From an uncultured Rhodospirillaceae bacterium (GTDB taxonomy: Bacteria > Pseudomonadota > Alphaproteobacteria > CAAGCB01 > CAG-977): 64,000 nt of DNA. The position numbers and the translations under genes are program-made. Positions 1-64,000 of the stretch are shown piece after piece (position 1 is the stretch's first letter; every line of letters begins with the position of its first letter). The stretch is from positions 1,158-65,157 of the forward strand of contig URSF01000003.1 in NCBI GenBank assembly GCA_900550445.1, in the 5' to 3' direction. The notes under the pieces were generated by a model. It did not search any database. It saw only the letters and a program-made list of their open reading frames with translations, and had not been told where the DNA came from.

Positions 1-839
1 TTGATCGTTTTCATATCCGGACGGCCGTTTTTCACGATTTCATCATACAAAAACAAGACCAGGTCGGCAAAATTTTCGGAATCTGTCCGTTCATACACGG
101 GCTTGAGCGTTTCAAGACATTCTGCCAGAACGGATCTGTCAATTGCGGATTCGGTGCCGACAGCCGATTCGGGCAGAGTGATCGGCAGAATATTTCCGAC
201 AGGCGCAATCATCGTAATGCAGTTTTTCAAACGCTTTTCCGTAAACAAACTCTGATATCCCGTTTCGTCGGGATCAAGCCAGCCGGATAAAGAAACGGAG
301 TTTTCTTCTTCCGAATCGAAAATTTTAATCGTGGCCAAAGAAATTTCTTTGCCTTTAACGAACGTTTTTGTTCTGACCAGCGCCGGTTTTCCGATTTCAA
401 CGGGGCGATTCGGATAGATAATGCAGACATTCCCGTCAGAAATACCGGCCGGAATCATTGACTTCCCGCGGCATAAAACGGCAAAAGCATTTTCTTCCGC
501 CATAAATGACGGCAGCAAAATATGGCCGGTCAAATCCGATTCGTTAAACCAGCCTTGAGCTATTCCGCAGTTAGCCAGACCGATCAACGGCAACGGGGCA
601 AACGAAAAATCAGACGAATCCGATTCGCCGGATCCTAACAAAAGCCAATCCAGAGAAACATTGCACCGCTGTGCAATACGGCACAGATGGTCATGTTTCG
701 GAATATCGTAATTATTCCATATTCTGGCAAATGTTGCGCTGGGTATTCCCATACGTTTTGCCCAGCGAAAAGGCTCTTCCGTTCCGATGAGTAAAGCTAA
801 ACGTTGATGAAAAGCTTCATTTTTTGTTGTGCTGTTCAT
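1..839 (-). CDS. XRE-type HTH / S24 (LexA/CI-like) peptidase repressor; 3' end runs off the left edge
   Basis: Absent from the ORF track because there is no stop in the window. My reverse-complement translation from the ATG at 839 is open to position 1. It begins MNSTTKNEAFHQRLALLIGTEEPFRWAKRMGIPSATFARIWNNYDIPKHDHLCRIAQRCNVSLDWLLLGSG (HTH). It continues ...AFAVLCRGKSMIPAGISDGNVCIIYPN...ALVRTKTFVKGKEISLATIKIF, which fits the G-x-SM-x-P Ser and downstream Lys of S24 peptidases. Confidence 0.6.
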   Translation of the reverse strand, partial: MNSTTKNEAFHQRLALLIGTEEPFRWAKRMGIPSATFARIWNNYDIPKHDHLCRIAQRCNVSLDWLLLGSGESDSSDFSFAPLPLIGLANCGIAQGWFNESDLTGHILLPSFMAEENAFAVLCRGKSMIPAGISDGNVCIIYPNRPVEIGKPALVRTKTFVKGKEISLATIKIFDSEEENSVSLSGWLDPDETGYQSLFTEKRLKNCITMIAPVGNILPITLPESAVGTESAIDRSVLAECLETLKPVYERTDSENFADLVLFLYDEIVKNGRPDMKTI

Positions 840-1077
840 ATCTTCTGCTCTCCGAAAAAAGGCCTAAAATCTTCCAAAAGCAGAAAATATTTCCGAAAAC
901 GAACTTTTTATTTGAAAATTTCCGTTTTCGGAGTTATTCTTTCAGGTATAACAAAAAGGACTTTTACAGAAAGCCCGACAGCCTCTGGAAAAGTTATGTT
1001 ATACCGCTCGTTCGGTTTGACAGACGAATCTTCTGCATAGTATCTGCTGTCAAACCGGGACAAGAAGATTAGGCCTT

Positions 1078-1120
1078 CTAAAAAACCCGAACTTAAACTG
1101 GTTATTTAAGTTCGGGTCTA
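1078..1120 (-). terminator. Rho-independent terminator after the 172-aa membrane protein gene
   Basis: 13-bp perfect stem acccgaacttaaa / tttaagttcgggt with a 7-nt loop. On the minus strand it is followed by a run of 6 U. Confidence 0.7.
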
Positions 1121-1141
1121 TTTTATAGATTTTTTCATTTT

Positions 1142-1660
1142 TTAGAACTGTTTTTCATCATCTGCCTTTTTTTTCGCCTTTCCAAAAACCTTTTGAAAAA
1201 CAGTTTGAACACCTGATTTCAGGACTATCAAAAGCTTTTTAAAGAACAGACCGAGTGACTTGCCGGCGACCTTAAACAGCTTTACCAGCAGGTATTCAAG
1301 TATCATGGGCGAAAACATAATTAATATGTATTTAGCCAGCGACCAGGCCGTGTAATCAAAAAAGAAAGAAAGAAAAACCCCGAAACATACGCCGATACAG
1401 TAACGCAGTTTTTTATCAAAAAACAAAAAAGGAATCAGATTAACTACAAACAAAAACAAAAAAGTACAAAACAACAGAATCGCCGTTTCCTGGCCGATAA
1501 AAGAAAAAACAGCGGCAATCACATTTTTAACACTGACGAACAGATCTCTGATTTCCAGCATATCCTGATTAAATTTGTCAACGGAATCGGTAAAACCGTG
1601 ATATTTTTCCTGCAGCGTATCCATAGCTTGCATCATATTATCACGAAAAGCTTCAAACAT
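1142..1660 (-). CDS. hypothetical multi-pass membrane protein, last gene of the flagellar-side operon
   Basis: 172-aa ORF with several hydrophobic helices (AAVFSFIGQETAILLFCTFLFLFVVNLIPFLFF...) and a Lys-rich C-terminus. It starts 9 bp after the stop of the TPR gene. No family recognised. Confidence 0.5.
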   Translation of the reverse strand: MFEAFRDNMMQAMDTLQEKYHGFTDSVDKFNQDMLEIRDLFVSVKNVIAAVFSFIGQETAILLFCTFLFLFVVNLIPFLFFDKKLRYCIGVCFGVFLSFFFDYTAWSLAKYILIMFSPMILEYLLVKLFKVAGKSLGLFFKKLLIVLKSGVQTVFQKVFGKAKKKADDEKQF

Positions 1661-1669
1661 ATGCGGCTC

Positions 1670-4663
1670 CTATTGAACGGTTTCGCTTAACCCTTTGGTT
1701 TTAATCAGATTCGTATACTCTTTGGCAAAAGAATGAAAACTTTCCGCCGATTCAACTTCTTTAGCGACCTGATGATAGTCCAGCAGCCCCTGCTGAGGTG
1801 TTTTTGTAATAAAATCAAATGCCTGAGCCAGAGTCGTTTTTTCCATATACGGCATAAAGTTTTCCCGCAGCCGCATAACGACTTTCGGCCGGCCGGCCAG
1901 CCGCAGCGCCGCGGCCCAATCCAAAACGCGCTGAGCTTCCTGTTGTGTCAAAGGAACATTCGGCTGCGGGCGGGCGATCAATAATTTCAAAGCATCGGCT
2001 GCTTTATCCCACATCTGTGCCTGCCAGAAAATTTCGGCGCGCAGCATTTTAGCTTCTTCCGAATTATCGTTTTCCAGCAATTCCGCGGCTTCATCTGTTT
2101 TTTTCAAATCCGCCAGAGCTTTAGCTTTAATATAACGCCGCTGCTTTTGAAGCTTATCCGAAAAGCGGCTGTTTTCACTGATTTTCAAAGCTTTCAAAGC
2201 CTTATCCGGTTCTTTATTCAGTAAACGCACCAAAGCCAAACGCGTTGAAATCAAGCCGCGCTCTTTACTGCCGATCGGTTGACGAATTTGATCGTCCAGC
2301 AGATCCGCGGCACGGTCCAGCAAATCGATAGAAACCAACCGATCCGCCAAACGACGCACGATTTGCGCCCCTTTTTCGCCGGCAGGCGTCAAATCTTTGA
2401 ATTCGTCGTATAAAGCAATCGCCTTTACCGGAGACAAAACATTTTCATTTTCATTCAAATAAAGATTCTGGAAAATATCTTCCATCAGTTTTTGGATATT
2501 TTTGCTTTCCGGCAGACCTTCGAAACGAATCTGCATATCTTTTAAAATATGCAGAACCTGCGAAAAATTCTTTTGATCCTGATAAGCGGCCACCAGCATG
2601 GTCATCAGATTGTATTCAAATTCACCGCCGCGCCAGGCATACGACAACCGTTCCAACTCTTCGATTCGTTCTTGCGGCGTGATTGCGTTCGCGCGCGTAT
2701 CCATGCGCACTTTTTCCAATCCGCCCATAGCGCGGAAATAAAAATCGGTTCCTTCGGCCAGCTGTTTCATTTCGCTGCGGGCCAAAGTATACATACCGGT
2801 CGTTTCCTGCCACAAAGCATGATAAAAAGTAATTTCGTTATTTTCGGATTCGGAATTCTGTGAATTATAAGCGGCTTCCATAAAATTCTGGATAGAAAAT
2901 TCGTCGCCCCCGGCAACGGCGGCATGCAGCCCGGCCAGAGCCAGCCGCGTTTTTATCGGATACGGATACGCTTGCAGAATCGCCATATTATCTTTCATCG
3001 TCTGCAGATAGATTTCCGGCGTGCGCGAAGAAGCAGCCAGCGTCGCCGCGCGCCAGTAATCTGAAGCCATATCATCTTTTAATAACGGCGAAGACAAATC
3101 TTTTATCGCCTCATCATAGCGCATCAGCATAAAATTAATGGCCCCGCGCAAAGCAATCAGCCCCGGCAGCTTTGCCAAAGCCGGATTATCGGCGGCAATC
3201 ACGCGGACAATACTCATCGCTTCGGGATACATGCCGTTCGCAAAGTAATAACGCGCCAGAATCAGACGTTGAACGTCTTTATCTTTTTTATCGGCTTTCA
3301 GGACATTATCCTGCAAAATTTTTAAATTTTTCAAATAATTTCCGGGATCGTTCGAGGACCACGCGGCCACGTCGAGAATTTGGGACAAGGGATCGGCATT
3401 AATTTTCGATTTAGCCAAAAAAGACAGAATATCTTCCGATGAAAAACGCATGCCGCCCTCCGGGCCGCGGACTTCAATCCCCGATGTCGAAGCATAAACG
3501 TTCAAATCTTCAATATTAGGAATAATGACCATGCCCTGCGCCGTTTGCAAAAATCCGGCATCTACGAACGAACGCGGATTGGGCACGCCTTTGCCCAGCG
3601 AAAAAATCGGCACGATATACATCAGGTCGCCGACTTCCGGATCAATCAGAGGAATAACCTGCGGCGATTCGTCCAAAGGAACAAAAATCCGCGCGCCGAA
3701 AGGCGTTTTACGCTGTAAAATCAAATCAACCGATTGTTTCGGCCGGATCGGCTGATACATCAGATCGACGACCCACAACAACCCTTCCCGGCGCAGACTG
3801 GGATTATATCCCTTTTCCGTCACCAGACGGAAAATCGTCGCATGAGAATGCGGCACCTGAATCATCTCATGAATGATGTCTTTGTATAATTCACGTTCCA
3901 GACTGAAATCAAAATCGCCCTTCCGGTCAAAAACGATCCACACATAACCGTCACGACGAAACGCGGCGACGGCCGTCATACGGTTCCAGGGAAAACTGAG
4001 CGTCGCCGCGCGATACCCCGACACATCTTCCTGCTGTACTTCCTTTTTCTGGCCTGTTCGGTTTTCAAAAATCTGCGGGCTGGATAAGTTTAGGGAAATA
4101 TTTGTCTGCGATTCCGTATAAGGAATTTTGGATAAATCAATTTCCTGTGCAGGAACGGCTTTGTTTTCATTATCAATATCGTCAATAATTTCCTGTTCGG
4201 CAGCAATCGGCCGTTCTGCCGGCAAAACAGACGGAACGACGTTTTTTCCCTGTGATTTTTCGGGCGGCCGGTCCGGCTGTTTTTCCTTTTCCCGCAGCAC
4301 AACAAAAATATCACGGCCGTCCTTTCGGGCAAAAGCGCTGCCGTCTTTCGGCAAAACGACAGAAAAAATCAACTGCCCGTTTTTTTGCGTCAACTCCATT
4401 TGGCGCCATTGCGCCGGCAGAGCGGTCAATATTTGTTTTAACCGGCCGGCCGGAACGGAAGACTGAGTTAAAAATGTCAAAGAATACCGCCCCGCGTCAG
4501 TATTTTCGGAAAAATCGACCGCGCCGCCCCAGGAAAACTGCAGCCGTGTTTCATGTTCGCGCTGCACAACCGACAGACGGGGCGCCGGCGGAACTGCCGC
4601 GGAAACCTGTACGGCAAACAGCCATACCCACATAAACGCCGCGATTTTTTTCAGTCTGCCCAT
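1670..4663 (-). CDS. large secreted/periplasmic TPR-repeat protein encoded in the flagellar motor operon
   Basis: 997-aa ORF with an N-terminal signal peptide (MGRLKKIAAFMWVWLFAVQVSAAVP). The C-terminal ~550 aa is helical-repeat/TPR-like (YYFANGMYPEAMSI..., DYWRAATLA..., AEIFWQAQMWDKAADALK). It sits directly downstream of the cheY-like gene. Confidence 0.6.
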   Translation of the reverse strand: MGRLKKIAAFMWVWLFAVQVSAAVPPAPRLSVVQREHETRLQFSWGGAVDFSENTDAGRYSLTFLTQSSVPAGRLKQILTALPAQWRQMELTQKNGQLIFSVVLPKDGSAFARKDGRDIFVVLREKEKQPDRPPEKSQGKNVVPSVLPAERPIAAEQEIIDDIDNENKAVPAQEIDLSKIPYTESQTNISLNLSSPQIFENRTGQKKEVQQEDVSGYRAATLSFPWNRMTAVAAFRRDGYVWIVFDRKGDFDFSLERELYKDIIHEMIQVPHSHATIFRLVTEKGYNPSLRREGLLWVVDLMYQPIRPKQSVDLILQRKTPFGARIFVPLDESPQVIPLIDPEVGDLMYIVPIFSLGKGVPNPRSFVDAGFLQTAQGMVIIPNIEDLNVYASTSGIEVRGPEGGMRFSSEDILSFLAKSKINADPLSQILDVAAWSSNDPGNYLKNLKILQDNVLKADKKDKDVQRLILARYYFANGMYPEAMSIVRVIAADNPALAKLPGLIALRGAINFMLMRYDEAIKDLSSPLLKDDMASDYWRAATLAASSRTPEIYLQTMKDNMAILQAYPYPIKTRLALAGLHAAVAGGDEFSIQNFMEAAYNSQNSESENNEITFYHALWQETTGMYTLARSEMKQLAEGTDFYFRAMGGLEKVRMDTRANAITPQERIEELERLSYAWRGGEFEYNLMTMLVAAYQDQKNFSQVLHILKDMQIRFEGLPESKNIQKLMEDIFQNLYLNENENVLSPVKAIALYDEFKDLTPAGEKGAQIVRRLADRLVSIDLLDRAADLLDDQIRQPIGSKERGLISTRLALVRLLNKEPDKALKALKISENSRFSDKLQKQRRYIKAKALADLKKTDEAAELLENDNSEEAKMLRAEIFWQAQMWDKAADALKLLIARPQPNVPLTQQEAQRVLDWAAALRLAGRPKVVMRLRENFMPYMEKTTLAQAFDFITKTPQQGLLDYHQVAKEVESAESFHSFAKEYTNLIKTKGLSETVQ

Positions 4664-4684
4664 TTCCCGTCCGATCCCGCTTTA

Positions 4685-5083
4685 TTAAAAAGAACCGAAC
4701 AAAGTCGTCATTCTTTTTCTTAACGTCGCTTTAGTAAAAGGTTTGGCAATAAAATCCGCCGCGCCGGCATTACGCATAACGTCGGTTAATTCCTCATTGC
4801 TTTCGGCGCTGACGACGACAAACGGCGTATCTTTCAGTTTTTCGTTGCCGCGCATTGTTTTTAAGAAATCCTCGCCGGACATCGGTCCGGTCCGCCAATC
4901 AAAAATAACCAGCCCGCAAGTCTGCTTTTGTAAAATATCCAAAGCTTCGTCCGTTGTAGCGGCCTCTATTGTATTCAAAAAGCCCAGTTGATTGAACAAA
5001 TTGCGAATGACGCCGCGCATTGTTTGATAATCATCAACAATCAGCACACAAATTCCTTTATCCACAGCCATTTTTATCCTCAT
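4685..5083 (-). CDS. single-domain CheY-like response regulator (receiver)
   Basis: Receiver motifs VLIVDDYQTMR, LVIFDWRTGPMSG (phospho-Asp), VVVSAES and IAKPF. A more likely start is the ATG at 5071 (MAVDKG...), preceded by GAGGA. Confidence 0.8.
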   Translation of the reverse strand: MRIKMAVDKGICVLIVDDYQTMRGVIRNLFNQLGFLNTIEAATTDEALDILQKQTCGLVIFDWRTGPMSGEDFLKTMRGNEKLKDTPFVVVSAESNEELTDVMRNAGAADFIAKPFTKATLRKRMTTLFGSF

Positions 5084-5153
5084 TTTGGCAATACGACAAG
5101 GCAGTTTAATTTATATTAAGTGTTTATAAAAGCCCTTTTAATTAAAAAGGCTT

Positions 5154-5918
5154 TTATTTTTTCTGTTCCATGTCGGGGCCGTCGTATCCGGGCAGCGCTC
5201 TTTTATTTGCCAGTTCGGACGTCAGCGCGTTTGCTTTGGCCGAATCCATCAATGCCAGAATCGGCGCCGCCTTTGATTCTTTCATCTGTTCAAAAACGCG
5301 CACCAGCAAAGGCATTTCCATATCGTTAAACAAACGGGCCGCTTCTTTGGGTTTCATGGTTGAATAAATTTTGACCAGATTATTCAGCCGATCACGTTCT
5401 TTTTCATCATAAACGCCGATCAGATCTTTAATAGAAGCTTCCAGTTCTTTTAATTTGGCGATTTTTACATCTATCTGCGCTTCGGCGGCTTTTAAAACGC
5501 CGGCCTTTTGTTCGATGCTGCGTTCCCGGATATCCAGTTCTTCGCGTCGTTGAGCCAATTTCTGCAGGATTTCCAGTTCGGATTGTGAAAAGCTTTTACC
5601 GGATTCTTTGTTTTCCGGCTGCTGAGTTCTGTTTTTTTCCGCGTCGGAAACGGCCTGCGTGATTTTAGAAGATAAAGACCCCGCTTTTGCTTCGGCAGCC
5701 ATAGCCGACGACTGCGCCTGAACGGGCGTTACGGCGACAGCAGACTGTTCGCCGGCGGATTGAGGCAGAACCAAATTCCGCCAGACCACCCCGACACGCA
5801 CGGACAGCATCAGAACACAGAAAAAAATAACCAAAGGCAGCAGCCTGAACCGGGCGGCGCGCGATTTTTTTGTTTTTTCCCTGCGCACGGAAGCGGAAGT
5901 TTTCATTTCAGCCATCAC
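5154..5918 (-). CDS. MotE/FlbB-like flagellar motility protein (MgtE-N type C-terminal domain)
   Basis: One TM helix, a coiled coil, then MKPKEAARLFNDMEMPLLVRVFEQMKESKAAPILALMDSAKANALTSELA. Located in a flagellar context. Confidence 0.65.
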   Translation of the reverse strand: MMAEMKTSASVRREKTKKSRAARFRLLPLVIFFCVLMLSVRVGVVWRNLVLPQSAGEQSAVAVTPVQAQSSAMAAEAKAGSLSSKITQAVSDAEKNRTQQPENKESGKSFSQSELEILQKLAQRREELDIRERSIEQKAGVLKAAEAQIDVKIAKLKELEASIKDLIGVYDEKERDRLNNLVKIYSTMKPKEAARLFNDMEMPLLVRVFEQMKESKAAPILALMDSAKANALTSELANKRALPGYDGPDMEQKK

Positions 5919-5926
5919 CGGTACTC

Positions 5927-6532
5927 CTAACGCATGGACTGCAAAGCTTTAAGCAGCTCCCGTTCCGCTTCCGACCGGTCGGCGCCGATCTCTTCTTCCG
6001 GAACGGGAACAAAAGCTTTTTTGGTTGTTTTCGGCGCTTTTGGTCCTTCGACATCGCGTAAAATATCCTGCGCCGCAGAAACCGCCGATGAAATCAGGTC
6101 TTCCGGATTTTCGGCCAGCACCCGTTTCTTTTTCGGTTTGGCTGCAAAAGGCGAAGCCGCCTTTGCTTCTTCGGCCGGATTGATCAGATTGTCAGCCGGA
6201 CGGCCTGCCGAAGGAACCGCGCGCATCGAATCTTCCAGCCGCTGGACAATCGTATCGGCCCGTTCGATCATAAAAGCCATATCGTCACGCAAAGTCTGCG
6301 CTTTTTGTATCTGTTCGCGCAGCAAACCGCCGGCGCTGTCCGCGGCCTGCTTTAATCTGGGAATACCGGATTCCGCCCGTGTTGTCGCATCGTTAAACGC
6401 TTCGATCAACCGTCCCAGATCCGCCCGGCTGTTGCGCAGAACTTCCAGACGTTTGTTCAAAATAATCGCGAAAATAATCGTCGGCACCAAAAGACAGATC
6501 ACGACAATATTGATAAAAAGTTCGACTGACAT
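5927..6532 (-). CDS. membrane-anchored coiled-coil protein of the fliLM operon (DUF6468-like, tentative)
   Basis: 201 aa with an N-terminal TM helix (FINIVVICLLVPTIIFAIIL) followed by a helical region. It lies between fliM and the motE-like gene, as in other alphaproteobacterial flagellar clusters (recalled synteny). Confidence 0.5.
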   Translation of the reverse strand: MSVELFINIVVICLLVPTIIFAIILNKRLEVLRNSRADLGRLIEAFNDATTRAESGIPRLKQAADSAGGLLREQIQKAQTLRDDMAFMIERADTIVQRLEDSMRAVPSAGRPADNLINPAEEAKAASPFAAKPKKKRVLAENPEDLISSAVSAAQDILRDVEGPKAPKTTKKAFVPVPEEEIGADRSEAERELLKALQSMR

Positions 6533-6537
6533 GAGCT

Positions 6538-7584
6538 TTAATCCTTCTGCCGTTTAATTTTATCTTCGATCTGAACGGCGATATGATCACCCTTGCGCCC
6601 CATGCGCCCGTAAAACATCGGAATGTCGCCGCAGACCATTTCCACTTCGGAATCAGGCGTCGCGTTTAACAGCAGACGCGTTCCGACTTTCCATTTCAAC
6701 ACTTGTTTCAACGACGTCATATGTCTGTCCAAAACGGCCAGCAGATCAATTTCGCTGACCCACAACGCTTCGGCCAGATGGTTTTCCCAAATACTGTCGC
6801 GGCCGAATTTTTCCCCCATAAATCCCTGCAGCAACAATTCGCGCACCGGTTCCAGCATGGCGTACGGCAGCAACAGTTCAATCCTGCCGCCCCGGTCTTC
6901 CATGTCAATTCTGAATTTGGCGACGACGGCCGCGTTTGACGGACGTGAAATCATGGCAAAGCGTGGATTTGTTTCCAAACGGTCGAACCGGAATGTCACC
7001 GGCGACAGCGGATCAAAAGCCGCCGACAGATCCGACAAAACCAGATGCAGCATTTTTTCGATCAGATTACGTTCGATCAGCGTATACGGTCTGCCGTCCA
7101 GACGCATTGCCGCCGTTCCCCGCCGGCCGCCCAGCAACACGTCAACCATCGTATAAATCAGGGACGAATCGATTGTCATTAAACCGAAATTATCCCATTC
7201 TTCGGCTTTAAACACAGACATCATGGACGGCTGCGCGACGGCGTCCAGATAATCGCCGAAACGCATGGTGTCTATTCCTTCCAGCGTAATTTCAATGTTA
7301 AACTGAGTAAAATTACGCAAAGTCGTTGACATCAAACGCACCAGCCGGTCGAAAACGATTTCCAGCATCGGCAGACGTTCATAAGAAACCGTAGACGTAT
7401 TTAACAGCGCCTGAACACCCGTTTGTTCGTCGTGTTCAATCCCGTTATTCAGCAGGCTGTCAATTTCGTCCTGATTTAAAATCTGGGAAACGTCCTGCCT
7501 GTCCTGAGCAAACCCGTCAGAATTTACAGACATTCCCGTCTGCATTTGTTCAGTCGTCAGGTTGTTTTGCCTGTCTTGTGCCAT
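6538..7584 (-). CDS. fliM: flagellar motor switch protein FliM
   Basis: 348 aa with the N-terminal CheY-P binding motif LNQDEIDSLL. The FliM-like middle and C-terminal regions are present, and the gene follows fliL. Confidence 0.85.
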   Translation of the reverse strand: MAQDRQNNLTTEQMQTGMSVNSDGFAQDRQDVSQILNQDEIDSLLNNGIEHDEQTGVQALLNTSTVSYERLPMLEIVFDRLVRLMSTTLRNFTQFNIEITLEGIDTMRFGDYLDAVAQPSMMSVFKAEEWDNFGLMTIDSSLIYTMVDVLLGGRRGTAAMRLDGRPYTLIERNLIEKMLHLVLSDLSAAFDPLSPVTFRFDRLETNPRFAMISRPSNAAVVAKFRIDMEDRGGRIELLLPYAMLEPVRELLLQGFMGEKFGRDSIWENHLAEALWVSEIDLLAVLDRHMTSLKQVLKWKVGTRLLLNATPDSEVEMVCGDIPMFYGRMGRKGDHIAVQIEDKIKRQKD

Positions 7585-7593
7585 GCGGTCCTC

Positions 7594-8130
7594 TTATTGA
7601 ATCAAAATTTCTTTAAACAGCACGTCGTTTACTTTTACCGGCGCCAGAATACGGTTCAGCCGGCCCTGAATTTCTTCTTTCAGCCGGTAAGTCCCGACAG
7701 ATCCCTGCAATTCTTCCAACCGCATTTCCCGCAGATAAAACTGCAGACTGTCGATAATGCGCGGCAGCATTTTTTCCGCCTGTCCGGCATCGGCGGCGGA
7801 ATTCATTTCCAGCGCCACTTTGATTTTAAAATAAATCGGTTTCTGTCCCGGCCGGGCGGATAAGTTGACCAAAATTTCAGGAACGTCAAAAAAAACGGTC
7901 GACAGATTAGCCTGTTCTTCCGGCGCCGCCTCTCCTTCTTGCGTTGCAGTTGTCGGCATGGTCAGAAAAGAATCGGCAATCCCCGAAAAATAAAGTCCGA
8001 TAACCGATCCGATAACCAGAAAAATCGGCAAAAGCAGCAGCAATATTTTCTTTTTCGGCGCGGTATTTGATGACGAACGTTCGGTTTCGTCTTCCGTTTC
8101 AGAAAGTTGTTCATCAATTTCCGCAGCCAT
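7594..8130 (-). CDS. fliL: flagellar basal body-associated protein FliL
   Basis: The track ORF extends to 8400, but the plausible start is the ATG at 8130 (MAAEIDEQ...). This gives an acidic N-terminus, one TM helix (ILLLLLPIFLVIGSVIGLYF) and a FliL-like C-terminus (VFFDVPEILVNL...IYFKIKVALE...LRLEEL). Confidence 0.8.
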   Translation of the reverse strand: MAAEIDEQLSETEDETERSSSNTAPKKKILLLLLPIFLVIGSVIGLYFSGIADSFLTMPTTATQEGEAAPEEQANLSTVFFDVPEILVNLSARPGQKPIYFKIKVALEMNSAADAGQAEKMLPRIIDSLQFYLREMRLEELQGSVGTYRLKEEIQGRLNRILAPVKVNDVLFKEILIQ

Positions 8131-8254
8131 TTCAAATCCCCATATTAAATTTCCGTAATTATGTTTGTTATACGCTGTTTTAGTTAATAACAGGTTATAA
8201 GCGAAAATAATTTTTACAGTCTTTTTTTTCAAGAAAAACCCTAAAAATAAAAAT

Positions 8255-8270
8255 TGGCACGCTTTGTGCA
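8255..8270 (+). promoter_or_regulatory. sigma54 (-24/-12) type promoter for flgFGAH
   Basis: TGGCACGCTTTGTGCA compared with the consensus TGGCACG-N4-TTGCW. The GG and GC elements are correctly spaced with one mismatch. It lies about 49 bp upstream of the flgF ATG. Confidence 0.6.
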
Positions 8271-8318
8271 TTACATTAAGCGAAAACAAACAGCTCCGTA
8301 CGGAAACAGGGGGAAAAA

Positions 8319-9059
8319 ATGGAAAATACACTTTATATTGCTTTGTCCAGACAAACCAGCCTGTGGCGCCAGTTGGACATGGTCGCCAACAATCTGGCAA
8401 ACGTTAATACGACCGGCTATAAAGGCGTTCAGCCTCATTTTACGGAATATGTTTCCAAAAGCAAAACAGATGAAAGCCTTTTGTCGGACAGATTATCCTT
8501 TGTCCACGATTTCGGCATCGTCCGCGATTTTACCGAAGGCGCGTTTTCAGCGACGGACAATCCGCTGGATCTGGCGATTCACGGCCCGTCCTACTTTGTC
8601 GTCGACACCCCCGAAGGCATTCGCTACACACGCAACGGCCAACTGAAAATCAATGACGAAGGCATGCTGGTAACGTCTTCCAACTATCCGATACTGGACG
8701 ACAGAAACAACCCGATTTTTATCGCCCCCGAAGAAACGGAATTCAACGTCACGCGCGACGGAACGATTTTAACGGAAAACGGCCCGGTCGCCACTTTGCA
8801 GACCGTCGAATTCGCCGATCAGCAGAAACTGCGCGCGACTCACAGCGGCCTTTACAGAAACACGGAAAACAATCCGATGACGGTCGTCCGCCCGAATGTC
8901 GAACAGGGTATGATCGAAACATCAAACGTCAACGCCGTTGTGGAAATGGCGGAAATGATTAAATTGCAGCGCGCTTATGAAAACATTCAGATGATGATTG
9001 ATACGGAACATACGCGCCGGCAGAACGCCATGCAGGTTTATGCCAGATCCGGCAGTTAA
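8319..9059 (+). CDS. flgF: flagellar basal-body rod protein FlgF
   Basis: N-terminal rod motif LYIALSRQTSLWRQLDMVANNLANVNTTGYK and C-terminal SNVNAVVEMAEMIKLQRAYE. It precedes flgG. Confidence 0.85.
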   Translation: MENTLYIALSRQTSLWRQLDMVANNLANVNTTGYKGVQPHFTEYVSKSKTDESLLSDRLSFVHDFGIVRDFTEGAFSATDNPLDLAIHGPSYFVVDTPEGIRYTRNGQLKINDEGMLVTSSNYPILDDRNNPIFIAPEETEFNVTRDGTILTENGPVATLQTVEFADQQKLRATHSGLYRNTENNPMTVVRPNVEQGMIETSNVNAVVEMAEMIKLQRAYENIQMMIDTEHTRRQNAMQVYARSGS

Positions 9060-9086
9060 GAATTTATTTTTTAAGGAGTCACTATC

Positions 9087-9878
9087 ATGAGAGCACTTCA
9101 TATCGGCGCAACGGGAATGTTGGCACAACAGACAAACGTCGAGGTTATCTCAAACAACATCGCGAACATGAACACGACGGCTTATTCGCGCAGACGGGCG
9201 GAATTTCATGACCTTTTGTATCAAGATATGCGCCGCGTCGGAGCCAATTCTTCAGATTCCGGCACTGTCGTTCCGTCGGGAATCCAGCTGGGGCTGGGCG
9301 TCAAAACGGCTTCCGTCTACCGTGTATCGGAACACGGATCCGTCTTAAACACCAACAACACACTGGATTTGGCCATTCAGGGCAACGGATATTTTCAGAT
9401 CGAACTGCCTAACGACCGCGGCACCGGATACACTCGCGACGGCGCTTTTCAAGTCAGTTCCGAAGGAATTCTGGTAACTTCGGACGGCTATACCGTTCAG
9501 CCCGGCATTACAATCCCCGAAAACGCAATCGGCATTACAATTAACTCGTCGGGCGAAGTCTGGGTCAAAGAAGACGGAGAAACGGAATTAACTAACGTCG
9601 GCCAGCTGGAAATCGCCAATTTCTTAAATGAATCCGGACTGGAAGCAATCGGGGATAACCTGTTTGTCGAAACGGCCGCTTCGGGCAATCCGACCGTAGA
9701 CGTTCCGGGTGAATTAGGTTTCGGGACTATTTTACAGGGATATCTGGAAAACTCCAACGTCAATGTCGTTTCGGAAATCACGGAACTGGTGTCCGCCCAG
9801 CGCGCCTATGAAATGAATTCCAAAGTCATCACGACGGCCGATCAAATGCTGTCTACGATCAACCAGTTGAAATCATAA
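9087..9878 (+). CDS. flgG: flagellar distal rod protein FlgG
   Basis: MRALHIGATGMLAQQTNVEVISNNIANMNTTAY... and C-terminal SNVNVVSEITELVSAQRAYEMNSKVI. 263 aa. Confidence 0.9.
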   Translation: MRALHIGATGMLAQQTNVEVISNNIANMNTTAYSRRRAEFHDLLYQDMRRVGANSSDSGTVVPSGIQLGLGVKTASVYRVSEHGSVLNTNNTLDLAIQGNGYFQIELPNDRGTGYTRDGAFQVSSEGILVTSDGYTVQPGITIPENAIGITINSSGEVWVKEDGETELTNVGQLEIANFLNESGLEAIGDNLFVETAASGNPTVDVPGELGFGTILQGYLENSNVNVVSEITELVSAQRAYEMNSKVITTADQMLSTINQLKS

Positions 9879-9886
9879 GGAATAAA

Positions 9887-10891
9887 ATGATGCTGCGCCT
9901 GATTTTCATTGTCGTTTTATCCGTAATCCCGCTGAATAACGCGGCGGGAACGGATCTGTGGGCGTCAGAGGAAAAAACAGCCGAAGCGCATGAAAACTTA
10001 CAGGCTCTGCCGGTTGTCCTGAAGCAAAAAGCCGTCGTCGCCGACGAATATATCCGGCTGGGCGATTTATTTTCAGGCCTGGATTCCGATGCGGACAAGA
10101 AAATCGTCGCTCCCGCGCCGGCTTTAGGCAAAGAAGCGGTTCTGACGGCCGAATGGTTAAAAAAACTGGCGCAGACGAACAAAATCGGTTGGACGCCGGC
10201 AGACAGCAAAACAGCGGTGACCGTACGCCGCGACGCGTATGAAATCAGCGCGAACGAAATCAAAAAGATTTTGGTCAAAGAACTAAAAGCGCACGGATTG
10301 CCGGAAAATGCGGATTTATTTATTCAAAGCGGCAGCCTGCCGGTTTTGGTCCCGGTAAAATCTTCCTGGCGTCTGGATCCCGTTCAAACGGAATACAATT
10401 CTTTCCGCCAGACGTTTGAAGCAAAAATGAACTTAATCGTCAACGCCGAAAAAAAGGACGATCTGTTTTTCGTCGGCAAAGCGCAGATTTTCATTACGGT
10501 GCCTGTTGCAAAACAAGACCTGAAATCCGGCCAGATTATTACGCGCGACGACATTCAGATGAACAACATCGTTCAGGAAACGGGCCGGCGGCGCATAGAA
10601 CCCGTTAATATGGAAGACCTGATCGGCAAAGAAGTCAAACGGTCCATACGGGCGGGACAACACATTTCGCAAAATGACGTGCAAACGCAGGTCATGGTTG
10701 CCAAAGGAAAAATCATCACCCTGAACTTTACCAAAGGCGGCATTATGCTCAGCGCCAAAGGCAAAGCTCTGGAAAACGGCGGTCTGGGGGACACCGTGCG
10801 CGTGATGAACACACAAAGCAAATCAGTTGTACAGGGAACGGTGACGGGGCCGGAAACGGTTTCTATCGTTCCTGCCGGCGGACACCCCTAA
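9887..10891 (+). CDS. flgA: flagellar P-ring assembly chaperone FlgA
   Basis: Signal peptide and a C-terminal SAF/FlgA-like segment (IRAGQHISQNDVQTQVMVAKGKIITLNFTKGGIMLSAKGKALENGGLGDTVRVMN). It lies between flgG and flgH. Confidence 0.75.
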   Translation: MMLRLIFIVVLSVIPLNNAAGTDLWASEEKTAEAHENLQALPVVLKQKAVVADEYIRLGDLFSGLDSDADKKIVAPAPALGKEAVLTAEWLKKLAQTNKIGWTPADSKTAVTVRRDAYEISANEIKKILVKELKAHGLPENADLFIQSGSLPVLVPVKSSWRLDPVQTEYNSFRQTFEAKMNLIVNAEKKDDLFFVGKAQIFITVPVAKQDLKSGQIITRDDIQMNNIVQETGRRRIEPVNMEDLIGKEVKRSIRAGQHISQNDVQTQVMVAKGKIITLNFTKGGIMLSAKGKALENGGLGDTVRVMNTQSKSVVQGTVTGPETVSIVPAGGHP

Positions 10892-10900
10892 AGGGAGGAT

Positions 10901-11671
10901 ATGAATATGAAAAAACGATATCTGCAGAAATTGGCTAAAACGGCTCTGATAACCGTTATTGCCTTAAACGCGTCCGGCTGCGCCTATTTCGGCCGCCTGG
11001 CCGACGTCGGCAAAGCGCCTGAATTTTCAAAAATTCAGAACCCGACAAAGGAAAAAGGCTATACGCCCGTTGACATGCCCATGCCCGAACCGCAGACGCC
11101 GTATGTCAACGCAAATTCGCTGTGGCGGCCGGGATCCAAAGGATTTTTTAAAGATCAGCGCGCTTCGCAGGTCGGCGATATCTTAACCGTTCAAGTGGTT
11201 ATTTCCGATAAAGCTCTTTTAGAAAACAAATCGGAACAAAAACGCGGCGACGATGACGACAGCGTCAGCATCGGCGCTCTGGCCGGCCTGGAAAAATATG
11301 CAGGGAAAATTCTGCCCAGCGGCGTGGACGTTTCCAACCTGTTCAATATTACCAGCAGCCGAGATATCACCGGCGACGGATCAATCGACAGAAATGAAAA
11401 AATCGACGTGACAATGGCCGCCGTCGTCACGCAGATTTTGCCCAACGGCAATCTGGTGATTTCCGGCAAACAGGAAGTCCGCGTCAACTATGAAATGCGC
11501 CAGCTGCACATGACGGGCATCATCAGACGCGAAGACATTTCCACTTTAAACACGATCAAATCGGAAAAAATCGCTGAGCTGCGCGTCGCTTACGGCGGCA
11601 AAGGAACCATCAGCGATGTCCAGCAGCCGCGTTACGGACGGCAAGTTCTGGATATTATCAGTCCGTTTTAA
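10901..11671 (+). CDS. flgH: flagellar L-ring lipoprotein FlgH
   Basis: Lipobox LNASGC, plus SLWRPGSKGFFKDQRASQVGDILTV and GNLVISGKQEVRVNYE, both typical of FlgH. Confidence 0.9.
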   Translation: MNMKKRYLQKLAKTALITVIALNASGCAYFGRLADVGKAPEFSKIQNPTKEKGYTPVDMPMPEPQTPYVNANSLWRPGSKGFFKDQRASQVGDILTVQVVISDKALLENKSEQKRGDDDDSVSIGALAGLEKYAGKILPSGVDVSNLFNITSSRDITGDGSIDRNEKIDVTMAAVVTQILPNGNLVISGKQEVRVNYEMRQLHMTGIIRREDISTLNTIKSEKIAELRVAYGGKGTISDVQQPRYGRQVLDIISPF

Positions 11672-11769
11672 CCGTTTGTGCTCCAAAGGCCGTCCTCCTC
11701 CCTCCCTTTTGGCCTTTGGAGCACTCTTTTCTTTCTTTTCACTCACCCGACTTAACAAGGAGATCTCTC

Positions 11770-12096
11770 ATGACACAAAAAAAACTCACCGTTTCCGAAG
11801 AAGATGCTCTGGCCCTGCTGCGTTCCGCGACCAACATATCGCATGCCCGCCGGACAGGCGATAAAACAGGTCTGACAATTGCTTTAGACGAAAACATGCA
11901 GCTTTGGACCGCCATTCAAACGCTGGTTTCCCGTCAGGATCACCCGCTGAACGAAACAGCTAAAGGCAATCTGATCAAACTGGCAAATTTTGTTGTCGCG
12001 AAAACGATTAAATATGGCTGCGACGCCTGCGACAAAACATTAGATACTTTGGAAAATATGAACCTGCAGATCGCGGAAGGACTGCTGGAACATTAA
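11770..12096 (+). CDS. flaF: flagellar biosynthesis regulator FlaF
   Basis: Start chosen at the ATG at 11770 behind AAGGAG; the track ORF starts at 11716. It shows the FlaF-like pattern ALALLRSA...LDENMQLWTAIQTLV...NLIKLANFVVAKT...LENMNLQIAEGL. Confidence 0.65.
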   Translation: MTQKKLTVSEEDALALLRSATNISHARRTGDKTGLTIALDENMQLWTAIQTLVSRQDHPLNETAKGNLIKLANFVVAKTIKYGCDACDKTLDTLENMNLQIAEGLLEH

Positions 12097-12116
12097 TCCG
12101 CCGCCTTTTTACGCCG

Positions 12117-12143
12117 AACCCCCGTCCGATACGGGGGTTTTTT
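12117..12143 (+). terminator. Rho-independent terminator after flaF
   Basis: cccccg-tccgata-cggggg stem-loop followed by tttttt. Confidence 0.75.
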
Positions 12144-12349
12144 GCGGCAAATTGTCAAAATTCGTCACAATTAATAATCGACAAGAAAAAAAGAACTGAT
12201 AAAACAAAACGTTAAGCCTTTTTTCCCCGAAACGAAAAAGAACCATAATTCCGCCACATTTTTTTTATACCCTGAAAGGGTAAGGAAAATATTTTCCTTT
12301 CGGAGGAGAGGCCGAATAAAAAAACATTTCAGCCTTCTTTGTATACTGA

Positions 12350-12384
12350 ACGGGATAGGTTCCCCCTATCCCGTTTTTTTTTTA
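12350..12384 (+). terminator. plus-strand intrinsic terminator abutting the atpG stop codon
   Basis: 10-bp perfect stem acgggatagg / cctatcccgt with a 5-nt loop, followed by about 10 T on the plus strand. On the minus strand the hairpin is not followed by a U run. Confidence 0.6.
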
Positions 12385-13275
12385 TTTTCTCTTTTGCATA
12401 CGCAGCGCTTCCGCCCCGGAAACAACGTCCAGCAACTCTGTCGTAATATTTTCCTGACGCATTTGCTGATATTCCAGATTCATCGCCTCCAGATTTTCGT
12501 CAATATTCTTTTCCGCAGCCTGCATTGTCGTTAAACGCATGTGGTGTTCCGCCGACAAAGCTTCCGTAATCGCCGTTGACAACTCAATCAGCAGCCGTTC
12601 TTTCAGCAGCGCGGAATAAATCGTCTGCGGCGGCAGAGTATAAGTCGGGAAATTCCGTCCCGGCCAGCCCATTTTTTTCAAACGTTCCAGCCATTCCGTC
12701 CCCAAAGGCATCAGCAGTGTCGAAGTCGGCGAAACGCTGACCCCGCGTTTTTCGCTGTAATAAACATAAACATGCGTAATATGGTTGGTACGCATATATT
12801 CTTCCGCGGTCACCAAAACAGAAGCGGCCGTTTTGCTGACGGCTTTGACGGAATTTGAAATCGGATAACTTTCAACAATATTCCACTGATTGCGCATCAG
12901 CTGCCCGATGATCTGCCGGCCGACGGCGATAAAACCGGTCTGGTTGATCTGAAATCCTTTTTCCGTCAACGATTTTTGCGCAAACCGGACGACTTCGCGA
13001 TTCATTTTACCGACCAACCCCGTATCCGACCCGATTAAAACGGCCAACACCCGCCGGGATTCCGGTTTAACGCGAGGTTCCTTCGGCAATTCCAGAGCCC
13101 CGTTTTTCATCAGCGCCACCGCCCCCAGATTAATCGTGCGTCCGTATTCGATCAAAGACTTTAAAGCCGTATCATATTGAATAATACTGACCGCAGACAG
13201 CGATTTCATCGTCGAAACGATAGAACGCAAATCCTGCGTTGTCTTTATCCGCTTTTGCAGTCCTTCAATATCCAT
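12382..13275 (-). CDS. atpG: N-type ATPase gamma subunit
   Basis: MDIEGLQKRIKTTQDLRSIVSTMKSLSAVSI... and C-terminal ITTELLDVVSGAEAL. It is the last gene of the atpDCQRBEFAG order. Confidence 0.85.
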   Translation of the reverse strand: MDIEGLQKRIKTTQDLRSIVSTMKSLSAVSIIQYDTALKSLIEYGRTINLGAVALMKNGALELPKEPRVKPESRRVLAVLIGSDTGLVGKMNREVVRFAQKSLTEKGFQINQTGFIAVGRQIIGQLMRNQWNIVESYPISNSVKAVSKTAASVLVTAEEYMRTNHITHVYVYYSEKRGVSVSPTSTLLMPLGTEWLERLKKMGWPGRNFPTYTLPPQTIYSALLKERLLIELSTAITEALSAEHHMRLTTMQAAEKNIDENLEAMNLEYQQMRQENITTELLDVVSGAEALRMQKRK

Positions 13276-13283
13276 ACCGTTTC

Positions 13284-14813
13284 CTACACTTGTTTTGCGG
13301 ACAGAACGCGTTCGTTAACCAAAGCTTCCCGAATATCGTCGGCCAGCGCTTTTTTGCGTTCCGGCGACAGCTTTTCACGATGCAGGATCTGTTCCGCCGT
13401 TTCTTTGTGCGTCGTTTTCATCAGCTGAGCAATCACGCGGTAAGCTTTTTCTCTTAATTTATCGGTGACATTATCCAACAGCCCTTCCGTCGTCGCGAAC
13501 AAAACGGCGATTTGTTCCACTACCGGAACCGGAGCGAACTGCTTTTGCTGCATTACGGCGCGAATAGCCCGTCCGCGTTTTAACTGTTTTTCCGTTTCCG
13601 CGTCCAGATGCGACCTGAACTTTGCAAAACTTTCCAATTCTTCAAACTGAGAAAAAGCCAGCTTCAACGGCCCGACCAAAGAACTGTAGGCCGGCAGCTG
13701 CGCATCGCCGCCGACACGCGAAACGGAACGCCCCGTGTCAATGGCAGGCAGGATCCCCTTTTGAAACATCGGCGAAGACAGATAAATCTGACCGTCCGTA
13801 ATGGAAATGATATTTGTCGGAATATAGGCCGAAATATTTTGCGCTTCGGTTTCAACAATCGGCAGAGCCGTCAGCGAACCGCCGCCGAATTCGGGACGCA
13901 GACGCGTTGAACGTTCCAGCAAACGGGAATGAATATAGAAAATATCGCCCGGGAAAGCTTCACGTCCGGGCGGACGGCGCAGCAGCAAAGACAATTCGCG
14001 GTAAGCCCGCGCATGATTCGTCAGATCGTCATAGATCACCAAAACGTCCCGGCCTTTTTCCATAAAGTATTCACCGATTGCCGTCGCCGCATACGGCGCA
14101 ATATACTGCATGCCTGCCGTTTCGTCGCCCGAAGCGGCCACAACGATCGTGTTTTTCATCACATCGTATTTTTTCAGGCTGTCAACCACGCGCGCGATAG
14201 CCGTTCCGCGCTGCGCGATGGCACAGTAAATGCAAATCACGTCCGTATTTTTCTGATTGATGATCGCGTCAACGGCCAATGCCGTTTTTCCCGTCTGCCG
14301 GTCGCCCAAAATCAGTTCGCGTTGACCGCGCCCGATCGGCGTAAAAGAATCAATCGCCTTAATTCCGGTCTGCAGAGGCGTTGAAACCGGCGCGCGGGCC
14401 ATAATCGGATACGCTTCACGTTCGATTTTACGACGGTTAACCGTAACAATACGTCCCGCGCCGTCCAAAGGATTGCCCAGCGGGTCAATTACACGCCCCA
14501 ACAAACGTTCGCCGACGGGAACGTCGACAACACGGCCGGTGCGGTGAACGCGGTCGCCGGCTTTAATTTCGTCCGGCTGATTTAAAAACACAACTCCGAC
14601 GGAATTTTCCGACAATGTAAATGTCATTCCCATGACATTATTCGGGAACATCAGCAATTCTTCCATCTGAACGTTATCCAGACGGGAGACTTCGGCCGTA
14701 CCGCCGGAAACCGAAGACACCGTACTGATTTCTTCGATATTCATTTTGGCGGACTGAAGGTCGATCGTGTCCTGAACAATGCCGAAAACGTCTTTGACTG
14801 CTTCTATTAACAT
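13284..14813 (-). CDS. atpA: N-type ATPase alpha subunit
   Basis: 509 aa with Walker [10 protein letters not shown] and F1-alpha-like sequence throughout ([20 protein letters not shown]). Confidence 0.9.
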
Positions 14814-14831
14814 TTTGTTTCCGTTCTTTTA

Positions 14832-15614
14832 TCAGCTTTCTTCGCGGCTTAAACGCAAAGAAATATTTTCCAGAGCATCGTGCATTTTTGCCGTAAAGGT
14901 ATTCAGATAATCGTCCAGATTCCATGAAACGACGTTTCCGTTTACGGAAAATTCAATGCCGCACAACAAACGCGGGTTAACGTCAAAAACGAACTGCGGA
15001 TTTTCTATTTCCAGAATTTCCGACAACATTTTTTTCAGCCCTTCCTGCGCTTCGGGCGTTAATTCTTCGGAAGTCGAAATCTGCAAAGGAACGTCCTGCG
15101 TATCCGCCGCCAGAAATTTTTTATCTTTCAAAGACAAATCTTCCAGCTGATGTCTGAACACGGAAATAAAGCGATCTTCCAAATCTTCATCAGCCATGCG
15201 TTTAAAAGCCTTGCGGGCGAATTCCAGAAAGTTGGCGACAAGCGTTTGGCGAACCTCGTTAATCATCAGCGCTTTTTCCCGATCCAGCTCCTGCTGCCAC
15301 AGCAGACGTTTTTCCAAAACTTCCGCCTGTGCCTCATGTTCCAGTTCTTTGCGCAGCGTTTCCGCTTCTTCACGGGCTTCTTTTAAAATCTGCGTGCGTT
15401 CGTTATCAATCGCCAGATAACGTTTATTCAGCTCGTCCAGCTTTTTTTCGGCCTCGGCGGCCAGCCCTTCGGCATTTTGAATTTCCCCGGCGATATGTTT
15501 TTCGCGCTTGTCAATCGCGGCCAGCAGAGGCTTGTATAAAAACTTGTACAAAGCCCAGGCCAAAATCGTAAAATTGACGATCTGCGCCAGTATGGTGGTA
15601 AAATCTACAGACAT
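14832..15614 (-). CDS. atpF: N-type ATPase b subunit (long, b/delta-like stalk)
   Basis: N-terminal TM helix plus b-type coiled coil (FTILAWALYKFLYKPLLAAIDKREKHIAGEI...). At 260 aa it carries an extra C-terminal domain. There is no separate delta gene in the operon. Confidence 0.8.
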   Translation of the reverse strand: MSVDFTTILAQIVNFTILAWALYKFLYKPLLAAIDKREKHIAGEIQNAEGLAAEAEKKLDELNKRYLAIDNERTQILKEAREEAETLRKELEHEAQAEVLEKRLLWQQELDREKALMINEVRQTLVANFLEFARKAFKRMADEDLEDRFISVFRHQLEDLSLKDKKFLAADTQDVPLQISTSEELTPEAQEGLKKMLSEILEIENPQFVFDVNPRLLCGIEFSVNGNVVSWNLDDYLNTFTAKMHDALENISLRLSREES

Positions 15615-15654
15615 GCTTCAAATCCTTATCTGTTAGGTGAAGGCCGAAAGGCTT

Positions 15655-15933
15655 TTATTTCGCCGCAGCGCTGACCGCATACTGCCAAAACGGATTTGCA
15701 AACAACAAAATCATGGCAACGACAAAGCAGTAAATGCCGGACGTTTCAATAATTGCCAGAGAAATAAACATCGTACGCGAAATTGATCCGGCTTCGTCAG
15801 GCTGCTGAGCCAGCGAAGTCAGCCCGGACGCGACGGCATAACCTTCCGCCAAACCGGCGGCACTGGCCCCGATGCACAGACAAAAACCTGCGGTAAAAAT
15901 TGAAATGGAACCTAAAATTGCAACTAAATCCAT
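15655..15933 (-). CDS. atpE: N-type ATPase c subunit
   Basis: 92-aa hairpin protein with GLAEGYAVASG in helix 1 and LAIIETSGIYCFVVAMILLFANPF in helix 2. Confidence 0.9.
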   Translation of the reverse strand: MDLVAILGSISIFTAGFCLCIGASAAGLAEGYAVASGLTSLAQQPDEAGSISRTMFISLAIIETSGIYCFVVAMILLFANPFWQYAVSAAAK

Positions 15934-15949
15934 AATACAGTCCTCCTGT

Positions 15950-16675
15950 TTATATTGTTTCGTTTATCGCAGCTTGTTTTTTGTCTTGTGACGAAACAAG
16001 ATTTTCTTCTTCTTCATGAACGGAAGAAATATACATCAGCGCCAGCATCGCAAAAATATAAGCCTGAATCATACCGGTAAAAAGCCCCAGCACCTGCATG
16101 GGCAGAGGCAGAATGAAAGGAACGAGCATTAAACAAATCGATCCGATGATAACACCCGATAAAACGTTGCCGAACAAACGGACGGCCATAGCCCCTGTCG
16201 AGGTCAGCTCGCTTAAAATATTGAACGGCAACATAGCCGGGGACGGTTCCAGATATTTTTTCAAATATCTTTTCAGTCCCGCGTTTTTAATTCCGAAAAA
16301 CGGAATCCCCAGCAAAACCATCAAAGCCAGAGCCGCCGTCGTCGACAAAGAAGCCGTCGGCGTTTTGAATTCCGGAATTAAAGTCAAAAGGTTGCATGTT
16401 AAAATAAACAAAAACAACGTTCCGATAAACGGCAGATACGTCATCGGATTGCCCGACGTCATTTCATGAATCTGGCCGTGAATAGCCTTAACCAGCACTT
16501 CCATGCCTGTCTGCCAGTGGGAAACTTTGTTACCCGTTTTTAAATGTCTGGTCGCCAGCCAGGACACCAGCATTAAAATCACCATAACGATCCACGTTGA
16601 CGCAATCGTCCAGTTCACGGGAATGTTCCAGTACGGCAGATAAAAGGCTATTTGTTCATCATACAATTCCAACAT
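15950..16675 (-). CDS. atpB: N-type ATPase a subunit
   Basis: 241 aa, polytopic, with the conserved stator Arg context MAVRLFGNVLSG. Confidence 0.85.
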   Translation of the reverse strand: MLELYDEQIAFYLPYWNIPVNWTIASTWIVMVILMLVSWLATRHLKTGNKVSHWQTGMEVLVKAIHGQIHEMTSGNPMTYLPFIGTLFLFILTCNLLTLIPEFKTPTASLSTTAALALMVLLGIPFFGIKNAGLKRYLKKYLEPSPAMLPFNILSELTSTGAMAVRLFGNVLSGVIIGSICLMLVPFILPLPMQVLGLFTGMIQAYIFAMLALMYISSVHEEEENLVSSQDKKQAAINETI

Positions 16676-16681
16676 GCCGGT

Positions 16682-16984
16682 TTACTCCTTTAACGCGCTT
16701 TTTTTCAGCATTCTTTGTTTTACAATACGGACGATCAGAAATCTGGCCGTCAGCAGCCCCGCGGCGGCGCCCAGCAGCATCTGCGAATCATGATGCGCCA
16801 GTAAAAACAACCCGCCGCATAAAACGACAGAACGGAACAGCCAGCTGAAAAACAAAAACAGCTTTTTATGTTCAATATTTCTAATCCGCCGCACAGACCA
16901 CCACAGCCCGCCGAAATAAAGCCCCCCCAGCAACGCGCCCGCGGCCAGGCCGGTTATAACGGAAAAAGGCATCACTTCCGACAT
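16682..16984 (-). CDS. atpR: N-ATPase accessory membrane protein AtpR
   Basis: 100-aa protein with three TM helices (GLYFGGLWWSVRR...). It lies between the atpQ and atpB positions, as in N-ATPase operons. Confidence 0.7.
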   Translation of the reverse strand: MSEVMPFSVITGLAAGALLGGLYFGGLWWSVRRIRNIEHKKLFLFFSWLFRSVVLCGGLFLLAHHDSQMLLGAAAGLLTARFLIVRIVKQRMLKKSALKE

Positions 16985-17436
16985 TATTCTTTTTCCTCCC
17001 CGTCTTTTTCCTCTTCGGCAAATTCAGCAGCCCTGCCGGACGGGTCTTCGTCTTCTTCCCGAGACAAAGCCTGCGCCTGTTCCACCAAAGCGTTGCGGCG
17101 GTCCTGTTCTTTTTGTGCCCGGTCAATGCCTTCGCGTTTCAGCCATTGCCAGGCGCTGAAAACACCGATCATGAATCCCAACAGCAAAAAGTTCAAAGTC
17201 CAGGAAACAGAGGCAACTTTATAATGCGCATCAAGCCATCTGCCCAGCAGCACCCCCAAAAAAGTGGGAATCGGGATATTCCACCCCAGCGCCCCCAGAA
17301 AAGCCAGTCCCATGGCCGGTTTAAAAGCCTTTTCGTCCGTTTTGTTAACCAGATGCCGTGAAGCGCGCTTGGCCAGCCTTTGCGCCAAAGCGTTTTCCGA
17401 TTTTGTCTGAACCTTTTGAGATGTGTTAAGATCCAT
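16984..17436 (-). CDS. atpQ: N-ATPase AtpQ (AtpI/AtpZ-like) membrane protein
   Basis: 150 aa with an AtpZ/AtpI-like core (LAFLGALGWNIPIPTFLGVLLGRWLD). It follows atpC as in N-ATPase operons. The C-terminal tail is acidic. Confidence 0.65.
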   Translation of the reverse strand: MDLNTSQKVQTKSENALAQRLAKRASRHLVNKTDEKAFKPAMGLAFLGALGWNIPIPTFLGVLLGRWLDAHYKVASVSWTLNFLLLGFMIGVFSAWQWLKREGIDRAQKEQDRRNALVEQAQALSREEDEDPSGRAAEFAEEEKDGEEKE

Positions 17437-17438
17437 AA

Positions 17439-19327
<1,889 letters not shown>

Positions 19328-19473
19328 CTATTAAAAAAGTAACTTTTTTATTTCAAAAAAAAAAGAATTTTTTTTGTTTTTCTCAAAAAAAATACATAAA
19401 AAACAACTGTATTCCACGACAACTGATGAAAATATCCGTTCAAAAAATCAAACAGTGATTGACTTTCTGTCCG

Positions 19474-19510
19474 AAAAAACCCGTCATTAAAAAATGACGG
19501 GCGTTTTTTT
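19474..19510. terminator. bidirectional terminator hairpin after the AAA+ gene
   Basis: cccgtcatt-aaaa-aatgacggg, flanked by an A run upstream and a T run downstream. Confidence 0.75.
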
Positions 19511-19514
19511 CGTA

Positions 19515-21680
19515 TTATTGTTCCGGCGTCACAACCGGAGGCGGTACGACGTCGGGAACCGGTTCCGTTCCGTCCGCCGTGGGAATCGCCGGCGGCGTTT
19601 CGGAAACGGGTACATCGGGAATCGAAGGCGGCGTTTCGGGCGCCGGAGGTATTTCGGACATTTCCTTTGCCATGGCCGCGGCCGGCATTTTCGGCATTCC
19701 CAGCCCCTTGCCCAGCGTTGATTTAAATCCTTTGATGACGGGGACTTTAATCAGCCGCGGTGCAGGCGTACTTTCCGCCGGCGCGCTGCCCTGCTGTTTA
19801 GCCGCTTCCAAAGCCGCGCGTTTCCATGCCGGCAGATCGGCATATTCGTCGCCGGTTTCATTTAACTTAAATGTCGGCGGAGGCGGCGGACGATCGTCAA
19901 CGCCGTCGTCCATTTTAGTTTCTACCGTTACGGCCTCTTCCAGCTGCTTATTCTGTTCTTCGGGTTTCAGAACGACGATTTCAACGCCTTTTTTATCCTT
20001 CGGACGGATAATTTTAATTAAATCTTCCCCGCTTACTTTGTCATACATCATCAATACTGACAGCGGGTTTTCAATATGGTGCTGAATCAGACGCTTGATT
20101 TCACGCACACCGTTCTTGGCAATAAAGACTTCATCGGCAAACCATTTGCGCGCTTCCAGACTTAATTCCGCGCGCAGACCGACCGCTTTGGCGCGTTTAA
20201 CGAACTTATTTAAATGAATGTCGACAATCGCCAACAGGTTTTCTTCCGCCAGACCGTGGAAAGGAATAATGTCGTCAATACGGGCCAGAAATTCCGGACG
20301 TAAATTTTTGCGCAGAAATTCCATACGCTGATAACGCGGCAAATTCGCCCCCAAGTTTGACGTCATAATGACAATCGTGTTTCTGAAATCGACCGTAACG
20401 CCTTTTCCGTCGGTTAAGCGCCCTTCGTCCAGCAACTGCAACATCAGGTTTAAAATTTCGCTGTGCGCTTTTTCCAATTCGTCGAACAAAACCACCTGAT
20501 ACGGCCGCAAACGAACGGCTTCCGTCAGCACGCCGCCCTGTTCGAACCCCGGCGTTCCGGGCGGAGGCCCCAACAAACGCGCCACTGACGATTTTTCCAT
20601 ATATTCCGACATATCCAAACGCAACAAAGCCGTTTCGTCGTCAAACATAAATTCGGACAAAGCCTTTGCCAGTTCCGTTTTACCGACGCCGGTCGTCCCG
20701 ATAAACAGAAACGTTCCCAAAGGACGGTTCGGATCCTGCAATCCCGACTTCATACGCCTGACCGCGCCGGAAATCACCGAAATCGCTTCGGGCTGGCCGA
20801 TCACGCGCCGGCCGATGAAATTTTCCAGATCAATCAGTTTCTGCTTATCTTCCGATCCGACCTTGTCCATCGGAATCCCCGTCCAGAACGATACGATATT
20901 GGCAATATGCTGTTCGGTTAAGACATTATCCTTTGTCGTTCCTTCGTCCAAATCCATCATCAGCCCGGTCGCGGCTTCGTCCAACAAATCCAGCGCTTTT
21001 TCCGGAAACAGGCGCGATTTGACATAACGCGCCGACATGGAAACCGCTTTTTGCAAAATTTCATCGGGGATTTTTACGCCGTACTTTTCTTCCAGACGCG
21101 GCGCAATCCCGCGTAAGATATCCGTCGCTTCGGCCGGCGTCGGTTCTTCGATATACATTGTCTGCAGACAGCTCATCAAATCGGGATCCGTTTCCACATA
21201 CATTTTGTACGCGTTTAATTCCGCTTCAACAATGCACTGAATACCGCCGTCCAAAACTTTCGGTTTTAAAAAGCGGGGGATTTCATGATTGCCGTTCGGC
21301 GTCATCGCCAAAAAGCCCAAATCGTTGATAAACAGGATTTTCTGCCCTTTTGCCGCCTGAAGTTCCTGAAACGCCTCTTTTAAATGGTCTTCGTATTCCG
21401 CCTGTGTTTTGGAATCAATCATCATCGTGGCGATATCAACGCCGACGACCGTGCGTCCTTTTAATTTCGGCGGACAGTCCCCGGCCGCCAAAGCCGCGGC
21501 AACGCCGATTACGATCGACGTTTTGCCTAACCCCGTCTGCCCCAGCAGCATCGGGTTGCTTTTCATGTCGCGCAATAAAATATGCATCACGCGCCGGATT
21601 TCTTTTTTACGGCCGACAATTTGTTTTAATTCGCCGTTTTTCAGCTTTTCGGCATAATCAATAATATACTTGCTGGCCAT
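19515..21680 (-). CDS. atypical two-ring Clp/Hsp100-like AAA+ protein: no N-domain, no M-domain, degenerate D1, Pro-rich C-terminal tail
   Basis: D1 has GQTGLGKTS but ILFINDLG where a Walker B ILFIDELH is expected. D2 is canonical (FLFIGTTGVGKTELAKAL, VVLFDELEKAH, IVIMTSNLG, RPEFLARID). The last ~150 aa are low complexity (RPPPPPTF..., ETPPSIPDVPVSETPPAIP...VVPPPVVTPEQ). Confidence 0.75.
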   Translation of the reverse strand: MASKYIIDYAEKLKNGELKQIVGRKKEIRRVMHILLRDMKSNPMLLGQTGLGKTSIVIGVAAALAAGDCPPKLKGRTVVGVDIATMMIDSKTQAEYEDHLKEAFQELQAAKGQKILFINDLGFLAMTPNGNHEIPRFLKPKVLDGGIQCIVEAELNAYKMYVETDPDLMSCLQTMYIEEPTPAEATDILRGIAPRLEEKYGVKIPDEILQKAVSMSARYVKSRLFPEKALDLLDEAATGLMMDLDEGTTKDNVLTEQHIANIVSFWTGIPMDKVGSEDKQKLIDLENFIGRRVIGQPEAISVISGAVRRMKSGLQDPNRPLGTFLFIGTTGVGKTELAKALSEFMFDDETALLRLDMSEYMEKSSVARLLGPPPGTPGFEQGGVLTEAVRLRPYQVVLFDELEKAHSEILNLMLQLLDEGRLTDGKGVTVDFRNTIVIMTSNLGANLPRYQRMEFLRKNLRPEFLARIDDIIPFHGLAEENLLAIVDIHLNKFVKRAKAVGLRAELSLEARKWFADEVFIAKNGVREIKRLIQHHIENPLSVLMMYDKVSGEDLIKIIRPKDKKGVEIVVLKPEEQNKQLEEAVTVETKMDDGVDDRPPPPPTFKLNETGDEYADLPAWKRAALEAAKQQGSAPAESTPAPRLIKVPVIKGFKSTLGKGLGMPKMPAAAMAKEMSEIPPAPETPPSIPDVPVSETPPAIPTADGTEPVPDVVPPPVVTPEQ

Positions 21681-21689
21681 AAACTCCTC

Positions 21690-22508
21690 CTATCCGTTAT
21701 AAACGCCCGTAAAGGCGCAGTGCGTTCCGCCCGTCATCAGAATGTCTTTACGGTTTTTCCATTCAATAACCAAAGAACCGCCGTCCATTTTAATTTCCGC
21801 TTTGCCGGCCGACAATCCGCGCCGCACGGCCGCGACCAAAGTCGCGCAAGCCCCCGTACCGCAAGCTTCGGTAACACCCGCGCCGCGTTCCCAGACGCGC
21901 ATGCGGATTAAATCCGGCGATATAACCTGCGCAAACTCAACGTTTGTCCGTTCGGGAAACAACGGGTGATTTTCAATCCGCGGCCCAAAGCCGGCAACGT
22001 CAAAACGTTCCACGTCGTCAACAAAAAACACGGCGTGCGGATTGCCCATGGAAACACAGCAGGCAGCCGGCAATCCGGGCAGAATGTCAACCGCCGCCGT
22101 ATCGGTTTTTTCGGCCAAAGGAATTTCGTTCCATAATAACCGCGGCGGTCCCATATTCACCGTGACCGGACCGTCCGCCGTTTCGCGCGACGCGGTTAAC
22201 AGCCGCCCGTCGGGCGCTTCCATTTGAACAAAATCCGACCGGATTTGATCCATCAACAGCTTTGCCGTACAGCGCGATCCGTTGCCGCACGCGCCCGCTT
22301 TTGACCCGTCCGCGTTAAAGAACAGGATTTTCACGGCGACTTTGGCGGATTTTTCCAAAACGATCAGCTGATCAAAACCGACCCCCGTCTTTCTGTTTCC
22401 CAGAGCTACGATTTGATCCGCAGTCAGACGGACGTTTCCGTCACGATTGTCAATAATGACGAAATCGTTTCCCAACCCGTCCATTTTGGTAAAGGGAATT
22501 GCCGTCAT
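21690..22508 (-). CDS. dapF: diaminopimelate epimerase
   Basis: KMDGLGNDFVIIDNR plus the two catalytic Cys contexts (CGNGSRC, ACGTGACA). Confidence 0.9.
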   Translation of the reverse strand: MTAIPFTKMDGLGNDFVIIDNRDGNVRLTADQIVALGNRKTGVGFDQLIVLEKSAKVAVKILFFNADGSKAGACGNGSRCTAKLLMDQIRSDFVQMEAPDGRLLTASRETADGPVTVNMGPPRLLWNEIPLAEKTDTAAVDILPGLPAACCVSMGNPHAVFFVDDVERFDVAGFGPRIENHPLFPERTNVEFAQVISPDLIRMRVWERGAGVTEACGTGACATLVAAVRRGLSAGKAEIKMDGGSLVIEWKNRKDILMTGGTHCAFTGVYNG

Positions 22509-23704
22509 AACGATAAATTTCCAATTCTTTCCAGAGCTTTCAACGTATTTTCACGCGAACCGAAAGACGTTAAACGCACAAAACCTTCCCCACACGTTCC
22601 GAAACCGGATCCCGGCGTGCAGACCAGCTGCGCTTCGTTCAACAGTTTTTCAAACAAATCAACCGAAGTCATACCGGCCGGCGTTTCCAGCCAGATATAA
22701 GGCGCATCGACGCCGCCGTAAACTTTAAATCCTTTGCCGGCCAGCGTTTCGCGGATCAGACGCGCGTTTTCCATGTAATACCCGACCATTTCCTTAATTT
22801 GCTTTTTGCCTTCGGGGGAAAAGACCGCTTCGGCGGCGCGCTGCACGACATAAGCGACGCCGTTGAATTTTGTCGAATGCCGCCGGCTCCACATCGCGTT
22901 GACGGACACTTCGTCCCCTTTCGGCCCCAAAGCTTTCAAAGCTTTCGGCACAACCATATAAGCGCAGCGCACGCCCGTAAAACCGGCCGTTTTTGAAAAA
23001 GAACGCAGCTCTATCGCAACGTCTTTGGCCCCTTCCACTTCATAAATACTGTGCGGAATGCCCGGCGTTGAAATGTATTCTTTATAAGCGGAATCAAAAA
23101 TAATCACCGCACCGTTTTCTTTGGCATATTTTACCCAGCCGGCCAGATCGTCTTTCGTTAAAACGGCGCCTGTCGGATTATTCGGCGAACATAAATAAAT
23201 CAGTTCGGCCTTTTCCCTGGGCAGAGCCGGCAAAAAACCCGTTTCCCGCATGCAGGGCAGATATTCGATCGCCCGGCCGGCCATGATGTTTGTATCGCGG
23301 TAAACCGGATAAACCGGATCGGGAACGGCCACGCGCGCCGTTTCGCTGAACACTTCCTGAATATTGCCGACGTCGCATTTTGCCCCGTCGGAAACAAACA
23401 CTTCGTCAATATCCACGTCAACGCCCCGCGCTTTATAGTCATTGTCGACGATTGCCCGCCGCAAAAACTCATACCCCTGTTCCGGGCCGTACCCGCGCAT
23501 TGTCGCCGCATCGCCCATTTCGGCGGCGGCTTTGCGCATCGCTTCGATACAGGCGGCGGGAACAGGTTGCGTTACGTCGCCGATGCCCAGACTGATAATA
23601 TCGGCGTCGGGCGTTTTTTCCTTAAAAGCCTTTATTTTTCGGGCGATATCCTGAAACAAATAATTGGCGGACAAATCAAAATAATGCGGATTAGCTTTAA
23701 TCAT
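22505..23704 (-). CDS. dapL: LL-diaminopimelate aminotransferase (DapL type)
   Basis: N-terminal NPHYFDLSANYLFQDIARKI...IISLGIGDVTQPVP and the PLP-Lys context SFSKTAGFTGVRCAY. It overlaps dapF by 4 nt. Confidence 0.8.
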   Translation of the reverse strand: MIKANPHYFDLSANYLFQDIARKIKAFKEKTPDADIISLGIGDVTQPVPAACIEAMRKAAAEMGDAATMRGYGPEQGYEFLRRAIVDNDYKARGVDVDIDEVFVSDGAKCDVGNIQEVFSETARVAVPDPVYPVYRDTNIMAGRAIEYLPCMRETGFLPALPREKAELIYLCSPNNPTGAVLTKDDLAGWVKYAKENGAVIIFDSAYKEYISTPGIPHSIYEVEGAKDVAIELRSFSKTAGFTGVRCAYMVVPKALKALGPKGDEVSVNAMWSRRHSTKFNGVAYVVQRAAEAVFSPEGKKQIKEMVGYYMENARLIRETLAGKGFKVYGGVDAPYIWLETPAGMTSVDLFEKLLNEAQLVCTPGSGFGTCGEGFVRLTSFGSRENTLKALERIGNLSL

Positions 23705-23713
23705 CGTTTTTTC

Positions 23714-24004
23714 CTAAGCGTTAAATATTTTTTTGACCGGAGCGTCGTACACCTGCGACGGCGCGCCGTCTTCGTCGACTTCGCAGACCAGAATCTGCCC
23801 CACGTTTTCCAAAGTTGTCCAAATATCGCCGGGTACGTCGGTCAGGCGCAAAGACGGCATTTTTTTTGAACGAATCAGAACGGCCTGACTGTCCCTTAGC
23901 GTCAGACAGGGGTTTTCGGGTTCTTCGTCAAAGCCGTCCAGAACCAGCATCAGTTCGCCGTCGTCGTTAAACAAAAAATCGTATTCATTAATGTCCATTT
24001 TCAA
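23714..24004 (-). CDS. small acidic hypothetical protein, paralog of 40802..41095
   Basis: 96 aa. It shares YD..N.DGEL...P..P...A.L.R......L....L....L..E......Y.APV.K with the 97-aa ORF downstream of gatB. Confidence 0.6.
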   Translation of the reverse strand: MKMDINEYDFLFNDDGELMLVLDGFDEEPENPCLTLRDSQAVLIRSKKMPSLRLTDVPGDIWTTLENVGQILVCEVDEDGAPSQVYDAPVKKIFNA

Positions 24005-24090
24005 TCTCTTACATTTTCGGGCAAACCGCCGCGGTTATTTTAGATGAATTTCCGCCTTATTAAAAGCGTTCTTTTATCTTTGCGTCAACG

Positions 24091-24119
24091 AAAAAAGCCC
24101 CGACGGGCGGAGCTTTTTC
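24091..24119. terminator. imperfect hairpin flanked by A6/T5, likely the gltX terminator
   Basis: aaaaaa-gcccc-gacgggc-ggagc-ttttt, with one mismatch in the stem. Confidence 0.45.
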
Positions 24120-24141
24120 CTTTTTTGTTTTAATCTGCCCG

Positions 24142-25599
24142 CTAAGCGGCGGCGGCCTTGAGTTTTTCAATTCCCGTTTTAATCCGTTTCAGACTTTCGT
24201 CTTTACCGAACAGATAAACGGCTTCGACCGCGCCGACCGGCGTACACTGTTTTCCTGTCAGCGCCGTACGGACCGGCCATAAAAACTGCCCGTTTTTCAT
24301 GCCGAGCTTTTCAGGCACGGCCAGCAACGTGTTATGTACGGCCTCCACGGACGACCAATCCGTCATTTCCGCAATGACTTTTTCTGCTTCCTGCAAAGCT
24401 TTCAAAGCGATTTCCGGCGTTGTTTTCATTTTTTTATGCACATACATTTCAATGTCATATTCCGGCAAAACGTCAATAAAATCGACCGCTTCCGGAATTT
24501 CGTTCAACACGTTGACGCGCGGCTGGACACACTTTGACAATACGGCCAGATCAACATCGCGCTTAACGGCGTCCTTGTAATACGGCAAAGCGAGTTCATG
24601 GAACTTTTCGGGAGCCAGAGCGCGGACATAAACGCCGTTCATCCATTTTAATTTTTCAGGATCGAAAATCGCGGGCGATTTATTAATGCCTTCAATGTTA
24701 AAAATCTTTTCCAATTCGGCCATTGAAAAGATTTCTTCGTCGTTTTTCGCGCTCCACCCCAACAGAATAATATAATTCACGATTGCTTCGGGCAGATAGC
24801 CTTTGGCGACCAGATCCTGAAACGACGCGTCGCCGTTGCGCTTGGACAGCTTGTTGTGTTCGTCCTTCATGATCGGCGGCAAATGCACATACGTCGGAAT
24901 ATCCCACCCGAACGCCTGATACATCAGATTGTATTTCGGCGTGGAAGACAAATATTCATTGCCGCGCAGAACATGCGTGATTTTCATTAAATGATCGTCG
25001 ACGACATTGGCGAAATTATACGTCGGCAGCCCGTCGGATTTCAGCAAAATTCCTTCGTCCAAAGTTTTGGCGTCAACCGTGACATGGCCGTAAACGCAGT
25101 CGTCAAAAGAAACGGTTCCTTTCGGATCAATCGTCTGACGCACGGTATATTTTTCCCCCGCGGCGATACGCTTGCGCGCTTCTTCAACGCTCAAACGCTT
25201 ACACGGATCGCGGAATTTAAAAGGAATACCGGCCTCTTCACAGGCTTTGCGCTGGCTTTCCAGCTCTTCTTCGGAACAAAAGCAGTAATGCGCGCCGCCC
25301 AGATCGACCAGCTTATCGGCATATTCTTTATAGATCGCGCGGCGTTCGGATTGGATATAAGGTCCGTACGGCCCGCCGACGTCCGGCCCTTCGTCATGAC
25401 GCAGACCGACTGTTTCCATCGTTTTGTAAATAATATCGACCGCACCGTCCACATAACGTTCCTGATCGGTATCCTCGATGCGCAGAATAAACTTTCCGCC
25501 GGCGCTTTTGGCGACCAGATATTCGTACAACGCGGTTCTGAGGTTTCCGATATGCATATAACCCGTCGGGGACGGGGCGAATCTGCTTCTGACTTCCAT
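24142..25599 (-). CDS. gltX: glutamyl-tRNA synthetase
   Basis: RFAPSPTGYMHIGNLRTALY (HIGH motif) and KLSKRNG (KMSKS motif). 485 aa. Confidence 0.92.
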   Translation of the reverse strand: MEVRSRFAPSPTGYMHIGNLRTALYEYLVAKSAGGKFILRIEDTDQERYVDGAVDIIYKTMETVGLRHDEGPDVGGPYGPYIQSERRAIYKEYADKLVDLGGAHYCFCSEEELESQRKACEEAGIPFKFRDPCKRLSVEEARKRIAAGEKYTVRQTIDPKGTVSFDDCVYGHVTVDAKTLDEGILLKSDGLPTYNFANVVDDHLMKITHVLRGNEYLSSTPKYNLMYQAFGWDIPTYVHLPPIMKDEHNKLSKRNGDASFQDLVAKGYLPEAIVNYIILLGWSAKNDEEIFSMAELEKIFNIEGINKSPAIFDPEKLKWMNGVYVRALAPEKFHELALPYYKDAVKRDVDLAVLSKCVQPRVNVLNEIPEAVDFIDVLPEYDIEMYVHKKMKTTPEIALKALQEAEKVIAEMTDWSSVEAVHNTLLAVPEKLGMKNGQFLWPVRTALTGKQCTPVGAVEAVYLFGKDESLKRIKTGIEKLKAAAA

Positions 25600-25733
25600 G
25601 GGGACAATCCTTTTTAATAAAAAACGTTTTGCCTAATTTCTACCCGTTGGGGGGCGAAAGTCAAGGGAAAGGTCGACGCGCGCTAAACATTCTTGCATTA
25701 AACCGATTGATTTGATAGGCTAACCCTGCGTTT

Positions 25734-26369
25734 GTGAATTTTTTGCTTGCACTCAATCAAAAGGCATATTTGATAAAAAAATACTTGTTAGTTTTATGTT
25801 TTTTTCTTGTTTCCTGCACGGGAGACAATTTGGCATTGTCAAATAAAAGAAAAAATGAACATTGTATAGATATGGAACGCTTTAAAATTTTCCAGACTTT
25901 TCCTGCAAATTACGCTTTGGCGAATAATTGTAAAAAAAATGACGAAGATTATTGCTTTGGAGCCATTGTATTGCTAACTCCGCAACGAAATGTTGATTAC
26001 TATGACGGCATGTTCGTTACTTCTCCAGTCGGCAAATGCGCTATGCAAGACGGTATATACCGATATGAATCAAAAAGTGGTTTGAATACGGTTCCCAGAA
26101 TACGCTGGGCATTTAAATATGCTCCTGAAAACGAACAAGAAGCTGTTGCACAATTAAATGAACATATGGAGAATAGCATAAATGAATGCAAATTGATTTA
26201 TGCGTCAAATAAAGAAACAAATACTGAAGAAAATATGAAAAATTGCGATTGTGTGGTTAAAGAGGCGTTTAGATACCGTTTCCGAAAGTCAGAAGAGATT
26301 GAAATTTCCACAGAGGATTTGATAAAAAATATTAAAGAAAAATGTGGAAAAATACCTGAATTTTTATAA
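25734..26369 (+). CDS. hypothetical lipoprotein in a low-GC islet
   Basis: GTG start and a signal peptide with lipobox LVLCFFLVSC. The Cys-containing mature part matches no recognised family. The coding sequence is AT-rich compared with its neighbours. Confidence 0.5.
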   Translation: MNFLLALNQKAYLIKKYLLVLCFFLVSCTGDNLALSNKRKNEHCIDMERFKIFQTFPANYALANNCKKNDEDYCFGAIVLLTPQRNVDYYDGMFVTSPVGKCAMQDGIYRYESKSGLNTVPRIRWAFKYAPENEQEAVAQLNEHMENSINECKLIYASNKETNTEENMKNCDCVVKEAFRYRFRKSEEIEISTEDLIKNIKEKCGKIPEFL

Positions 26370-26410
26370 TCATTCCAAGTTCTAGAAAGTCTTCTTTATC
26401 CATTGTAGCG

Positions 26411-26440
26411 AAAGCCCGCTTGAAAAAGCGGGCTTTTTCA
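26411..26440 (+). terminator. terminator hairpin between the convergent lipoprotein and ATPase genes
   Basis: agcccgct-tgaaaa-agcgggct followed by ttttt. Confidence 0.7.
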
Positions 26441-26442
26441 TT

Positions 26443-27786
26443 TTAAAAATCAACGTCCACGGAAACTTTTACGCCGCCGAAGTCCGCTTGTTTGAAAAAC
26501 ATCACCATGTACCACGGCAGATAAAGCGTTCTTTCGTCATCTTCCACGTTTCCCGAACAAAACACCATTCCTTTTTCCAAGCCCCATTCTTCAACCGCCA
26601 AAGCTTTATCCAAAGCGGCATGTTTTTTGTAATCTTTGCCCGACTTGATTTCTATTGGGACGGCTTTGCTTCCCTGCTGAACGACAAAATCGACTTCACC
26701 GATTGATTTTTTATTTAAATACCTCAGCATAAAGCCGTTTGCTTTTAATTGTTGCGCGAATACGTTTTCCAGCACACTGCCCATGTTGACAGCCAGATTC
26801 CCCTGCAAAATATCGAATTGCACATTTTCCAGTCCCATGGCGCACAGCAATCCCGTGTCCCCCATAAACAGTTTGAACAGCCGACTTTGCTCGTTGATTT
26901 TCAACGGTACTTTCGGTTCGGACAAATTGTAGCAGGGCAATGCGACCCCCGCGTTTTGCAACCAGACGAAAGCGTCTTCGTATTCGCGCAAACGGCTGTT
27001 TTTATCAATCGCGGCAAGGGTAAACCGCCTGTTTTTGTCATCCAGCTGAGCCGGAATTTCATCAAAGATTTGAGTGACTTTCGCCTTTTTTTCCAAAGTG
27101 TATTGACTGATATCCTGTCTGTATTGCGCCAGAATATCTTTTTGCAATTCAACAACCCGACCGATGTCATGCGTGTCAACAAATGTTTGGACAACGGCGG
27201 GCATGCCGCCGACAACGACATAATAGCGGAACAAATCCGTCATTTTTTTGTGGATAATTTCCGCGGGCGGCTGTTTGCGATTATAGCAATCCCGCAAAAC
27301 ATCGATTGTTTCCCGCTGAACGCCGTTTGCCATGCAAAATTCTTCAAAATCCATGGGATACATTTGCAGCGTTTCTTCGTATCCGACGGGATACGACGGA
27401 ACATGCTTGTAATTCACTCCCAGCAAAGAGCCTGATTCGATATAGTCAAACCGTCCGTCGTCCACCAAAAATTTTATAGCCGTTCTGGCATTCGGACATT
27501 CTTGAATTTCATCAAAAAAAACAAGCGTTTTTCCACGCTCCAAAGACGTATTCAAAAACGCCGTCAGATTCATTATCAATGTGTCGGCGTTCAAGTCGCC
27601 TTTAAAGATTTCAGCCGCACTCGGTTGAGTTAAAAAGTTGATTTCAACAAACTTTTCATAATGCGATTTGCCGAACCGGCGAGCCAGATACGTTTTTCCG
27701 ATTTGCCGCGCCCCTGTGACCAGCAACGCTTTTTTATTCGGATTTTGCCTCCATTCTATGAATTTTTGTTCGATTTTGCGGAACAT
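26443..27786 (-). CDS. AAA-type ATP-binding protein with a DUF4143-like C-terminal half
   Basis: Walker A LVTGARQIGKTY and Walker B LVFFDEIQ. The C-terminal EVDFVVQQGSKAVPIEIKSGK resembles the restriction-endonuclease-like DUF4143 module (recalled family architecture). Confidence 0.7.
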   Translation of the reverse strand: MFRKIEQKFIEWRQNPNKKALLVTGARQIGKTYLARRFGKSHYEKFVEINFLTQPSAAEIFKGDLNADTLIMNLTAFLNTSLERGKTLVFFDEIQECPNARTAIKFLVDDGRFDYIESGSLLGVNYKHVPSYPVGYEETLQMYPMDFEEFCMANGVQRETIDVLRDCYNRKQPPAEIIHKKMTDLFRYYVVVGGMPAVVQTFVDTHDIGRVVELQKDILAQYRQDISQYTLEKKAKVTQIFDEIPAQLDDKNRRFTLAAIDKNSRLREYEDAFVWLQNAGVALPCYNLSEPKVPLKINEQSRLFKLFMGDTGLLCAMGLENVQFDILQGNLAVNMGSVLENVFAQQLKANGFMLRYLNKKSIGEVDFVVQQGSKAVPIEIKSGKDYKKHAALDKALAVEEWGLEKGMVFCSGNVEDDERTLYLPWYMVMFFKQADFGGVKVSVDVDF

Positions 27787-27798
27787 GCAAGCACCTCA

Positions 27799-27877
27799 AT
27801 CACGTTTTTCAACTATGATTATAGGATAAATATCACGTTTTTCAACATCAAACAGGCCGTTTGAATCACGTTTTTCC
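27799..27877. repeat. three direct copies of ATCACGTTTTTC at 33-bp phasing
   Basis: Copies start at about 27799, 27832 and 27865. They lie in the 96-bp spacer between the helicase stop and the DUF4143 ATPase start. Confidence 0.75.
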
Positions 27878-27882
27878 GAAAA

Positions 27883-36592: not shown

Positions 36593-37081
36593 TTATCCGG
36601 CGACCGACATCGGCCCGTATTTGTTTTCTCCGTCACTTTTCAGGCACATAAAAAACAGCAACAGAACAGAGAAAATCAAGGATAACGAAGAACACAACGT
36701 AGCCAAAGAATCGATTTGCATTTGCATGGAAAATCCCGCGCCGAAAGTCAACGCCACCGGGATAACAGTCCATAATCCCGTCTGTCCGATATCATGCAAC
36801 CGGCGAACGGCGACAGCCCATGCCGGGAAAAAAGAAAGAAAAGAATAAACGCCGGCCCCCTGCGCGCCGACCACCAATCCGATAAAGCAGCTGATAATCA
36901 GGTTAAAACAAACAAAAGACCAAAACATCATTCTGTTTGACCGGCCGGAAAATACAAAATATTTTTTCCAGGCTTCGATAAAATACATAAAAGCCTGTGA
37001 AATTGAAACAGACGAAGCCGTACTAAAAATTTCCTGCGCTTTTTCCTGCGCCTGCCGGCCTGTTTTTTCGATATTCGGCAT
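36593..37081 (-). CDS. DUF805-family inner membrane protein
   Basis: YFVFSGRSNRMMFWSF...AVAVRRLHDIGQTGLW matches the DUF805 (YhaH/YhaI-like) signature. Confidence 0.7.
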   Translation of the reverse strand: MPNIEKTGRQAQEKAQEIFSTASSVSISQAFMYFIEAWKKYFVFSGRSNRMMFWSFVCFNLIISCFIGLVVGAQGAGVYSFLSFFPAWAVAVRRLHDIGQTGLWTVIPVALTFGAGFSMQMQIDSLATLCSSLSLIFSVLLLFFMCLKSDGENKYGPMSVAG

Positions 37082-37250
37082 AATAATCCTCCCTTGTTAA
37101 GGTAAATAACGAAAAACAAGTCTAAAAGAAAAAAAACAATAAAAAAATCTACACAAAATATTTTTAAAACAAACAGTTATAAACATTCTGAGTTGTTTAA
37201 AAAAAATAAAAAAAAGCTATCCTGATTCCAATATAATAAGGAATCCTTTC

Positions 37251-37991
37251 ATGCAGACGTCATTTGAATATATTTCGGCTTTTTTTATCGTATCGGGTTT
37301 TCTGTGCGCTTTCATTATGCTGGCCGACATCTTTAATAATCGTCCGCAAAAAATAAAAATCATGAACAGCGTCTGGTTTTTAACTGGAATATGGGCGTCA
37401 TGGATCGGACTGTACGTTTATTTTAAAATCGGACGGGCAAATAAAATCAAAAATAATGAAGACGACGATAATCCGATCGGGGCACAAAATCCCGTTTTCA
37501 ATACGACCGGCCGGCAGACTATGTCTGAAAAAATTCTGTTGTCAACATTGCATTGCGGCGCCGGCTGCGCTTTGGCGAACCTTATCGCGGAAAGCGGTAC
37601 TTATTTTTATTCCGCTTATTCCGGCAGTACGGCTTTGGCAATCAGATGGGGCCTGGATTACCTTTTGGCAATAGTGTTCGGCCTTGGATTCCAATATGCG
37701 GCAATCAGTCCGGAAAAAAGGCCGCCTATCCCCGGAAAAATAATCCGGACGGCTTTTAAAACCGCCTTTCCGGGATTGACGGCCTGGCAGGCCGGAGTAT
37801 TTGCTTACAGCTCTCTGATTTTTTTCGGATTTCATGATATGATCGGAAAAAATTCATGGAGCTTTTGGTTCATGATGCAGATCGCTATGTTCTGCGGCTG
37901 CTTAACGGCTTATCCCGTTAACGGCCTGTTGATCAAATTCCACGTAAAAAAAACATCTGACAAAGGAGAAAGACCATTAAAACACTATTAA
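37251..37991 (+). CDS. DUF4396-like polytopic membrane protein
   Basis: 246 aa with several TM helices and the STLHCGAGCALANLIAE motif, recalled as the DUF4396 signature. Confidence 0.5.
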   Translation: MQTSFEYISAFFIVSGFLCAFIMLADIFNNRPQKIKIMNSVWFLTGIWASWIGLYVYFKIGRANKIKNNEDDDNPIGAQNPVFNTTGRQTMSEKILLSTLHCGAGCALANLIAESGTYFYSAYSGSTALAIRWGLDYLLAIVFGLGFQYAAISPEKRPPIPGKIIRTAFKTAFPGLTAWQAGVFAYSSLIFFGFHDMIGKNSWSFWFMMQIAMFCGCLTAYPVNGLLIKFHVKKTSDKGERPLKHY

Positions 37992-38017
37992 AACTGATTC
38001 TGTACGCAGTCATTTTA

Positions 38018-38809
38018 TTGATCCTGATTTTAGGGATCGGGCTGTTTTATATAGATTCGATCATCAAAACAACCGTTAATGAATTGGGGCCGAAAGTCAC
38101 GCAGACCTCTGTCCATCTGAATGATTTTTCAACATCTCTGGTCGATACAAAAGTCGTTTTGCAAGGGCTGCAAATTGGCAATCCGAAAGGATTCAGCCAG
38201 CCGTATGCTCTGCAGCTGGGCTCTGTCAACGTGCAGGCCGACCGGGACAGCTTGTTTTCAGATGTGATCATTATTGAAAATGTCGCTCTGTCCGGCGTTG
38301 ACGTCACTTATGAACTTTCCGGGAAAACCAGCAATCTGGCCGTATTGAATGAAAATATAGCTCATTATATTTCTTCTTCGGCCGATGCGTCACAGCCCGA
38401 AAAAACCGAAGAAAAAGAAAAAACGGCCTCTGCCAAAAAAGTCATTATCAAACATTTGTCCGTAACGGGATCAAAAGTAAACCTGTCCGCCTCTTTGACC
38501 CCCGGCGGCAAAGCAATAACAACGACCGTTGACTTGCCGGATCTGCACTTGAAAAACCTGGGATCCGGAAAACAGCCGATGACAATCGAACAGGCGGCCG
38601 CTTATATTTTGAATCTGATTTCGTTGAACAGCTTGGATACACTGGCGAAATCGGCCTATAAAAACGTTTTGAAAGTTTCGGAAGAAACAATCAAACAAAC
38701 CAAACAGGCCGCCGAAGAGCTGGCAGATTCGGCCAAACAGACCGTCAATACTTTGAAAGAAAAAGGAGAGAACATTGACGGCGTTCTGAAAGGACTGTTC
38801 GGTAAATAA
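38018..38809 (+). CDS. hypothetical membrane-anchored protein (AsmA/DUF748-like, tentative)
   Basis: 263 aa from a TTG start. N-terminal hydrophobic segment followed by beta-rich repeats (VHLNDFSTSLVDTKVVLQGLQIGNPKGF..., VDLPDLHLKNLG). The N-terminus is probably mis-set (see findings). Confidence 0.45.
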   Translation: MILILGIGLFYIDSIIKTTVNELGPKVTQTSVHLNDFSTSLVDTKVVLQGLQIGNPKGFSQPYALQLGSVNVQADRDSLFSDVIIIENVALSGVDVTYELSGKTSNLAVLNENIAHYISSSADASQPEKTEEKEKTASAKKVIIKHLSVTGSKVNLSASLTPGGKAITTTVDLPDLHLKNLGSGKQPMTIEQAAAYILNLISLNSLDTLAKSAYKNVLKVSEETIKQTKQAAEELADSAKQTVNTLKEKGENIDGVLKGLFGK

Positions 38810-38820
38810 AATCAGAATTT

Positions 38821-38855
38821 CTGAAGGGGAAAAAATCCCCTTCAGCGCTCTTTTT
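38821..38855 (+). terminator. Rho-independent terminator
   Basis: ctgaagggga-aaaaa-tccccttcag followed by cgctcttttt. Confidence 0.7.
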
Positions 38856-39148
38856 CCTCTCCGGCGAAGATAAATGCGAAAACAATCTGTGCATTTATTT
38901 CAGCCGCATTTATTACTTTTATTCTCTCCGTTATTTTCAAAAAACGCGGTATAATTTTATATAATCAGTTATTTTTCGGTGCCCGCGCGCATCAGATACG
39001 TCAATTCAAACCGGATTTTTTTGAATTACGGCTTTATCTCTGTTCTTCCATAACCCGAAATAAAAAGTTCGTCTTTTTTGAATTACGACAGCTCTGACAG
39101 TCTGATCAAAAAAAACAGAACCCATAAAAAATGGATTCCGTTTCAAAA

Positions 39149-39238
39149 TGGCGGAGGACGTGGGAGTCGAACCCACTCACGGGTATAACCCCGTGTACGG
39201 ATTAGCAATCCGCTGCATTACCGTTCTGCCAGTCCTCC
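39149..39238 (-). tRNA. tRNA-Ser (anticodon GCU)
   Basis: The reverse complement folds as a cloverleaf. Acceptor stem is GGAGGAC/GTCCTCC, the D stem is 3 bp, and the anticodon stem GCGGA/TCCGT closes the loop TTGCTAA. The long variable arm pairs CACGGG...CCCGTG and the T arm is GTGGG-TTCGACT-CCCAC. Discriminator is G and CCA is encoded. 90 nt. Confidence 0.9.
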
Positions 39239-39372
39239 GTCGTTTTCAGTTCTAACGAAAGTTTTTCCTTCCGTCAACTTAAAAAACTTCCCAAATGTAT
39301 TTTTCATTTTTAAATTTTTCAATTCCTGTTTTTTTCCGTAAAAAAGCCCCGATATTCTCAGGGCTTTTTTTA

Positions 39373-39570
39373 TTATCTGTGCAGCATCGCTTCTGATAAA
39401 TGGGAAGATACTCTGTCCGCTTCCGGTAATTTTTTATCGGGATCCCGCAAAATTGAATTGCGCAGTTTTTGATTCACCGCCGAATTTTCAGGCGTTCCGC
39501 CCAATTCAACGGTAACGGCGGCATTTTTTGCAAAACGTTTCACCAATGACTTTTCACTTAATTTCGTCAT
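39373..39570 (-). CDS. small hypothetical ORF coupled to the 385-aa orphan gene
   Basis: 65 aa. Its ATG overlaps the upstream stop (ATGA). No recognisable motifs. Confidence 0.35.
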   Translation of the reverse strand: MTKLSEKSLVKRFAKNAAVTVELGGTPENSAVNQKLRNSILRDPDKKLPEADRVSSHLSEAMLHR

Positions 39571-40724
39571 CTGACTTTATATCCTTTTAAGACCTTGGCA
39601 AACATCTGGTCAGACATCTTTGATTTATCAGAAGCTGTCTTTGCCGGTGTCTCCATCTTACGTTCAGGTTTTCCAAATAAAGTTTTCTGAACATTATCCA
39701 ACTGTTTTTGCAATGGAACTCTTTTAGATTCTTCGTGATTCCTCTCGGCAGATTTAGCCCAAGCCTTTGCATCGGAAGCGATATCGGATATCGATCTGGG
39801 TTCTCCGTCTTTATAGACATCTTCCAATACGTCGTTGTAAACGGACCGATTTTTTTTCATTGATTCGACCGCCTTGGCCATAGCCTGATCCAACTGCTTT
39901 TCCGCATTAAACGCAAAAGTGTGGCTTTTCAATTTTGCTCCGATCCTTTTAAAGAACGACAAGCCTTTTGTAACGCTCGGAGATCCTTTCTTTAAATTGT
40001 ATTCACTATCTTTCGCTTTGACGTCGCCGGAAGGCAAATACATCTTATCCACAACGGAATCGCCATGATATCCTTTAACGCCGGCATGCGCGCGCAAAGT
40101 CTTCATCACATGAATCTCTGCCCGGCGGGCATCTTTCGGATGTTGGACTTTATACGCATGCATCGCATCGGCAACCTCCTGTAAAACATCACTGCATTCC
40201 GCACGCGCCTTGGCTGTTTCTTTCGTCCTATACGATTCCGTGTACTTATAGTGATTGTTCGTTTGATCATTGCGCACGGAAGCGTTTTCCGCAATCTCGG
40301 AAATTCTGGTAATGCCATTATACGTCGTACTTTCTTTTATGGCTTCCGCATAATATTGAGGATTGCGCTTGGCATCTTTTTGAACACGTTCCAAAGCATC
40401 ATTTAAAGCGGCGTAGTCTTTTGACCAGACGGCTTTAATTTTTGCCCCGAGCTTATTAAAAAAGGGACGCCCTTTGTTAATATCCGGTTTTTTTTCGCCC
40501 AAAGACCTGAACGCCTGACGTTGCTTATAATTCATACCGTTTTCGTATTCCAGATCATAAGAACCGCTTTTACTGCCTTCAATCGCAGCCTTCAACACGC
40601 TTTGAGCGTATGCGTTAACACGCAAAAAATCTTTTGGATTTTCTTCTTTATACCGTTCAAGACATCTGTTCAAATAGCTTAAATTGTCTGCGGTATTTTT
40701 AATCTCTTCCTTATAATCAGCCAT
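39567..40724 (-). CDS. orphan Lys-rich soluble protein made of two ~170-aa tandem repeats
   Basis: Internal duplication: ERYKEENPKDFLRVNAYAQSVLKA...KGRPFFNKLGAKIKAVWS...RVQKDAKRNPQYY compared with HAYKVQHPKDARRAEIHVMKTLRA...KGLSFFKRIGAKLKSHTF...AVESMKKNRSVY. The gene is AT-rich and lies next to tRNA-Ser. Confidence 0.55.
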   Translation of the reverse strand: MADYKEEIKNTADNLSYLNRCLERYKEENPKDFLRVNAYAQSVLKAAIEGSKSGSYDLEYENGMNYKQRQAFRSLGEKKPDINKGRPFFNKLGAKIKAVWSKDYAALNDALERVQKDAKRNPQYYAEAIKESTTYNGITRISEIAENASVRNDQTNNHYKYTESYRTKETAKARAECSDVLQEVADAMHAYKVQHPKDARRAEIHVMKTLRAHAGVKGYHGDSVVDKMYLPSGDVKAKDSEYNLKKGSPSVTKGLSFFKRIGAKLKSHTFAFNAEKQLDQAMAKAVESMKKNRSVYNDVLEDVYKDGEPRSISDIASDAKAWAKSAERNHEESKRVPLQKQLDNVQKTLFGKPERKMETPAKTASDKSKMSDQMFAKVLKGYKVR

Positions 40725-40801
40725 TTTTTCCTCCTGCGGTAGTTAGAACTATCATAGCATAAAAATTTTTTTCTTCCTTATCTTTATTTATGACAAAATT
40801 T

Positions 40802-41095
40802 TTACACTGGCAGCTTTCTAACCTTACTGACCGGCGCATAATATTCATGTTCCAGTTCATTATCCAATATTTCAGCGATCAGGACTTTATTTTCTTTTTG
40901 CAAAGAAGCCAAAGCCATCGGAGATAAATACTCCAACAAAATGGCGCGTTTTGAATCTCGCATCAACAAAGCCGTTTCCACGCCGTCAAAGAAAAAACGA
41001 GGATGATCGGGAACACCTGTTCGCGCTCGAATACAAAACAACAGCTCTCCGTCTTTGTTTTGCACAACGTCGTAAAGTCCTTCCTTTTCAGCCAT
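40802..41095 (-). CDS. small acidic hypothetical protein, paralog of 23714..24004
   Basis: 97 aa, starting 22 bp after the gatB stop. It shares YD..N.DGEL...Y.APV.KV with the ORF downstream of gltX. Confidence 0.6.
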   Translation of the reverse strand: MAEKEGLYDVVQNKDGELLFCIRARTGVPDHPRFFFDGVETALLMRDSKRAILLEYLSPMALASLQKENKVLIAEILDNELEHEYYAPVSKVRKLPV

Positions 41096-41117
41096 CGTTT
41101 TTTCCTCTCATCAATCG

Positions 41118-42572
41118 TTAAGCGTCCAGTTTCTTCTTAACCAGCTCATTTAACATTGCCGGATTAGCCTTGCCTTGCGAAGCACGCATCGTCTGTCCGA
41201 CGAACCAACCCAGCAACTTTTCTTTGCCGCCTTTATACTCGGCGACTTTATCGGGATTGGCAGCCAAGACGTCATCAACCATTTTTTCAATCGCCGATGT
41301 GTCCGTTACCTGTTTCAAACCTTTTTCCTCAACGATTTCGTCCGGCGTTTTGCCTTCTTCAACCATAAAGGCAAACACGTCTTTGGCAATGCGCGAAGAA
41401 ATCGTACCGTCGTTAATCAGATCAACCATACGTCCCAGATTTTCAGGCTTGACGGGGCTTTCGGCGATTGATTTACCCTGCTTGTTCAATACGGCGAACA
41501 AATCGCCCATAATATAGTTGGCGACTTTTTTCGCGTCATGCCCTTTGGCCGCGGCTTCAAAATAAACGGCGATATCCTTTTCCGCGACCAGCTGGCCGGC
41601 GTCATAAGCCGGAAGGCCGTATTCTTCGATAAAGCGTTTTTTCTTTGCGTCCGGCAGTTCGGGCATCTGTCCGCGCAGCCGTTCGATCATCGCATCGTCC
41701 AAAATCAACGGAATCAAATCCGGATCATAGAAATAACGGTAATCCACCGCTGTTTCTTTGGAACGCATGGATTTTGTTTCGCCCTTGACGGAATCGAATT
41801 TACGCGTTTCCTGAACGACTTTGCCGCCGCTTTCGATTAATTCGACTTGACGCATGGCTTCGTATTCAATCGCCTGCATGACGAAACGGATCGAATTGAC
41901 GTTTTTGATTTCCGCGCGCGTGCCGAACGGTTCGCCCGGACGATGCACGGAAACATTCGCGTCGCAGCGCATCGATCCTTCGTCCATATTACCGTCGCAA
42001 GAACCGATATAGCGCACGATCGAGCGCAGCTTGCGCAGATAGGCGCCCGCTTCTTCCGGCGAACGAATGTCCGGACGCGACACGATTTCCATCAGCGCGA
42101 CGCCCGCGCGGTTCAAATCGACAAAAGATTTGCTGGGGTGCTGATCGTGCATCAGCTTGCCCGCGTCCTGTTCCAAATGCAGACGTTCGATACCGATGCG
42201 TCGCGTTTCGCCGTTTTCCAGATCAACGTCAATATAACCGTCGGAAATAATCGGGTGATCGGACTGCGAAATCTGATACCCGTTCGGCAGGTCGGCATAG
42301 TAATAGTTTTTACGGGCGAAAATGGATTTTTTGTTGATCGTCGCGTTCAGACCGAACCCCGTGCGCACCGCCTGTTCAACGCATTCATGGTTGATTACGG
42401 GCAGCATGCCGGGAAATCCCGCGTCAACAAAGCTGACTTGCGTATTGGCTTCCGCGCCGAAAGCCGTCGCCGCGCCGGAAAACAACTTGGCTTTGGAAAT
42501 GACTTCACAGTGGACTTCCAGCCCGATAACGACTTCCCAATCGCCCGTTTCACCTTTAATGATATAAGACAT
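41118..42572 (-). CDS. gatB: Asp/Glu-tRNA amidotransferase subunit B
   Basis: Start set at the internal ATG at 42572 ([24 protein letters not shown]...), 1 nt after the gatA stop. The sequence is GatB-like throughout. Confidence 0.9.
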
Positions 42573-42573
42573 A

Positions 42574-44064
42574 TTATTTTCCTCCCACGCGCAAAGGACG
42601 AACCGGCATGCCGGACATTGATTCAATCGCTCCGGCGACGCGCAAAACAGTTTCTTCCGCAAATGAATTTCCGATGACTTGCAGCCCGATCGGCAGACCG
42701 TTGACTTCCGACGTTCCCGCCGGGACGCATACCGCCGGCAGTCCTGCCAGAGAAGACGGCACCGTAAATACGTCGTACAGCTGCATTTTCAAAGGGTCGC
42801 TTGTGCTGTCGTCGTCTTTGCCGAACGCCGTTTCAGGCGCGGCCGGAGCCAAAATAACGTCCACCTTTTTATAAGCTTCGGCAAATTCATGACACAACAG
42901 ACGACGGACTTTCTGCGCTTTCAGATAGCAGGTTTCGTAATATCCTTCCAGCAAAATGCAGGTGCCGATCATAATGCGGCGTTTGACTTCTTTCCCGAAG
43001 CCTTCGGTACGCGTGTTCGTGTACATTTCGTCCAGGCTTTTCCCGTCAACGCGCAGGCCGTATTTCACCCCGTCGTAACGCGCCAGATTCGACGACGCTT
43101 CCGCCGGCGCGATCAGGTAATACGTCGGCAAGGCGTACTGCGTCGAAGGCAGAGAAATATCGACGATTTCCGCGCCGGCCGCTTTTAATTTGTCCGCCAT
43201 GGCTTCCCAGACGTGACGCACGTCGGCGTTCAGCCCTTTATCAGGATTGTATTCGCGCGGAATCCCGATACGCAGCCCTTTCACATCGCCTGTCAAAGCT
43301 TTTTCATAATTCGGTACAGGAACGTTGGCCGAAGTTGAATCTTTCGGATCAAAGCCGGCCATAGCTTCCAGCATAATCGCGGTGTCGCGCACGGTACGGG
43401 TCATTGTCCCCGCCTGATCCAGCGAAGAAGCAAAAGCGACCATGCCCCAGCGCGAACAGCGGCCGTACGTCGGTTTGCACCCGACAATCCCGCAGAAAGA
43501 CGCCGGCGTGCGGATCGACCCGCCCGTATCCGACCCCGTCGCGGCCATGCACAGCCCTGCGGCGACGGCGGCGGCAGACCCGCCCGAAGACCCGCCGGGA
43601 ATTAAAAACTTGTCCGGGTTTGTTTTATCTTTGTGCGGATTGCGCACCGCTCCGTAATAACTGGTCAGGTTAGCCGTCCCCATGGCGAATTCGTCCATGT
43701 TGGTTTTGCCCAGCATGACGGAACCTTCGTCTTCCAGCTTTTGCGAAACCGTAGATTCATAAGGGGGAACAAAACCGTCCAGAATATGAGAGCAAGCCGT
43801 CGTCCGCACGCCTTTGGTACAATACAGGTCTTTCATGCCAACGGGAATGCCTTCCATTTTTCCGGCAGCGCCTTTTGCGCGGCGTTCATCGGATCTGCGC
43901 GCGCGTTCCAATGCGATTTCCGGCGTTTCCAAAACATAAGCGTTTAATTCGCGGGCTTTTTCCATTTCCTTTAAATGCGCCTGCGTCAATTCAACGGCGG
44001 AAAATTCTTTTTTAGCCAGCCCGTCCAGAGCTTCGGCAATCGTCAATTCAACTAAATCGGTCAT
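42574..44064 (-). CDS. gatA: Asp/Glu-tRNA amidotransferase subunit A
   Basis: Amidase signature [14 protein letters not shown]...[12 protein letters not shown]. 496 aa. Confidence 0.92.
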
Positions 44065-44067
44065 CGT

Positions 44068-44358
44068 TTACTCCACCACTTTGGGAACCAGGAAATAACC
44101 GTCCATGGATTCGGGGGCGTTTGCCAAAATTTCATCGCGGATATTGCCGTCGGTGATAACGTCGTCGCGTTCGCGCAGCTTCATGTCTTCCACAACTGAA
44201 TTCATCGGCAGAACGCCGTCGGTATCAACGTCCTTTAACTGATCGACCCAGCCCAAGATTTTTGTCAGTTCGCCGACCATTTCGTCCATATTTTCTTCCG
44301 GGATTCGCAAACGTGACAGAATCCCCAGTCTTTTGACCATTTCCCTGTCGATTGACAT
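44068..44358 (-). CDS. gatC: Asp/Glu-tRNA amidotransferase subunit C
   Basis: Start set at the ATG at 44358 (MSIDREMVKRLGILSRLRIPEEN...). 96 aa, immediately upstream of gatA. Confidence 0.85.
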   Translation of the reverse strand: MSIDREMVKRLGILSRLRIPEENMDEMVGELTKILGWVDQLKDVDTDGVLPMNSVVEDMKLRERDDVITDGNIRDEILANAPESMDGYFLVPKVVE

Positions 44359-44463
44359 AGGTATACTTGCTCCTGTATTACTAAAAAAACAAACTTTACA
44401 GAAAGTAGCATTTACAGTGCGCGACGGCAAGTCCAAACCCGTTTTTCCCGACAGTTTTTTATT

Positions 44464-45117
44464 TCAGCCCGCCGTTTGTTTTTCCCTGCCGGAACGCAGA
44501 TAAATCAAAGGAATGCTGAAAAGCGAGATCAAATACTTTACCGCGAAGTTAAACAAAAAAATCTGCCAGACGATCTCCCAGGCATACGTTCCGGCAAAAG
44601 CGCCGACGCAGAAAACGGCGTTGTCAATGGGAATACTGACGGAGTTGCTGGCTAAGACGCGCCCCCATTTATGTTTTTCCCGGAACCGTTTTTCAAACAT
44701 GTGATAAATTTCCGTATCGGCCAGCTCGCTGGTCAGCTGAGCCAGCAAAGAAAACACGACGATGCGCCACACCGGCGCCAGACATTCGTCAAAAGCCGCC
44801 GAGGCCGGCGACGACGGATCCGAAGCGAACAAAGCGATAAACGCAAAATAGCCGGTCATCAGCAAATTAATCAAAACGGCGGAATAAATGCAGCGTTTCG
44901 TCAGTTCCTTTCCCAGTTCGCGGTGCACCAGATCGCGCAATGTAAAGCTCAGCGGATACAAAAACACGCCCATATCGACGGCGTAATTAAAAACCAGCCC
45001 GACCTTAATGCTGCTGATATTGGAAACCAGCTGAACGGCCAGATACGACAAAGCGACAAACAAAGCGGTATTACTCATTGAATTTACCCGGAAAAAATTT
45101 TGTTTCTTGTACATCAA
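44464..45117 (-). CDS. yhhQ: YhhQ/VUT-family queuosine-precursor transporter
   Basis: Polytopic protein with FLYPLSFTLRDLVHRELGK and ELADTEIYH. The likely true start is at 45078 (MSNTALF...). Confidence 0.65.
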   Translation of the reverse strand: MMYKKQNFFRVNSMSNTALFVALSYLAVQLVSNISSIKVGLVFNYAVDMGVFLYPLSFTLRDLVHRELGKELTKRCIYSAVLINLLMTGYFAFIALFASDPSSPASAAFDECLAPVWRIVVFSLLAQLTSELADTEIYHMFEKRFREKHKWGRVLASNSVSIPIDNAVFCVGAFAGTYAWEIVWQIFLFNFAVKYLISLFSIPLIYLRSGREKQTAG

Positions 45118-45165
45118 AAACGATTTGATTAAAAATACTTTGTTTAATTACAAAAGGATTTTCTC

Positions 45166-45627
45166 ATGCCCTCTTTTTCTTTCGACGCTTTTTTATCCTC
45201 AGTTCCCCGCGGCACGTCGCTGGCCGGTCTGGACATCGGCGCGAAAACGATCGGCGTGGCCGTGTCGGATACTTTATGGCTGACGGCGACGCCGTTAAAA
45301 ACGATTTTCAGAAAAAGCTTTCAGTATGACATGAACGAATTGTCCGCTTTGCTCAAAGGCCGGGAAATCGGCGGTTTTATTTCCGGACTGCCGCTGCAAA
45401 TGAACGGAGAAGAAGGAACGCAGGCCGCCTATACGCGCGAACAGGCGCAAAAAATCGCGGATTATTTTCAAAAGCCCGTTTATTTTCAGGACGAACGCCT
45501 TTCTTCCGCCGCCGTGGAACGCGTTATGATCGGCGCGTATGACATGAGCCGCAAAAAACGCAGAGAAAAGCTGGACGCCGGCGCGGCAGCCTTTATTTTA
45601 CAAAGCTTTCTGGACAAAGTCCGCTGA
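45166..45627 (+). CDS. ruvX: Holliday junction resolvase-like RuvX (YqgF)
   Basis: LAGLDIGAKTIGVAVSD...GGFISGLPLQMNGEEG...FQDERLSS. Confidence 0.85.
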   Translation: MPSFSFDAFLSSVPRGTSLAGLDIGAKTIGVAVSDTLWLTATPLKTIFRKSFQYDMNELSALLKGREIGGFISGLPLQMNGEEGTQAAYTREQAQKIADYFQKPVYFQDERLSSAAVERVMIGAYDMSRKKRREKLDAGAAAFILQSFLDKVR

Positions 45628-45638
45628 ACGCCCCGTTT

Positions 45639-46649
45639 TTACCTGCCGCGCCGGGCCGCCATCAGCTTGGCCGCTGCCGCCGCAGACACGGACGCGTTTG
45701 AATTTGCCGGTTTTTGTTTTTGCGCTTTCAATTCCTCGCGCAAAGGCAAAGACTGATACGTTTTATCCTCTTCCAGATTAAATCCGTTTTTGCGGATCAT
45801 AAAGGCCTGCCGACATTTTTTCAAAGTCGATTCCGTAATCGCCAGTTTTTCGGGCTGTTCCAAAACGTCCGGATTATCCGACCAATAACATTTTCCGGCG
45901 GGATCGCGGCAGACCGTTTCGACAATCTGTCTGGAAGTAATCGGCTTGACATAATACGTTTCCGGGTGATTGCGTTCGTCCCAGCTATAACTTAATCCGC
46001 CGTCGCGCAAATATCCGTATTCATAACGCAGCACCATTTCTTCGTTTTGATACCACCCTTCAAAACCGCCCTGCAACATTTTATGAGTGAACGGCGCTTT
46101 TTCATCGCTGCAAGCCGCCATAAATCCTTTAGCGATCAGCGGAACGTCCGCTTCAAATTCATTCCACGGACCTTCGACGCCGTTTTGCTTCATTTCATAG
46201 CAAACGGCGCAGGACGCCGCTTCGGCGTCGGCTTCTTTCGCTCTGTGCGACATGACCGCCCCTTTAAACGTATAATGATTGCAGTCGCTGTCGATACCGT
46301 TGGAAAACTGCTGCACGTGACGCGCTTCATGCCCGATAATCTGCATCAGCTGATTGTCCGAAAAACAACAGTTCAAAGATAATATCTTTGTTGATTCGCT
46401 GACCATTCCGCCCCAGCCGCAGGCGCCGAACATAGCGATCTGGTAGCCTTCTTTGGCGACGTTTTCCAACAGTTCCCGGCCCAAAGGCGAATTTTCGGCC
46501 ACCGTATTGATAATATGAATAGCCCGCCGCTTATTGTTTCCGTAACAACGGCTGATATCAATCGGGATCAGCAGCTCTTCACATTGATCCGCGTTTTCAG
46601 GTTTCCGGGTGCCGGAAGCGCCGCTTAAAGTTTCAGTCATAAAAAACAT
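45639..46649 (-). CDS. HExxH zincin-like protein, paralog 1, ...RGR C-terminus
   Basis: IIGHEARHVQQ followed about 30 aa later by HRAKEADAEAASCAVCYEM. It ends AAAAAKLMAARRGR and has no signal peptide. Confidence 0.6.
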   Translation of the reverse strand: MFFMTETLSGASGTRKPENADQCEELLIPIDISRCYGNNKRRAIHIINTVAENSPLGRELLENVAKEGYQIAMFGACGWGGMVSESTKILSLNCCFSDNQLMQIIGHEARHVQQFSNGIDSDCNHYTFKGAVMSHRAKEADAEAASCAVCYEMKQNGVEGPWNEFEADVPLIAKGFMAACSDEKAPFTHKMLQGGFEGWYQNEEMVLRYEYGYLRDGGLSYSWDERNHPETYYVKPITSRQIVETVCRDPAGKCYWSDNPDVLEQPEKLAITESTLKKCRQAFMIRKNGFNLEEDKTYQSLPLREELKAQKQKPANSNASVSAAAAAKLMAARRGR

Positions 46650-46813
46650 CGCCTTTGTCGTTTATTTAAAATTTGCTTTATTCTATACAAACATCTTTCC
46701 TCAGGCAAAGGAAAAACATCGCCCGGCGGCTATATTTTCCCGCCATAAAGCCGTCTTGCCCCCATAAAAAAAAGCTGGCACTTTCAAATAAAACAAAACG
46801 GCAAGGAGCAGAT

Positions 46814-47722
46814 ATGTTCAAAAAACTTTACCAGTTTATCCGGCGTTTTACACTGCCGATCATCGTTTTTTTGTTTCTGGTTTACTGCTTTTCCGACAAA
46901 AGCCTCTGGACCGATTTCAACGGTTACGTCGCTTCTTTCAGAGTCCCGATCCGCCAGGGCGTTTTGGCCGTTATGCTTTTTTTATCCATAACGTATATTC
47001 TGCGCCTGATTCGCGACGCTTTCATGCCGCGCCTGTTCAACCATTTGCATTTTAACAATAATACCGAAAGTTCGGCAACGTCAATCGTCGGTTATATTTC
47101 CGTTTTAATCGCCGGACTGATTTCCCTGTCGGTTTTAGGCGTAAACCTGAAAAGCCTCGGTTTGCTGATCAGCGCGTTGTCGGTCGGTCTGGGCTTCGGC
47201 CTGCAGCACGTGGTGAATAATTTCATTTCCGGAATTTTAATTTTATTTGAACGTCCCTTCCGGATCGGCGACTGGATCGTTCTTAATGACAAAGAAGGCA
47301 TCGTGCGTAAAATCAATATCCGGTCAACCGAACTGGAAACATTTGACAAAGCGCTGATTATCATTCCGAACGCGGATATTATTTCCGGCGTATTGACAAA
47401 CTGGACGTTGACGGATTCCAAAGGCCGGCTGCTCATCAATGTCGGCGTCGGATACGATTCCGATTTGGAAAAAGTGCTGCAACTGGCCGTCAGCATAATT
47501 AAAAACGATCCTCGGATTCTTTCGGATCCGCCGGCCTCCGCGATCGTCACTTCATTTGACGACAGCAGCATCGAGATTCAACTGCGGTGTTATATCAGCA
47601 ACGTTATGCAGCGTTCCGTTGTCAAAAGCGACCTGATGATCCGGCTGCAAAAAACATTTAACGATAACGGAATAGATATTCCTTTTCCGCAAAGAGTCGT
47701 ACAAATGCTGCCCGAAAAATAA
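46814..47722 (+). CDS. MscS-family mechanosensitive channel
   Basis: Start set at the ATG at 46814 behind AAGGAG. Core motif is GLGFGLQHVVNNFISGILILFERPFRIGDWI. Confidence 0.85.
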   Translation: MFKKLYQFIRRFTLPIIVFLFLVYCFSDKSLWTDFNGYVASFRVPIRQGVLAVMLFLSITYILRLIRDAFMPRLFNHLHFNNNTESSATSIVGYISVLIAGLISLSVLGVNLKSLGLLISALSVGLGFGLQHVVNNFISGILILFERPFRIGDWIVLNDKEGIVRKINIRSTELETFDKALIIIPNADIISGVLTNWTLTDSKGRLLINVGVGYDSDLEKVLQLAVSIIKNDPRILSDPPASAIVTSFDDSSIEIQLRCYISNVMQRSVVKSDLMIRLQKTFNDNGIDIPFPQRVVQMLPEK

Positions 47723-47746
47723 AGACCGGATTTTCCGGTCTTTTTA
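47721..47746. terminator. bidirectional terminator between mscS and HExxH paralog 2
   Basis: agaccgga-ttt-tccggtct, flanked by A-rich and T-rich runs. Confidence 0.7.
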
Positions 47747-47747
47747 T

Positions 47748-48647
47748 TTAACGTCCTCTGATCGCCGCGGCCGCTTTTAATAAGACGGGCGAAGGCGCTT
47801 TTTGTTTTTGTTCGTTTCTGACCGGCAGCTTTGCAACCGATTTATCACCGGTCTGCGCCATCATTTCCTTGCCTTTATCCGACACGGCCATATTTTCGGC
47901 GCGGTCAAAAAACGCTGCGGAAATATACGGCTGACCGTTATGCAGACAAACCGACGCCAGCTGTTCGTTGGAAACCGCCGCTTCCTTTTTCACCGAATTA
48001 AAATCTTTCTTTTTTTGTTCCGAATTCATGCGGATCTGCGCCACATACTGCTTTTCATAAGCTTCCTGATAATTCTTATAACCGTACCACGCCTGAAAAG
48101 ACGCACGCATCGCTTTTGTTTCATCGCCGGATTTTTCCATTTCCCCGACATAAGCCCGCATCATCGGCGTTTCCATTTCTTTTTCAAAAACCTGCGGATA
48201 TTCGTCTTTCATCTGATAAGCGAAAGCCGCCTGATGCGCGCAGGCGTCCGCTTCCAGCGCGCGGTTCAATTTAATGAAATCATACGCGTTCAGACTGCCG
48301 ATAAAATCCGTTGTTTTGTCTTGGCCGCTGATTTTATTGATCCGTTCGACCTGACGGATATGCGTACATTCATGAATTAAAATCGGCGCCAGCTCCATCT
48401 GACGGCGGTAAGAATCCAGCCGCACGACCTTGCGGTCATAATCGCACGCGCCATTAACACCGAACATGGCTTCGTACATATAGGAATATCCCTGAAAGGC
48501 CACGGCATTCATTGTTTCCTGCCCTTTGGGAAACTGATAGGCGATATTCAGCAGACTGGTGAAATTTTCACGATCCGCCCCGCCCAAAGCATAAATCGAA
48601 TTATTAAGCTTTGCAAAGCATTCAAAATTGGATTTTTGATCCGGCAT
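47748..48647 (-). CDS. HExxH zincin-like protein, paralog 2, ...RGR C-terminus
   Basis: ILIHECTHIRQ ... NRALEADACAHQAAFAYQM. It ends LLKAAAAIRGR and starts 1 nt after the stop of paralog 3. Confidence 0.6.
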   Translation of the reverse strand: MPDQKSNFECFAKLNNSIYALGGADRENFTSLLNIAYQFPKGQETMNAVAFQGYSYMYEAMFGVNGACDYDRKVVRLDSYRRQMELAPILIHECTHIRQVERINKISGQDKTTDFIGSLNAYDFIKLNRALEADACAHQAAFAYQMKDEYPQVFEKEMETPMMRAYVGEMEKSGDETKAMRASFQAWYGYKNYQEAYEKQYVAQIRMNSEQKKKDFNSVKKEAAVSNEQLASVCLHNGQPYISAAFFDRAENMAVSDKGKEMMAQTGDKSVAKLPVRNEQKQKAPSPVLLKAAAAIRGR

Positions 48648-48648
48648 T

Positions 48649-49647
48649 TTATCGTCCCCTTTGATTTATCGCTGCCGACACGACAGCCTGTTTATTTCCG
48701 GATTTTTCCGGCGGAGCCGTCAATTCCCCTTTTTTATTGCGCAGACACATCGACCAAACGGATCGGTCAGGCTTTGCCCCCGGAACGGACGCGGCATAAT
48801 CGTCGATCATGGCGGAAATTTCTTTTTGATCCGACTGTTTAATGGAAAACGGCCGGCCGCTGTTTAAATCATCTGCGGTCATATACGGCTTTCCTTTATA
48901 GCAGCACATTTTCAAAACGTCCGCGACGGGATATTCCTTTGAAAAGCAGTCGGGATCCTTTTCTTTTTTGGCATATTCGGCGATCCGTTTAAACCCGTCC
49001 TTGTGCCATTTGTCGTAATAGTCGCGGTAATAGTCGCATTCATACCATGCGGCGAAACAGGCCTGCATCGCTTTTCTTTCGTCATGGGACTTTTCCATTT
49101 CCCCGACATAAGCGTGAAACATCGGCAATCCGGTTTCCTTTGCCTTTTCATAAACGTTCGGCATGATCTCCTTGCATTCGTAAACGAAAGCCATTTCATG
49201 CGCGACGGCGTCAGCCTCTATCGCGCGGTGCATTCTGAGCGACGAAGCGACTTGCGTATGTTCGTAATTCGGCCTGTTTTCGCTTTCCCTGGAATACTGA
49301 ATGGCGTGGCGGCCCTCGTGCACGGCGGTTTGAAGCATATATTCAAACCCGAACGACGGGTTGATCACGACTTTTTTCTGATTCGGCGCGCAGAAGCCGC
49401 CGAAATTTCCTTTTTCAAACGCGAAAGAATACCCCAGCTTTGACAGCGTCGTCAGCGTTTCGCGGCCTTTTTTGGTTTTCATTACGGAATCAATGATTTC
49501 TTCAAACAAAATTTCTTCTTTTACCGCGTTTTTCGCATCAGAGGCCGTAAAAGCTTTTGTCAAAACCTTTTTTGCCTTTTGCGCCGCGCGGCCGCAGGCA
49601 TACTTTTTGTACGATTTCTGCGTAAATCCGGCAACCGTTTCAGCCAT
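48649..49647 (-). CDS. HExxH zincin-like protein, paralog 3, ...RGR C-terminus
   Basis: TAVHEGRHAIQ ... HRAIEADAVAHEMAFVYEC. It shares AYVGEMEKS..(D/E)..KAM.A.F.AWY with paralog 2 and ends VVSAAINQRGR. Confidence 0.6.
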   Translation of the reverse strand: MAETVAGFTQKSYKKYACGRAAQKAKKVLTKAFTASDAKNAVKEEILFEEIIDSVMKTKKGRETLTTLSKLGYSFAFEKGNFGGFCAPNQKKVVINPSFGFEYMLQTAVHEGRHAIQYSRESENRPNYEHTQVASSLRMHRAIEADAVAHEMAFVYECKEIMPNVYEKAKETGLPMFHAYVGEMEKSHDERKAMQACFAAWYECDYYRDYYDKWHKDGFKRIAEYAKKEKDPDCFSKEYPVADVLKMCCYKGKPYMTADDLNSGRPFSIKQSDQKEISAMIDDYAASVPGAKPDRSVWSMCLRNKKGELTAPPEKSGNKQAVVSAAINQRGR

Positions 49648-49688
49648 AAGAATCCCCTTTTCTTCAAAGAACGGTATCAGGATATCAT

Positions 49689-50171
49689 TTATTGGACAGT
49701 TGTCAATTCATTTTTGTCCAGATTTTCTCTGCCTATTTGTTCTGCACACGCTTTTTTCAAAGCCTCCGCCCCGTTTTCGGAAACAAGAACGCCGTTGACA
49801 AAAATCCGGCCTTCTTTGATTTCAACTCTGGCGACGGGAATAAATCCGAATTCCAGATCGGAATTCCAAAATCCGAAATCTTTTTTCAAATCCAGAAAAA
49901 CCGGCAGAGTCAGCGTCGTCAGATCAGGCGAGGTTACGGGAACGCCGCCGTTTATATCCGCCGGCGCGACACGATTTCCCGTTGCACTTAACGTTGAATC
50001 CGTTCCCAAATCCGCCGGCGCGACGGACCGTCCGTCAGCGGAAACACCGGGAACATAATCCGCACCGGGCACGGCCAACCTGTAACAATCCTGCGGCGAT
50101 ATTCTGATTTGAACGGGTTCCGCCCGCAAAACGGCCGGAAACAAACAAAGAAAAATCAAAATCCCTATCAT
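49689..50171 (-). CDS. hypothetical secreted protein
   Basis: 160 aa with a signal peptide (MIGILIFLCLFPAVLRAEP) and a repeated V(A)PAD(L/I) motif. No family recognised. Confidence 0.5.
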   Translation of the reverse strand: MIGILIFLCLFPAVLRAEPVQIRISPQDCYRLAVPGADYVPGVSADGRSVAPADLGTDSTLSATGNRVAPADINGGVPVTSPDLTTLTLPVFLDLKKDFGFWNSDLEFGFIPVARVEIKEGRIFVNGVLVSENGAEALKKACAEQIGRENLDKNELTTVQ

Positions 50172-50192
50172 ATCCCGGCTTTTCCTTTTTGA

Positions 50193-51869
50193 TCAGATTC
50201 TGACCAGATGCGTTTCCACCAACGGCCGGCGGCCGTGCGTTTCCATAACAACTTTGCGCACGGCGGATTTCACGGTGTCCGCAACGCTCTGATCGTCAAG
50301 GCGTTTATCTTTGCCCAGCAGCTCCACAGCCTGTTTGACCGCCGTATCCATCTGTCCCATAACCGGATCCGCATTTTCAATCAGACCGACGGCAGAAAAC
50401 TGAACGTCGCCGACAACCGTTCCTTTTTTATCCAGAACCAGCGTCGCCACGACCGTTCCGTCGTCAATCATGCGGCGGCGCTGTTTTAACACGCCGGCAT
50501 TTAACGGGATAATCTGTTTTCTGTCGCGCGCCAGAACACCGGTTTTGACTTCACCGATAATTTCCGGCTGCCTGCCGTCCAGGCGCAAAACGTCACCGTC
50601 CTTGATAATCACGGTTTTCTTTACCCCGCAGCCGGCGGCCAGATCGGCATGTTCGTATAAATGGGCCGCTTCGCCATGAACGGGAACGGCGATTTTCGGC
50701 TTTAAGAACTCATATAACTTCGCGATATCCCTGCGTCCGGAATGACCGGACACATGAACCAGAGCGTCTTTCACGGTAACGATTTCGATTCCTTTGGCAA
50801 TAAAACGGTTTTGGATATTGGCGATCGCCTGTTCGTTGCCGGGAATAACGCGCGAAGAAAAAACGACGACGTCCCCTTTGACGGGTTTTACCGCTCCGGT
50901 GCCGTAAGAAATATTCGATAGCGCGGCTTTCGGTTCTCCCTGACAGCCCGTGCACAGATAAAGAATTTCCGACGGATCGTGTTGAGCGGCCTCTTCATCG
51001 GTCAGGAAAACGTTGACTCCCTTAAAGTAGCCGGCGGCGCGCCCCGCCCCTTCGACCCGCCACAGCGACCGGCCCAGCAGACAGACCGTCCGGCCGTTTT
51101 TTTCTGCCGCTTCGGCAATACTTTCAATCCGCCCGACGTTCGATGCGAAACACGTCACGATCAGCCGCTTTCCCTTATAAGCCGCGAACAGCTCTGTCAA
51201 AGCGGTTTTAACCGCTGTTTCGGACGGAATGTCGCCTTCAACGAAAACGTTCGTCGAATCCCCGACCAGAGCCAGAATTTTTTCCTTTTTCAAAGCTTGC
51301 AATGCCTTGTAATCCACGGGCTTTCCGACAACGGGGTCTTCGTCAAAGCGCCAGTCGCCCGTATGAAACACGTTGCCGCGAGGCGTTTTGATCAGCAGCG
51401 AGGACGCTTCGGGAATAGAGTGGTTGATAGACACCAATTCGATTTCAAACGGAGCCAGATCCAACAGATCGCCCTGTTCAAAAACACGGACGGGAACGCG
51501 GCCCAGCAGCCCCGCTTCGTCCAGACGCGTTTCCAGCATTTCCGCGGCAAAAGCCGACACATAAACGGGGCAGCGCAGAACGGGCCAAAATGTCGCCACC
51601 GCGCCGATATGGTCTTCGTGCGCGTGCGTAACGACCAGCCCTTTTAACCGCGGCGCGATTTTTTCGGCAAACGACGGATCGGGCAGCAGCATATCAACCC
51701 CCGGCAACCTGTCGCCGGCAAAACCGACGCCGCAGTCTACGGCCAGCCAGTCGCCGTCGCAGGCATAAAGATAAAAATTCATACCGATTTCACCGACGCC
51801 GCCCAAAGGAACAAAGAACAATCCTTCATCAGGAACGTCAATATATTCAGCTGTTTTCTCACCGGACAT
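50193..51869 (-). CDS. rnj: ribonuclease J (metallo-beta-lactamase/beta-CASP)
   Basis: VVTHAHEDHIGA, GDSTN and HVSGH motifs. 558 aa. Confidence 0.88.
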   Translation of the reverse strand: MSGEKTAEYIDVPDEGLFFVPLGGVGEIGMNFYLYACDGDWLAVDCGVGFAGDRLPGVDMLLPDPSFAEKIAPRLKGLVVTHAHEDHIGAVATFWPVLRCPVYVSAFAAEMLETRLDEAGLLGRVPVRVFEQGDLLDLAPFEIELVSINHSIPEASSLLIKTPRGNVFHTGDWRFDEDPVVGKPVDYKALQALKKEKILALVGDSTNVFVEGDIPSETAVKTALTELFAAYKGKRLIVTCFASNVGRIESIAEAAEKNGRTVCLLGRSLWRVEGAGRAAGYFKGVNVFLTDEEAAQHDPSEILYLCTGCQGEPKAALSNISYGTGAVKPVKGDVVVFSSRVIPGNEQAIANIQNRFIAKGIEIVTVKDALVHVSGHSGRRDIAKLYEFLKPKIAVPVHGEAAHLYEHADLAAGCGVKKTVIIKDGDVLRLDGRQPEIIGEVKTGVLARDRKQIIPLNAGVLKQRRRMIDDGTVVATLVLDKKGTVVGDVQFSAVGLIENADPVMGQMDTAVKQAVELLGKDKRLDDQSVADTVKSAVRKVVMETHGRRPLVETHLVRI

Positions 51870-52606
51870 TATTCATTCTTTCCCGTTTGGCCGAAAAAAA
51901 TGTCTCCGGCCGTAATTTTTAAAATTTCGCCTTCTTTATTTAACAAAAAGCACCCGTCCTGATCAAGACCGTAAAAAGTTCCCTTCAACTGCCTGTCCGG
52001 CAGGTTGACCGTCACCGGCCCGCCGATCCCGCAGGCTTTTTGTTTCCATGTTTCCAAAACCGGCGTTATCCCCAGCGTCCGCAAACATTTCTGCCAGTCA
52101 TTAAAACAGTCCAGCAGTGTTTCCAGCATCTGTTCCCTTTCAACATTAAACCCTTCCCGGCACAAAGAAGTAACCGGATATAACATCTGCTTTTCATCAA
52201 CCGGGATCAAATTTACGCCGATTCCGACGATCAATCTGTCTACACCGTTGGTTTCCAATAAAATGCCGCTTACTTTTTTACCGTTAATCAGCAAATCGTT
52301 CGGCCATTTGCAGTTGACCCGCAATCCGGGGCAAAGCTTTTCGATCGCCTGCATCAAAGCGACCGCGGATAAAAAACTGTACACGCCGGCTTCTGCCGGC
52401 CGCACCGGTTCCAGACAGAAAGAAACATACAAATTTCCCGCGGGGCTGACCCAGCGGCGCCCCATTCTCCCGTGTCCGCCGGTCTGTATCCGCGCGCAGA
52501 CAGCCGTTTTATCAGACCCGGAAGGCAGCTTTTTGGCGTCTTCGTTTGTACTGCCTGTTTCTGTTTTTTCGATCAAAGACCAGCCCTGCGGCAATTTTAT
52601 TTTCAT
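51869..52606 (-). CDS. birA: biotin--[acetyl-CoA-carboxylase] ligase (no HTH domain)
   Basis: QTGGHGRMGRRWVSPAGNLYVS and KWPNDLLINGKKVSGILLE. Confidence 0.88.
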   Translation of the reverse strand: MKIKLPQGWSLIEKTETGSTNEDAKKLPSGSDKTAVCARIQTGGHGRMGRRWVSPAGNLYVSFCLEPVRPAEAGVYSFLSAVALMQAIEKLCPGLRVNCKWPNDLLINGKKVSGILLETNGVDRLIVGIGVNLIPVDEKQMLYPVTSLCREGFNVEREQMLETLLDCFNDWQKCLRTLGITPVLETWKQKACGIGGPVTVNLPDRQLKGTFYGLDQDGCFLLNKEGEILKITAGDIFFGQTGKNE

Positions 52607-52615
52607 TTTTACCTC

Positions 52616-54046
52616 TTAAAAACTCATGATCGCCGCCTGAACGGCATGCAGCAGCGGTTCAGCCGCGACAAATGAAACAGCCGATAACACGGCCGACAAG
52701 ACAATGACGATTTTCATCGGCGCCGGAGCAAAAGACAGCTCCTCTTTTGCCGGAACCATATACATCTGCCGGATCAATTTTAAATAAACATACATAATCA
52801 GCAGCCCGCCCAGCATCAGCAGAACGGAAAAAAAGATCATGCCGCTGACGGCGGTTTCTTTAAACAGCCAAAACCGCGTCCAAAATCCGGCAAACGGCGG
52901 CGCGCCGGCCAGCCCCAGAAAAATCAGCGCGAACAGTCCGCCCCGCACGGGCTTTGTCTGCCCCTGCCCGGATAAAACGCGGATTTCTTCGCTTAATTCG
53001 TCGCCGATGCGCAGCGATAAAACAACCGCCGACATACCCGCCAGCATAACCAAATCTATCGTCAGCGCGAACTGCAGCAGCACGGCGCTCCGCACGACCA
53101 GAGCCGACAAAGCAAAACCGTTCAGAACAATAACGGTATAAGCCGTCAGACGTTTGATATTTGTCTGCACGATTGCCCCGAATCCGCCGATACAGACAGA
53201 CAAAACGGCGACCGTTGACAAAACGGGCTGCCAGTAAAAAGTCAGAGAGGCGAAAGGTTCCAGCACAACTCTGGCCAAAGCGGCGATCACGGGCAGACGC
53301 ACAAGCATGGCGAACAAAGCCGTCACGGGGGACGGAGCGCCTTCATACACGTCTGCCGCCCACGAATGGAACGGCGCGGCGCCGATTTTCAAAAACAACC
53401 CGGCGGCGATAAAAGACAATCCCCACAACAGTGCCGGCATAATCGTCTGCTTGTCCGCGGCGGCCAGCCGATCAAAATCCAATGTTCCCAAACAGGCGTA
53501 CAGGACGGACACGCCGAACAGGTACAATCCCGAACTTAAAAATACCATAACGACATATTTCGTCCCCGCTTCGGTCGACCGCTCTCCCTGACGTTTATAG
53601 GCCGTCAAAAACAACAGCGGGAAATGCATCATTTCCAGTCCCAGAAACTGCACTAAAAAAGTCCGGGCGGAAACCGTCAGCATCATGCCCGTCATGCAGA
53701 ACGCCAGCAGCGGAGCAAATTCAAAACGCGAATATTTTTTATATTTCAGCCAATCCGAAGCAAAAGCCAAAGCGGCCGCACCGCCGATCAGCAGAATTTT
53801 TTTCAGCCAAAGGGCAAACCTGTCCAAAACGAACCCCGGAAAATTAATCGATAATCCGCCGGCCGGAACGTCAATCAGGCATAAAACGGCAAAAGCCGAC
53901 AACATTCCCGTATAAATCAGCCTGTCCGCCTTTTGCTTCGCTTTGGCCGGAGCGGCGTAAACACCGGCCGGCAAGGAAAGAACCGCAAAGAAAAACAAGA
54001 TCGTTTCGGGCAAAACAGGCAATATATTTTTTAACGTTTCAACCAT
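52616..54046 (-). CDS. nuoN: complex I subunit N
   Basis: 476 aa, polytopic. LVQFLGLEMMHFPL and APFHSWAADVYEGAPSPVTALFA. Confidence 0.85.
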   Translation of the reverse strand: MVETLKNILPVLPETILFFFAVLSLPAGVYAAPAKAKQKADRLIYTGMLSAFAVLCLIDVPAGGLSINFPGFVLDRFALWLKKILLIGGAAALAFASDWLKYKKYSRFEFAPLLAFCMTGMMLTVSARTFLVQFLGLEMMHFPLLFLTAYKRQGERSTEAGTKYVVMVFLSSGLYLFGVSVLYACLGTLDFDRLAAADKQTIMPALLWGLSFIAAGLFLKIGAAPFHSWAADVYEGAPSPVTALFAMLVRLPVIAALARVVLEPFASLTFYWQPVLSTVAVLSVCIGGFGAIVQTNIKRLTAYTVIVLNGFALSALVVRSAVLLQFALTIDLVMLAGMSAVVLSLRIGDELSEEIRVLSGQGQTKPVRGGLFALIFLGLAGAPPFAGFWTRFWLFKETAVSGMIFFSVLLMLGGLLIMYVYLKLIRQMYMVPAKEELSFAPAPMKIVIVLSAVLSAVSFVAAEPLLHAVQAAIMSF

Positions 54047-54056
54047 TTTCTTTCCC

Positions 54057-55499
54057 CTATCCGCCGACAGCCTGCCGCGCCAGATCGAAAATAATTCCCG
54101 GCATTACGGACAACACCAAAAAAATCATGCCGAAAACAACCGCCGCGATTTTTTCCCGCCAGCTCATATCCGGCGGCGCCAGACTGCGTTCCGGCGGCTG
54201 TCCGAACAGCAGCCGCGTAAACAGCCTGAAAAAAGCCGCATACAGCAAAACCACGGACAACAACAGGAAAAAAGCCGCTGTTTCAGATTGCTTAAACGCG
54301 GCATAAAAAATCAAAAACTGTCCGGTAAACGGCATTAACGGCGGGACGGCCAAAACAGCCAGGCAAGACAGAAAAAACGTCATGCCCAGATAAGGAAACA
54401 ACACCATCAATCCCGTCGGATTTTTAATTCCCGCCGCCCTGAAACGCGCATACAACGCCCCCGCGGACATCAGATAAACCGTAACGGCCAGACCTTGCGC
54501 CGCACATAAAAACAACAGACTTTTTAACGCGTCCGGCGTTGCGCAGAACAATCCCGTCCCCAAAAAGCCGACCTGGGCCAAATGGGCAAATCCGGCGATT
54601 TTCTTGATTTCCACCTGTTTTAACGTAATCAAAGCCCCGTAAACCGCCGAAAAAACCGCCCATGCCAGCAAAACGGGCCCCCATGTCTGCAGCACGGTCT
54701 GCGTAACGGGAAAAGCCAGACGCAAAAAAGCATAAAAAATCAGTTTTGAAAAAATGCCGCACAATAAAATTCCCGTCGGAACGGGCGCTTCCGCCTGCGC
54801 ATCGCTCAACCAGGCATGAAACGGAAACAAAGGAGCTTTAAACGCCAAAGCGGCCAGAAAACAAACCAGCAGAACAGCCTGTTCCGATTCACTTAACGTC
54901 AGCAGCCCGACAGCGGTATAATCGGCGGATCCCGCTTTTTCCGACAGCCAGAACAAAGCCGGCATCAGGCAGATCGCGCCTAAAAGATCCGAAAAACAAA
55001 ACTTATAAGCCGTGTAAATACGTTTTTCCGTCCCCCATACGGCCGTCATTAAAAACAACGGCAGAACCGCGGCTTCCCAGAAAACGAAAAACTGAAACAT
55101 ATTCTGCGAACAAACCGCTATCAGCATAAAGCCTTCCGCCGTTAAAACCAGAAAAGAAAACTCGCGGACGCAAAACAGAACATGACGTCTGATGACACAA
55201 ACGGACAAAACGGTTAAAAACGAAATCAGCAAAACAAAAATCATGCTCAGCGCGTCTATACCGGTCCGCCAGTCGGTCCGCACCGGGCTGAACGCCGTCT
55301 GCGACAAATATTTTTCAGGATCGGCTTCATAGAAAAGCACCGAAGTCAAAGACAATAAAAACACGCATGTCGTGATTAACAAAGCCACATGCCGGCTGTT
55401 TTTTGAAACGATGCGCTCGTCTCCTCTGATAAGCAACAAAAACAGCGCCCCCAGCAGCGGCAAAAACAAAACGACGGAAGGCAAAGAAAAATGTATCAC
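54057..55499 (-). CDS. nuoM: complex I subunit M
   Basis: 480 aa. NMFQFFVFWEAAVLPLFL and PLFPFHAWLSDAQAEAPVPTG. Confidence 0.85.
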   Translation of the reverse strand: MIHFSLPSVVLFLPLLGALFLLLIRGDERIVSKNSRHVALLITTCVFLLSLTSVLFYEADPEKYLSQTAFSPVRTDWRTGIDALSMIFVLLISFLTVLSVCVIRRHVLFCVREFSFLVLTAEGFMLIAVCSQNMFQFFVFWEAAVLPLFLMTAVWGTEKRIYTAYKFCFSDLLGAICLMPALFWLSEKAGSADYTAVGLLTLSESEQAVLLVCFLAALAFKAPLFPFHAWLSDAQAEAPVPTGILLCGIFSKLIFYAFLRLAFPVTQTVLQTWGPVLLAWAVFSAVYGALITLKQVEIKKIAGFAHLAQVGFLGTGLFCATPDALKSLLFLCAAQGLAVTVYLMSAGALYARFRAAGIKNPTGLMVLFPYLGMTFFLSCLAVLAVPPLMPFTGQFLIFYAAFKQSETAAFFLLLSVVLLYAAFFRLFTRLLFGQPPERSLAPPDMSWREKIAAVVFGMIFLVLSVMPGIIFDLARQAVGG

Positions 55500-55502
55500 G
55501 GC

Positions 55503-64000: not shown

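Follow-up and report, generated by a model that had tools for sequence, protein, structure and literature searches.

DUF6782 putative zinc metallopeptidase paralogs with a conserved arginine-terminated tail at a bacterial rnj–ruvX site

The window (the whole stretch of DNA that was analysed, 64,000 nt from an uncultured gut alphaproteobacterium) contains three minus-strand ORFs, p1, p2 and p3, at a site between the genes for RNase J (rnj) and RuvX (ruvX). The flanking genes were assigned from the similarity of the window ORFs and from the Pfam domains of the orthologs at locus L022. The site has the following parts:

45639 to 46649, minus strand: p1, 336-aa ORF, DUF6782 putative zinc metallopeptidase (PF20573, E 1.5e-40); the sole p1-type copy, between ruvX and mscS
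46673 to 47722, plus strand: mscS-type mechanosensitive channel gene
47721 to 47743, no strand: bidirectional terminator-like hairpin with a 10-bp stem, between the converging mscS and p2
47748 to 48647, minus strand: p2, DUF6782 paralog of 299 aa, second in the p3–p2 pair (PF20573, E 2e-35)
48649 to 49647, minus strand: p3, DUF6782 paralog of 332 aa, first in the p3–p2 pair (PF20573, E 4.9e-40)
49679 to 49706, minus strand: extended-TG promoter-like site (TTGACA-16-TATCCT) ahead of p3, within the 3' end of orf160
49689 to 50171, minus strand: orf160, conserved 160-aa ORF with a signal-peptide-like N-terminus, between rnj and p3

A preliminary description of this DNA had proposed that the family is inserted between otherwise core rnj and ruvX genes, and an array is indeed found at the same site in 15 related genome loci; the immediate neighbour of p3, however, is orf160 and not rnj. 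orf160 is invariably placed between rnj and the array, and occupies the same position in L001 and L003–L011 with 40–90% identity. Searches of Pfam, NCBIfam and PADLOC gave no match for it, and its best PHROG match is not significant (E 0.27). p3 and p2 are arranged in tandem as described, with the stop of p3 and the start of p2 1 nt apart (position 48648), and p1 is separated from them by the MscS-type gene, the channel identity of which is confirmed by Pfam matches to MS_channel_2nd and MS_channel_3rd. This gene does not belong to DUF6782, probably starts at an ATG near 46814, and is missing from the rnj–ruvX site of loci L008 and L022. The reported length of 336 aa is correct for the p1 ORF, but p1 orthologs begin at the residue matching Met4 (MTETL...), so the protein probably starts at 46640 and comprises 333 residues. 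The candidate expression signals, a promoter-like site before p3 and a terminator-like hairpin after p2 with a T run following the stem on both strands, come from a consensus scan, which for the promoter-like site is not evidence of function.

The collinear core attributed to the three ORFs is borne out by the positions of their motifs and by blastp (E 4e-34 and 31% identity for p2 and p3; E 1e-12 to 2e-14 for p1 with p2 or p3). This similarity is far beyond chance and confirms, at the level of sequence, that the proteins are true paralogs; tblastn revealed no further DUF6782 copy in the window. A profile search, which the preliminary description had named as a way of refuting a protease assignment, placed all three in Pfam family PF20573, DUF6782 “putative metallopeptidase” (E 1e-35 to 1e-40, far above the gathering cut-off of 27 bits), the alignments spanning almost the whole 241-position model. 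The domain is present in every one of the 83 relatives from databases and of the 120 representatives that were aligned. Sub-threshold Pfam matches are to zincin families only (DUF3920, SprT-like, M78, M91, eCIS core domain and M76), and no non-protease family appears among the profile matches of DUF6782 members. We found no function, structure or paper for DUF6782, which is a catalogued but uncharacterised family; this lack of literature accounts for the preliminary description not having named it. The three proteins, of ~300–335 aa, are old paralogs that have each been conserved separately. They are leaderless, lacking both Sec and Tat signals. In a relative of 1301 aa, the DUF6782 domain occurs together with PPPPPR repeats in an effector-like architecture.

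The putative catalytic motifs are located as follows:

46308 to 46331, minus strand: p1 HEARHVQQ active-site helix motif (H107, E108, H111, Q114), residues 107–114, in model helix 98–116
46218 to 46244, minus strand: p1 RAKEADAEA “glutamate helix” motif, residues 136–144, in model helix 128–155, directly after the HExxH helix
48351 to 48374, minus strand: p2 HECTHIRQ (HExxHxxQ), residues 92–99
48237 to 48263, minus strand: p2 RALEADACA (RAxEADAxA), residues 129–137
49297 to 49320, minus strand: p3 HEGRHAIQ (HExxHxxQ), residues 110–117
49201 to 49227, minus strand: p3 RAIEADAVA (RAxEADAxA), residues 141–149

The other motifs listed in the preliminary description were also found, namely G-Y (G68/Y69 in p1), F-x-x-W-Y in all three proteins, and AYVGEMEKS..D/E.KAM, which is common to p2 and p3 only. 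Conservation of the His and Glu residues had been proposed as a second test. In 120 diverse DUF6782 members with a mean column identity of 16%, both His residues, the intervening Glu and the downstream Glu are invariant (H107, E108, H111 and E139 in p1 numbering), as are A140 and Y209; Q114, R136, D141, A142 and R336 are conserved at 90% or more. These invariant residues, together with fold matches exclusively to zincin/gluzincin catalytic cores, support the suggested gluzincin arrangement of HExxH and a downstream Glu. The likeness to thermolysin holds for this arrangement, but does not extend to the M4 profile, to which no match was found. The two His residues and the Glu of EADA (E139 in p1, the presumed third ligand) would bind zinc, the Glu of HExxH would activate water, and the invariant Tyr would aid transition-state stabilisation, as in anthrax lethal factor and other gluzincins. 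From these proposed roles we infer that the proteins are zinc endopeptidases. The invariance of every catalytic position in 120 sequences otherwise sharing 16% column identity argues for selection on catalysis in the stand-alone DUF6782 proteins. It also makes it highly improbable that they serve as scaffolds or binding proteins with a catalytically inactive zincin fold, or are hydrolases acting on a non-peptide substrate, even though peptidase activity is a prediction from sequence and long relatives contain degenerate zincin-like modules lacking HExxH, which shows that the fold can be used non-catalytically.

AlphaFold2 models of p1 and p2 (pLDDT 90.3 and 90.7) show a three-stranded sheet followed by consecutive helices bearing H-E-x-x-H-x-x-Q and R-A-x-E-A-D-A, and then an all-helical C-terminal domain containing the invariant Tyr. 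After this domain, the predicted architecture has a flexible linker, which varies in length, and a tethered tail of ~12 residues. Foldseek searches with the two models gave matches confined to the gluzincin-type catalytic core, the remainder of the fold having no structural match. The best matches were to the minigluzincins selecase, proabylysin and projannalysin (PDB 4QHF, 4JIU, 4JIX; probability 0.93–1.0, ~72–78 columns, r.m.s. deviation ~3 Å), which share with DUF6782 the order of sheet, HExxH helix and ligand helix. The query-normalised TM-score is only 0.15–0.20 and E is 0.2 or worse. There is no relationship at the sequence level, and the minigluzincins are much smaller (~105–110 aa in total versus 300–336 aa for p1–p3). 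Other matches were to IrrE/PprI (3DTE, 3DTI, 8SLM, 8SLN), anthrax lethal factor, PPEP-1, Wss1 and M1 aminopeptidases. Peptidase family M78 (ImmA/IrrE/PprI) likewise has HExxH followed ~27 residues on by a Glu-containing helix, with E-x-E-A-N in place of E-A-D-A at what we take to be the ligand positions of IrrE. M78 profile matches were weak, being seen in 21 of 120 members and falling below the curated cut-off for p1–p3 and most others; DUF6782 proteins are also without a partner HTH repressor gene and a GAF-like domain. M78 genes usually occur as single copies in prophages or stress regulons, not in arrays. The M34 proteases anthrax lethal factor and PPEP-1 and the M91 protease NleD are secreted or injected bacterial proteases with gluzincin-type sets of HExxH, Glu and Tyr. 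The likeness of DUF6782 to them consists of weak core-only fold matches (E above 0.1) and, for M91, sub-threshold profile matches in 15 of 120 members; their accessory domains and delivery routes are different.

The rnj–ruvX site holds 2–5 DUF6782 copies in the 15 related loci, which come from gut and rumen genomes, and other lineages reach as many as 10 copies in 21 kb (L018); L015 has at least 7 in 13.8 kb and L019 has 6. Orthologs of p2 are present in most related loci (57–85% identity) and those of p3 in L001–L014 (50–96%); p1-type orthologs were found only in L006 and L008. Each paralog type is 50–96% identical across species, about as well conserved as birA and ruvX nearby, and the surroundings are housekeeping genes. 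A fast arms race would not give this pattern, which counts against the export reading preferred below. The expansion into tandem arrays of divergent copies suggests that the paralogs differ in substrate. Variation in copy number and accessory neighbours (mscS, p1) at a fixed site might be expected of anti-phage or anti-mobile-element defence proteases at variable chromosomal hot spots, with each paralog sensing or cleaving a different invader or host target in the manner of abortive infection. Zincin proteases acting in this way exist, Lit being one, and the L017 array adjoins a type II CRISPR-Cas9 locus and a restriction-like PLD/helicase gene. We nevertheless consider a defence function quite improbable: L018 and L019 have the same site without CRISPR, adjacency being limited to one locus; there is no meaningful PADLOC match (only DpdA for p1, E 0.02, 11.7 bits); integrase or mobile-element marks are absent, as is the family from plasmids; and the paralog types are kept in synteny across many species, unlike patchy defence genes.

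The Pfam model covers only the first ~240–255 residues. Beyond it lie a conserved D-x-S...R segment, the linker and an Arg-terminated tail:

45642 to 45683, minus strand: p1 C-terminal tail AAAAAKLMAARRGR, ending in Arg-COOH (the conserved R336; tail pLDDT 53–66)
47751 to 47792, minus strand: p2 C-terminal tail SPVLLKAAAAIRGR (tail pLDDT ~50; modelled as a free helix, 287–296)
48652 to 48693, minus strand: p3 C-terminal tail KQAVVSAAINQRGR

The tail takes the form of a small hydrophobic or Ala-rich helix followed by a [KR]-[GS]-Arg end. Arg is the last residue in 115 of 141 diverse representatives (82%), position -2 is mostly Gly or Ser, and the last 15 residues carry a net charge of +3.3, compared with 0.07 per 15 residues for these proteins as a whole. 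Nearly every array copy retains the tail. Its pLDDT of ~50–66 in both models suggests that it is not packed onto the core.

Two leaderless proteins of the window that are unrelated to DUF6782 have similar tails. One (35808–36539) ends ...VETVIANIARGR, and the other (39567–40724) ends ...FAKVLKGYKVR, with orthologs ending ...KGR or ...SR. Scored with a position-specific matrix built from DUF6782 tails, the 385-aa family reaches a mean of 8.9, close to that of DUF6782 itself (9.3; null mean -7.4, null 99th percentile 8.4), although this family has only 9 close relatives. For the DUF4105-like family the mean is -0.2, and 30% of its members exceed the null 95th percentile; its tail match is partial, Arg often lying 1–3 residues from the end. 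The likeness of tails across families was spotted post hoc. Housekeeping proteins such as RuvX also reach moderate scores, and a [KR][GS]R ending occurs in only 3 of 551 non-family ORFs.

A tail of this kind could be an autoinhibitory latch on a cytoplasmic zinc protease, its Arg and free carboxylate occupying the S1 pocket and the zinc like a cleavage product; activation would require displacement or removal of the tail, and the P1 preference would be Arg. Recognition of Arg plus α-carboxylate is the simplest explanation for Arg being strictly last. There is a precedent among the closest structural cores: in the minigluzincin zymogen proabylysin, a C-terminal tail that regulates the active site enters the cleft and contacts the zinc with its last residue (PMC5557861). 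The flexible linker of DUF6782 would let the tail reach the cleft, but docking is not predicted for either paralog modelled, which is weak evidence since the models contain no metal. A zincin-specific mechanism also leaves the similar tails of two unrelated non-zincin families unexplained, as well as the array expansion, and we regard the latch as doubtful.

We think it unlikely that the tail has a general targeting role inside the producer cell, with the proteases acting there. In that case it would be an amphipathic helix that binds membranes and has a basic end, a hub-docking motif, or a C-terminal degron holding potentially harmful enzymes at a low level. Tethered linear motifs such as the C-terminal peptide of FtsZ and the membrane-targeting sequence of MinD do have a comparable layout, in which a globular domain is followed by a variable linker and a short conserved helix at the end. 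The genes also lie in operon-like surroundings of housekeeping genes, and no secretion-system genes were seen across the window and the 23 loci examined. Against this, the tail helices of p1–p3 are Ala-rich, with low mean hydrophobicity and a hydrophobic moment of 0.09–0.18, which is weak for membrane binding. Membrane helices do not need a terminal Arg, nor, to our knowledge, do bacterial degrons (ssrA-type LAA, MuA-type basic tails), and a regulatory protease would not usually be present as ten intracellular paralogs within 21 kb.

Our preferred reading, to which we assign a probability of roughly 0.4, is that DUF6782 proteins are translocated or exported proteases with a C-terminal recognition tag; the basic, Arg-ended tail may serve in export or docking. 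That the tag is read in trans is suggested by the lack of a Sec or Tat signal, by the tail being strictly C-terminal, positively charged and undocked, and by its likeness to the tails of unrelated leaderless proteins. The likeliest reader would be a machinery for export or translocation that recognises C-terminal signals, with the type IV coupling-protein kind as the closest precedent. The effector-like 1301-aa relative also favours this reading, whereas the absence of secretion-system genes from the window and the 23 loci speaks against it. Agrobacterium type IV substrates have an Arg-rich C-terminal consensus, which the R-x-R ending of DUF6782 resembles, but we know of no VirB/VirD4 signal that requires Arg as the very last residue. 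VirB/VirD4 (type IVA) substrates are similarly leaderless and have a short C-terminal recognition signal, a simple positively charged cluster being functional in translocation (PMC3297438). DUF6782 proteins differ in having no BID-like domain and no T4SS genes in the window or the 23 loci, and the relation of their tail to VirB/VirD4 signals would be one of resemblance only. Tandem arrays of paralogs are also a feature of the Bep effectors of Bartonella.

The three HExxH-containing ORFs lie on the minus strand between the genes for RNase J (rnj) and RuvX, with an MscS-type channel gene between p1 and p2. Residue numbers in the following refer to the p1 ORF unless stated otherwise.

45639-46649, minus strand: p1, 336 aa
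47748-48647, minus strand: p2, 299 aa
48649-49647, minus strand: p3, 332 aa
46673-46813: start region of the mscS ORF, whose TTG start lies about 47 codons before the first plausible ATG (MFKKLYQF...)
46708-46680, minus strand: promoter-like site in the mscS/p1 intergenic region
49689-50171, minus strand: orf160, 160 aa, with a signal-peptide-like N-terminus

The preliminary description of these ORFs as one family, with the lengths listed here, is borne out, except that the p1 orthologues start at the residue equivalent to Met4. By blastp, p2 and p3 are 31% identical (E 4e-34), and p1 is 23-31% identical to either of them (E 1e-12 to 2e-14), which places their homology well beyond chance. A tblastn search of the 64-kb window revealed no fourth copy. 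The motifs noted previously were all found and are collinear: G-Y, HExxHxxQ, RAxEADAxA about 28 residues further on, and F-x-x-W-Y, with AYVGEMEKS common to p2 and p3 only. As described, p2 and p3 are in tandem, the p3 stop and the p2 start being 1 nt apart; p3 has a promoter-like site in front of it, and p2 is followed by a hairpin resembling a bidirectional terminator, an arrangement that fits a p3-p2 bicistron. The true mscS start is probably near 46814, which would leave ~160 bp as a shared intergenic region between the divergent mscS and p1. The mscS gene and the flanking rnj and ruvX are placed as first reported, with the correction that orf160 intervenes between rnj and p3. In related genomes this ORF is conserved at 40-90% identity and at the same position, always between rnj and the DUF6782 array (see below); Pfam, NCBIfam and PADLOC gave no match to it, and PHROGs none that was significant. 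The GC content of windows spanning p1-p3 (0.43-0.51) lies inside the range of surrounding windows (0.37-0.57), and thus gives no compositional sign of recent foreign origin.

On profile evidence, p1, p2 and p3 belong to the Pfam family DUF6782 (PF20573), a 'putative metallopeptidase family'. The E-values are 1.5e-40, 2e-35 and 4.9e-40, respectively, with scores of 139.4, 122.6 and 137.7 bits (gathering threshold, 27 bits), and the matches span positions 17-239, 27-239 and 6-239 of the 241 in the profile. NCBIfam contains no family model matching them. A literature search found no paper on DUF6782 or PF20573, and nothing relevant on RF32 gut Alphaproteobacteria. Searching the PDB with a profile of the three proteins returned just a chance match to a histidine kinase (E 0.33), so that no solved structure is related to them by sequence. 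The family is already catalogued and uncharacterised, and the three genes are further members; absent from the catalogue entry are an Arg-ended C-terminal tail, which other leaderless families may share, and the scale of array expansion in uncultured Alphaproteobacteria.

DUF6782 is large (about 1,300 clusters at 50% identity) and concentrated in uncultured Alphaproteobacteria; no function has been assigned to it, and it has neither a structure nor a publication. An exhaustive HMM search gave 1,329 such clusters with E ≤ 1e-3, 229 of them with E ≤ 1e-30. A word-seeded search found 83 relatives, all annotated PF20573 apart from a 261-aa fragment (82/83); the named ones come from 'Alphaproteobacteria bacterium' metagenome-assembled genomes, and the only taxonomic name among distant members is again 'Alphaproteobacteria bacterium'. 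Aligning 120 diverse members, which have a mean column identity of 16%, showed H107, E108, H111, E139, A140 and Y209 to be invariant, so the His and Glu residues singled out initially are indeed conserved in homologues. G81, Q114, R136, D141, A142, F196, W199, Y255 and the last residue, R336, are at least 90% conserved. When the 120 members were scanned singly, the sole recurrent secondary Pfam families were zincin families: DUF3920 (30 members), SprT-like (24), M78 (21), M91 (15), the eCIS core domain (5) and M76 (4).

AF2 models of p1 (pLDDT 90.3, pTM 0.85) and p2 (pLDDT 90.7, pTM 0.89) are confident from residue ~20-30 to within ~20-25 residues of the C-terminus. Both feature three short strands and two long helices, the first with HExxH and the second with EADA, and in both the C-terminal half is all-helical. 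In the p1 model the HExxH helix (98-116) follows strands 70-74, 81-84 and 89-93, and p2 has the same arrangement; as in zincins, an HExxH conserved across homologues sits on an α-helix after a β-sheet. In gluzincins, a Glu on the helix after the active-site helix is the third zinc ligand; the invariant E139, a candidate for this role, is placed by the model on helix 128-155, 28 residues past H111. Foldseek searches of the PDB with both models returned only zincin/gluzincin cores as top matches, none better than E 0.1. Selecase, jannalysin and abylysin were matched with a probability of 0.93-1.0 over ~72-78 columns (rmsd ~3 Å); other core matches were IrrE/PprI, anthrax lethal factor, PPEP-1, Wss1 and M1 aminopeptidases. 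Among the predicted viral structures of BFVD, only small zincin cores were matched (SprT-like, IrrE-like, PolyVal metallopeptidase and 'lethal factor'). No match to the PDB or BFVD reached E ≤ 0.001 or extended past the catalytic core, and the remaining ~two-thirds of the protein have no counterpart in either database.

Thus, the cautious suggestion of a gluzincin arrangement holds for the catalytic core as modelled. The residue roles in gluzincin catalysis are known for anthrax lethal factor. By analogy with this established chemistry, H107, H111 and E139 would bind zinc, E108 would act as the general base and Y209 may assist catalysis. Judging from anatomy and context, the paralogues may differ in substrate.

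Gluzincin-like in predicted arrangement, p1-p3 nevertheless lie outside M4, M78, M91, M34 and the minigluzincins, because profile matches to these are lacking or fall below threshold and only ~75 core residues are matched structurally. The M4 (thermolysin) glutamate helix carries NExxSD 20 residues after HExxH, whereas p1-p3 have RAxEADA at a spacing of 28 residues, and no M4 family was among the Pfam matches, even with E values of up to 1 allowed. M78 (ImmA/IrrE) does not match p1-p3; the M78 matches in relatives are nearly all under the cut-off (best E 1.5e-05), and no HTH gene, the cognate repressor of M78 proteins, was seen beside any array examined. The minigluzincins selecase and abylysin match over the same ~72-78 columns with E ≥ 0.18 and a query-normalised TM score of 0.15-0.20, and are stand-alone domains of ~100-110 residues, whereas p1-p3 are three times larger. 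In PADLOC-DB the sole match was to DpdA (E 0.02, 11.7 bits, 30 residues), which is not meaningful. PHROGs gave a weak zincin-core match to a phage 'minor head protein and DNA pilot' family (E 1.5e-4).

A genome scan with a profile of p3 orthologues, taking one genome per species and biased towards p3-type relatives, yielded 16 loci, all from uncultured Alphaproteobacteria. The sources include human gut (HGM isolates and UMGS1574, labelled uncultured Rhodospirillaceae), rumen (roe deer, water buffalo and sheep) and further metagenome assemblies, among them UBA6411 and the BRZ series. The relatives retrieved in this way are mainly from human gut and rumen. The conserved backbone is nuoN – birA – rnj – orf160 – [DUF6782 array] – mscS – (p1-type) – ruvX – (yhhQ) – gatCAB, with the following variation among the numbered loci.

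Gene content of the array in related loci
Two genes, p3-type and p2-type: L001, L004, L005, L009, L010
Two genes, both p3-type: L014
Three genes: L007, L011, L022
Four genes: L003, L012, L013 (in L012 and L013 the fourth copy, p3-like, came from tblastn and was missed by the motif-filtered ORF list)
p1-type copy besides p3- and p2-type copies: the window, L006, L008
mscS absent: L008, L022

Each paralogue type is 50-96% identical across species, comparable to the adjacent birA, ruvX and mscS, which argues that the duplications are old and the copies under purifying selection. In some genomes DUF6782 is among the most expanded gene families of the loci examined. Much larger arrays occur in other lineages: L018 (GCA_965315935.1) has ten DUF6782 genes in 21 kb (array 2358-20088), L015 at least seven copies in 13.8 kb and L019 six genes. 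The L018 and L019 arrays adjoin rpsU, and that of L018 is also near malQ. In L017 (2857-7285), a three-gene array has a type II CRISPR-Cas locus (Cas9, Cas1, Cas2) and a restriction-like gene for a PLD/DEAD helicase as its flanking neighbours, both of which are absent from the equivalent site of L018 and L019.

Longer relatives are of three kinds: two fused domains; an active domain between degenerate modules lacking HExxH, as in the 739-744-aa members of the large L018, L019 and L015 arrays; and a 1301-aa ORF in L022 (16330-20235, plus strand), uncalled in the source record, in which DUF6782 occupies residues 778-980. The last has a coiled-coil-like N-terminus and proline-rich PPPPPR/TATNN repeats, the repeat region being interrupted by an N run. 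Inspected for an informative fusion partner, the long relatives proved to consist mostly of DUF6782 modules that are duplicated or degenerate. The tblastn search with p1 gave no match in 72,556 plasmids and so does not support an origin from plasmids or linked to conjugation.

Beyond the Pfam model, the DUF6782 proteins end in a tail that the preliminary description did not mention: a variable-length linker, a ~10-residue helix of small hydrophobic residues or Ala, and basic residues up to the end. The three tails of the window are as follows.

p1: ...AAKLMAARRGR
p2: ...LLKAAAAIRGR
p3: ...VVSAAINQRGR

Arg ends 115 of 141 diverse representatives (82%); position -2 is most often Gly or Ser, and Lys or Arg prevail at positions -3 and -4. 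The tail is kept by almost every copy in every array. A reading of the terminal Arg in terms of the eukaryotic C-end rule, that is, neuropilin binding, is speculative. The last 15 residues have a mean net charge of +3.3, compared with 0.07 per 15 residues overall. An ArfB/SmpB-like basic tail that probes the ribosome is a similarly speculative idea, ~3 positive charges in 15 residues being few for it. Direct reading of the protein sequences found no N-terminal signal peptide or hydrophobic segment.

The main rival to the reading we favour below is that the tail is a latch mimicking a cleavage product. Proabylysin inserts its C-terminal tail into the cleft, with the final residue of the tail in contact with the zinc (PMC5557861). 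A latch of this kind would best account for Arg having to be the very last residue, and would make DUF6782 a large-scale example of product-mimic zymogen control. The AF2 models give it no support: in both, the tail is a free helix of low confidence (pLDDT ~50-66), and no docking in cis is seen, as judged by pLDDT and secondary structure, a proxy that is not decisive. A latch would also leave the same tail on non-zincin proteins unexplained.

Such proteins emerged when the window was scanned for other ORFs ending in Arg, which gave two leaderless uncharacterised proteins with similar ends, listed here with the tandem partner of the first.

35808-36539, plus strand: 243-aa protein ending ...VETVIANIARGR
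35056-35793, plus strand: 245-aa tandem partner of the 243-aa protein, no Pfam match
39567-40724, minus strand: 385-aa Lys-rich protein ending ...FAKVLKGYKVR, no Pfam match

The 245- and 243-aa proteins are tandem paralogues without a signal peptide, share a His...'EKNC(A/S)TVA' pattern and have some relatives containing DUF4105 (PF13387). The 385-aa protein contains an internal repeat (GRPFFNKLGAKIKA... / GLSFFKRIGAKLKS...) and is syntenic downstream of gatB in L004 and L005. Seven of its nine relatives end in ...VLKGYKGR, and those 47-49% identical end in ...RVLKGVSR or ...RVLKGMSR. In a post hoc comparison, we scored C-termini with a 14-column PSSM built from DUF6782 tails. Non-family ORFs (551) have a mean score of -7.4, with 95th and 99th percentiles of 3.5 and 8.4, and only three of them end in [KR][GS]R; the mean of DUF6782 itself is 9.3. 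The 385-aa family, which is small and shallow, averages 8.9, with 9/9 above the null 95th percentile. The DUF4105-like family averages -0.2, with 30% above that percentile; its C-terminal amphipathic helix is conserved, and Arg is often 1-3 residues short of the end. Some housekeeping proteins (RuvX, MalQ) score moderately.

We favour export or translocation of the DUF6782 proteins, with the tail as the tag, because the proteins are leaderless, the tag appears common to unrelated families, and the known signal of VirB/VirD4 substrates is a short, positively charged C-terminal end (PMC3297438), basic C-terminal charge as such being a feature not specific to T4SS substrates. The tail would then be read in trans, as its anatomy and context suggest. 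In its full form, to which we give a probability of about one in four, this reading posits a previously undescribed C-terminal sorting tag in uncultured gut and environmental Alphaproteobacteria. The tag would consist of a short Ala-rich/hydrophobic helix followed by [KR]-[GS]-Arg-COOH and would mark a leaderless repertoire for export or translocation into other cells, with DUF6782 zincins as the largest cargo family (ten or more paralogues) and at least two unrelated families, the DUF4105-like pair (35056-36539) and the 385-aa protein, sharing it. No secretion genes, including a T4SS with coupling protein, were found in the 64-kb window or in the 23 loci examined, and no secretion or partner genes beside the arrays in L009, L016-L019, L021 and L022. 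Intracellular targeting or a degron function of the tail is possible, as is a role in defence; each fits less of the evidence. Should the DUF6782 proteins indeed be active as proteases after delivery out of the cell, they would be candidate effectors of a gut bacterium about which little is known, and the Arg-ended tail would offer a simple sequence handle for listing the other exported proteins of the organism.

Several other features of these loci deserve mention. A 584-aa protein of the window (33042-34796, plus strand) has Cys-rich repeats and a signal peptide, and L009 encodes, beside its array, a 455-aa protein with nine ephrin-receptor-like and TNFR-like Cys-rich repeats (10528-11895); both are eukaryote-like surface repeat proteins. 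An ATP synthase operon (12382-19303, minus strand), its genes assigned by eye from N-terminal sequences and lengths, has the apparent order beta, epsilon, a pair of small membrane ORFs of 150 and 100 aa, a, c, b, alpha, gamma along the minus strand, which is the arrangement described for N-type (atpDCQRBEFAG) ATPases. A flagellar cluster at 5154-11671, likewise read by eye, comprises FliM-like, FliL-like, FlgF, FlgG, FlgA and FlgH-like proteins; the source organism is probably motile.
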